Shown here: piece by piece, positions 1 through 64,000 of the stretch
Layout of the letters: every line of letters starts with the position of its first letter
Numbering within the stretch: position 1 is the first letter of the stretch
From: Amphiscolops sp. MND2022
Taxonomy: Eukaryota
Assembly (NCBI GenBank): GCA_964187785.1
Contig: OZ076409.1
Location: forward strand, 62,002,001 to 62,066,000
Direction: 5' to 3'
Length of the DNA: 64,000 nucleotides
Translations under genes and position numbers: made by a program
The notes under the pieces: model-generated
What the model was told of the DNA's origin: nothing
Seen by the model: the letters and a program-made list of their open reading frames with translations, nothing else
Database searches by the model: none

Positions 1-3000
1 CCTTTGGTATGTGAACACTAGCTTTTATTGGAACGTGATTTGATCTGCAGGGAGTACGACAGATGGTGTCCAAAAACAACAAAATTTCAAGTTTAGCATG
101 CTCAAAGTCAGTGCTGCCAGTTCACTGTACAATTCTTCCGAAGACCTTCAAGTTAGGTTGCCTAAACAAATAACTAGCACTCGTCCATGCTGGTCCTGGT
201 CTTAGCAAGAGTCAGTGAACAGACTAAAGGAGATTACAACTTTCGTTCATAGTCGTCCGTGAGGATCTCGAAAATTACCTGAAGCCACAAAAAATAATGG
301 TGGTTGCTGTGGATAGTGTAATAACGGCGTTTTTAGTGATAAGGCGAATGATTGATGAAGTGAAAGGTAGTTGCATCTTTGCTTCCTGTAATGAGTATTT
401 TCTCACAATCATGTCAAGCTTGGTTTCTTATATGATGTGATTTTCGCACTGATGTATGAATGTTTAATTTATATCGCTGCAATGGATGTTTTTTATTAGC
501 GTCCATTTTAGATGTCGATGTCCCTTTGGCATGTGAATACTAGTTTTTATTGAGAGGTGTTTTGACTGCAGGGAATACAGCGACATTTGGTGTCCTCCAT
601 AGCAGAAGAAATTTCAAGTTATAAGAATGTTGGAAATCTTTGCTGCCCTTCCACTGTATAATTCCATTGCTAATCTTCAAAACATTTGCGTAAACAACTA
701 CGAGAACTCGGCCACGCCGGTCCTGGTTTCAGTCCCAATCCAGAGTCACTGAACAAATCAAACGACGTTTAAAATTATCTCAAGTTTGAGACTTTGAAAA
801 AAACGTGAATATTCCTGTGGCACGATTTGATTAACAATAGTATCGCACCCTGCTGAAGTAACAATTCTCAGCCTCGAAACGCAACTCAGCTGTTGGCTTT
901 ATTGCAAAGTCTCAGAATAACTTTGAAGACCTGAGAACATTGGACTGCCCAATCATCCAAGTCACGACCGATATTATGAGCAAGTCAGACAATGCTCAGC
1001 GAAGGTCTCGTTTAGAAATACAAACTTTTGAATCAATACAGCTATTTCAAAATTAGATTTCTGGTTGAAGTCTCACATTACTACCTGAACTTGAGGAAGA
1101 CATTGAGAACAAGAGGCACGAAGAGAAGAACTCAGGAGCAGTGCAGAGATGTTAAGCGAAAAAGAGAATACAAGTAAAATTGACCTTTTAGAGTCTCAGA
1201 ATGAGAGTCACTGTTGATACCTCATAATACTTTTTTGAACCAAATGTGAGCTTTTAGTGTCTTGGACTCGAAGCCCCGTTAGTAATTTTAAACCATGAAG
1301 ACGCAAGTGGTTCGAGTCGTGTTTTTCTGAATAGTCATCACCAAAATCAATGAGAGAATCGGAATTGAACCTCCAGGAACCCGATTAATCACTTTTGTGG
1401 CACAAGACAATTGAGGCTCGAGAGCGTGTTGAAAACAAACGGAACATCGACACCTTGACTGGAACTAGTGGATCGCCAGCTATGACTGCCCTTGCAAAAT
1501 ATTATTATTTAATTGATTTCTCCATCAGCCAATGCGAACTTGAAGCGTTGGTAAAGCTCGGTAGTTTCGCCGCGCCTAGAACATTGAAGACATGGAACTC
1601 ATAGACATCCGTAAAGATCTCATAAATAACTTGAAGCCACAAAAAAGATTGGTGGTTGGAGTGAATCTCAGAACAGATCTAGGTAGCAGTCAAGCGCTTT
1701 TACCATTAGATCAAACAGTCTATTTATGATGAACAACATTTTGAATTATCATTATCAACGCCGTTGTTATAATATCGCGTTCTAAATGAAGCTGATGCCA
1801 CACAACTCCCAGCAGAACACAGCACTACTGGGGATTCAAGCCACTTATGTAAACGCTAATTTCTAACAATCATGTTGAGGTTGCGTTATTATAGTGGTAG
1901 CTTTTACATGATTGGCTTGAATCGTCAATAGTGCTGTCTTCGACTAGACGCAGTGTGGCATCAGCATCAGTCAGAAGAGGATAGTGTAACAACTACGTTG
2001 TTAGTGATAAATCGAATGATGGACGAAATGATTGGTAGATCTGTGTTGAGATGATGGTTTGATTCCTGTAGTGGCTAATTTGTCTCAATAATGTGAAACT
2101 TCTGTTGTTATTTGAACTGATTTGTACACTGATTTTTGGGTTTTTATTATTTTATATTGTTGTAATTGACTTTATTAAATACATTACTTTATTTAAAATG
2201 TCGATGTTCTTTGGTATGTGAATACTAGTTTTTATTGAGAGAAACGTGTTTTGATTTGCTGGGAATACGACAAACAGTGTCCACACCAGAAGACACTTCA
2301 AGATTAGCGTGCTCACAATCATTTCTGGAAATCCACTGTAAATTTTCATAGAAGATCTTCAAACAAATTTGCGTAAACAACTACGAGAACTTGTCCACGC
2401 TGATCCATGTTTCAGTCTGAACCTAGAATCCTTGAACACGTCAAAAGACGGTTGAGACTATCTCGAAACTGAAGAACTGAAAATAAAGAGAATAGTCCTA
2501 GAGCACGATATGATTAACAAAACTACAACATCCCAGAGAGGTAACAACTGTCAACCTCAACGTGTAACTCATCTATTGGCTTCATTGTGATATCTCACAT
2601 TTTTTGGCGTAGTGTTTTGTCAACGTACAAGGTCACCGAACTTCTTTGAACACCTGAGAACAGTGGACTGCCCAATCATCGAAGCTACGACAGATATTAG
2701 AGCAAGTCAGAGCAGCGCAGTGAAGTTCTCGTTGAGAATTACAAAGCTATGCTTCAATCCAGCTATCTCGGAATCAGATCTCTCTGTGTGATCGTACACT
2801 ATCACCCGAACTTGAGGAAGATCTTGAAAACAAGAGGCACCAAGCGAAGAACCTTTCAGAGGATAGGCTAAGCGAAAAAAAAGAAGACAACTGAACGTGA
2901 GTTTTTAGAGTCTCGGACTCGGAGTTGCTGTTGTTACCTCATAAGAGCTATTCTAATCGAGTGTAAGCTTTTAGAGACTTGGGACTCAAAGCTTCGTTAG

Positions 3001-3400
3001 TATTTCTTAGCTATTAGGATGCAAATTGTTTTTCGGATTTTGTTTCGAAAACTCATAATCAAAATCAAAATGGAAACCAGAAACGAGCCTCAAGGAACCC
3101 AATCAAGCACTTTTAAGTCTCAAGGTTTTTGAGGTGCGAGCGCATGTTGAAAAGAAAAAGGACATCGACGCAGTCCCTGGAACTAGTTGACAGCCAACTG
3201 TCGATGCCAGAGCCCAAAATTATCAAGTGATTGATTTCACTAATGCGGCCTCGAAGCGTTGATAAGGCTCAGTAGCCTCGTCGCGCCAATAAGTATTGGA
3301 GACACGAGAATTATAGACATCCATAAGTTAATCATAAACAACTTGAAGCCACAAGAGAGACTAGTGGTTGCAGAACTCACTGGCTTGAGTTGTAATGAGG
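1..3400 (+). repeat. Degenerate direct repeats of a short Gypsy LTR plus 5' leader/gag remnant (LTR copies at 1-61 partial, 436-585, ~2112-2272)
   Basis: The motif ggYatgtgaaYactag.ttttattg...ggga.tac(agc)gaCA recurs at 1-61, 436-585, 2197-2272 and 20796-20851. It is followed by PBS-like TGGTGTC at 64 and 588. Downstream sequence ~590-1660 aligns with ~2280-3370 at an offset of ~1.7 kb. Confidence 0.7.
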
Positions 3401-5159
3401 AGAAGCAGCAAAAACCAACTACCTTGCTAGTGTCCGAGAGGCTGCGCGTTATCGCATGTTCTTCAATCTCAAAGCGTATCCGTATCCTGAAGCTGAATGA
3501 TCAGATTACAATTCATTGCTTGACTACGAAAAAGGGAGTCCAATCTCAAGTTACTTGAGGCACTCAGAGCACACAACAACTTGACTGCGGAATAACTCCT
3601 TCACTTCATTCAATATAGAACCCAGGACAAGCGATTTACTAATTGCTCAGTTCATCAGTCAATTTCAAGTGTAGTAGCAAATGCGGAAAAGGTGGCCCCA
3701 ATGGTAAAAATGATCTGAGTCGCCGTCAGAAGCCAGAGCAGTGTTGACGATGTGGACGAAAACCATTCCACCTATTTAATAAGTGCACTGCTAAAACGAA
3801 AAGCGACAAAATTGTTCGATGCAAGAATATGCAAAGCTAGAAAACAAAGAGCCTTGCGAACTGAAGGGAAAACGTAACGAAAATTAATTGCATCAGTGTA
3901 CCGTGCTTGTGAAGAACAAGTGTTTGAAGATAATGCCTCATCTGAAGAAACCATGTTTTTAGGGAACAAATCGCGACTGTAGAAGAGTTCCATCACTTTG
4001 GAAGCAAAGCTGAAATTCATTCCATCAAGTCAAATGCTCATGACGTTCGAAAGCAGAACAACACTGGTTCTTGAGTGACCATAGTGATCATTATCTGAAG
4101 AAACATTTGGCGGCGAATTGGCTCTCTAACATTGAGCACTAACCCACAATAGATTGAAGCGTGCGATGAACACAGGTGCAGTATCTTGGACAACTAAAGT
4201 GTGGGATCACATTTGAAAGGAAACATTATAGCGTTTACAGCGAAGATCAAGTCCTAGAAAGAATTCGGATTGGCTGGCAGAGACGTGACCCGAGTTGATC
4301 ACATTCACAACGCGTCTTTATCTGATGTAAAAAACTTGCCTGTCATTAAAGAAGTTAGGGCCACTATGAAACCGAAGCCTGCTGCAAAACCGGTTTTTTT
4401 GCCGCCCTCGGGAAGTTTCAATTGCCATGGAAGCCCAGGTCAAAATTGATTTGGCGGAACTTCAGGCACAAGGATTCATTGCCCCAGTCGATCCAGGAGG
4501 TGTCATGAATGCCTCGCCATTCGTGTGGCAAAGCAAGAAGGAACTGTTAGGCTTTGTGCAGACTTCAAAAATCATGTCTATATAATCATGACAGAATACT
4601 ACCTCCCCGACATCGAAACTTTATTTCACGTGCTGGTGGAATCAGAGTTTCATGTCAAGATTGGCTTATCTTCTGCTCATTACCAAATATTGCAGGATGA
4701 TGCAGCGTAAGACAATCGTGTCATCAAAACAACGCTTGATCTCTTCAAGTTAATCGACCATCACAAGGAATGAAAAACCCATCCGGGAAGTACCAGCGAA
4801 CAATCGAGAACTCAGGATTCAAATTTGTCGACGCTGGTTCAAGTTGGATAGAAGCGTTCTTGTGGAACGATCGCCCCTCAGAAAATTTCTAATATTGTCT
4901 GTCCGTCATTTTTTTGGCGATTTTGAGTCCCGCACACTTTAGTTTTCTTCAACGCTAAGGAATTGATCAACGACAAAGTTGTCATGTGGTTATAGGCTTA
5001 CGGTTGCACCAAATTAGAGGGTCCAATGTACAAACCAAGGAGTATTGCACTTGCCAAACGGGCTGTTCAGACTGTTAAGAAAGCATTGAGGGCATGCAGC
5101 GCGTCTCTCCGTGTTAGTTTTCAATCCATTTTGCAGCAGTTTGAGTTCTGTTCACACGG

Positions 5160-5399
5160 TGTTAGAGACCGATGAACCGATGAAAGTCAAACGATCATTG
5201 AATGTCAACAAACTCAGACTATACCAGACTGAACTAATTCAATTTATAATTGTTGTTTGCAAACATGTACCTGTTAGTTTTATCTTCACTTGACTGAATC
5301 ACTTTCTCGAACGCACATCTCAAAATAAAGTATTGACAATAATCAATCTTCATCAATCCGACCACCCAGCTACGATCATAAGGAGCGCGGGCCCTAATA
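5160..5399 (+). repeat. copia 5' LTR
   Basis: Runs TGTTAGAGACC...CCCTAATA, is a direct repeat of 16144-16375, and is followed immediately by the PBS. Confidence 0.92.
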
Positions 5400-5409
5400 G
5401 GTTATGGGC
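5400..5409 (+). promoter_or_regulatory. copia-type primer binding site (GGTTATGGGC)
   Basis: Abuts the LTR end and matches the GGTTATGGGCCC motif of copia elements primed by an initiator tRNA-Met fragment. Confidence 0.85.
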
Positions 5410-6201
5410 AATACAATTTGGTGTGTTTTTTCAAACTTTTCTGCTTACTTTCACTATGCTCGCCTGATATTATTTTTCGTTCTCCATTTTTGCTTTTTGC
5501 GTCTCGGATATCCACAATTTTTGCTATTTATGCCGCCGATACCAGCGTTTCGCTTCCGTGAACTTTGTAGCTTATATTCGTGGGAACTCTTGTTTTGCTG
5601 CTTCCATTTTTGTTTCAGTTACTTCCTTCTGCCTGTTTGGGCTTTTGTTGGAGTTTGTGAGGGATGGATTGACGCTTGCAGTATCTCCAGTTCTCCGGCA
5701 AAGAAGAAGACTTAGCTGTGTGGCAGGAGCAATTCAAGGGCCTTCTGTTTCACGAAGAAGCTGCTCAACGTGCTGAATGGATCAGATGCTGGCACAAGAC
5801 AAAAAGTACGAAACTTGGGCGTACTTGGTACAGTGTCTCGGCAGCCGCAGTATCACGATGCTGATGAACGACCGCAAGGGTGATGGTCCGAAGGCATGAC
5901 AACTACTGCGGGATCACTTCAACAGCACCGAAACACCGATGTTGATGAACGATGAACCTAATTCAGAAATGCACAACCCTGCGATTGGAGCCCACGGAGA
6001 GCATGGTTGACTACCGAGCGGAGTATGTGAGTGAGCAGTTGGAGCTCGCTGGTGAGAAAATTCTGAAAACATGTTATTTCCGATAGTTCTTAAGGGTTTG
6101 CCTTCCGAATATGACTATTTCAAAACTGTGCACGATTTTTCGAAAGATGAGGCGTCTTTTGCGGAAGTAAAGAAATCATTAAAAAATTCGAATGTTCTCG
6201 T

Positions 6202-9200
6202 AACCTACAAAATACGACAGCTAGCAATGAAATTGTTGCCTTGTTATCCAAAAAAACTGCTGCGAAAAGTTCCTCGCGTAAACCTGAAAAATTCAGTAGG
6301 AAGTGTAGGCGCTGCGGTAAAAGTGGACACAAAAAAGCCACTTGTAGAGTATCCCAGTGCAACTTTTGCAGGCGTTTTGGCCATGAAGAGAATAAACGTT
6401 TCAAAAAATCCTTTTTAAACCCTAGGTCAAGTGCTGACTTATGAGAGTCAAACCTAGCTGAGGACTTGCTTTTCTGTTGTGATGGTAGTGAGACAGCACT
6501 CACTAGCCAAAGAGGGGAGGTGAAGGAGCACATTTTGGTCATTGATTCTGGTGCTTCCTCGCATATGTGTTTCGACCGTTCTCTGTTCTTCGACTTTAGC
6601 GAAGAACAACAACTCAAAGTAAAAATTGAGGACATTGTAAAAGTTTCTCCTTTACTTTTGGACAAAGATGGCGAGAATGAAGAAGCGGTGCTCTGGCGAC
6701 CTCGCCTTGGTCACAACCATTTCAAAAATGTGAAACGTTTGGCTCATCATGTTTCGGGAATGAACTTGAAAAACATTGCTTTTGATGAACTTTTTTGTTG
6801 TGAAGTTTGTACAATTTCTAAGTCACGATGGCAACCACTATCGCAAAAAAAGGAGCAAGGAAAATCTTCGAAACTTGATCTCGTTTTCACTGACATTTTT
6901 GGACCGATGCTAACTATTTCGCTTGGTGGGAAACGATACGCTATTTCTTTACGGATAGCTTCAGCAGGTACTCAGAGGTATTTTTCCTCAAATCGAAGAA
7001 GGAGTGCCTAGATAAGTTCAAAGTTTTTTGGGCGGAAGTGTAATCGCCCAGAGCTATCTGTTCTCATAATGGGAAAGAGTATACTTCAAAGTCTTTTGCA
7101 AGTTTTTGTTTTGTATATCAAACCGAATCTAACATGAGCATACTTCCCCTTTGTCGTCTCATCAAAACGGTGTGAGCGAACGTCGCTGGCAAACAGCAGT
7201 GGAAATGGCTCGCTGCATGATATAAACAACCAAACTCGGTAATGAATTTTGGATTCGGTGCCTACAACGGCTTTTTAAATTTCAAACCGTTGCCTCAGAG
7301 TTAGTTTACCAAACGGTAAAATACCCTTCAAAATGTTCTACGGTGAAAAACCGGATATTTCTTACTCTTAAGTTTTTGGATGTACTGCTTTCAAACAAAT
7401 TGAAACACATCAAGACAAACTTTTCGATGAAGCCACCAAATAAGTGTTTGTTGGATAATCTGAGGATTCCGAAGCACATGGTTTGTACAATCCTAACTCT
7501 AAAAAGACTTCGTTTTCTCGCAACGTCTTCTTTTATGAGACTTCTTTTGACTCTTTTGCTGCGCACACAAGTAAAAACATCCGAGCCTTTGTAACCAAAA
7601 AGCCGGCCACCCAACGAGTTTTGCCTGAAATACTGGAATATTTTTGCGAAAAGTCTTCAGTTCCTGTTTAACCGACTGAAACATTGATTGATTTAGAAAC
7701 TGAAACAACCCCTTCTCCCGTTGATGTTGTTTCATCTGAAAACATTTGTGCCACTGAAAGTATTGTTTTTTGCGGTCTCGAAGTGGGAGAGTTATCAAAC
7801 CTCCTGCGTATCTCGACGACTACGTTGTCTTAACGGATGACATTGATGAGAATCTAACTTATCGTGAAACAATGGAGTCATCGCTTAAAAGCGAATGGAT
7901 CGAAGCTACTCAAAAAGAGTACAATGAGTTGAATGAGAACAAAACCTGGGTGCTTTTTCTGCTTCACCCGGGTCGAAAAGCAATTGAAAGCCTGTGGGTT
8001 TTCAAAATTAAGCGACACGACGACGGAACTATTGAGAATTTCAAGTCTCGTTTCGTAGCCCAAGGGTTTTCGCAAGTTTTTGGGAGCAACTACGATGAAA
8101 CTTTTGCGCCTACTGCCCAATTTTGTACCTTGAGGATTTCTTTTGGGCTCGCTGCTTCTTGGTCGACTTTTGTTTTTCAGTTAGACGTCCGTTCAGCCTT
8201 CCTCAATGCGATTTTAAATGATGAACTTTACATAGAACAACCTGATTGCTGGCTGCGCGCAAGCTGGGGCTAATGATGAAACACCTTATTGCAAGCTTCA
8301 AAATTGCCTTTATGGTTTAAAGCAAGCAGGGAGGGAATGGAACAAAACTTTCACCCAGTGATTTTCGAAGAACGAATTTGTACAGTCTGCCGAGGATCTT
8401 GTCTTTTTCGTTGCGATGGGACTAATGGTTGCCAACGTTTTGTACTAGTTTGGGTCGACAACATTTCGTACTTTTCAGACAACGACAAATTGTTGCATGA
8501 TTTCAAAGCAATAATCAGCGATGCATTCAGCAAAGATGATCGTGGGAAAATGACTTGGTTTTTGGGATGCAATATTGAACAGTCACACGGCCGCATTTGT
8601 CTTAGCCAGCGGCCATTTATATAGGACATTTTGCGCAAAAGTCATATTGTTGATTGGTTGCGTCTGATTGTAAGCCAGTCAGTATTCCAGCTATAGCCCA
8701 TACGAAACAGTCTATCTCGGACTGCCTCATCAAAGGTAGTGAAATTTCAATTGAAATTTGCGAAAAGAAACAATGTTGGAAATTTATTGCATTTGTCCGT
8801 TGTTAGTCGCCCCGATATTTGCTTTGCTGTCTATTACTTAGCACAATTCATGTCAAATCCTGGTAAAGCCCAATGGTGTGCATTGGAACACCTTTTCCGT
8901 TTTCTCCAGGGCACCGAGTCTCTTCCTCTTGTATATAACTGCTTTGAAAATCTCAATCATTTTGGTTTTTTCGGATTCCGATTGGGCCACCCACAAGGAC
9001 GATCGCATGTCAACTTTAGGTTTTTGCTTCAAACTAAGTCGTTCTTGTGGTGTTGTGTCTTGGGCGTCCAAAAAGCAAGGGTGTGTGGCACTTAGCTCTT
9101 GTGAAGTCGAGTATGTTTCGTTGGCTTTGGCTGCACAGGAAGCAGTCTATTTGCAAGGCCTGCTCCTTTTCTTCAGATTGATGACGGTGGACACGCCTGT

Positions 9201-9430
9201 TCTCTTGTGTGGTGACAATCACTCGCACTGGCCAGCAACCCTGTAGCCCACAAACGAGCTAAACACATAGAAACCCGACACCACTTCATCCGTTAACTGG
9301 TTGAGGACAAACGCATTCAACTGTCTTATGTCTCCACGAAGAACAACTTGGCTGATATCTTCAACAAGAACGTTACCAAGCCTGCCTTCAATGAGCTCTC
9401 ATCACAACTTCTTCTCATTCACCCATACAA
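6202..9430 (+). repeat. Tandem unit 1 of the copia gag(C-term)-pol region (pseudogene)
   Basis: aacctacaaaatacgacagct begins at 6202, 9431 and 12680, and the ORF set repeats with this period. Confidence 0.9.
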
Positions 9431-12400
9431 AACCTACAAAATACGACAGCTACCAATGCAAATGTTGCCTTGTTATCCAAAGGAACTGCTGCGAAAAGTT
9501 CCTCGCGTAAACCTGAAAAATTCAGTGGGAAGTGTAGGCGTTGCAGTAAAAGTGGACATAAACAAGCCATTTGTAGAGTATACCAGTGCAACTTTTGCAG
9601 GCGTTTTGGCCATGAAGAGAATACATGTTTCTAAAAAATCCTCTTTTAAACCCTAGGTCAAGTGCTGACTTATGAGAGTCAAACCTAGCTGAGGACTTGC
9701 TTTTCTGTTGTGATGGTAGTGAGACAGCACTCACTAGCCAAAGAGGGGAGGTGAAGGAGCACATTTTGGTCATTGATTCTGGTGCTTCCTCGCTTCCTCG
9801 CATATGTTTTTCGACCGTTCTCTGTTCTTCGACTTTAGCGAAGAACAACAACTCAAAGTAAAAATTGAGGACATTGGAAAAGTTTCTCCTTTACTTTTGG
9901 ACAAAGATGGCGAGAATGAAGAAGCGGTGCTCTGGCGACCTCGCCTTGGTCACAACCATTTCAAAAATGTGAAACGTTTGGCTCATCATGTTTCGGGAAT
10001 GAACTTGAAAAACAGTGCTTTTGATGAACTTTTTTGTTGTGAAGTTTGTACAATTTCTAAGTCACGATGGCAACCAGTATCGCAAAAAAAGGAGCAAGGA
10101 AAATCTTCGAAACTTGATCTCGTTTTCACTGACATTTTTGGACCGATGCTAACTATTTCGCTTGGTGGGAAACGATACGCTATTTCTTTACGGATAGCTT
10201 CAGCAGGTACTCAGAGGTATATTTCCTCAAATCGAAGAAGGAGTGCCTAGATAAGTTCAAAGTTTTTTGGGCGGAAGTGGAATCGCCCAGAGCTATCTGT
10301 TCTCATAATGGGAAAGAGTATACTTCAAAGTCTTTTGCAAGTTTTTGTTTTGTATATCAAACCGAATCTAACGTGAGCATACTTCCCCTTTGTCGTCTCA
10401 TCAAAACGGTGTGAGCGAACGTCGCTGGCACACAGCAGTGGAAATGGCTCGCTGCATGATATAAACAACCAAACTCGGTAATGAATTTTGGATTCGGTGC
10501 ATACAACGGCTTTTTAAATTTCAAACCGTTGCCTCAGAGTTAGTTTACCAAACGGTAAAATACCCTTCGAAATGTTCTTCGGTGAAAAACCGGATATTTC
10601 TTACTTATAAGTTTTTGGATGTACTGCTTTCAAACAAATTGAAACACATCAAGACAAACTTTTCGATAAAGCCACCAAATAAGTTTTTGTTGGATAATCT
10701 GAGGATTCCGAAGCACATGGTTTGTACAATCCTAACTCTAAAAAGACTTCGTTTTCTCGCAACGTCTTCTTTTATGAGACTTCTTTTGACTCTTTTGCTG
10801 CGCACACAAGTCAAAACATCCGAGCCTTTGTAACCAAAAAGCCGGCCACCCAACGAGTTTTGCCTGAAATACTGGAATATTTTTGCGAAAAGTCTTCAGT
10901 TCCTGTTTAACCGACTGAAACATTGATTGATTTAGAAACTGAAACAACCCCTTCTCCCGTTGATGTTGTTTCATCTGAAAACATTTGTGCCACTGAAAGT
11001 ATTGTTTTTTGCGGTCTCGAAGTGGGAGAGTTATCAAACCTCCTGCGTATCTCGACGACTACGTTGTTTTAACGGATGACAGCGATGAGAATCTAACTTA
11101 TCGTGAAACAATGGAGTCATCGCTTAAAAGCGAATGGATCGAAGCTACTCAAAAAGAGTACAATGAGTTGAATGAGAACAAAACCTGGGTGCTTTTTCTG
11201 CTTCACCCGGGTCGAAAAGCAATTGAAAGCCTGTGGGTTTTCAAAATTAAGCGACACGACGACGGAACTATTGAGAATTTCAAGTCTCGTTTCGTAGCCC
11301 AAGGGTTTTCGCAAGTTTTTGGGAGCAACTACGATGAAACTTTTGCGCCTACTGCCCAATTTTGTACCTTGAGGATTTCTTTTGGGCTCGCTGCTTCTTG
11401 GTCGACTTTTGTTTTTCAGTTAGACGTCCGTTCAGCCTTCCTCAATGCGATTTTAAATGATGAACTTTACATAGAACAACCCGACTGCTGGCTGCGCGCA
11501 AGCTGGGGCTAATGATGAAACACCTTATTGCAAGCTTCAAAATTGCCTTTATGGTTTAAAGCAAGCAGGGAGGGAATGGAACAAAACTTTCACCCAGTGA
11601 TTTTCGAAGAACGAATTTGTACAGTCTGCCGAGGATCTTGTCTTTTTCGTTGCGATGGGACTAATGGTTGCCAACGTTTTGTACTAGTTTGGGTCGACAA
11701 CATTTCGTACTTTTCAGACAACGACAAATTGTTGCATGATTTCAAAGCAATAATCAGCGATGCATTCAGCAAAGATGATCGTGGGAAAATGACTTGGTTT
11801 TTGGGATGCAATATTGAACAGTCACACGGCCGCATTTGTCTTAGCCAGCGGCCATTTATATAGGACATTTTGCGCAAAAGTCATATTGTTGATTGGTTGC
11901 GTCTGATTGTAAGCCAGTCAGTATTCCAGCTATAGCCCATACGAAACAGTCTATCTCGGACTGCCTCATCAAAGGTAGTGAAATTTCAATTGAAATTTGC
12001 GAAAAGAAACAATATCGTAGCTTTGTTGGAAATTTATTGCATTTGTCCGTTGTTAGTCGCCCCGATATTTGCTTTGCTGTCTATTACTTAGCACAATTCA
12101 TGTCAAATCCTGGTAAAGCCCAATGGTGTGCATTGGAACACCTTTTCCGTTTTCTCCAGGGCACCGAGTCTCTTTCTCTAGTGTATAACTGCTTTGAAAA
12201 TCTCAATCATTTTGGTTTTTCGGATTCCGATTGGGCCACCCACAAGGACGATCGCATGTCAACTTTGGGTTTTTGCTTCAAACTAAGTCGTTCTTGTGGT
12301 GTTGTGTCTTGGGCGTCCAAAAAGCAAGGGTGTGTGGCACTTAGCTCTTGTGAAGTCGAGTATGTTTCGTTGGCTTTGGCTGCACAGGAAGCAGTCTATT

Positions 12401-12679
12401 TGCAAGGCCTGCTCCTTTTCTTCAGATTGATGACGGTGGACACGCCTGTTCTCTTGTGTGGTGACAATCACTCGCACTGGCCAGCAACCCTGTAGCCCAC
12501 AAACGAGCTAAACACATAGAAACCCGACACCACTTCATCCGTTAACTGGTTGAGGACAAACGCATTCAACTGTCTTATGTCTCCACGAAGAACAACTTGG
12601 CTGATATCTTCAACAAGAACGTTACCAAGCCTGCCTTCAATGAGCTCTCATCACAACTTCTTCTCATTCACCCATACAA
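9431..12679 (+). repeat. Tandem unit 2 of the copia gag(C-term)-pol region (pseudogene)
   Basis: Near-identical to unit 1, with the same junction sequence at both ends. Confidence 0.9.
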
Positions 12680-15600
12680 AACCTACAAAATACGACAGCT
12701 ACCAATGCAAATGTTGCCTTGTTATCCAAAGGAACTGCTGCGAAAAGTTCCTCGCGTAAACTTGAAAAATTCAGTGGGAAGTGTAGGCGTTGCAGTAAAA
12801 GTGGACATAAACAAGCCATTTGTAGAGTATACCAGTGCAACTTTTGCAGGCGTTTTGGCCATGAAGAGAATACATGTTTCTAAAAAATCCTCTTTTAAAC
12901 CCTAGGTCAAGTGCTGACTTATGAGAGTCAAACCTAGCTGAGGACTTGCTTTTCTGTTGTGATGGTAGTGAGACAGCACTCACTAGCCAAAGAGGGGAGG
13001 TGAAGGAGCACATTTTGGTCATTAATTCTGGTGCTTCCTCGCTTCCTCGCATATGTTTTTCGACCGTTCTCTATTCTTCGACTTCAGCAAAGAAACACAA
13101 TTCAAAGTAAAAATTGAGGGTATTGGAAAAGTTTCTCCTTCACTTTTGGACAAAGATGGCGAGAATGAAAAAGCGGTGCTCTGGAGTCCTCGCCTTGGTC
13201 ACAACCATTTCAAAAATATGAAAGGTTTGGCTCATCATGTTTCGCGAATGAAATTGAAAAACAGTGCTTTTTATAAACTTTGTTGTTGTGAAGTTTGTAC
13301 AATTTCTAAGTCACGACGGCAACCAGTATCGCTAGAAATGGAGCAAGGAAAATCTTCGAAACTTGATCTCGTTTTCATTGACACTTTAGGACCGATGCCA
13401 ACTATTTCGCTTGGTGGCAAACGATACGCTATTTTTTACGGATGGCTTCAGCAGGTACTCAGAGGTATATTTCCTCAAATCGAAGAAGGAGTGCCTAGAT
13501 AAGTTCAAAGTTTTTTGGGCGGAAGTGTAATCGCCCAGAGCTATCTGTTCTCATAATGGGAAAGAGTACACCTCAAAGTCTTCTGGAAGTTTTCGTTTTG
13601 TATATCAAACTGAATCTAACGTGAGCATACTTCCCCTTAGTCGTCTCATCAAACTGGTGTGAGCGAACGTCGCTGGCGAACAGCAGTGGAAATGGCTCGC
13701 TGCATGATAAAAACAACCAAACTCGGTAATAAATTTTGAATTCGGTGCCTACCAACGGCTTTTTAAATTTCAAACCGTTGCCTCACACTTAGTTTACCAA
13801 ACGGTAAAACGCCTTTCGAAATGTTTTCGGTGAAAAACCAGATATTTCCAGTTTAAAAAATTTTGGATGTACTACTTTCAAACAAATTGAAACACGTCCA
13901 GACAAATTTTTCGATAGAGCCACCAAATAAGTTTTTGTTGGGTTTTCTGAAGATTCCGAAGCATATGGTTTGTACAATCTTTACTCTAAAATGTCTTCTT
14001 TTTCTCGCAACGTCTTATTTGATGAGACTTCTTTTGACTCTTCTGCTGCGCACACAAGTCAAAACATCCAAGCCTTTGTAACCGAAAAGCCGGCATTCTA
14101 AACGAGTTTTGCCAGAAACTCTGGAATATTTTTGTGAAAAGTCTTCAGTTCCTGTTTTACCGATTGAAACTTTGATTGATTCAGAAACTGAAACAACCCC
14201 TTCTCCCGTTGATGTTGTTTCATCTGAAAACATTTGTGCCACTGAAGGTATTGTTTTTTGCGGTCTCGAAGTGGGAGAGTTATCAAACCTCCTGCGTATC
14301 TCGACGACTACGTTCTTTTAACGGATGACAGCGATGAGAATCTAACTTATCGTGAAACAATGGAGTCATCGCTTGAAAGCGAATGGATTGAAACTACTCA
14401 AAAAGAGTACAATGAGCTGAATGAGAACAAGACCTGGGTGCTTTTTCTGCTTCACCCGGGTCCAAAAGCAATTGAAAGCCGGTGGGTTTTCAAAATTAAG
14501 CGACACGACGACGGAATTATTGAGAAATTCAAGGCTCGTTTCGTAGTCCAAGGGTTTTCGCAAGTTTTTGGGAGCAACTACGATGAATCTTTTGCGCCTA
14601 CTGCCCAAGTTTGTACCTTGAGGATTTCTTTTGGGCTCGACGCTTCTTTGTCGACTTTTGTTTTTCAGTTAGACGTCCGTTCAGCCTTCCTCAATGCGAA
14701 ATTAAATGATGAACTTTACATAGAACAACCCAACTGCTGGCTGCGCGCAAGCTGGGGCTAATAATGAAACACCTTATTGCAAGCTTCAAAATTGCCTTTA
14801 TGGTTTAAAGCAAGCAGGGAGGGAATGGAACAAAACTTTCACCCAGTGATTTTCGAAGAACGAATTTGTACAGTCTGCTGAGGATCTTGTCTTTTTCGTT
14901 GCGATGGGACTAATGGTTGCCAACTTTTTGTACTAGTTTGGGTCGACGACATTTCGTACTTTTCAGACAACGACAAATTGCTGCATGTTTTCAAAGCGAA
15001 ACTCAGCGATGCATTCAGCATCGATGATCGTGGGAAAATGACTTGGCTTTTGGGATGCAATGTTGAACAGTCACACGGTCGCATTTGTCTTAGCCAGCGG
15101 CCATTTATAAAGGACATTTTGCGCAAAAGTCATATTGTTGATTGCCTCTGATTGTAAGCCAGTCAGTATTCCAGCAATAGCCCATATGAAACAGTCTATC
15201 TCGGACTGCCTCATCGAAGGTAGTGAAATTTCACTTGACATTTGCGAAAAGAAACAATATCGTAGCTTTGTTGGAAATTCATTGCATTTGTCCGTTGTTA
15301 GTCGCCCCGATATTTGCTTTGCTGTGTATAACTTAGCACAATTCGTGTCAAATCCTGGTAAAGCCCATTGGTGTGCATTGGAACACCTTTTCCGTTTTCT
15401 CCAGGGCACCGAGTCTCTTTCTCTTGTGTATAACTGCTTTGAAAATCTCAATCATTTTGGTTTTTTCGGATTCCGATTGGGCCACCCACAAGGACGATCG
15501 CATGTCAACTTTGGGTTTTTGCTTCAAACTAAGTCGTTCTTGTGGTGTTGTGTCTTGGGCGTCCAAAAAGCAAGGGTGTGTGGCACTTAGCTCTTGTGAA

Positions 15601-15915
15601 GTCGAGTATGTTTCGTTGGCTTTGGCTGCACAGGAAGCAGTTTATTAGCAAGGCCTGCTCACATTCTTCAGATTGATGACGGTGGACACGCCTGTTCTCT
15701 TGTGTGGTGACAATCACTCGCACTGGCGAGCAACCCTGTAGCCCACAAACGAGCTAAACACATAGAAACCCGACACAACTTCATCCGTCAACTGGTTGAG
15801 AACGAACGCATGCAAATGTCTTATGTTTCCACGAAGAACAAGTTGCCTGATATCTTCAACAAGAACGTACCCAAGCCTGCCTTCAATGAGCTTTCATCAC
15901 AACTCTTTCTCAATT
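12680..15915 (+). repeat. Tandem unit 3 of the copia gag(C-term)-pol region (more diverged; continues into the native 3' end)
   Basis: Same ORF set with more substitutions, and retains WVDD. Leads on to the PPT and 3' LTR. Confidence 0.9.
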
Positions 15916-16143
15916 CAGCCATCTCAATCATCAATTTAACCCTAGCCTCCCTCACAACTCAATTTTTTTTAGTTTACCTATTATTGTGTTTATGTTATCA
16001 CTGGGACTATGACGACTTTCAGCTTCTCTTCAACTGATGGATAGAGCCCTCTCAACCGCTGCCTTGAAACGACAGATGGTCAAGCATAGTGGTTCACAAT
16101 CATCAACCAACAACAACCCTCGGAGACTCTCATCAAGTGGAGG

Positions 16144-16375
16144 CGTTAGAGACCGATGAAAGGCCAAAACACCATTGAAGGTCAAGCAACTCAGACTATA
16201 CCAGACTGAACTAAATTAATTTTTAATTGTTGTTTGTAAACAAGTACCTGATATTTTATTCTTCACTTGACTGAATGGCTTTCTCGACACACATCTCAAA
16301 ATAAAGTTTTGACAAAAATCGATCTTCATCAATCTGACAACCCAGCTACGGTCAGAAGGAGCTCAGGCCCTGATA
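16144..16375 (+). repeat. copia 3' LTR
   Basis: Runs cGTTAGAGACC...CCCTGATA, preceded by purine-rich aagtggagg and followed by the TSD CACGG. Confidence 0.92.
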
Positions 16376-16469
16376 CACGGTAACACTTCTTCCGTGAGAG
16401 TGAAGACTCTCTGGGAAGTTCTGCTTGCAAGGAAAATGCGACTCCCTGCTGTCATCAATTATCCCTTCG

Positions 16470-16992
16470 GGTTAGGGACAGTTTGCGGAAAGACAATTTG
16501 CCGAAACCCAATTTGCCGAACGCGAAGGACAATTTGCCGAATTTTTTTTCGGCTAATTGTCCTTTTGAATTTGCCGAACTTTGTAAGGACAATTTGCCGA
16601 ATACCTAGCGGTTTCAAATAACAATGTTTTTTGCCGTCGGATATGCCCCCAGTTCCTCTAGTGCCCCGTGGCATCTTGGGGCCGCTTATGATCTCATCTT
16701 GCTAAGCGAGGTCGAACAGGAGCAAAGACCTAGCGGGAACGGATATCGCGAAGCGATCGTAGTGGGCGGGCGTGCATACACCGTATATGACCACATATTA
16801 GGTGAGGAGAAGTACCTAATCTTTTTTAAACGCTTCGCAGGAGCAAAAACCGGATACGGGACACTTTGCCGAAAGACAATTTGCGGAAACCCAATTTGCC
16901 GAACGTGAAGGACAATTTGCCAAAAATTATTCGGCAAAATGTCACTAAGTCACTTTGCGGCATATTGTTTTTCGGCAAATTGTCCCGTATCC
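16470..16992. mobile_element. Mutator/Foldback-like MITE with AATTTGCCGA-repeat arms
   Basis: 9-bp TSD ATCCCTTCG (16461-16469, 16993-17001). GG...CC termini with imperfect TIRs (ggttagggacagtttgcggaa / ttcggcaaattgtcccgtatcc). Splits the Gypsy integrase frame. Confidence 0.85.
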
Positions 16993-18694
16993 ATCCCTTC
17001 GGAGAGAGTGTGGTCTTTCGTGCTGTACCTCACACTGCGTCTTTTTTTGCGATGTATGATGTTCGGAAGGGCAATAATACAGCTTGGCTCACTCAGGAAA
17101 TTTCAGTCGTGTCTGAGAGAACAATTTTAGCGAGTACTATCCAAATTGCTAGATCAACCACAGATGTTGCTACGACCACGGGACTGGCGGGACAAATTTC
17201 GATTTGCGTTTCTAACAGAGACATTTCCTTGGTTGTAATGTCTTCTACTACTCCCGAGGTCCCGATTAGGACGGTTGCACGTGTAAGGAAACCGAACTCG
17301 AGATTCAACGACTACATTTGCAAGTAGCCATGAGAACTCTTGAAAGGGGTTGATGTGATTCATACATTGATTAATATATCTTCTTTGCTTTTATATTGCT
17401 GTGAAATTTTGAAAGATTTGACTGCCAAGTCAAACGGGCAAACTGGACTGATTTTTCTTACAGCCGTAACAAATCTTGTGAATGTGATTCTCGAAGGAAA
17501 AGTCCTTTCGAACTTCGGCCGCACTTCTTTGGTGCGAAACTAATTGCGCTAAAAAAAGCCCGATGCAGGACTTCGTCCTATCTATGTAGGCAATATTTTC
17601 CGCCAATTGTCAGCAAATTTTGCCGGATACCATGTTTTCAAATCACGTCAAGCAAGATATGGAAATCGACAAGTAGGCGTAGGCACCAAAAGGGGCGCTG
17701 AATTGGCCTCACCTGTTTTCCGTTGTTTGATAGAAAGCCCCCAGACCAAAGAAAACGTTATTTTGAAAATTGACTTTAAAAACGCTTTCAATTCGATAGA
17801 CCGACAATTTATGCTAGAGAACATTTTTGAAAACACCTTTATTGAAAATACAAGTTTATAAGTTCTCACACTCGGCGTACATATAGCCAAGTTTCCTTCT
17901 TTACGGTGATTCAGTAATCAAATCTTGTGAAGGGACCCAGCAAGGAGATCCTGAGTCTTCAGCTTTATTTTCGAATTCCATTCAGGATCTGATTGACAGT
18001 TTGGAGTCGGAAATAAACTTATGGTACCTTGACGATGGAAATTTAATTAGTGATTACAGAACCGTTTTAAACATCGCAGAAAATTGTTGAAGCGGAAAAA
18101 ACGCTGGGACTCAAAATTAAACCCACGAAATGTGAAATTGTTGTCCTAGGTGACATCAGTGAAATACGACGATCGACAAGTTTAGCATCTTTCCAAAAAC
18201 CTTACCCCGGGATCAAAGTACCAAAGAAAGATGAACTTATCATTCTTGGTTCACCGCTCTGCCCGAAAACACAAGCAGACTTATTGGAAAAAAAACTAGT
18301 GAACTGGAAAAAGTAAAGGCAATCGTTTAAAAACTAGATGCGCACTATGGTTTTTTAATGTTGAAAACTTGCTTCAGTCTGCCAAAGTTGTTGTACTTCC
18401 TGATAACCAAGACATGTTTTAATCATCCAGCTCTCTTGGAAAGAAATGACAAAACCTTACGCGACGGGCTTTCCAAAGTGTGTACCGTGATCTTCGACGA
18501 GATTTCGAGGACTCAGCTGGCTCTGCCCGCTGAGATGGGTGGTCTTGGGGTTTCATCCGCATCATTATTAGCACTTCCCGCCATTCTGGCCTCAGCTTTC
18601 AGTGCGAGTGACTTTCTCACGACGTTTTTCTCGGAAACATTCGAAGATGTTTCGTTTACAAAAGCGCTTGAGAAATAGTTGAGTTTGACGAATG

Positions 18695-19204
18695 GGGAAC
18701 AAGACGTTTCGGCACAAGACGTTTCGGCAACAAGATGGCGGAAGACGTTTCGGCAACAAAATGTTGCCGAAACGTCTTTCACCTGCTGTGAAGACGTTTC
18801 GGCACCAAAGACGTTTCGGCAACAAGAAGAATAATCTGTAGTTTTCTTTAGTATGAAACGTGCCCCATATATGTCCCCATTTCCTCTAGTGCCCCGCGGC
18901 CCCTTGGGGCCGCTTATATTCCCATCTTGCTAAGCGAGGTCGAACAGGAGCAAAGACCTAGCGGAAACGGAGATCGCGAAGCGATCGTAGTGGGAGCTGG
19001 TCTTTGCGACGGTGAGGGCGAGCGTGCATACACCGAAAATGCCCCCACATTAGAAGGGGAAAGTACTGAAAATTTGTTGCCGAAACGTCTTTCACCTGCT
19101 GTGAAGACGTTTCGGCACCAAAGACGTTTCGGCAACAAAAAGTTGCCGAAACGTCTTCCGCCATCTTGTTGCCGAAACGTCTTGTGCCGAAACGTCCGGA
19201 ACCC
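18695..19204. mobile_element. Mutator/Foldback-like MITE with GACGTTTCGGC-repeat arms
   Basis: TSD GACGAATG (18687-18694, 19205-19212; 8 bp, or 9 with one mismatch). GGG...CCC ends and ~140 bp repeat-built inverted arms. Interrupts the non-LTR ORF. Confidence 0.88.
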
Positions 19205-20132
19205 GACGAATGAACAGGAAAGTCTTCTTGTTGGAACTCAGAAAAATTGGACACAACCTGTCTACGTCAAAACCGCCCAAGATTTGATTTCCAGAATGGA
19301 TGACAAACGTTCGAAAGTTTTTACCGCTCATCAAGGCAAGTTCGGATCTCAATGGCTCAACGTCGTTCCTTGCAAGAACCTAGGCCTGAAACTTGATGAT
19401 CAACAGCTTCGGATTCCAATTGGTTTGCGTCTCGGGGTCAACATCTGTGTTGCGCATACGTGTCCCTGTGGTAAAAGAGTTGAACGGGACGGTTTACACG
19501 GTCTTTCTTGCACCAAGCGTGCTGGTCGCTTCTCACGTCATGCTACTCTCAATTCTCTCATAAAGCAGACGTTGGGATCTCTCGACTTGCCTTCAGTGCT
19601 CGGACCGCGTGGACTGAACCGAACTGATGGCAAACGCCCAGACGGAGTTACCATGATTGCTTGGGAAATTTGTAAACAGCAGGTGTGGGATGTCACGGTT
19701 GTGGATGCTCTTGCACCCAGCCGTCTGAATCAAGGCTCTTTATGCAACCCGGAAACCACCACCACCGAGGCTGATGCGCGTAATATCGAGAAGTATCGCG
19801 AATTAATAGACAATGGATACATTTTTCAACCGGTGGCCTTGGAAGTACCGGGTTCTTCAGGCGAGAGCAGTGAAATATTCCTCATGCGTCTCTGTAAAAT
19901 GCTATTTCGTTCGCTCGACGATCATTGAGTTGGCAGCTTTTGAAGCAACGGATTTCAATGGATCTCCAGATCGGCAATGCGGCCTGTGTTCTAGGAACTG
20001 TGAGCGACAGAGATGTCTTCGGAGAAACTTATTACATATAGCTATTTTTTAAACCTCTATATCTTTGCAGCTTTAAAAGAAAATTCTACTAGTCGACTGA
20101 GATAGTGGCTGGTATAAGTAGTTTGTTGGTTG

Positions 20133-20328
20133 TTTCTTTTTGCTACTGGTAATACCAGTAGCAAAAAGAAATCTTATCATGTTGGGGGGAGAAGACACAC
20201 ACCCGTGGTCGGCAACGAAAGTAGGGAACCCCATAACAGTGTCTATACCAGTCTGGTATAGTCCCTGGTATGGGGTTCCCTACTTTCGTTGCCGACCACG
20301 GGTGTGTGTCTTCTCCCCCCAACATGAT
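20133..20328. repeat. Two adjacent palindromes (19-bp arms at 20133-20171; ~60-bp arms at 20176-20328)
   Basis: tttctttttgctactggta-a-taccagtagcaaaaagaaa, then atcatgttgggggg...aaccccata paired with tatggggtt...ccccccaacatgat. Confidence 0.9.
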
Positions 20329-20362
20329 TGATGCACATGGCACTTGATTGATGACGAAAATC

Positions 20363-20711
20363 GGGTGGGCGGAAATAGGTCGAAGGAACGGGATCGAAAA
20401 TCAGAGTTAGTCCTCCGGTCGACATACCAAATTTTTGAATGAAATCGAAACAACTCGGATCGAAATTTTCATAACGTAGTCAGATATGTTCATATACCCC
20501 TAGTGCCCTGAATGCAGGAGCGAAGCGAAGCGGAGCGACGTGCCATATGGCCATACCTCAATGTTGCTACTTGGCGAAGGGAGCGAAGCGACCGAGCCAT
20601 ACAACAAATACGATAAAATTCGACCGCATTCCATTCGATCCCTGCAATTCGATCAAAAGGTTCGGCCTCTTTCTTTTCGACCAGAAAAATTCGACCTATT
20701 TACAGCCACCC
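20363..20711. mobile_element. Mutator-like MITE with GGTCGAA/TTCGACC arms
   Basis: 9-bp TSD acgaaaatc / acgaagatc (one mismatch). TIRs gggtgggcggaaataggtcgaa / ttcgacctatttacagccaccc. Confidence 0.75.
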
Positions 20712-21104
20712 ACGAAGATCCATGATATCTGATAGAGGAAAGAAAAAAATATATATTGCTGTGATCGATGTTGTTCATTTCATTCGCGTTATCTCGGTAT
20801 GTGAATACTAGCTTTTATTGAAAAGTATTTCGATCTGCAGGGAATACGACATTATAGCAGTCTTCTCATGACTTTATACGTCAAAATTCAACATGAAAAG
20901 TATGGAGAGTTAACGTGGAAAAGTTAAAAGTATTGAGGTGGAAAGTTATCACGAGTCACAGAGCGAACAGAAAGCAGTTGAAGTTGTAAATGACGCTTTT
21001 TTATTAACACTCAAAGCGTTCAGAATAGGTATGTCTTTAATCGTGCTTGGAGAGTGTCATATGAAGGGCTCAATACAAGATCACATGGTAGTGAGTTCCA
21101 CAAT

Positions 21105-21380
21105 TCAGCACCTGATACCCAGAAGCATCGTTTTCCATAGGTTTTGTTGGTAATTCTGAGTCCATTTTCGTTCTCTGGAATTTCTCAGATCGTACTGATC
21201 AAGTTGCTGATACCTGAAAAACGGTACCGACAAGTAAATAGGCACAGGCAAGTCATTATAAAGACGGTATACGAAGCATAAGATTTTGTACTTAATTCTT
21301 TTTCCAACAGGAAGCCAATGAAGTTCATTCAAAAGTAAGTTAACATTAGAATTTCTCAGATGAAAAAGAATTTTCTTCAA
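21105..21380 (-). pseudogene. LINE (CR1/L2-group) ORF2 C-terminal remnant
   Basis: LNELHWLPVGKRIKYKILCFVYR motif. Confidence 0.7.
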
Positions 21381-21429
21381 TCACCAGCGACTGTTATGTC
21401 TCCAATGAACTACCTGTGGGTATAGACAC

Positions 21430-21570
21430 CTCTATTTGTAGAAAGTGTCGTTTGAAACTAGTGGCGTTGCGTATGGCTCTCGTTTGTTCCTGATAATGGT
21501 GAACGACGTCCCCAAAGAAATCGTATTTTCATGTACGCTGACGACATCAAAATTCTCGCAACTACGGCGA
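21430..21570 (+). pseudogene. LINE reverse transcriptase remnant (domains 4-5)
   Basis: SGVAYGS..LFLIMVND followed, after a frameshift, by YADDIK. Confidence 0.6.
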
Positions 21571-21980
21571 AAACTACCCAAGCAGTTAATCCTTCCGCAA
21601 AGTTCGAGACCAATCCTTTCACGTAGGGTATTATATAGCGTTCTCGCCACGGTTCTTGCGAAAGGATTTTCAATTTTGCCAATCTTTCTCAATAATTCAT
21701 GTCAAATTGATTTGCTTGTGTTACGACTTGAATAGATGAGAGATACTGATAATCAGGGTGTTATAGGTCTTGAAAGCTCGTGGTTCAAAGATTTGTCACA
21801 TTAATGCGTAGTGAGTTCCGTGTTTGGAAACGTCTCACATTGCTACACGTGGTCTAATGATGCGATGTATTCATGAACTTAATTTTGTCAATTATGATTT
21901 TTTTCAGATTGCCTTGCTTCTAGAAAGTAATCAGCAACAATGGTTAGTTCCTATTATGTATTTTAACTTGAAGACACAAA

Positions 21981-22432
21981 GTGTCGCCGAAACGTCTCTT
22001 AACAGGGTGGGAGGAAAACTGTCACCGAAACGTCTCTTCATAGGATGGGCGGAAACATATATATGAAGATTACAACGTAAATTATCAGGAGACTTGGTTT
22101 TGTATACATCATATAGAAGATATCATTTAAAAAGTATAAAACGTGGCTCGGATATGTCCCCATTTTGCTAAGCGAGGTCGAACAGGAGCAAAGACCTAGC
22201 GGGAACGGAGATCGCGAAGCGATCGTAGTGGGAGCTGGTCTTTGCGACGGTGAGGGCGAGCGTGCATACACAGAATATGCCCCACATTATAATATTTTCG
22301 CTTCCAGAACGAACGTTTTTAGCTTTTTAGAGGACGTTTCGGCGACAAAAACGTTTCGGCGACACTTTTGTCGCCGAAACTTCCGCCGCCATATTGTCGC
22401 CGAAACGTCTGTCACCGAAACGTCCAGAATCC
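21981..22432. mobile_element. Partial MITE with CCGAAACGT-repeat arms and the shared hairpin core
   Basis: Core at ~22150-22290 is nearly identical to ~18920-19050. Right end is gaaacgtccagaatcc; the left end appears truncated. Confidence 0.7.
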
Positions 22433-22904
22433 TAACAGGACGCTCCAAAGAGCGGAAAAACTCGATGAGTCAATATAGTCCACGACCTAAGGACACTGAG
22501 CTTCTAAGACTCATTGACGGATGCTTCGAAGACGTCCTCTGTTCGTTGTACTCTTTTGTCTGTAATTGGTACCAATAACTCGCGATAAGTTTTCAAATCC
22601 AACGTTCAACTAGCCTTTCGGAACTTCTATGAAATCTTTGGTTCCTCGAACTCGGATTTTTCTTTCGTTCAATATTTGTACCCGATCGTTTTTTCTACTT
22701 GTTCCAAAAATCGGTAATATACTTCGGATGTACCGTTAAAATGTTCCCAAAGTCGTGTCGAAAACAGTGTCGTTACCCAGTGTTTTGACAGTCATTTGTG
22801 CGCTATCACCTCATTGTTTTTTGGAAAACATTTGTTAGTGTTTCCTTGTTGGAAAATTTTCAATGACATCTTTGGCAATAATCGATGGTGATTTGTATTG
22901 ACAG

Positions 22905-25900
22905 GTTAATTTCACAGTTGATCAGATCCGTGCCATCATGGACAAAAAATGGAACATCCGAAATATGTCCGTCATTGCACACGTGGATCATGGAAAATCA
23001 ACTTTAACGGATTCTCTCGTTTCCAAAGCTGGAATTATTGCCGGTGCAAAGGCTGGAGAGACCCGTTTCACTGACACCAGAAAGGACGAACAAGAGCGAT
23101 GTATTACCATCAAATCTACCGGGATTTCTCTTTACTATGAAGTCAAGGAAGAAGATATGAAGTTCATCAAAGATAAAACTGACGGAAATGGATTTCTGAT
23201 CAACTTGATTGATTCGCCTGGGCACGTCGATTTTTCGTCAGAAGTGACAGCTGCTCTCCGAGTAACTGACGGTGCCTTGGTTGTTGTCGACTGCGTGAGT
23301 GGTGAGTAGATACATAGCGACATTATTAATGAGCTCCATGCTCATTCACTACTTTTAGCAGTTTAAGAATAAACAACTTTCCATGATAGGCTTTCGTATC
23401 CTGACTCGATTGCCACAAATGTCTTGCCATCGGAATTTTCTGTTCAGCTTGGTTCACAAAAAAACTTTTCCCACAGTGTTTCTACTGACGGTTTGTTTAA
23501 CATTACTAGTCACGGAAACGGCTGTCAACACCGGTTGATTCGGATTTTCGTTTAATTCGATTGTATCAGACCCAGTTTCGCGACGACCAAAGTAATATCA
23601 GGTTAATTCATATTTCTCACGCGATCCCAAGCGATACGAAATACTGATGCGGCTGTAGTTTCTTGAAATTCTATTTGATCAATTTTCTTGAAACACTTGA
23701 TCATAAGCAACCACTGAGCGATTGCTTGGAAAGAGCGAAAAACGTCCAAAACATCACCGAGGTTGGTGCTTAGCTAGTCAAGTCACTGTTGGCAAATCTT
23801 CGTGTTGAATATCCAAGATGTAAATGCAAAAATTCAATCACATTCCTTTGGCTATTTCTCAAACTAAACTAGATTTTTGTTCATTCAAATAACAAAGCAT
23901 AGTCTCAGATTTGTATTTTTTGTGAAACTTATTTGATTCACAGTTTGCCAAATCTCAAATTTTAAATGTGAGACGTCTTTCATGAATTGGAAGATCCATG
24001 TATCAAACTTCGAGTAGAATATGAATTCATCCAAAATTATTCAAAACTATCATGGTACTTTTTCTTATAATTTTTTGCGGTTGTTGATGGTGCTGATTTT
24101 ATAGTATTATTGTCCTGAATAAGGTTAGATAGAATCAATGCAAACTGGAGATTATCATTCTTATACATCTTTGAAAAACAAAAAGTTGCCGTCTATCAAG
24201 CAAAATAAGTTCACAGCTGATAACAAAAGATGGTTTGAAAAAGTCATCTTTCGCTCTTACAAGAAAATTCAATAAAGATCACACTGAAAGTTCGGAGTAA
24301 ACAAGCCGGGATTGCCCTGGTCGGTGCCCCGGTCAAAGCTAAAAAAATTAAATTCATTTGAATGTGCTCGTTGACTATTTTGGGAAAATTCCTAACCTTA
24401 CGATGTCAAAACCCGTAGAAAGTTTATGAGGAAGTTTAGACTGAAACCATGGTGTCGAAAATCCTGAAATGTGAACCTTTAGGGTCGCTAAAACTCATTG
24501 TGCTTTAGTTCTAATTTATTTTCGGGTACAATTAAGACTTGCCAGATGCTTCGAGTCAGCAGAAAAATAATATTCGTACTATTACGCATTTTGTTTGGTC
24601 TGCTCAATTTACGCACTTCATTTCCACTACCGGGGTTCTCGAATTAAGCTTTGAATTCGTTTAGTATAAAATCTGTTTTGTGTTGTATAGGTGTTTGTGT
24701 GCAGACAGAGACAGTGTTGAGGCAGGCTATTGCTGAGAGAATTAAGCCTGTTCTCTTCATGAACAAAATGGACCGCGCTCTCCTCGAACTGCAGTTGGCT
24801 CAAGAAGATCTTTATCAGACTTTCCAGAAGTGTATCGAAAACGTGAACGTGATTGTGAACACATACGCTACTGATGAAGAAAACAAAGATTTGGGTAAGA
24901 TGGACGTTGATCCTCGAGAGGGCACAGTGGGGTTTGGCTCAGGATTGCATGGATGGGCATTCACATTGAAACAATTCGGCGACATGTTGGCCAAAAAGAT
25001 GGGCGTTGATAACAAGAAGCTCATGTCCAAGTTGTGGGACGATTGGTGCTTCGTCAAGACGGAAAAGAAGTGGAAAAAGCAGCAGCCGACAGACGACTGC
25101 CCCAGAGGTTTCTGTCAATACGTTCTGGACCCTATCTACAAGGTTTTTAGATCAGCACGTTTTAGTTTTATGTAGGGCACATTATTGTAATTAGTCACTG
25201 AACTCAATTTTTAATCGGTGCTTTTCGGAGAAAAGAACCGACTATATAAGTGGTATTTCAAAAACCTGCGAACTGACAGATTTTATTGAGAAGTTTTTTC
25301 GACCCAAGTGCCTCGTTTTGATCTTTAGCAGACCTCAGATCAAGGTGACCTCGTTGATTATTGTTTTCAGTTTGTTCATTCATGATTTTGGTTTTCGGCG
25401 CTTGATCAAGATGTGAAATAGTTGACTCTTCTTGATTGAATTACCGCGTTAAAGTTGATTTACTGAATCTTGTACTGGAATGTAACTGAAATCTGCAATC
25501 AATCGAAAGTGATCTACAAATTATCTTTTGCAGAAAAAGAGAATGAGTTCGGAACTGTTAAAAAAGGGCTCCTAACCTCAAAGGTTATGGCCCCAGGCGT
25601 CGCTTCCGCGAAAAGAGAAAGTGTCCTCGGCCTCAAAAGCAAAAAGGACAACAACGAAATTTAAAGAAGAAAATAAACGATTGAAGTTCGAACGAAATTG
25701 TCGAAAAAAGCATTGTAATTGAAAAACTTGATTGTTTTACTCGAAGAACTCTAAAAAATTGTTATTGAAAAGCAATAAGAAGGAACATTTCGTTGAACTG
25801 TGGACAAACTTGACGACTGGTCTTTTCATTTGAACAAACACTTTTCCGGAAAACTATGAATTTTAGGTGCTTCCGGTAAAATGGATATTCAAATTCGCAG

Positions 25901-28900
25901 TTTAAAAAAATTGACCGTAGGTTTTAATTGTTTGGGTGCGTCAATTTCCTTTATTGGTTTCGACAGTTTCCCACAAAATCTAACCTTGATTTCTATATAA
26001 AAAATCCAAAAGACATTGTTGAACAATAATTTCATTCCAATATTTTAAAAAAAACACCACTGAGAGCGAAGCAAACCTGTTTTTGATGATGGCGAATGCT
26101 GTGACAAAACTGGAAAGCTTGAAGTTTTGAGGTAAAGACGAAGCTTTTGTCCTGTTCGGTGAACATTTCGAAACCCGTATGTACCTGTTGAAGCTGTGTG
26201 GTGTGTTATTAAGAACTAAAACAGAGGAAGACTTTTAACGGGAAGACAAGTCTAACGCTTCACGAGAGCACCGCGAGGAAGCCCGTGTTAAGGCTCCAAA
26301 AGTTTTCGAGGATAAAAAGTATCATGTGTGGTGTGAGTTGGTGCAGTGTTTGGATGCAAAATCTGTGTTGTTTCTCCGTAGTCAAAAAGGAGATGGTCCA
26401 GCCGCGGGGGGTAAATTGTGTGAAAGGTTTAGGAGTTACGAGCGGCCTCGTTCGCAACATTTGATAGAAAAATTAACATCACAGAAAAGAAAACGCGGAA
26501 ACTGTTATTGAATACATTACTCGAGCAGAAGACATTCAGTACAACTTGAGACGAATTGGGGAAGCAGTGTGGGGACAAATGTTCATCTCCATACTCCTGA
26601 ACGGTTTGCCAAAAGAGCACAAAACATTCGTAACCATGGGTAAGTTTAACAAAGACAGAATGGATTTGGAGGAAATCAAAAGAGACCTCGTGAACTTTGA
26701 GTTCGACCTTGAAAACACAATCAAGGAAGAAAGTACATTTTTTGCAACAGCAACAGTGAAGTGCTGTGTTTGTGGTAACATTGGTCATAAGCAAGCAGAC
26801 TGTAGGTTCAAAAAAGAAAACAGATCAGATCAACAGAAAACATTCAAGTGTTACAGGTGCGGAAAAACGGGACATTTTGTAAACGAATGTAAAGACGGTG
26901 AAAATGCTAGTTTGAAGTATTGTAATAACTGCAAGACAAAAGGGCGTGACATAACAGAACGCTTCAAAAAAATTCTTTTGGTTTTCGGCACTTGATCAAG
27001 ATGTGAAATAGTTGACTCTTGATTGAATTACCGTTTTAAAGTTGATTTACTGAATTTTGTACTGGTATGTAACTGAATTCTGCAGTCAATCGAAAGTGAT
27101 CTACAAATTACCTTTTGCAGAAAAAAATGAGTTCGGAACAGTTAAAAAAGGGCTTCTAATCTCAAAATTGTTTTGGTCCTGTTGAACTGATGAGAATTTT
27201 CTCAATAATTGCGGAAAGGACCTACGGTATTTTTCGGCGCGATGCGTCCCCGAAAGAGTTTTTTGTTTGTTCAAAGTGTACCCTCTTCTCTTTTCGGCTG
27301 GAATGTGTGTTCGGCTTGAAAAAAGAAGCGTTTTGCGATTTTGGGCACTATGTGAGTTTTGAATACTAAAAAATTGGTTTTATGGTGTTTCCAGTTGGGG
27401 GAAAAGTGGTTTGTAGTCTTCTTCGTACCCCTTCTGGATTTTTCGGCACCCGTAAAAGTGATTAAGTGTTAACAGTTTCTTCTGCATATTTATAAGAAAC
27501 TTGATTTTTTTCGTTCCCTTGGGCGTTCCCCCAACTTGGGCTGTTCCCGGGTTGTTCAGAGTAGTACTGACCTGACTCTACGCTCTTTGAGCACTAATAT
27601 TCGATCTTCAAGAACTTGCCTCGAAATTATTCTGCACGATAGTAACTCTGGTGCATGTTGGGCTCGAAAATGGCTCAGTCTTCTCGGTTTAGGTATTCGA
27701 CGCTGCTATGAATGACAAAAAGGATGTTCTGACGAAGATGTTGCCAGTTCTGAATGTGGAGTTATTGGATGCAGAGAAGGACCAGATGGGAAAGACTCTG
27801 TTGAAGACGATAATGCGAAAGTGGTTGCCAGCCGGAGACACTCTGCTACAGATGATCACCTTCCACTTACCGTCTCCCGCTCAGGCTCAGAAGTACAGAA
27901 TGGAAATGTTGTACGAAGGACCCCACGACGACCCTTGTGCCACGGCTATTAAGAACTGTGACCCAGAGGGCGAACTGATGATGTACATCTCCAAAATGGT
28001 GCCGACCAACGACAGAGGTCGATTCTACGCTTTCGGTCGAGTCTTCTCAGGAAAAGTGTCTACCGGACTCAAGGCCAGAATAATGGGACCCAACTTCGTG
28101 CCCGGTGGCAAGACAGATCTCTACTGCAAATCCATCCAAAGGTAACCCATACTCAGTTCAATCCATCCTTTCAACTATATTTCGACACCAAATTGAAAAT
28201 CGTGGAGGTGGGATAAAAAGATTTTAGAAACTCGTCAAAATAAATGATTGTTTTAGTTGCATTTCAATCTTGTTCTGGGTCCAGTTCTCAATTGCAACCC
28301 TATTTTGGCTAATCTATAAATTTTTTCTCACTGAACTACAATTTTCACTGGGTTGAATTACTGTGAATTTGAACTACAATAACTTATTTGACTGAATAAA
28401 TTAATTATAGGACAATACTAATGATGGGTCGTTATGTGGAACCCATCGATGATGTTCCTTGTGGAAACATCTGTGGTTTGGTTGGAGTTGATCAGTACTT
28501 GGTGAAATCTGGTACGATCTCCACGTACGAGAAGGCTCATAACTTGAAAGTGATGAAGTTCAGTGTCAGTCCCGTCGTCCGAGTTGCCGTTGAATGTAAA
28601 AACCCGCAGGATCTACCCAAGCTTGTCGAAGGTACCACTTTGCTTTTTTGGCTACTTCAGCCTTATTATTGCGAATGTGTCCATTGTAAGGTCTCATTTT
28701 GGAACTCACTTGCATTCGCCTATTTCGAGTTGCCTCACTTTGACCCTTCTTTTTTCAAGAAAATCACTGCAAATTTTATGATAAATTTTTCAATACGTCC
28801 TGATAAAAAGTAGAATTTACCTGATGCTTCCGTGTTGTCAGGCTTGAAGCGATTGGCCAAATCAGATCCTATGGTGCTGTGTGAGTTCCCCGAGGGTGGA

Positions 28901-30063
28901 GACCACGTGGTGGCAGGTGCCGGTGAATTGCACTTGGAGATCTGTTTGAAAGATTTGGAGGAAGACCACGCTTGTATTCCCATCATCAAGAAAGACCCCG
29001 TCGTGTCCTTCAGAGAAACTGTCATCTCATCGGGAAAAGACCCTGCTCTCAGCAAGTCTCCCAACAAGCACAACCGATTGTTCGTTACCGCAGATCCTTT
29101 CCTGGAAGGACTCGCTGAAAAAATTGACCTTGGTGACGTTAAGGCCAGTGACGAAGCCAAGGCCAGAGCTCGATTTATATACGAGACTTTCGTGAAAGGA
29201 GACGATAATGAAGCTGAATTGGTAGAAGCACAATGGGGACCCGATGATCTGCGCAAGATCTGGGCTTTTGGACCTGACACATCCGGACCCAACTTCCTGA
29301 TCGATGGTACCAAAGGTGTACAATACTTGAACGAAATCAAAGACAGTTTCGTGTCCGGCTTTCAATGGGCCACCAAAGAGGTGAGAATTGTTTGCTTACA
29401 TAGTGTTTTAAATGTATGCTGAACAAAATTACAACGTTATGGACTTTAAACAGGGTGTTGTTGCGAATGAAAACTGTCGAGGAATTCGATGGAGAATCAA
29501 TGACGTCACATTGCACACTGATGCTATCCACAGAGGTGGTGGACAGATCATTCCCACTGCTCGAAGGGTGTTGTACGCTTCACACTTGCAAGCAGATCCC
29601 AGAATGGTGGAGCCCATCTACCTTTGCGAAATCCAGTGTCCCAATCAGGTGTACAACGATGTCAACGGAGTATTGAATAGAAGACGGGGAGCCATATTCG
29701 ACCACGGCAATTTGGCCGCTTCTCAACTCAACTTGAAGTCTTATCTACCCGTTCTGGAGTCATTTGGTTAGCTCGAATAAATGCTCACATTTAAATATTG
29801 TGAAGTGCGAGCCCTCATACGATTTTTTGTTTTGCTTTTCTCGGCGTACTTAATTTGCGAGTTTTGCAGGTTTCACGGCTGAGCTCAGATCAAAGACTGG
29901 TGGTCAGGCTTTCCCTCAATGTGTATTCGATCACTGGGACATTCTCAATGATGATCCTATGGAAATGAACTCGAAGACGAATGTGATCATCCTCGGCATC
30001 CGAAAGAGAAAGGGAATCAAGGAAGAAATCCCCAAACTGGACGACTACCTTGACAAGCTGTAA
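22905..30063 (+). CDS. eEF2: Eukaryotic translation elongation factor 2. Coding exons 22905-23301, 24691-25142, 27693-28141, 28411-28631, 28842-29380, 29454-29766, 29870-30063; initiator ATG not located
   Basis: Motifs [48 protein letters not shown], the diphthamide motif [11 protein letters not shown], and C-terminal YLDKL*. All six introns are GT-AG with matching phases. Joined exons total 2565 nt (854 codons plus stop). Confidence 0.96.
25386..27166 (+). mobile_element. Internally deleted copia element (LTR-PBS-gag-LTR) in an eEF2 intron
   Basis: ~190 bp direct repeats at 25386-25582 and 26976-27166; PBS GGTTATGGCCCCAG at 25583; gag remnant with zinc knuckles [14 protein letters not shown] and [14 protein letters not shown]; no pol. 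Confidence 0.85.
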
Positions 30064-30615
30064 ATTCCCTCGACGCCTTTGAAAAAAATTGGTGATGGTG
30101 GAGCGCATGCTTTGCTTTCTTGCTCACATGGGTGGCATATCTGGCAGACATGATTCACTGCTCTCGCTGATACATTACATAACACTGTGCTGACGTTTTT
30201 ATATTGTCGGTTGTACAAAGTGAATGTAATTTGAGTAAGATCACATGAGTAAGATTGATAATTTAAAGAATTGCATGCCCATCTTTTTGGCTGGAGTTGT
30301 AAAAAAGCTTTATTTCAGACATTTACCACTTTTTCGAACCCCGAAGTCGTTGAAAGCTGGCGTGGGGGACAGTCCCTTTACATGTTTTTTGATCTGTATA
30401 TGAATCCACGGGCTGAATCCGCCTATGAGCTCAGATTTAACTCCAACTTTTATCTCTACAAGTCTGGTCAAGCGGGAGGCTATGATCACAATGGTCCTTT
30501 TTACGTTTTTAGACACCTTTTCCTTTTCTACTAAATCTCGCCACTGAAATCAAGTTTTTGGGTGTGCTTTTCACCGCTCAACGTTTTCTAGATACAGGAA
30601 GTTTAAAGTGACAGG

Positions 30616-31080
30616 CAGGGTTGTCATGTTTTAAAACATGTTTTAAAACACGAGCATAAAAAACTGTTTTAAAACATGAGTATAAAACATGTTTTAAAAC
30701 ATTCAGACCCCTATTAGTATTGGTTGACTCGTATTCCAGCTAAAGATATCGAAGTTAATTGCACGCGATCAGCCGTTCGTGGAAAACTTGTTCAAGGAAG
30801 CATACAAAGAGCTTAAACCCGACACTTGGTGGAAATCCGGTGTCAAGATGGGATTCAATCCTGCCTTTGCGGAAGCAGCTGGAGCACTGGTTGCATCTGT
30901 GGCCTCCTCAGCTGGCTTGGAGAGATTGAATTCGAAGAATATTTTGCTGTAATTCTGTTTTCAATGAGCCATTGACCAAGTGGAGGAAAAAAACATAAAA
31001 AACCAAAAAAACGTGTTTTTTTCGATAAAATACATGTTTGTTTGTTTTTTACGTAAAAAACGTTTTTTATGACAACCCTG
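30616..31080 (+). mobile_element. Non-autonomous hAT element
   Basis: 12-bp TIR CAGGGTTGTCAT/ATGACAACCCTG; 8-bp TSD GTGACAGG (30608-30615, 31081-31088); internal remnant of the hAT dimerisation domain (WWKSG...ASSAGLER, ~30825-30925); subterminal ttttaaaaca repeats. Confidence 0.93.
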
Positions 31081-31689
31081 GTGACAGGTTTTTGAAGAGC
31101 ACGAAGTACCCACGGTTGTGCTCCCTGGAGCTACTTCTAAATGGGTTTTCAACAAGAATCTTACTAAGAGTACCAACATTTCTCTTGGCTCGGATTCAAA
31201 AGCGCGCGTCCCATGGACGCCAAACCGTGATGCCACTTCATAGTTTCCACTTCATTTTTTTACTATATACATTTAAAAAAGTAAATCATGTACCATCACA
31301 AAATTGCCCGAGGGGACCCTGTATTTTTTGCGTTGCCCTTAGTGTCTCTTCTTAGACAACTCAGTTGTCTTCAGCAGTGTGGTATTAACAGCTTGTGATC
31401 GAAATTTTTGCTCTTTTCAATAGAAACGCTAAAAGTTTCACAATTTCTTACTTGCTCTGCTTCATCTATAAGTGGGCAGTTTTTCAAACACAGTGCTCAA
31501 TTACACTTCAACTTCTATTGAATTTGACAGTTTGTTTCGCTATATCATATTCCAAGAAAACTAGTTTTCAAAAACATTCCAATTTTCTCACGGACCGAGG
31601 ATCTCAGATGAAGACATTCGCAATCAAGACAATTGGGTTCAAATGTACAAACATAATCGGAGAATGTTTTTCTTGCTTTCTTTCGTGTA

Positions 31690-34118
31690 AGAACTTCCCC
31701 TTTATTTTCAAACCTAATCAAGAGGGAAATAGTATTCATTCCATATTAAATACCAATCAGTACTAGTAATCTAGTCAATTAGATAAAACTAACACTCCAT
31801 TGCTTTTATTCAAATTAGCTGACACTCAGTTTATTCACACTTTTATTCATTATTCAATTGAGAAGTTATTCTGCTGCCGCCGCATGGGCCGATGGTCTTT
31901 GATGAAAATTGTTGACAGAAGATTAACAATAGTCAACACTCTAGCAGGCACTTGAAAACCTTGAAGATGTTAATAAACAGCTTCAGAAAGTCATTGAAAA
32001 CTAGTTTCTAAGTCACTATCAATTACAATGAAGGTCACCCCGAAACCAATAAGGAAATGTTAGAGATACTTTTAAGGGCTAGCAGGAAGATTTTCCCGCT
32101 GTCTCACACGATAAATCGAATCAAGACCTACCGTCTGATGAGCGAGAGTCAAATTTTTTTTGCAAAGTCAAAATTGAGACCAGTTGCTTCTAACTACTAA
32201 CAAAATTGCCAAGAAAATGTTATTGGAAAAATTCCGTGAGGAAATGAGTCTACTGTTCAGTCTAGATGACCTTTCACGCCCGTTTGTAAGTCCTGGTTAC
32301 TTTTCATCGGAAAAAGATATGGATGTGGATGTAGGATCATCTGCAGGTTCAGACTGTAGCTCTCATAATATCCAAGTTCTGGCTTGCTATAGAAACCTGC
32401 CCGTCAACACTCAACCAACAGTAGCGGAGTACCCAATGACAACCGATTTACCAGACCTGCTGGAGCAAGAAATAGCTAATTTTGACTGGGGAGAACCAAA
32501 ATGGGATCAAGAGTATCATCAGCCACATGAAGATATGTTTCGAGTGGGAGCCGGACTGAGCACTTACAATTATACAACGGAGTGTCCAATTGATAAGTGT
32601 GCTGACTTAACGCCGCTACTAGATTCCATTTCCTCTATCGTCAATTCCCACATTCAAGGAATTAGTGTGCGAGTTTCTGGGCGTTGCGGGGAACCACACG
32701 CCGTTGAATATGGACAGTGTAGTGTGTGGAAGAACGTACGAACAGATCAAAGAAACTGCCGTTTTAACTTTTTTGGAGTCAACCTCGCGACGAGATGAGA
32801 ATTATCATGAGAGAAAGAGGAGGAGAAAAGCGTTCCCAGCAAGAATGGACCAGGGGACATTGCTCTTCGTCCCTAGGGGAGTGTCACAAGCTGCTGCTTG
32901 TGACGGCAATATGTACCAGATTGATGCCGAAGGGGATTACTCTAATCCTCCTCCTGGAATTCTAGCTATTTAGAATCAAGAAGACCTAACGTCCGCCCGG
33001 CCACAACAGAAAATATAAATCAGAACTTAATTTTGATCATAAAAGTAAGACTTTTTTCATTTAGTTAGTTATTGCGATTATCCTGCTTACACTATTGTTG
33101 TATTGTTGTTGAACTGTAAAATTGATATATTTTGATGAAATGTAAGTTATTTGACTTCCCTTTTGACAATTGTGCATCTCTATTCAAGTGCATGAAATGT
33201 TATATAGTTATTTCGTTGCGAACATGGTTAGTATAGTACTTGCTTTCCTGACGTGACCGATTTACCTGATGTAAAGAGTCATGTCGGTACCTATTTGATG
33301 TTTAAATGAGTTAGTTACGTAATCTAGGTTGGTGCAATTAATAGTAACATGACCAGCAATTTCACGAGTCATATAGTACAGACTATATGTAGCAGACCGC
33401 CGATAAGAGCGAGATGAAAATTTCATTTCAATCTCAGCTATCATCAAACAGTTCCAATTGTCCTCAATTTGCAGTATATTTTGTCAGAACACTTTTCCAG
33501 TTTGGTTATTCAGGCTTCTGTGATTCAAACATCAGATAATTGAAAACTTTGAAACAAACATTTTCCCAATGCATTCAACTCGCAAGCAAAAGGCTGAAGA
33601 GAAGCGCTCAAGGCAGCCGGACGTGATGTCAGACGTAGAAAATCTAGATATCATGTTAGGCAGCTACTCTAGAAATGACGTGGATACCCAATTGAGTGAA
33701 AATGAGGAAAATGCAGACCTGAGGTCCAATGAGCGACATCCAAATTCCAATCTAGGTGAGGAGGATTCTAGGACTTACTTTATTGAATACCAACAGTACA
33801 GAAAGCAGTGAAAAATAGTTGAAACAGTTGAAATGATAGAGCGAAATTACCCGTCAAGTCTAACAAAATGAACGAAATCAAGTTAGATCTGAATTTGCAA
33901 ATAAGGGAGGCTATAGAGCAAGTCATGTCTGAACTTGAAATGGGTGAGAGACCTAATGTGGACACACCGTCCTGTGAGCGACATAGGAGCCAAAGTAGGA
34001 ATGATCCAAATAGAATTTGGGGAAACGCATCTAAATCGAATAAAGACTCTAACATGCAGAGTTAGCTAAAATAAAGAGAATTTGCTTAGCCCTCAGTGTA
34101 GCGATGATGATCATGACA
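31690..34118 (+). mobile_element. Solo (or orphan 3') long LTR of a Gypsy family related to the 37048-52739 element
   Basis: Carries homologues of both LTR-borne ORFs in the same order (32184-32973, and MHSTRKQK... at 33569). Ends ...CATGACA at 34118 with no PBS following. The 5' boundary is a guess. Confidence 0.65.
32184..32973 (+). pseudogene. LTR-encoded accessory ORF (CxxC-containing), frameshifted
   Basis: VCGRTYEQIKETAV...RRRKAF...GTLLFVPRGVSQAAACDGNMY aligns with the ORF at 38945-38595. Confidence 0.7.
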
Positions 34119-34799
34119 AGAATTGTTTCTTCCTACTGTTCAACAAGTTTTGCAACTTTCTGCAAAATTTACGTTTTCGGTGACAATATCAAACTAGACC
34201 CACCTTTAGCGGCAACGAGAGCAACCAGTGGTATTGGAAACCTGAAAGAATCATATCGATTATCCATTCAAGCAGTCAATGCACCCTAATATCTTGAGCT
34301 TCTCAAAACCTACAACTGAACAGGCAGAGTAGCTCTAGTGACTAAATCCACCGCAACAGCCTCTTAAGACCATTATCGATGCTCATACTACCGTTGTCTG
34401 GACTACTATTTTGACAAAACCTACCAAATCACACTCCCAGGTTGAATTATCGAAGACTTTTGAAATTTGATACCACTAGTCATTACTGGTAATTGCCGAA
34501 AAGTTGGGATCCATTGAGAACAAGAGCTAAGCACCGGGATATTTTTCGCCTTCTTCGCCTTCACTAACTTAGCCATAGCTATTTTGGGAAGAAATAGGGG
34601 AATAGGATTTAAGCATAAGATCTAAAATTCAGTGATTTTGTATCTTATTTCCTTTACATAATATTCTCGTCCTGAAATTTTAGATCTTATTCCCTTTAGA
34701 TCTTATTCCCATTTTGATTTTAGATATTATTCCCCCCTTAAGTGGTTTTAGTTACTTGACTTTTCCAGTTACTAAACGAAGTGAGAGACTGTAGAGAAG

Positions 34800-35400
34800 A
34801 GTGAAGAGTCGAGTTATGGCAGAATCTGGAAAAAACGCAACACAGATCATGATTTTCTTCATGTGGGCGGAAAATAACAATTGGGATCTAGAAATTGAGA
34901 CCAGTGAGATAAATGTTTTTTTTAACGCTCTGCAACTACTTCAAATAAATCTCCAAATTCACTAAATTCGCTTGAAACGACCGCAACACAATCTTATTTC
35001 AGACGAACACCGGATGTACATGGAAAAATTATCGAACAGATACGGTCTAGTTTTCATTCAAAACGGAATCGTCGTATTCGGGAACCTGAGGGTCACGGTA
35101 ATAGCTCCTTTACATAAAGGAAATGCACTAAATAACAGAATGTTTCTGACCTCGACGCAATTCTGGTGACCGAAAATACATAGTGCAATTGAAAGTGTCA
35201 CACCCGTTTTCCCTACATGTTCTCCAGTAACAATATCAATCCTAATTAACCTAGTACAGAACAAATAATTTTACAACCCTTGATGCACACAATGAAGAAT
35301 TCCAATTGAATTAATTTGGATCAATCAGTAAACATAATTGTGCACTCTTTCTTGTCGGCGCATTATAGCAGTAAATGCGCCTTATTTTTACATTAACAAA
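34800..35400 (+). pseudogene. Gypsy pol/integrase zinc-binding region remnant
   Basis: RYGLVF..GIVV..NLRVTVIAPLHKG...FW resembles the region preceding the HHCC domain. Heavily decayed. Confidence 0.45.
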
Positions 35401-36637
35401 ATTTTTGTCAGATGGCAATCTCAAACTGAATGGTCCACTTTTAAAATCTCTGCCACACTCCTGCGGTCGCCGTGGCCCAGCACACTATTTCCGAATTTTT
35501 GACGACGTTATATCCAAAATATATTGCGTTTTACCAAGGACGAGGCGGAGGTGAGAAAAGGGCCCAATATGTCCCAGCAACGCTATTTTCGAACTTTTAA
35601 CGTTAAATACGAAGTAAATTGCGTTCTACTAAGAAGGAAGTGGAGGTTCAAAAACGAAAAACGCATTGATCATTTTCTTAAAACTTTGCACTTCTTGAGT
35701 TTTAGGCGGCGCGCCGACTTGAGACGGTCCCGTTTTCTTTTTTTTACCAATCATTGATCGAATGTTTCGAACCCGGTTCCGGAAAATTCAAATCGCAAAA
35801 AATTGCTTATAATCACTCGACGAAAAATTCTTAAGTGCATAAAACCTACGAGTTCCAAGCAAAAGGACAACAGTATGTTTCGTTTTGGAATCTGTTGTAA
35901 CTCTTGCCTTTTCGTTTATCTTTGCGCTTCTTGACTTAGATGTAATTGATTACATCTAAGTTACTTTTGTACAGCTTTATCAGGTATTTAACTGTCGGGA
36001 GTGCAATTAGATTTTTTAAATTGATGAAGAACAATTTTAAGCTTTAACTATTTTTTTTTTCAAATTATTTCAACGAATGTTAGCAACGTTATATCATTGT
36101 TTAGTTGATGAGTCTTTTGCTTCTGGATGTTTTTTCTCGTCTCTGCCTGATTATCTCAGATCGAAGTTTTGTTAACCTCTGAACTGGTCCAATTTTTGGT
36201 TTATCTTTGGTACGGTTACCAAAGGTGTCACCTGTAATAGATCAAAATGTTATTGGGTTCCCTTATTGTAATATTGGGCTGTTTCGATTTTATCTCGGAA
36301 ACATTGTCGTTATTCTTGGTTCTAAGGTTTCAACGTGTATTTTGAGTTTTCAATTTGTTTAGTTTTTATTGTTTCGTCATTTCAATTACCAATTATGATT
36401 GTTACTATTGGTAGTCGGCGCTTTTATTAATTAAAGAGCCCGCCTATTACAGTCACTCGTTTTCTTCTTCTTTTTTAAAGACAGACTCGAAAAGAATTTC
36501 AAAATCTCAGTTTAGAAATCTGAATGTCTTTGAATTGAAAACAATTGAAATGTCTTTGTGACATAAATTCCTTGGATTAGGTTAACATCATTGTGACGAC
36601 TTTTCTCGTTAGTCGGCGTTTTTCTCAAGAAAAAAGT

Positions 36638-36844
36638 CCAACTATTGCAGTCACTCGTTTTTTTGAGACAGACTCGAAGCGACGAAATTTTTGTTCAGTT
36701 TGTTCAACTAAACGAATACCTGGGAAACGCATCTAAGTTGCTAACTTAGATGCATTTCCCAGGTATTCGTTTAGTTGAACAAACTGAACAAAAATTTCGT
36801 TGCTTCGAGTCTGTTTAAAAAAAACGAGTGACTGTAATAGTTGG
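36638..36844. repeat. Near-perfect palindrome, ~102-bp arms, 3-nt loop centred at 36741
   Basis: ccaactattgcagtcactcg...catctaagtt-gct-aacttagatg...cgagtgactgtaatagttgg, with a few mismatches. Confidence 0.92.
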
Positions 36845-37047
36845 GCTTAATAGTATCGCGAAGGGTCCCCCTTTCGCTTTTATTTGAAGTCCCACCACGA
36901 ATTATCCGAAATAAAGCGCTAACGCTTTCGGAATAAAACTTCTGACGATATATCCGAACTATTATGCGTTTAGTATGGAGGGGAAGACGTCCCACGCGTA
37001 TTTTAGAAACTGTGCTTTTTAGGCCTTAGATATAGCGTTGACATAAG

Positions 37048-37597
37048 TGTAATGACTATGGCCTGCAGTGTCCCTTAGATCACATGCAGACTGCGAGTCC
37101 TTCTTTGCAAATTTTGATTTGAAACCGGATGAACATTCCCTATGTTCCTGACTATTTGGCGATATGCTAGCCTCGGTGTCCCTATTCCCTGAAGAGGACA
37201 TAGAACTTACAATGTTCTGGATTTCGGGAATGACTCTCTCAGTCATAGCATTGTTGATGGGTCTACTTATCTGACTATGCATCATACACATCATTGCGTC
37301 CATTTCCTGAGATAATCTGAGATTAAACTCATTTGAAAAGGTCTCAAAGGATTGTCTAACATCGTCTTGCCTAGTGGGGTTATTTTCATAAGTAAAACTA
37401 GCAAAATGGTTCTCCAAATGCGTGTTTGACTCTACATCTCCTTGTACTGACGATTGTTCAATAGCATCGGCTAATTCTCTTTCTATGGGATTGTCATTCC
37501 CATTCCCTAACATCTCGTCCATTTTCTCTATATCGGACAACATGTCCATTTCTCGTGACTTTCTAGCTTTCGGTTTCTGACGTCTGGTAGAATGCAT
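37048..37597 (-). CDS. gag N-terminal segment encoded inside the LTR (183 codons, MHSTRRQK...GHSHY)
   Basis: Open frame up to the LTR end. At the 5' LTR the next codon is ATG at 51169, which opens the gag ORF 51169-50504. Confidence 0.7.
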
Positions 37598-38594
37598 AAG
37601 AGATTATTGCAAGAGGTAAGAATTTGAATTTGGTTCTTTAGGCTTGCAAACAACATTTTATTCGGGCATTTACAACGAACTGATTGTGACTGGTCTAAGA
37701 CAATTCATATCCCCGGGACCACGGGTCCCGGTTATTTATAATTAACCTAGCATGACATTCAAATTATTAGGAGTTATCAATCTAATTTTAGCAACGATTT
37801 TCTAAAAATAACTGTAAAGGACTGCGTGTCCTTACAAGTGTAATGATAACATTCTAAAAATAGCAACTATCTCGACGTATTTATTATACACACTTACATA
37901 TGCATATATATGTATATAACAACTACGTCACTGGTTGTTCATGTGGTCTTATAGGTCGTTCAATTGACTTTCATCAGGCAACAATACATGTACATCAACT
38001 TGTATTCATTTACATGTAACAAATATGTATGAGGGTGGCATTTAGACACATGGTCCATAATTCATGGCTTTTCAATATATAAACTGCCCATTTTGTTCTT
38101 CATTGAGGAAAGTTTGGAAACAAAAAGGGGGGAAAGGACTGGGAGTCCCATATGATCTCAAAGATGAACTTTAATCAAAGTACAAGCGTCTTCACTGAGA
38201 CAATTTACTATTGGTCTTAATGGCCGTGTTACTTTATTAATCACTCACTGAATGTAGCACTTCTTTCAAAGTGAACCGGTGGTCCAATCGTCATAGCAAC
38301 GACGGTAATAAATACTGCACAATATGGTACTGGATTGCAAGTATGCTGCGCTCTGATTGGTTAATATTCTCGCGGACTGCTAGTCCAAGGCGACAAGCAA
38401 AGGAACATTTGAACACGTTTCCTTTGCCTGTACGCCTTGGTGTCCAATTATTAACTCTTATTAAAAGCGTATTGCATTTTTACATGTGTACAATAGTAAA
38501 ATGGACTAAGAGTACTAATTTTACAAGTGATCCGAATAATAATATTGAACATCAATTTAACAACATAAAATAGTGAAACTGCTAAAAAATAGTT

Positions 38595-39427
38595 TTAGTT
38601 TAAGAGGAGAGTACCGGGAAGTTCTTGATGGCAGCTATAACTTATAGTGTAGTAGTTTCCATCGCAGGCGGCAGTCCGCGACACTCCCCCTGGCATGAGA
38701 AGAAATGTCCCAGCAGTCATTCCGTCTAGGAACGCTCTCTTTCTCGCTTGTTGTTCTGCTAGGGTCTCTCCGACATTAACTGTCTTGTCGAGGTAATCAT
38801 TAACGGTTTCCTCTCTTATTTGTGCAGTCGGTTCCCCGCAGATTACACAGTCCGAGTACGCAGTTTGGGCTACACTCCCCCCGAGCTCTAGGTCGTTAAA
38901 GTGACTCGCCATTGATTCTACCGTAGGCGCGTCTGATGCGTACACACTGCTGGATGTAGATACGGGATAATACTGCCCTCTATCTGCATCTGGAGGTGAC
39001 GACGGCGTGTCGACTTGGGGAATTAAGTTGCTGCGTCATAGGTTTATCGGATGGTTGCGTTTGATTCTACCATCCGCGTTAAGGGGCCCATTGCCTCTCC
39101 CGAGACTAAAGTACGTCTGGTCGAAAGTCGGAAAAGGGGGCATATTTGGTCTCTTTGGCTCACTAAACTTGCGTGATGTAGAAGGGAGGGCATCAGGAAT
39201 TGCGATTGGCTCAGACATTTGTGCAAGGCCATCATGCTCACTTCTTCCGATTCGTCTTCCGAAGAGGACAAGAGGTCGTAGAAAGAAGAGAAACTCTTGC
39301 ACTCCATAGCCTCATCTTCGTCGCTAGATATATACATCAAACCTTCACCTGGGGCTGCTCCTTGGAAATCTTCCGGGTATAAACGCTCGGTTTCTTCGTC
39401 TTGTAGTTGAGATGAAAGTTTGTCCAT
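38595..39427 (-). pseudogene. LTR(U3)-encoded accessory ORF, frameshifted (ORFs 39427-39044 and 38945-38595)
   Basis: CVICGEPTAQIREE...RKRAFLDGM.AGTFLLMPGGVSRTAACDGNYY is homologous to 32665-32973; acidic N-terminal part. Confidence 0.7.
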
Positions 39428-40639
39428 TTCGTGTCTCTTTTTGAATATCTTCTTCGCTTCTTTGGAAAGTGATGAATTGCGTTCTGATTTTTTTATCTCG
39501 ATGAAGGCAGCTGATTTCTAGGAGTGAAATTGAGAAAATGGCGGTTTTAGTTTTTATGGACCATGAGTCTCTTCGTTTCTCTTTTCCCGGAGTTTAACAC
39601 TTCCCGATAGGTGAATTCTCGATAACAAAATCCCATCTCCCAAGTTCTTTTGTCAATCCGCCAGTTTGCTTTGTAATCGCTGATAACGGCTTTATTGATT
39701 ATCATCAACTAAGGTAACACTTCCAAGTTAAGAGTGTTGCATCAAGTGTTTATTAACACTCATCCGGTACTTGAGAGTTTCAAGTAGGTGTTGATGCGGC
39801 AGCTAGCCACGCCGTCCATCACCAATCGGATCAACCAATAGGAATTCAGCAAAATTCCTTCAAAGTTAGAATGTCCTCCCAAGGTCGTAAATCCATATAA
39901 GGAATAATAATAAATGAATTTGAAAATAAATAAAATAATGATAAAATCATGAAATAATTCTCAAAATAACAAAGTTTTCGAAACAAAAGAAATGATGTAG
40001 ATACCGCTAGCAGACTTTATCCACATAAGGTCGTAAACTGTAAATAACAACAAATTTGACACCAAACTGTATAGCCACGAACTCCAATCTTGACATCTTG
40101 TCACATCGTCTATTCATCTTTTCAATTCCTTATTTTCAATTCCACCACTTTTATTCTTCTTTTCTCCAGTATTTAATCACATCGTATTTATTCGTCTTGT
40201 ATTTATTCAATAGTTAGTCTTTGATTCACTTGTATTTATATATTTTCATTTCATCTTCTTCCCGTCTTTATCCCGGGACTCAGCGTCCATTTGCCCTTTC
40301 TCCTGTGGATGCTTCGGATTTCATCGGATAGTCGACATTCAGTCCCTTTCTTGGCAGTTCCGCCCAGCCCACGAGTACATTCCATTGTTAGACGATTGCT
40401 CACAGATATCCCTACTTCAGCTTTCAACTAGGTTAGTAGGCCACAAGGGTTTTCTTTTGATTCCAATTGTGAGTTAATTTGAGACTTGATCAGAGTTCTC
40501 ATTTCATTCACCTACTTCCTGTCCAATAACACAAGCTTTCACTTGAGTTCAGATTATCTACTTCCGGAAGATTTTGAGTGCGGTAATGGATTTGTATTCA
40601 GGAAGGTTCCCGCTTGATTTCGTTACCTTGTGTTTAGAC

Positions 40640-43600
40640 ATGTCGACTGAAGAATTGAATGACGTTGCTCCAAGCCGACCTAATGAAACTTCGGTGGGAA
40701 TGCAGCTTGAGCCAGCCGGTACTCTGATCCCTACTCCCCAAACCGCCCTCGAACTGACTCCTAATGAGAAAACTGGGGAAACGAGCCACACTCCCACATC
40801 GGCATCTAGCAGCTCAGCCGCTGAGAGTTTTTCCGCTTATGCAGAAAGGACCGTGGAAGCCATGCTTTCTCGAGAGGGGCCTTCTTCTAATCCCAAGGAC
40901 TTACATGATTCTGCCCAATTTCCAGATTCGGTAGGGCCTCAGCTTAAATCCTCCTCTGTATCCGAGAAGGTCATGGTAAATCCACAAAAGGAGACAATCA
41001 AAGAACAAGCTGGACAGAAAGGGAAGGCTAATCAAGATTCTGAGGAAGAACAGAAGAACAGAGATGTAATCAAACCGGCCTGGACAGGGCTAGGTGATCC
41101 GGCTGAATATTTCACTTGTACCAGCGAGCTTGAAGATCTTATGGGGTCACAGGACCTGTTGTCTCGTGGAATAAAAAAGGGCCGGTCTTTGTCCAGGTTC
41201 CTGCGCAGGGTAAGGAGAGTTCCAGTGACAATGAATCTGCTGAAATACCAACGGAATGTGACCCAGAACCTTCACAAGGACCTCGCTGAATGTCAGTGAG
41301 TGGGCGTACCCTATTGCGAAGGTACTTTTGCGAGAAGGACCCCATTAAATTGCCCCGGGGACATCATAAAATCATCCTTACGGAAGACCAGATGCACACA
41401 GTGTTGAAGACAATCTCGGACGAAACCATCTTGTCGTCTTTCCACCTTATGAAGTCTTTGCTTTTGCAAGCTACTTCAGGCAAAGTCTTGACCAAGGAGC
41501 GATGTCGACACGTGAGCCGTTCGTCACATCCCGTCACTGGCCACTCAAGCAGTTCCGGAGATGAATCAACTGACGTCGGTTCGAATAGTGGAGGCTATAC
41601 TAGTGGCGCCTTCAATACTGACAATGAGCCTGGGAGTTTGTCGTTCTGTCTGGACCAAGACGGAGTTCATTTACGAGGAGGAACTGAAGATTTAGCTGCT
41701 CAACATGCTGAGACTTCCTGTCCCAATCAGCCTCAAGAGACTGCTCCAAACCCAGGTAGTGGATATAGTCTAGGAGACTATGCCCCTTTGTCCACCTTGG
41801 TTTCTAAATCAGGGAAAGTTTCCGCTACCAAGAGTCCTCCCAAGACGCGGCGGAGATACGAGGGACGCCCTGGTAAGGCCATGAAGGAGGCGTACTTTAA
41901 GGGCATTCAATGGACGAAAATTGTCGTAACCGGACCCTTAGACCCTGCACACAACCAGTATAAGTTCTACTGCAGGATTTGCATGACCAACGTGTCAATT
42001 GGTTCAAAAGAGGCGGGAGAGATAGTGCGGCATTATCAGACGGAAACACATTTAAGGAAGGATCAACTGTGGCGATACACGCACCTTAGCCGCAAAAACC
42101 ACGTTACTGGACTAGTCACTCATCAGGTCCGTGGGAAGAATGGTGTCCTGCTGACTCCCCTTGAGCTGGAGAATGAGAAAGTGCTCTTCGAAGGCGCACT
42201 GTTAGTCGACCTTGGAAGCGAGTTCCCCTTTTATGAGGACTACCTTGCCCGACAGGATGGCCGGAAGACCAGTGGGAATGCTCGAGATAGTACCCAAATT
42301 GCATTGGTCGCAGCCATGGTTCCCCTTAGTGGTGACATAGAATTACTACGCACACTCTGGACCCAAGTCGGGGAGCAGATGGACTACCAGGAAGCCTTTG
42401 CTCCTCTTGATTGGAGTCCTACACGTCTCACGGTAAGTCCTTACTTGGATCTGTTTGTAAACCGGTCCTTAATGGGTGATACATCTCCTTTTGTTTAGGC
42501 AGTGTTTCATCACATATTCATCTGTGCCATCGAGGACGTGTCCTCCAGCATATCTACTAGCGACATGTACTCTTTAGAGTTTGAGACCACCGGACGCTTC
42601 CGTACCCTGTCAGTCCGGATTTGGAAACGTGAAACTTTGGTGCGGGTGCAATTGTACCGATGCCTCATATCTCTTGGGATCCCCGCAAGCTACTTCGCCG
42701 GGGCATCTCGGCTACTTTATGTTGCATCTTCCAGCCCCAAGCTTGTCAGTGTGTCGGGATGTCCAGCTTCCGTATTGCAGGCCTTTGATGATTGTGAGTT
42801 GTTCGTCTACGGAGTACAGTACCCTTTCCGGTTCGACGCCTTCTCTTTACCAACTCTCATGCATCAGTCGGACGCAAACGTCTTCGGGACCATAGATTCC
42901 ACTCGCAGCTGAAATACTTGATCATGAGCTTCAGTGGCGTCCTCGTTCGCGCGTGGATTACACAAGCGCCTGCATTGGCTAAGGTCAGTATTTTCTCTTC
43001 TGGAGGTTGTAGACCCGTATGGCCTCAGTCTTCATGTCTTTTAGGCAATTGAGTCCTGCAAGTTGGAAGTTGTGAACAATCCGGCCATCTGTTCTGAGTT
43101 GATTGTCCACTGGCAGGCCGTCTTGGATTACCTTACTAGAACAGCGCCATCAATTGCCAATCAAGGAGTGCTAGATTCGGTAAGGCTTGTGTTTTCATCA
43201 TCCCGTTACTTTGTCCTTAGACTATCAACTTCTAGGAGTTGTTGGGATTGGAATGTCTTGCTGACGTCACTTGATTTTGTTCTAGTCACAAAGTCTGGAA
43301 TGAACTATTATTGCTGATGACCTGTTTCCAGTCAAGTTGGAGTTCTTTGGGCGATTGGTCCGAGATTTTAAGTAATTCCTCATTCTTATAATTTAGGGAG
43401 AGTTAAATATTACCTGATTCTTAGTGCAGTTGTACAAAACTAAGTTTATGTCCAAGGTCCACATCAAGTCGGTTTGAATCAAATCAAGTTGTATTCTACT
43501 TCACAGGGGTTTTCTCTATTTAGATACCAAGTGCTTCAGCCGGAACCTCATGAGACGGCGTGATTCTGGCTTTTTCACCTTTGGCGAATTGTAACGCTAC

Positions 43601-44679
43601 ATTCGCAAGCTGTATAGTCGAGCCATCCTGCCAAAACATACTCCTGCAGATACTGATTGGTCTGGCCTCTTGCAGCTTCCCCTAAATGAGTGCCGAGAGT
43701 TATCTTCCCGGGAATTCCTCAGTCGTCTCAAACTAAAATTCGACCTGGAAGGGGCTTCTCGGGCTAAGGCACGAAAACAGAACAGTGGCAAGAAGAATCT
43801 AAACACCATCATCGATGGGTTAGCGGAAACCGCGAGAGATAATTTCGCCACTCAAGCTCGCAGTTATGTGGTATTCCTTTTGGACTCCCTACTCAAGGAC
43901 ATCAGACTGACCGCTGGTAAAGTTCGAGGGATGGCAAGTTTCGACCTTACTGTCCTGTTAACTCAACCCATGGAGCAGGCTTTGTTCTGTTTCCGAGCTC
44001 TATACCACAGTTTCCAACTCCGTGGTTGGATGTTGGCAGCAGATGAAACTGAGAACCGAGAGGAGTATGTCGAATTCAACGATCATTTCCGAAATTTCTG
44101 TGGAAGCTTCCGGACTCCCGAATTGGTCACGGACGTCGTGGACTTATTGATGCCGATGCCCGCTATGCGTAGCAGGCCCAGGTTGCTTCATATCTTTAAA
44201 CTCAGTTGTCTTTGTTTGACTGAGAGTAGCGTTGGCCTGCCTTCAATTCAGTTCCAAGGAGTAGATACCTCAGATCCCGATTGTCGTTTATCGAGCATTT
44301 TGTTGCCAGCCTAATCATATTTGTCAACAGTGTCACTGTGGATTCTTGTGTGACCGAAGCAGCATTGGCTAAGTTCCACGAGCTTGAGACACGTCTCGAT
44401 TCCGGGAATGTTCCTGGAGATCCTTGGACTCATGTCGATTTATTTCCCGGCCAAGGGAAATTCTTCAAGACACTCATAACAGCTTTCAAGTCGCAGACTA
44501 CTGATGTTAGTCCAATAAAGTTTGTTCGCAGTCGTTCCTCTTCTGTCGTCAACTCAGAGTCTGGAGCCGCTTTCCCTTCGCCTGGGAAAACCGCTAAATC
44601 AGCCCACGAGGGAGTCATCCCGACCTCCGAGGTCACTAAGGCCGTAAGGGAATTGCAAGAAGGATCTTCCAATCAATAA
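40640..44679 (+). pseudogene. Multi-exon zinc-finger, hAT-transposase-like gene, antisense to the host Gypsy; disrupted in this copy
   Basis: Long ORFs at 40574-41299, 41290-42498, 42502-42912, 43063-43317, 43670-44314 and 44281-44679. C-x2-C-x16-H-x5-H finger at 41971-42051. GT-AG introns at 42433-42498 and 42984-43044, and probably 43180-43235. AATAAA at 44675. The transposase relationship is inferred from motif spacing only. Confidence 0.7.
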
Positions 44680-44833
44680 ATGTACATAGAGTACATTTGT
44701 CTTTAGTCTGTCTTCAGGTATTTATAGTAGACTGACCTGGTCTATTTGTATATATAACGAAAGCCAGTATTAGTCCCAGTAAAATTCATTTGTTAGTCCA
44801 CGAGACTATCGGGACATTAATTTATATTTCTGG

Positions 44834-47800
44834 CTAGTATATGTATTCATCAGAAAAGTTGGGGTTGGGGTTAGATCGAAGATTATATTTCCCTCCTCTA
44901 GGGCTAGAATTTTCCTCAGAATTTTTATTTTCCGATATTCCGGGCACGGTAATATCTGCGCCTCCATTTGAAGCAATTTTTGTGCTTTCTAAATCATTAG
45001 TGACGTCATTTTCATCTTCTGTCCTCATAGGCGATTCATTTAGGGAGGACGGTACGTCTCGGCTGGTGGCCGATCTCGGCCTTATTCTATTCTCGTTTGC
45101 GTCACTTTCATCATTTTTTGTCTCAATTGGCGTTTCGCTCAGCGGGGACGGCGCATCTTGTGTAGTGGCCGATCTCGGCTGTATTTTGTTTTCAATGACG
45201 TCATTTTCATTCTTTTCGCTGCTGCTGAATTCGTCATTGTTCGTGTTGCTGCGTTCATCTTCGGTGACGTAATATTCTACTTCGCCGCTCACGGCGTCAT
45301 TCGGTAGGCGTGTGGCCGTGTCCGGCCAATCATTTTTTCTCGGCTCAAATAGCTCGTACTCAAAGTCTGCTTCCCATGAAATGCTGTATAAATCACTTTG
45401 CGGTATTATTTTTGATTCGTCAGGCTGTTATTTCTCTTCTTTGTATTCGTCCTCTAGCGGGGCATTTGGAACAAGTTTTCTGAGCCTGATCCGGTGTAAG
45501 ATCTGCGTCTTGTTCGTATTTAAACGACGCACTATATAGATGTTGTTTGGTAAGACTTTTTGAACAACAAAAGGACCAGTCCACCTGAAGTCTCTAAACG
45601 GTATTTTAGAGCCTTGACTAACCGCTTTCGGTTGAAGAACAAAACAATAGTCCTTTTCTTGTAGCGGGGCCGCCTTGGCTTTTCGGTCGTAGTATTCTTT
45701 ATACTTTAAATAAGACTGCATAATATTCTTTCTCGTCTGATCGATGAGGATTTGCGTCTTCTGCTGCAATTCTTCTCCAAATTCAGTTGTCGGTACGAAA
45801 TTTTTTCAGGGTTATTTCCCAATTTATGATTAAGGACATTGTAGGGAATTCGGCCATGGAAAACTTTGCTAGGCTCACAACCAAAACTAGAATGATAAGT
45901 AGTGTTATAGTTGAGCACAGCTAGTGGTAAAAGTTTGTGCCATTGGCATTCCCTGAGGCCACCTTCAGATTGGTCTTTAGAGAGGCGTGTGTCCTTTCTA
46001 GTTTACCAATAGTTTGCGGGTGTTTTGTGGTAGCACATTTTAACGTTATTCCCAATATTGCAGTTATTTCTTCTAAAATTTTTGAGGTAAATGCGGACCC
46101 TTTGTCTGTGATGAGAGTTGTCGGAAAATTTGAATGTTTCGTTATGATATCAATTATCACTTTGGCCACGTTTGCTGCTGTTGCCTCAATTAGCAGGTAG
46201 GCGAATAAATATCTTGAGAATACACCTATTGCTGTCATCACTGGTATCCGCCGCTAGTCGGTAAATTTGGTAACAGGTCAATTTGCATGGCGGCATCTTC
46301 TGGGCCGAGGTCCCATTCGGGCAAATTCAATAATTCCGGAGTGATTACCATCTTAGATACCCTTTTGTCCTTGGCACATGTTTCACAGCCTTCTACCAAT
46401 TTTTTGACGTGTTTTGCAATTCCGGGGTGGTAGTATTTTTGGCGAATTTCCTGTAGCATTTTAGAAATGCCTGGATGCCTGGGTGTCGATGTGCCGTGCC
46501 ATGTTTTGCTTGTAATAATTCTTTAAGTAAATGCTTTGGTAATAAGATTTGATGATATTTGACCTTTCCGGTTTCGTCATAATACTGGCGTGTCACTATT
46601 TCGTCCTTGAGGACTATTCGGCCTATATTGTTCGAATAGTACTTGTACCGAATATCCTGTTGAAGGATTTCTTCAGAGTATTCTTCTTTTTGAAGTTTCG
46701 CTTTCAGTTGGAGCAAAATCGGGTCTTTAGAATGTTCTAGTAGTATCTGGTTGGTTCGTTGCAATTTCTGAGTGAAATTGGTAATTTCTTTTACAATGTT
46801 CTCTGATATTGCATCAATTTGAATTACTGTCTCAGGGACCATACGTCCCTTTTTGGTTTGTTTTTTTTCGTTCCCAAATCTGTTCTTCGGTTTCGTTGTC
46901 TTCTTCAGTGACGAAGACTTGCTCTTCTTCAGACACTCCGGCTGATTGGACATTGACCTCGATCGGTCTAGTTTCCACATCCGCTCGTATTTTTAGGACT
47001 AACTTTCAGTAAGGTCCAGTTCCATGCGGGACAAGTAGTCTGCCGCTGTATTGTTTTTGCCTGGAATTTGAGCTATTATGAAGTTGAATTGGATGACAAA
47101 ATCACAAGCATTCCAGAGCGGCGGAGGGATTATTTTCGTCTGAAAGAACCTCGTGACCGATTTATTATCTGTGAGAATAATCACGGGTTGAGGTGTTCCC
47201 CAGAAGATGTGTCCAAATTCCTTAATTGCGTAATATATAGCTAGGAATTCCTTTGCATATATTGACATTTTGAGCTGAGAGGGAGTAAAAGTTATGGATC
47301 CGTATGCAATTGGGGCATAGGACTTTTTGACAGAAGTGTATTTTTGATTTGGCTCGTCTTCAGTCAGTCTGGCGTAACCGGCTGCTGTGAAACTTGCATC
47401 AGTCAAGAGGACCAGTTGTTTGTTGGGCAGAGGTTGTTTCAACGCTAATTGACTGCATCTGTCTAAGTCTCGGCTGATCTCATTAAATTGTTAAACTAGC
47501 TCTTGAGTCACTAGGACCTTTTCGTCTTTTTTGAGTAAATGGAAGAAAGGAACTAGTTTTTCGGATAATCGTGGTGTATAATTCCTGTAATAGTTGAGGA
47601 AACCAAGATAGCGTTGTAGGGCCTTCTTGGACTTTGGGATATTCGTCTTTTCCAAGAAGTTAGTGATTCTTTCTTTTTGGGGTTTTACACCTTCAGGGGT
47701 AATGGTTCTACCAAGAAAGTCGATTTCGGTAGCGCCAAAGTGGCATTTGTGCATGGACAATTTCAACCCCGTTTCTCTAATACATTGGAATGTTGCTCTT

Positions 47801-49561
47801 ATGTTGGAGATGAGTTGGTTGGCGTCTATCGCCGCAACACCAATATCGTCTACATATTGGGCGCATTGATTGGCTTTGATAACACGATCCAGGTAATCTC
47901 TCATAAAACTGGATAAGGCCGACAGGGCTCGACTGAAACCCTGAGCCAATCTCCTGTATGCAAATGTCCTGCTGGCGAAGTTAAAAGCCAGCATTTCAAT
48001 GAATTTCTGGTCTGCCATGGGGAGACAGTGGTAAGCTTGTGAACAGTCTAGTTTACAAAAAAGTTTTTGCCGGCCATGTGTTGCGCAGCTTCCGTTAAGG
48101 TGCGGAGTGGGTGGTTGTTATTAACGTAATCATCTGAAATCAGATTAAAGAATTTTTCTCAAATCCACCAACAGTCTCAGTTTTCCATTGGGTTTTTTCT
48201 GCGCAAGAATTGGACTGGCGTACTTTGAGAATGGTAATGTCGTTATAATTCCATAGTTGTGAAGCAGCGCCAGTTCGACCAATATGTCCTCTTTGAGGTT
48301 GACCGGAGTAGGTAGACTCTGACTGTAAGCAGGCGATTCGTCCTTTGGGGTCAGTTTGACTGTAAAATCCTCATTGACGCCAATGTCAAATCTATGTCGA
48401 GCGAAAATGTCATGGAATTCTACTGATAGGGTTTCTATTTGTCTGATCTCATGTTGTTGTAACATTGAGTCCTTCCAATCAAAGTTCCTGAGGAATTTGC
48501 GGCGGGATTCCGCATCATCATGCGGGTTGAGTTGTTCTAAATCTTGCAAGTTTCGTAATTCCTTGAGAGTTCTTTGTTGTATTGGGGTGTGGTTCATTTC
48601 GTCCCCTGGATTTTCAGGCGTCGGGAACCAATATTGTTCGTATTGGTCGTTATTTTTGTTGGCTTTAAGAAGACTATTAATGTAGTAAATAGCATCTTCT
48701 TCGTTTTCATTCAATAAGTGCCAGGTGGACACTGGGTCTATTTGCCTGACATGTTTCATCTGTTTGGTAGTCATCACTGAGAAATTTGCAATATGCATCC
48801 TTTTCTTGAGTTTGTAGGGTTGATCGGTGAAATTGTTGACGTGTATCCTCATAGCCCCTTCATGTAGTGTGACTATAGCGGCACAGAAGGTTATGTCGCC
48901 TTCTTCATGAAGGAGGTCACTGGGTTGTAGTATACCCGTAACTGCATTTTCTGCATAGACTTGATATTGGATGGGTATGACTGAATGGTCATTTGGTGAA
49001 AGTGTGACATCCTCGGGGTTGAGGATAGGTTCTAGTATATTTGAGTTTTTCAAGTTGCATCGAGAAGTAGGGAAAATTGAGTATACCTTGGCGCATGTCC
49101 AGGACGGTGTGGTTCCTTTGGAGGAACATCAGTCCAATGATGGGGCTAGATAGTTTTTTCATTACAATGAAAATTTCATGGAATTCTATATCCCCCACTT
49201 CAAATTTTAGTTCGACGGTACTCTTCGGGGTTTCTAAGTCTCCATTTGCGACCATTATTTGGAAGAATGGGGCAGGTCCCTCCTTTACTATGTATTGTGG
49301 CGCCAATAAGCGTATTTTCCGGAGGTTTGCCTCTGGTATGGCACTGGAGTGGGCCCCAGTGTCTATTAGGCCGTCAAGGGTTAACTCCCCAAAGTCCATT
49401 GGAAAGTAGAGCATGCGTCGTTTGAATTTAAGCCCAAGGTTTGTTGAAAGGGGAAAATAGGGTGGTTCTCCCTCCTTGGCTACTAAAAGATGCAAAAAGG
49501 CCGTTTGATCTAAGAGGCTGGTAGGGCCCTTGTGGTCTTCCTGTCGTTGGATTGTCTCCAC
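44834..49561 (-). pseudogene. Gypsy pol (PR-RT-RH-INT), multiple frameshifts and stops
   Basis: LIDTGA, KLRLLVDLRK, QYVDDI, RYLGFLNYYR, TDAS, integrase DDE motifs, and a GPF-containing C-terminus. Confidence 0.92.
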
Positions 49562-50149
49562 TTCTGGTGGGGTTGCTTCAAAGTTTGGCTGCCAAAGTTC
49601 GATTAGGGCCCGGGACAGGGTATTGTCTAATATGTCCGGATCGTCCTCATCATCTGTTGGAGGATTGTCTTCATTACGAAACTGTAACTTACTCTTGTCG
49701 TATAACTAATCATCCCAGTACGGGTTTTTGCCATACTCAGGGTCATAGTACTGAGGGTTGTAATCTTCGATAGTTTGTAGAGGTCTGAATTGAGTTTCGG
49801 AGATGTTGTGATTACTACTGCGTCGACATAAGTATGTAAGTATGGGTGATCACTGTGGATAATATAATGGGTTTCTATGCGGGCGTTGTCCATCTGCTGC
49901 TGCCAGACAGTCGATGGAATCCCTGTGGTGACATTTTGAGTTTGTATATAAATAATGTTTGGTGGGTCAGATATGACATACTGTCGTACTGACATCTGGT
50001 TGGACATTTGGAGTCGTGGCGAAGTTAGTTGTTTGAATCAGCTTTACGTGAGTTTGATTGGCCTGAAGATGTAGTTTCAGGGTTAGTTAACTTTTTGGAC
50101 AATTTCTCATCCCCGGAGGTTTCATCGGCTTTATCTTCGGGTCGTGTCC

Positions 50150-51169
50150 TTTTGGGACGTCAATGTGCCCCAGCTCTTTTCCAGCACCGCTCAGCAGGGT
50201 GATTCGTTTTCTTGCATGTGGGGCATTCTGGGTATGTTGGACGTTGGGGCTTTTTACCGTTTTTGTCCTCCAGTTCTTTCTTCTTTTTCAATTTGGGGCA
50301 GCTCTTGCTTTCAATAGATGTGGCCTGTGGCTTTACAATATGAGCATTGTGCGTCTTTGTTGGCGTTTATACCATTAGACAGCAAATTGCTGTTACTAGT
50401 GGACGCAGAGGCCATTGTGGATAATGGTAGGTCATCTGAATTCCAATGCATTAAGTTCAAGCTCTCTTTCAAGATGAGCAACGATCTCTTCATAGGTTCC
50501 GTTCTACAATCGGGCCATATTGACTGATCGTTTCAATTTTGGAGGCAGTTTTGCGTACAACAAGCTGTCAATCATACTTTTCGCATTCTCACCAAATGTT
50601 TTTTCTGCCCCCTGGTCCAGTTCCTCCAAGAAATCCGGCAATTTCATGGTATTCGGGTCAAAAGTCAGCCGATGCCATTTGTGTTTTGCCGTTGCTTGGG
50701 ATTCCGGTTTGACGTATTTCCTCCGGAATATGACCAGCACGTCTTCTAGTGTCTGACGGTTTATGGAATTTATGTTCCTGAATGTCTGCAGGGCCCCTTC
50801 CCTGAGCAGGGAATGAAAGTGGTTAATTTTCATTTGCTCTGTCATGGCCGGTTGCATTTTAATCATCGTGAGGAACAAATCCTCAAAGAGTTCGAATTTC
50901 TCACTCTTTCCGTCAAACGTCATTGGCGTTGTATGGACAGGTCGGATAGTCATCGTTTGTGGTTTGTTTTGCAAGTTGACCAGGACGTCTGCTAGTCGAT
51001 TCAAAGGGTCTTGGGGAGTCTCAGGAGCCACTGTTTCTGGGGCTGGCAGAGTGGTGTCCAAAGAGACATTGTGGTTCGATTGCTGTCTCTCCAGGTTTGG
51101 GATTGAGTAGATTCGTCCAGTGAGGAATTCAGGAATTGGCTGTTGGGCTTCGTTAGCTCCTGTCACCAT
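50150..51169 (-). pseudogene. Gypsy gag (post-LTR portion) with zinc knuckle remnants
   Basis: FDGKSEKFELFEDLF...KINHFHSLLREGALQTF, and CSYCKATGH. Confidence 0.8.
51157..51168 (-). promoter_or_regulatory. Primer binding site TGGTGACAGGAG
   Basis: Begins TGG exactly where similarity to the 3' LTR ends. Confidence 0.75.
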
Positions 51170-52739
51170 TTAATGACTATGGCCTGCAGTGTCCTTTAGA
51201 TCACATGCAGACTTCTTTGCAAATTTTGATTTGAACCCGGATGAACATTCCCTATTTTCCTGACTATTTTGCGATATGCTAGCCTCGGTGTTCCTATTCC
51301 CTGAACATTCCAGAGGACATAGAACTTAAAATGTTCTGGATTTCGGGAATGACTCCCTCAGTCAAAGCATTGTTGATGGCTCTACTTAGCTGACTATGCA
51401 TCATAGACATCATTGCGTCCATTTCCTGAGATAATCCGAGGTTAAACTCATTTGAAAAGGTCTCAAAAGATTGTCTAACATCGTTTCGCCTAGTGGGGTT
51501 GGTTTCATAAGTAAAACTAGCACAATGGTTTCCCAAATGCGTGTTTGACTATACATCTCCTTGTACTGACGATTGTTCAATAGCATCGGCTAATTCTCTT
51601 TCTATGGGATTATCATTCCCATTCCCTAACATCACGTCCATATTCTCTGTATCGGACAACATGTCCATTTCTCTTGACTTTCTAGCTTTCGCTTTCTGAC
51701 GTCTGCTAGAAGGCATAAGAGATTATTGCAAGAGGTAGGAATTTGAATTTGGTTTTTTAGGCTTGCAAACAATTTTATTCGGGCATTTACAACGAACTGA
51801 TTGTGACTGGTCTAAGGCAATTTATATCCCCGGGACCACGGGTCCCGGTTGTTTATAATTAACCTAGCATGACATTCAAAATATTAGGAGTCATCAATCT
51901 ATTTTTAGCAACGATTTTCTAAAAATAGCAACTATCATGACGTAATTAATATACACACTTACATATGCATATATATGTATATAACAACTACGTCACAGGT
52001 TGTTCATGTTGTCTTATAGGCCGTTCAATTGAATTTCATCAGGCAACAATACATGTACATCAACTTGTATTCATTTACATGTAACAAATATGTATGAGGG
52101 TAGCATTTAGACACATGGTCCATAATTCATGACTTTTCAATATACAAACTGCCCATTTTGTTCTTCATTGAGGAAAGTTTGGAAACAAAAAAAGGGGAAA
52201 GGACTGGGAGTCCTATATGATCTCAAAGATGAACTTTAATCAAAGTACAAGCGTCTTCACTGAGACAATTTATTGGTCTTAATGGCCGTGTTACTTTGTT
52301 AATCACAGCACTGAATGTAGCACTTCTTTCAACCGGTGGTCCAATCGTCATAACACCGACGGTAATAAATACTGCACAATATGGTACTGGATTGCAAGTA
52401 TGCTGCGCTCTGATTGGTTAATATTCTCGCCGACTGCTAGTCCAAGGCGACAAGCAAAGGAACATTTGAACACGTTTCCTTTGCCTGTACGCCTTGGTGT
52501 CCAATTATTAACTCTTATGAAAAGCGTATTGCACTTTTACATGTGTACAACAGTAAAATGGACTAAGAGTACTAATTTTACAAGTGATCCGAATAATAAT
52601 ATTGAACATCATTTTAACAACATAAAATAGTGAAATTGCTAAAAATAGTTTTAGTTTAAGAGGAGAGTACCGGAAAGTTTTTGATGGCAGCTATAACTTA
52701 TAGTGTAGTAGTTTCCATCGCAGGCGGCAGCCCGCGACA
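51169..52739 (-). repeat. Truncated 5' LTR
   Basis: High-identity copy of 37048-38683; similarity stops abruptly at 52739. Confidence 0.9.
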
Positions 52740-53310
52740 ATACGAGGTTCCGTCTTGTTTGTATTTGTCTTTCGTGTTTGCCTCCTTGTGAGTTTGCTCC
52801 ACTGTTTCTTGCCAATATTCTTCTCATCTTTCCAAATCTGGTGCTATGTGAATTGAAATCAAAGCTTGCGTCTAGTGTGTTCTCATTCTCCACTTCTAGA
52901 AACAGCATGCTCTGTCTTTCAGTTTGTGTTCCGGAGGGCCTTGGTAATTTATTTTCTTCTTCGATCTTGATCTCCGTTTGCATAGTGATTTCTTGCGAGA
53001 ACGATATTTGGAGGAAACGACCGTCCGTCCGGCCATCTAGACCTTTTTCTGCTCTTTTTCTGCTCATCTGGACAATGTGTTATCCTCTTTCAATTTCCGG
53101 GCCGTTTTCATGACTGGTTGGTTTGTTTGTCTATCGCCGTTGTTGACAGGGTACTAATGTAGTATTGTTCCATTACCGAAACCCGGAATTGAGTCTGGTG
53201 ATATGTTCCAATAACATTTTAGCTCCGCTCTTGGTTTTCTTCCATAGTGTCCTTCCAACAGAGTTTCTTCTAATTTTGTATGGACCGTGTCATCATTGCC
53301 ATTAAAGAGT
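52740..53310 (-). pseudogene. Integrase C-terminal remnant of another Gypsy element
   Basis: Minus-strand TLLEGHYGRKPRAEL at ~53265-53220 resembles the TPxELxxGRKPR integrase motif. Confidence 0.5.
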
Positions 53311-53786
53311 GGACTAATTCCTCGTTCAAATTACACTCATCATCTAAATTCGTTAACATCAGATGTTTCGATTTGTTTGATTTGTCTGAGTTCAAATGTT
53401 TCCCTGTTAAGTGAAAATTGAGCGTTGTGCACATTTCCAACCAACAAAAAAGATTGATATTTGTAACCTGGCATTAGATGTCATGGCCTTGCCCATGCTC
53501 TAGAAAGTTGTCTATGATTTTTAGCTCAATCACGGTTATTTTAAATAGCACTCACCTATATCTTCACCCTCTTCGTTTGTACATTCAGAGTTCAGCTCTG
53601 ATCTCGTAGATCTTAGGTCCCCTTATAAGCTTGGGTTATCTTTAAAGTACGTATTGAAGAATCAAACTACTTGAAGCTGAGGAAATACCCTTTCATTGAT
53701 CGCTGAATTGAATGCTCCGTGTATTCGAGTATCATAGGTGTCTCTGATTTCTTGAAGTCTCATAAAAGGCGGTGATTGATTTCACC

Positions 53787-53955
53787 AGTAAGATTTTTCA
53801 AGGTGTCAATAATTTTTTCACCATTTGCACAATTGTATGTAGATGAGTACAAAATTCAGCGTAAATCGGACTCCGATTTACGCTGAATTTTGTACTCATC
53901 TACATACAATTGTGCAAATGGTGAAAAAATTATTGACACCTTGAAAAATCTTACT
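53787..53955. repeat. Perfect palindrome, 84-bp arms, 1-nt spacer at 53871
   Basis: agtaagatttttc...gtaaatcgga-c-tccgatttac...gaaaaatcttact. Confidence 0.95.
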
Positions 53956-56900
53956 CGGAGTGGTATGTCTAAATTGCATTTTATATACTAATATAACAAT
54001 CCAGAAATGGTCCAAGTCGGCGCCCTGCTCAAGGCACAAAAGTGTACTCGAAAGGGGACGTGGTTTTAGTAAAGCAACACAAGATAACTACATGATTTTA
54101 GTTTATATTTAGAGATAATTGTTATGATTACAATCAACTACTCGTTCACAAATGGAAATAACTCAGTAATGATAGAAACATCAAAGATTCGAGAGAGCAA
54201 TATTGCATCGAAAAACTCACATGCCACTGAATGAAAAGAAAATCAAGAGACAGAGATACTGCCAAAATTATTCTGCTGTCAACTTGATCTGTCATTCTCG
54301 TCAGTTTGAAAAATGAAGATAACACATTGGATGCGTGCACTGTGCCGAAAAGTCCAACGTGAACTTACAAGTGGTCATGAATTGTATAGAAGATAGCAAT
54401 TGTCTAAGGTTGTTTTCAAACTTCCTCATGAGAGATGCGTTGATGGAAAACATCACGGTGCAACGGATCATATCTATGAACTATCTTTGTCTTGATGATG
54501 GGTGATGACGAAATGGGAGTCAAAAGTGAATCTCACTTATCGACAGTTAAAAACTCCAGAAACTACAGAAACACAAAAAAGCTACACAAGAACTCGTTTA
54601 TTTAATACTTACCGAACATTGGATGAATTGTCCTCGGATAACAACAACTAGCAATTTCATGTTGAGAAGCAAGAGTTGTAGACTTCAATTGATTTAGAAA
54701 ATACACATTAAGTTGGAAACTTTTGACCTTTAATATACATCTCGACTACAAAGTATAATTTTTACGAGTTGTTACACGCGACAATGTTGAAACCCACGTA
54801 GTTTCACGTACTAAAACGTAGCGAAAACATGAATACCAAGGTTCCATGGATGGAATCGCATAGAATTAATTGGAATCGTGTTGAATTGTGTTTAATCGAA
54901 GGCTCCAAATGTATGGTCAAGTATCAAAACCTCATGCTGGATGAAATATACATTCTACCAGCATATGACATTAGTTCGTAACAATGCAGCTATTTATTGA
55001 TTGGAGGCTGTTTTTAAAACACCGAGTTGAAAGTTAAAAATTGAAACATTAGGCTACCAAAATGCTGGACACTCGATTTCGTTTACATGCGCGATACGTT
55101 TTCACATATTCAATTGGCACAACAAATCAGGGAACAAAATTTTCTCCAATTTCGATCCGAAGAATTACGTTACGTTTTTTTGTTGTTTTCCGCCAATCAT
55201 TCATATGGGAAAGGAAAATAATTTTAAAATTTGCCAAGCAGCAAAACTATATCCAAGATGAAGAGTTTCACCCATAAAATTCAACTGACGTAAAGTTAAT
55301 ATCATGCAAAATGTGTTTTTTGAGATTTTTGCAATTTTTTGGTTGACACAGAGACCCTGGAATGACACAAAGTTGACCTCAAAAATAACAAAAACTGCAA
55401 ATTTTTGCGATTGTTAACCTTTCTATGCAACTTTTGTCAGATCTCTAATAGATTTCGTGGCTTAGAATGTTGAAAGCGTTCAGAAGGGACAAAATTCGTG
55501 GTCCAAGAGGCTTTTAAGACAAAATGAATGCAAATTTTGAATTAGAAATTCAAATTCAGAACAAAATTGACGAAGTATCAAAAAAAGCAGGTTTTTGATA
55601 ATTTTATGCAATTTATGTTAAGTTTTTGATGGACTTGCTGTCTTAGAAAGCTGAAAACGTTCAACAAGCAAAGCATTAGTTGTCCGACAGGCTATTCTGA
55701 AGAAGTAAACGCAGTTTTCAATGGAACAAGGCTGAATATTGGGACCGAAAATGGCAAACTTTCCGTAATTCATCGAGTTTCCACGTATGCAACTTTTGTT
55801 TAATTTTCGATTGATTTAGTGGATCAGAATGTCGAATACGTTCAACAACGAATGAACTCGTTGTCCAAAAGTGTTGTTCGGGAATGTAAAGGCATATTTG
55901 ATATGAAAAATTGCCACAAAGACTCCAAAATAGTGAAAACGCCCATTTTTTCTTACAAATTTTGATTTTCCATCGTAATTTTTGTTACTTTTCAACGTTT
56001 TCATAGAACTCTGGAACTGTTCAACAAAAATTGAATGCGTTGACCGGTAGGTTTTTTGATTGAATAATTGCAAGTTTTTGATTCAAGAAACTTGCTTTGA
56101 ATTGACACCAAAAATGTCGAAAATTTCTTAACAATTGAAGGCGAGAAAAAGTTTGAAGTATTTTTTGATTGAAAATTAGAGTATTGAACATCAGAAACAC
56201 TTCAGAACAACCCAGTGTGTCGGAAATTAGAAAAATTGGATATTGTGGAATTTTTTGTGCAAATTCCTTGAAATTTTCGAAACGTTTTGAGGGTTGGAAT
56301 ATTATAATGATTCAACAACGATTGCAGTTGAAATCCAGTTAGCTTCTGTGGGAGGTACTTGCTGATTGGTGTTTGGAAAATGTCCTAATATGACCAAAAA
56401 AGTCAAAAACATAGAAATTTTTAAGTTTTCGACAACTTTAGTGATCGTTTGTAAAGTTTTCCGTGAGTTAGATGATCGTAAACCTCCAAGCGGTTTATCA
56501 AGCTATGCAGTACGCCTTCTGAAGGAAAAATTTGAATGTAGTTTTTCAAGTAGATTATCGCAAAGAGGTGAAAGATCCAAGACGTTTCCGGAAATCGAGT
56601 TACGTTAGAATTTTCAATCGTTAGAAAAATAAATACATTCAACAGCAAATAGACGCAATAAGGAGTTGACTTTTTGATTGTTTTAAAAAAGCCTCAAAAT
56701 GATCCGAAAATAGCCAATAAGTATAAAGTTTCGGCCCTTTTTGGCATTTTAAAGACAATATTTTGAAATTTTGAAAGATTTTGTAAATGAAAACTTTGAA
56801 ACCTTTTAGCAACAATTGAATGTATAGTTCAGTAGGCTTTTTGAAAAAATGCAAGTTATCTATAAAAATATGCCTAACTTTCACCCAAAAGAAATCTGAA

Positions 56901-58487
56901 TTCCATTTTTTTTCCAGGTTGTTGTTTTTAATGCAGTTTGTGTACAATTTTTAAAGAGTTTTGTGGCTCAGAAATACTCTGGCTTTCGAAACCCTCAAAA
57001 ACGATCAAACTAGCTTACAATATATCTTTTTTCTAAGAGAGATGCTGTTTTTTTGCGTCAAAACACATCACACTGACCCCGGTGAGTAGGAAATAAAAAT
57101 CCCAATCCAACATTTCACATGTTTCCTAGTTTTGAGAAGTTTCCATCGTGGGAAGAACGAAAACGATCAACAGCGAACAAATGCATTATCTTATAGGTTT
57201 TTGAAGATCAATCGCATTTTGGCGTTGAAGAAAAGCGTCAACACGACACAAAAACAGTCGAAAAAAACCAAAATTTGATTGTTTTTTGACAATTCAGCGT
57301 GTTATTTCATAAAATCACCAAAGCTTGGTATGAGTCGGAAAATCTAATCTTTTTATTCAAGCATGCAGAATGTGTAGAAAAAGTGTTTGTAAAAAGTTAA
57401 ACAGAACGACTTAAAATAATCGCAAACTCCAAAATTGTTCTGTTTTCGATATTTATGTGAGCCTTCCGAGGAATTTTGTAATTAAATAACGACTAAAAGC
57501 GTTATCCAAAAGGTAATTTTGAAAAGACAACTGCAGTTTCTAAAAAATATTCCTCGAATGAACGCGAAGTCGTCGAAAAATCACAATTTCCCAAGTTTTG
57601 ACATTTCAGTGACTTCTGGTCTAAAATTATAGAAATTGGTTGGTTAGGTTCAGTTAACTACACAGGTCAACAAAAAACAAGTAGCTGACAAGTGTGCTCT
57701 TGAAAAGTTTCCCTCTGAAATGGGATGACCTTTATGTCCGTTTTACAAAGGTTGTCCGTTTTTTCATCAAACTTGAATGCATTTTAGTGGTGCAATGTCT
57801 GCGCTTGAGCCTCAAGAGAATGTCGTTGCTAGAACAGCCTGGACAGAAAATATCCTGTTGGTCAGTGGACGTCTTGCTTTGTAATCAAAGAAAAATTAGG
57901 GAAGTAATAACAATTCGCTTCTTTTTGATTTTGGGAATTTTTCAAAATTCATCATACATTATTTCAAAATCCTCTGTTTGTGACAAAAAATAGCAATGGA
58001 ACAAACTTTGTATCTTTGATTCAGAGCTCAAATTTTTGATTTTATCACTGTTTCTGAAAACTCCCTCTTTAAAAATTCACATCACAAAATGATCACAATG
58101 AGCCAAATGTTCAAGTTTTTTCCGTTGATAAGTTTTATAAAGATATTACAATTGTTTTCGAGTGTTCATCTTTTGGAAAAACTTTCTCAGAAAAAGTGTA
58201 AGACAAAAATGTTAGAGATCGGTAATAAGGCTTCAAAAAAATCGAGTTTGTTTTTCTTCTGACCAACAGTTTTTGAGATATTGTGTTAAACAAATTTCAA
58301 AAACTTCCAAAACTCAAATTATTTTGTTACGAAAACTAAAAACCGTTGTAACTTTGATCAAAATTCGGGATACTTTCGCCACTGAAACGTTTAGAAAAAT
58401 GAAAAGATGAGAAGATGATGCGCCTTAAAACCTTTCGTGTGTTTTTAGTGTAGTAACAAAGTAACTTCGATTTTAGAATTTTGCTAT

Positions 58488-61400
58488 TGTGATGCCATGA
58501 TGTATGCCTCAAGTATTTTCATAATCCTGAATTATATCCAAACTCTTGACCTAATAGCTTGACAGATGTCACTTCATTTAGAACTTAATACTTCTTTATT
58601 AGATGCTGACATTTGGTGACTATTTCATTATAGATCTTTATAGATCTAATCTTATTGCTGTCACTTAGACTGATTTGAATTATATTTATTCCTAATAGTC
58701 AATGACGTAATTATTCTAACTTACCCATCAGAAGAATAACTCGAATCTTGTATTCAAGAAGCCTTCTCACTTAAGAAGAGAAAGATAGAAAATCTGAGAT
58801 CTCAGTCTTGCAGTCACTTAGTTTGTTAGTGAAGTAGGTCTTGTGAAACTTGAAAAGAAAAGTGGTAACTCGACGACGGCTTTGCTCAAGACTTAAGAAC
58901 TTATGTATACTTTGAATGATCTACAGACTAACATAACACGAGTTTTAAGCAGTACACTAACGTTCAAAGTCGCCGAAAATTTTCATATTTTGGTTCCTTT
59001 CATACCCAAAATTTTGAACAATCTTTCATTTTATATCTATAAACTTATGATACTTATTATATAACTACCTCTTCGTGGTCATTTTGGAATATACTATACA
59101 TTTTGCCCTTTCATACCAAATGTAACAAGTACGATATTACTCTTCTTTTGTACTATTCTTACGATTCTTGTTTAAACATTATTTGTGTAGAACAATTTTT
59201 CCAATACAATACATTTTTTAATACAGAACATAAACTCGTTCACTACATTTATCCTGTATTCAAAAAATATATTACAATAATTTGTTACAAAAACATACTC
59301 TTGTTTTATACACAAGGCTTCCATTTCCATTTGAACTAACTACAACTCAACGTAGAAACATACGTTCCATTATTCGAGATGCTAAACCTTTTTTAAATAA
59401 CATTTTTTTCAATTAACAAATCCTTTTCCATTTGAAACAGAACCACATTCTATACATACAATTCCGTTGATACAAGAACACTTAAATTCAAACTTAAATT
59501 ACATTCGATACAAGACATTGGATATTGATACCTCTCAAAACCCAATTCAAATCATCTTTAACACTGTTCAAAGCGTTATTACTGGAACATATTATAGAAC
59601 AGTTTACCCACAAAGTATTCCAATTACAATCCAAGAAGTTTTTGTTGCATATTTAAACTAATTGATTGAATACAATAATAATCTGGAACATCTTAAATAC
59701 AGACTTTCTCATTTAGAAAGTTTACGAGAAAAAGCAATCATTTCGAAGTACAGAATATTGAACCAAAAGTAAAACGAAAAAACAACCCTTACGATTGGTT
59801 ACAACAAGATTTATAACAAATAACTCAATTCCAATACAGATTTCTTCAAAATATATATTACTCAATGAAGACAATATACCTCAATTTAGAGTTCACTCTC
59901 ACTTTTTCCTCAAATGTTTTAGATTTAATTACCATTTTTAATGGGAAGAAGAGGATTAAGTTGCTTTCAAAAATTTCCCCAAGCTCTTACACATACAGAA
60001 CTTCTACTTTTCATCATTCACGAAGATAACAAACACCCCTTCTTCAAAGATCCTACAAAACTGCATATACCTTACTTTGAGATCATCTTGTTTGATCCTC
60101 ATTTTCTTGTTGAACAGTCTGAAACGTCTGATAGTAGACAATATTCAACTTCTGATACAACTATTGAAAATTTCGATTTCCACTATGACACCGCCACACC
60201 ACAAACTGAACAGATTTAAACATTCCAAACTGATCAAATTGAAACACTTCATGACCAACGAGACACCTTCCATGATACACACCATGTATTTAACGAATTT
60301 TTACAACCTACTCAACAAAATCAAAGTACACTCACTCACTCTTGATAATACATCAACTGTTCCCTATGAAATTAAAACGGATACTCATGAAACTAAAACT
60401 GATACTCGTAGTTTCACAGTTACTACAGACTCCAAAACTCCTAATATTCCTACAGGACGAATTGAACACAATAACAATGATAACAAAACTACTTCAATAC
60501 AAAATGATTCCGCATTTATTAGTACACAAAATACTACTACCACTCAACCAAAACATCTTCACAACAATTTACACGTTCTTATGATCCACCTCCGTTACCT
60601 CCTCAATTCTCTACACAGAGTACTCCTCATATGACTCCACAACAAGGTTCTTCAAATATGAAAATTGTACAACATGTTACTCAAATTCAATCTCAACAAA
60701 CCACTCTTCGTACACCACCAAATACTCCAGCTCGAACCAGTACTAATCTGACGTACAACCATCAACCTTTACAATGAATACAATTCATACCAATCCACAA
60801 ACTCATCCAACAACTCCTAGAACGCTATCTAGACCTCCATTACCTATTATTCCAAGCAATCCATTTTCGTACAATCTATCAAGTACTAACATAAACAATA
60901 CTCAACAACCCTCAGCAGTATCTCACACACAATCTGCCACTCTTCTTATGAATTCATTATCTACTTCTCAAATACCACAAATTCTTTCAAATACCATAGG
61001 AACTAACTCACACATTTACACAATCAAAACTTTCCCAACTTTCAGTACACTAAATATCTACAATATAGCGCCTACTTCAAATGTTTATTATCATACAATA
61101 CCTTCTTATACACTACCTCTTACTACTCTATCAAACCAACCTATATAAACTCTTCTGCTTCTATATCTGAACCTATAAATTCCTTCTATGGCTTAGATCA
61201 TAAATATACACCTGAAGAATGTTTACAGCACATTGAAGCACGTTTTACACTTTCAATTGTTTTACAACCCTCAACTGAACATTAATACAAATTTAGACAC
61301 GCTCGACGTATGGCTTTCGTACCATGCTCTTAGTTGAAAAAAGCTGGTGTAATTAGAGCGCCTCAACGATAAACCTAAAATGTAACGAAACTTTCACCAA

Positions 61401-62676
61401 TGGTTTAGCAAAAAATCTTGTAGATTTTGCCGATAAAAAACAAGTCAAACATACTTTACTGTGTTAGAACCTTCAATACCCTTTCCTTGCATTAGTTAAA
61501 CTGTCGACGCTGAAGATATAGCAAATGATAGAATTCGTATACATGACCTTACTTTAGAAGTGAGCAATATTACAAATCAATTACAATCCCAAAATATTGA
61601 ACAACAACAAGAACAACTTATGTTCACTCAACCCAGAGATCCAAATAATAAAACAAAACTTGCATAAAAAGATTGCTCCTATTGTCACAGAACCAATCTA
61701 TCTTTTTCATCTTGTTTCAAAAAACATAGAGAATATGGTAATAAAAGAGAAGCCTATGCGAGATCAAAATCTCCACAAAAGTGTTTAGTACAATACTTTC
61801 GTTCAAACTCTACTGATTGAACAAAAAGAAACGATGACCGATCAAATGAAATTTACAATCGACAACGCAGTCGAAGTACATCACCAAACAACTATTATAG
61901 CAAAAAATATTCTCACAGAACAGATATCGTTTTACATTACGAGATCGAAATCATCATGACAGAAGCACTACTCCTCAATTTTATACACGTTCTCGATGTG
62001 ATAACTATAAACGAGATTCTAGATCTCATCGTTCTCACGATAGATCACACAGATCACCTTACAGACGCGATTCTCGTCCTAGATACAGATCACGTTCTTA
62101 TTCAACAGACAACAATTTTACAAGATATACTTCTTCATTCAGACCTCCTTCAAGACCAAGAGATTCTAGATGTTCTAGATCCCGCTCTCATTCCAAAACA
62201 AGAAACAAAGTTAATACAGTACAAGCGCAATCAACAAATGACCCTCTTAAACTTGAAGTACACCTGTACCACTCTACAGAAAAGGATAATGCTTTGACAG
62301 CAACCAGTTAGTTTTACTCATTATGTTCACATACTTCCGGAAGACATAATAAATGTGACTACCCATCACGACTAGAACTTTTTTGCTTTTTGATTTTTCT
62401 GCCTATATCTCAGTACTTAGTTATCCAACCTATATTACAGTTGCAAAACTTCATAATATAACCAATCATAACACGACACCTAATTCCTTCAAAACACTAA
62501 CGGATGCTAATCAGACAGATGTCCCTATATTACATTATCTAACTCTCACACTGAACACAACTAATGATGATATTTCTCGAGATTTCATTATTCCAATTGC
62601 AGTAACTGATATCAAATACAACATTTTTGGCACTCAATTTTTCGAAGAATACACACAAAAGATCAACATACAAGCG
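58488..62676 (+). mobile_element. Decayed A/C-rich Gypsy-like element (putative LTR, gag, protease), truncated
   Basis: gag-like FYGLDHKYTPEECLQHIEAR (~61180-61245), knuckle CSYCHRTN (~61674), an Arg/Ser-rich tract, and protease-like LFDFSAYISVL...YNIFG (62383-62630). Possible PBS TGGTTCC at ~58991. Boundaries approximate. Confidence 0.6.
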
Positions 62677-63301
62677 TGTACGAAACCAGAGTTGGTGGGA
62701 CATAGACACCACTTTTTACTAGGCCTTGGTGGGACGGGCACAAGGTGGGACATAATAAGTGAGACGTCATTTTTCACATGGTGCAAAATGCCTAAAATTG
62801 ACAAAGAAACCATTTGAGAAAATGTTCCACCAAGTGCCTTACACTCCACACCTACACATTTTTACAGCACCGACAAGCGGCCAGAAGTTGTCATCGATGA
62901 AATCCGCGTTTTTGATTGGTTAAACGGATTGTGTGTATGTCCCACCAACAACGCGTGAAATGGCCCCATGTGTCTCGGCCTCTGATTGGTCGGCGAGAAT
63001 GCTGTGTGTATGTCCCACCAACGCGGGTTGTAAACTTCGGCTTCTGATTGGTCGACGACATGTCGAGTGTATGTCCCACCAAGTGATGGGTTTTTGAAAA
63101 AGAACGAACGCCGACCTCGGATTGTCAAGTCGTTTTTATCGGTGCAAGTCCCACCAAGTATGATAATTTTCTTTTCGTCATTGACCTCTTTAAACGTTCA
63201 TGTTGCTTCATTCTAACACCACATTACTATGATTCATTTATGATGTGACCGACAGGGTATGCACCAACAATGCTTGTCCCACAAACTCCAAGTTTCGAAC
63301 A
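62677..63301. mobile_element. TIR MITE with internal GGTGGGACA/TGTCCCACC repeats
   Basis: Imperfect TIRs tgtacgaaaccagagttggtgggaca / tgtcccacaaactccaagtttcgaaca. No TSD found. Confidence 0.6.
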
Positions 63302-63315
63302 GTTTTTAAAAATCA

Positions 63316-64000
63316 ATTCTATCATTTTTAGAAAGGCTTCAGAATGGAGATATCATATATGCATTAGCGAAATTTCTCGCATTTACAAAGTAATTTATTC
63401 ACTTATTCACAAAACCACCCCCTCCCCCCACGCAAAAGAGTGAAATGAAACAAAAGAAATACTCAACAACGATTTCAAGGTCCTAGTTATAATTATTTCA
63501 GTTTATTTTTTGGAATAAATTCTATCATTTTCAGAAAGGCTGCAGAATGAAGATATCATAAAAACAATAGCGAAATTTCTCGCATTTACAAAGTAATTTA
63601 TTCACCTATTCACAAAACCACCCCCCCCCTCCCCCGCCCACGCAAAAGAGTAAAATGAAACAAAAGAAATACTCAACAACGATTTCAAGGTCCTAGTTAT
63701 AATTATTTCAGTTTATTTTTTGGAATAAATTCTATCATTTTCAGAAAGGCTGCAGAATGAAGATATCATAAAAACAATAGCGAAATTTCTCGCATTTACA
63801 AAGTAATTTATTCACCTATTCACAAAACCACCCCCCCTCCCCCCGCCCACGCAAAAGAGTAAAATGAAACAAAAGAAATACTCAACAACGATTTCAAGGT
63901 CCTAATTAAAATTATTTCAGTTTGTTTTTTTTTGGAATAAATTCTATCAGTTTCAGAAAGGCTGCAGAATGAAGATATCATAAATGCATTGGCGAAGTTT
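63316..64000. repeat. Tandem satellite, ~202-212 bp unit, at least 3.3 copies, running off the window end
   Basis: aattctatca...agaaaggct recurs at ~63316, 63518, 63728 and 63940; the poly-C tract varies in length. Confidence 0.93.

Follow-up and report, generated by a model that had tools for sequence, protein, structure and literature searches.

ORF3, an accessory gene of Ty3/Gypsy elements in Amphiscolops that crosses the polypurine tract into the 3' LTR: a putative SUMO-binding factor

Position of ORF3 relative to the LTR

Does the protein encoded beside a long terminal repeat (LTR) of a retroelement in Amphiscolops sp. MND2022 belong to the LTR itself or to the interior of the element, and what might such a protein do? 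The window analysed here, a stretch of 64,000 nucleotides (contig OZ076409.1, positions 62,002,001 to 62,066,000), holds two segments that raise this question. A peptide quoted in a first-pass annotation of this DNA was found in the minus-strand frame 38598-39035, with its N-terminal half in another frame up to 39427, and the second, related peptide that it reported was located at 32623-32970 on the plus strand, spanning a frameshift near 32720. The likeness of the two segments as protein, without a corresponding likeness as DNA, was reproduced (44% over 70 aa, E 5e-17, for protein; 68% over 90 nt, E 5e-4, for DNA), as was their shared position 5' of a gag start of the MHSTR type, at 37591 on the minus strand and 33569 on the plus strand. 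We assigned these segments and their surroundings as follows.

38595..39427, minus strand: ORF3, sense accessory gene of a Gypsy element, first AUG to stop (broken copy)
38684..38693, minus strand: polypurine tract (PPT) inside ORF3 (codons for PGG)
37048..38683, minus strand: 3' LTR, 1636 bp, TG..CA, with the last 29 ORF3 codons and the first ~180 gag codons
44837..51168, minus strand: gag and pol (protease, dUTPase, RT, RNase H, integrase) with stops and frameshifts; domains named on related copies
51169..52739, minus strand: 5' LTR, then the primer site TGGTGACAGGAG; C-terminal tail of ORF3 only
32205..32973, plus strand: degraded ORF3 of a distant family (PRGVS clade), with a basic stretch at 32205, an AUG at 32244 and the frameshift near 32720
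32882..34100 (right end not defined), plus strand: remnant LTR of a PRGVS-clade family, with its TGTC start inside the ORF and a gag-type start at 33569

Both ORF3 copies of the window are broken, the minus-strand copy by a frameshift near 39,215 and an in-frame stop at 39036-39038. Intact ORF3 recovered by searching the same genome encodes 260-299 aa, with open frames often of 289-297 aa. The element that carries the minus-strand copy is an old Ty3/Gypsy element with repeats 91% identical to each other and a flanking duplication in which four of five bases agree. It was assigned to Ty3/Gypsy from the pol order protease-RT-RNase H-integrase together with TG..CA LTRs, a primer site, a PPT and a target duplication. 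Pfam searches of related copies gave gag followed by protease-dUTPase-RT-RNase H-integrase, and a search for RT homologues yielded only close relatives without names, and so no name for the Gypsy clade. In the pol frame of one copy (L031), the dUTPase domain lies between protease and RT.

The first-pass annotation had placed the ORF inside an LTR of about 3 kb. The repeats in the window are really 37048-38683 and 51169-52739, and LTRs were 1.49-1.87 kb long in the elements examined; the supposed 3-kb LTR is the real LTR joined to the internal region that contains ORF3. The 5' LTR of the window begins at codons for (V)SRAAACDG and carries ORF3 residues 251-279 only, so that about 89 nt of ORF3 (stop included) lies in the LTR. 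We fetched both ends of 20 elements to define this boundary more generally. The shared repeat began at TGTC within the V-S codons of GVSQAAACDG in 18 of the 20 and matching 5-bp target duplications flanked 17; across this set the primer site directly followed the 5' LTR. The exceptions were L125 and L140, which were rearranged or truncated, and L158, one end of which stayed unresolved. The part of ORF3 within the LTR measured 83-92 nt and comprises the 28-31 C-terminal codons out of about 260-300. A gag start followed ORF3 in all 71 ten-kb loci, and a match to an antisense gene lay upstream in 68 of them. From this flanking order and the start of the LTR inside ORF3, it follows that ORF3 belongs to the interior of the element and shares no more than its end with the LTR. 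ORF3 is thus the third sense ORF of a Ty3/Gypsy clade, located between the antisense gene and the 3' LTR. An LTR that starts downstream of the ORF was what the first-pass annotation itself had named as refuting its reading, and the LTR does start downstream of most of ORF3; about 90% of the gene is internal sequence upstream of the PPT, and the description of it as LTR-encoded had to be given up.

The same boundary decided the two viral analogies that had been offered. An ORF of the MMTV sag type would lie wholly or mostly in the LTR, and in both LTRs; ORF3 is mostly outside U3, and this analogy fails. The comparison with nef holds for position, since ORF3, like nef and bel2, is a sense ORF that runs across the PPT into U3, but it is a likeness of position, not of homology, and goes no further. 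Paired matches 14 kb apart had suggested ORF3 in both LTRs, and were rejected as really marking tandem or truncated elements.

Several other arrangements were observed. Near-identical elements stand head to tail with shared LTRs at a period of about 14.1-14.3 kb (L038-L040 and L041-L042), and at L147:1175-8137 five tandem ORF3 copies with a 1545-bp period precede one LTR. The junction of the L140-L147 clade is not purine-rich (..CCCGCAG before TGTCGC), and L143 of this clade has LTRs 99.7% identical and a target duplication despite it. The LTR also contains the start codon of gag and about 180 of its codons (37049-37591 and 51169-51713 in the window, minus strand), and the gag frame continues from the LTR through the primer site. 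The ratio of nonsynonymous to synonymous change (omega) was 0.083 for the part of gag in the LTR.

Elsewhere, the window contains a spliced host gene at 24648-29768 (plus strand), which resembles elongation factor 2, with a retroelement gag-like fragment in an intron (26477-26992). Three tandem copies of a ~3.24-kb unit, 90-99% identical and with short ORFs, occupy 6000-16000, and near-perfect inverted repeats with arms of 76-106 bp and loops of 1-3 nt lie at 36634-36848, 53787-53955 and 20176-20328.

Selection on ORF3 and exchange of its alleles

Searching the genome with ORF3 gave 6581 candidates, and 147 of 150 scored matches were free of stops; queries from three other families each gave at least 139-150 further matches. 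From 179 loci (some copies fetched twice) we obtained 122 intact frames, which formed 25 clusters at 90% identity; leaving out L013, the N-terminus of which is frameshifted, gave 24 families with identities as low as 26%. A one-rate codon model fitted to these families gave an omega of 0.089 over the 217 codons outside the PPT and LTR, far from the value near 1 expected of an unselected frame, and omega by region was 0.080 in the N-terminal part, 0.12 in the middle, 0.048 in the C-terminal domain and 0.12 in the part located in the LTR. Synonymous change was saturated in most of the 276 family pairs; the four pairs with unsaturated dS gave 0.078-0.115. The purifying selection that the first-pass annotation had proposed for an accessory protein was thereby borne out, at 0.05-0.12 by region, and since omega is low outside the PPT and LTR, it is the ORF3 protein itself that is selected. 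Conservation is highest in the block GVSQAAACDG, which overlaps both the PPT and the LTR end, as expected if conservation reflected only cis signals (the PPT and the integrase attachment site) and no protein; with the low omega of the 217 codons beyond them, the open frames among scored matches, and one clade that keeps P-x-V-S though its tract is no longer purine-rich, we regard this explanation as refuted. The selection does not look like that of an arms race, though ORF3 alleles differ widely. The youngest families, with LTRs 99-100% identical, have intact ORF3.

No fragment of gag, pol or env was matched in Pfam, and the protein family, which the first-pass annotation had not recognised, was likewise given no name by Pfam, NCBIfam or PDB searches; sequence profiles of ORF3 gave nothing significant in these three, and the catalytic families of known enzymatic ORFs (GDSL, DEDDy) were not matched there either. 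An env or env-like product was not indicated, as Pfam gave no match of note and none of the 24 families has a transmembrane segment (maximum 19-residue hydropathy 0.47-1.47). Structural models were weak, with a mean pLDDT of 57 at full length and 70 for the C-terminal domain, although a helix pair at residues 203-241 was predicted confidently. Foldseek with the weak full-length model found nothing significant in the PDB, and the ESM Atlas had no usable match, with a score of only 0.76 for the C-terminal part. When 1.84 billion representatives were searched with a profile, 573 clusters matched at E<=0.001; among the 150 listed, all were 316 aa or shorter and unnamed, and the 21 inspected resembled the ORF3 family. 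Viral contigs contained no ORF3 relative, and 2 of 198 candidate stretches from metagenomes were relatives; the relatives in these two contigs are 34-37% identical and have the same LTR junction. A search of mostly non-subscription literature found no published description of ORF3. The gene is real and selected, and without a named family; its function we can only infer.

The conserved C-terminal domain and the gene upstream of ORF3 were assigned as follows.

38598..38850, minus strand: conserved C-terminal domain of ORF3, with CxxCG, a predicted two-helix hairpin and then VSQAAACDG
40547..44676, plus strand: antisense accessory gene, divided into several blocks and facing ORF3 head to head; C2H2-type finger

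In the C-terminal alignment, the CxxC and one distant Cys alone were at least 90% conserved; the conserved Cys and His residues, candidates being C134, H178, C196, C199 and C257, may bind zinc. Three blocks of the antisense gene had omega values of 0.026-0.051, and selection on this gene is stronger than on ORF3. Pfam and PDB gave the antisense gene a weak C2H2 finger match only. We had presumed that it resembled a hAT transposase, an identity that neither Pfam nor PDB supported.

Comparison of eight loci revealed mosaic elements (L045, L047, L050, L121 and L124). Some had ORF3 99% identical yet antisense genes 63-65% identical in the finger region, others the reverse, with antisense genes 96-98% identical and ORF3 alleles 54-57% identical; the integrase segments of the mosaic elements were 90-100% identical. 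ORF3 and its LTR are exchanged as a cassette onto near-identical integrase backbones, and ORF3 travels with its own LTR and needs no allele-matched antisense partner.

Predicted expression and possible function of ORF3

Three features upstream of or near the N-terminus of ORF3 bear on how the gene might be expressed and what its product might do.

39508..39543, minus strand: CGCCATT and AG-Y-G module with +28 spacing; predicted internal Inr-DPE promoter, start near 39539
39428..39460, minus strand: basic stretch (K-I-A-K-K-I-F type) ahead of the first AUG, degraded in the window copy
39320..39340, minus strand: SIMa-type motif (LMYISSD), then an acidic run, from the translation and the pattern in PMC3395311

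The CATT element sits about 65-110 nt ahead of the AUG. A strict RGWYV lay at +28 from it in 9 of 24 families and at +29 in 8 of 24, and the other offsets from 24 to 32 were each used by one family at most. Under the Inr-DPE rule, as the cited part of PMC5580651 gives it, a misplacement by one base lowers activity several-fold in Drosophila. The spacing suggests that the CATT-RGWYV module fits this rule better than it fits a splice acceptor, with the +29 families off by one. A splice acceptor at CATT..CAG was itself disfavoured, as purines stand right before the AG, many families have a further AG in between, and one has CGG.

The basic stretch, which lies between this module and the AUG, was in frame in 22 of the 23 family representatives that have the motif, at four different spacings (18, 30, 33 and 39 nt), and it was also found in a metagenome contig. 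Its pN/pS was 0.13 in frame, compared with 1.09 immediately upstream and values above 2 when the other frames were read; the search pattern itself allowed third-position variation and so accounts for part of this signal, and the codons outside the pattern give only 0.43. In 13 of 13 families checked no AUG lies between the module and the first AUG. The Ile codon of the stretch is ATT, ATA or ATC in a CAAA context, and a non-AUG start is for this reason probable: the basic stretch is likely an N-terminal extension initiated at AUU, AUA or AUC. In 12 of 22 families there are in-frame stops 5-13 codons upstream, which speaks against splicing or read-through into the stretch.

The N-terminal part of ORF3 also contains a candidate SUMO-interacting motif (SIM). 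A SIMa or SIMr pattern, after the consensus in the cited part of PMC3395311, occurred in all 24 families against 2.1 expected from shuffles (about 9% of single shuffled sequences match), in 121 of 122 intact frames and in 18 of 20 database homologues (P0180 and P0290 had neither), and in none of seven other frames of the element. All 17 main-clade families keep a hydrophobic core like IIYISSD with SS[DS]; the seven PRGVS families have lost the SIMa core, kept its serines and all have DSDIEVI, a site at which 8 of the 17 main-clade families match SIMr too. As the pattern was picked after the alignment was seen and the families share ancestry, the 24 matches are not 24 independent events, and we treat them as a lead rather than as proof. 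SIMs work as short unstructured strands, and SUMO-targeted ubiquitin ligases carry a RING domain besides them (both from the cited part of PMC3901395); Pfam found no RING in ORF3, and the few strongly conserved Cys of its C-terminal domain likewise give no sign of such a ligase. The portion of 10.1101/533091 cited here reports that piRNA-guided silencing in Drosophila requires SUMO. A host SUMO gene is present, with its first exon at L188:1489-1683 and its nearest named relatives, 79-82% identical, in acoel flatworms, an indication that the host is an acoel.

From these motifs we tentatively favour, at somewhat less than an even chance, the reading of ORF3 as a putative nuclear SUMO-binding factor, anti-silencing or activating, that would relieve the silencing of its element. 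The internal Inr-DPE promoter, ~65-110 nt 5' of the AUG, would produce a short mRNA that ends in the 3' LTR. Initiation at AUU, AUA or AUC would add the basic tail, a possible nuclear signal, and initiation at the AUG would give a shorter form. The protein would be nuclear and largely disordered; its SIM and serine/acidic run could dock on SUMO-modified chromatin or silencing proteins, and the helical, Cys-containing C-terminal domain could serve as an effector or dimer surface.

The SIMr site is aligned with the start of a helix predicted for residues 59-75, and would also suit an acidic activation domain: the first 90 residues contain 18-23 D/E with spaced hydrophobics. ORF3 might therefore be a transactivator like foamy-virus Tas, with an incidental SIM match and a Cys/helix C-terminal domain that contacts either the cognate LTR or a partner bound to DNA. 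The internal-promoter layout is one that foamy viruses have (cited part of PMC3798896), and ORF3 remains linked to its own LTR through the cassette swaps, but this linkage is accounted for by the physical overlap of the two. The net charge is -16 to -27, Pfam found no DNA-binding domain, and the hydrophobic core with SS[DS] is kept across the main clade more tightly, we would argue, than expected of an activation domain. We regard a Tas-like role as unlikely.

The basic N-terminal stretch and the possible zinc ligands would also be compatible with a function after transcription (particle assembly, RNA export or nuclear import of the integration complex, like Rev, Vpr or Bet), and the cited part of PMC7264820 proposes like roles for extra ORFs of plant elements. 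The strong acidity of ORF3 and the lack of a match to an RNA-binding domain argue against such a function, and ORF3 alleles 54% identical to each other on integrase segments 99-100% identical argue against a tight fit to Pol, making it fairly improbable. A SIM could recruit repressors as readily as titrate them, and ORF3 might thus be a self-restraint factor: by recruiting SUMO-dependent repression it would keep its own element in check, or exclude competing families, which are numerous and recombining; the weak non-AUG start would suggest the low dosage that fits this role. The youngest families nevertheless retain intact ORF3 and nothing points to repression, and we judge self-restraint distinctly improbable.

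Comparison with known systems

Lentiviral nef is an ORF that crosses the PPT into U3, as ORF3 does, and its product resembles the predicted ORF3 protein in being largely disordered with short linear motifs. Unlike nef, ORF3 has only ~10% of its length in U3 and lacks a myristoylation-type start, and Pfam and PDB searches gave no homology. MMTV sag lies mostly in U3 and encodes a membrane protein; ORF3 shares with it a sense ORF at the 3' end and divergent alleles, but is mostly internal and without a transmembrane segment. The foamy virus genes tas and bel2, as described in the cited part of PMC3798896, are accessory genes near the 3' LTR, apart from gag-pol, with an internal promoter (predicted for ORF3) and a regulatory or counter-defence role (proposed for ORF3). 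The ORF3 element, however, is Ty3/Gypsy from a probable acoel host, has no env and shows no sequence similarity that we found, and its predicted promoter is TATA-less and located in a 1-kb gap head to head with the antisense gene.

Known LTR retrotransposons with additional ORFs at the 3' end are the plant elements with extra env-like and antisense 3' ORFs, such as Grande gene23, which has its own promoter and a nuclear product (cited part of PMC7264820), and the rotifer elements with several ORF3 types and dUTPase-bearing pol (cited part of PMC5408684). In both, an additional ORF is conserved between pol and the 3' LTR, and the rotifer clades share the dUTPase. The sense ORFs in the cited parts of these two papers are env-like, GDSL or DEDDy, and by Pfam the ORF3 described here is none of these; it also differs in its overlap with the PPT and LTR, its SIM, its likely non-AUG start and the second, antisense accessory gene.

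In proposed function, ORF3 resembles the VANC proteins of Arabidopsis VANDAL transposons, anti-silencing accessory proteins proposed to undo host silencing of their own family (cited part of PMC6719617), an activity that for ORF3 is conjectural; VANC, unlike ORF3, belongs to a plant DNA transposon and acts on DNA methylation. The cited part of the same 2019 review records no transposon factor against piRNA silencing as known at that time, and counter-silencing proteins encoded by animal transposons have been a long-standing gap. ORF3 is a candidate for such a protein: abundant, young and strongly conserved, it has a motif small enough to test, a SUMO gene in the host and alleles in which the motif has moved. 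A broader proposition, and a doubtful one, is that these elements independently evolved a complex-retrovirus layout in which an internally promoted, non-AUG-initiated, SUMO-binding protein would work alongside a zinc-finger protein of the antisense gene and oppose piRNA or heterochromatin silencing that depends on SUMO, the two genes being swapped as allelic cassettes. If this were true, ORF3 would be a first case in animals of a transposon-encoded protein that antagonises SUMO-dependent silencing. The SUMO reading aside, a Gypsy element that begins gag in its LTR, carries two accessory genes and probably uses both an internal promoter and a non-AUG start has a complexity usually associated with retroviruses.
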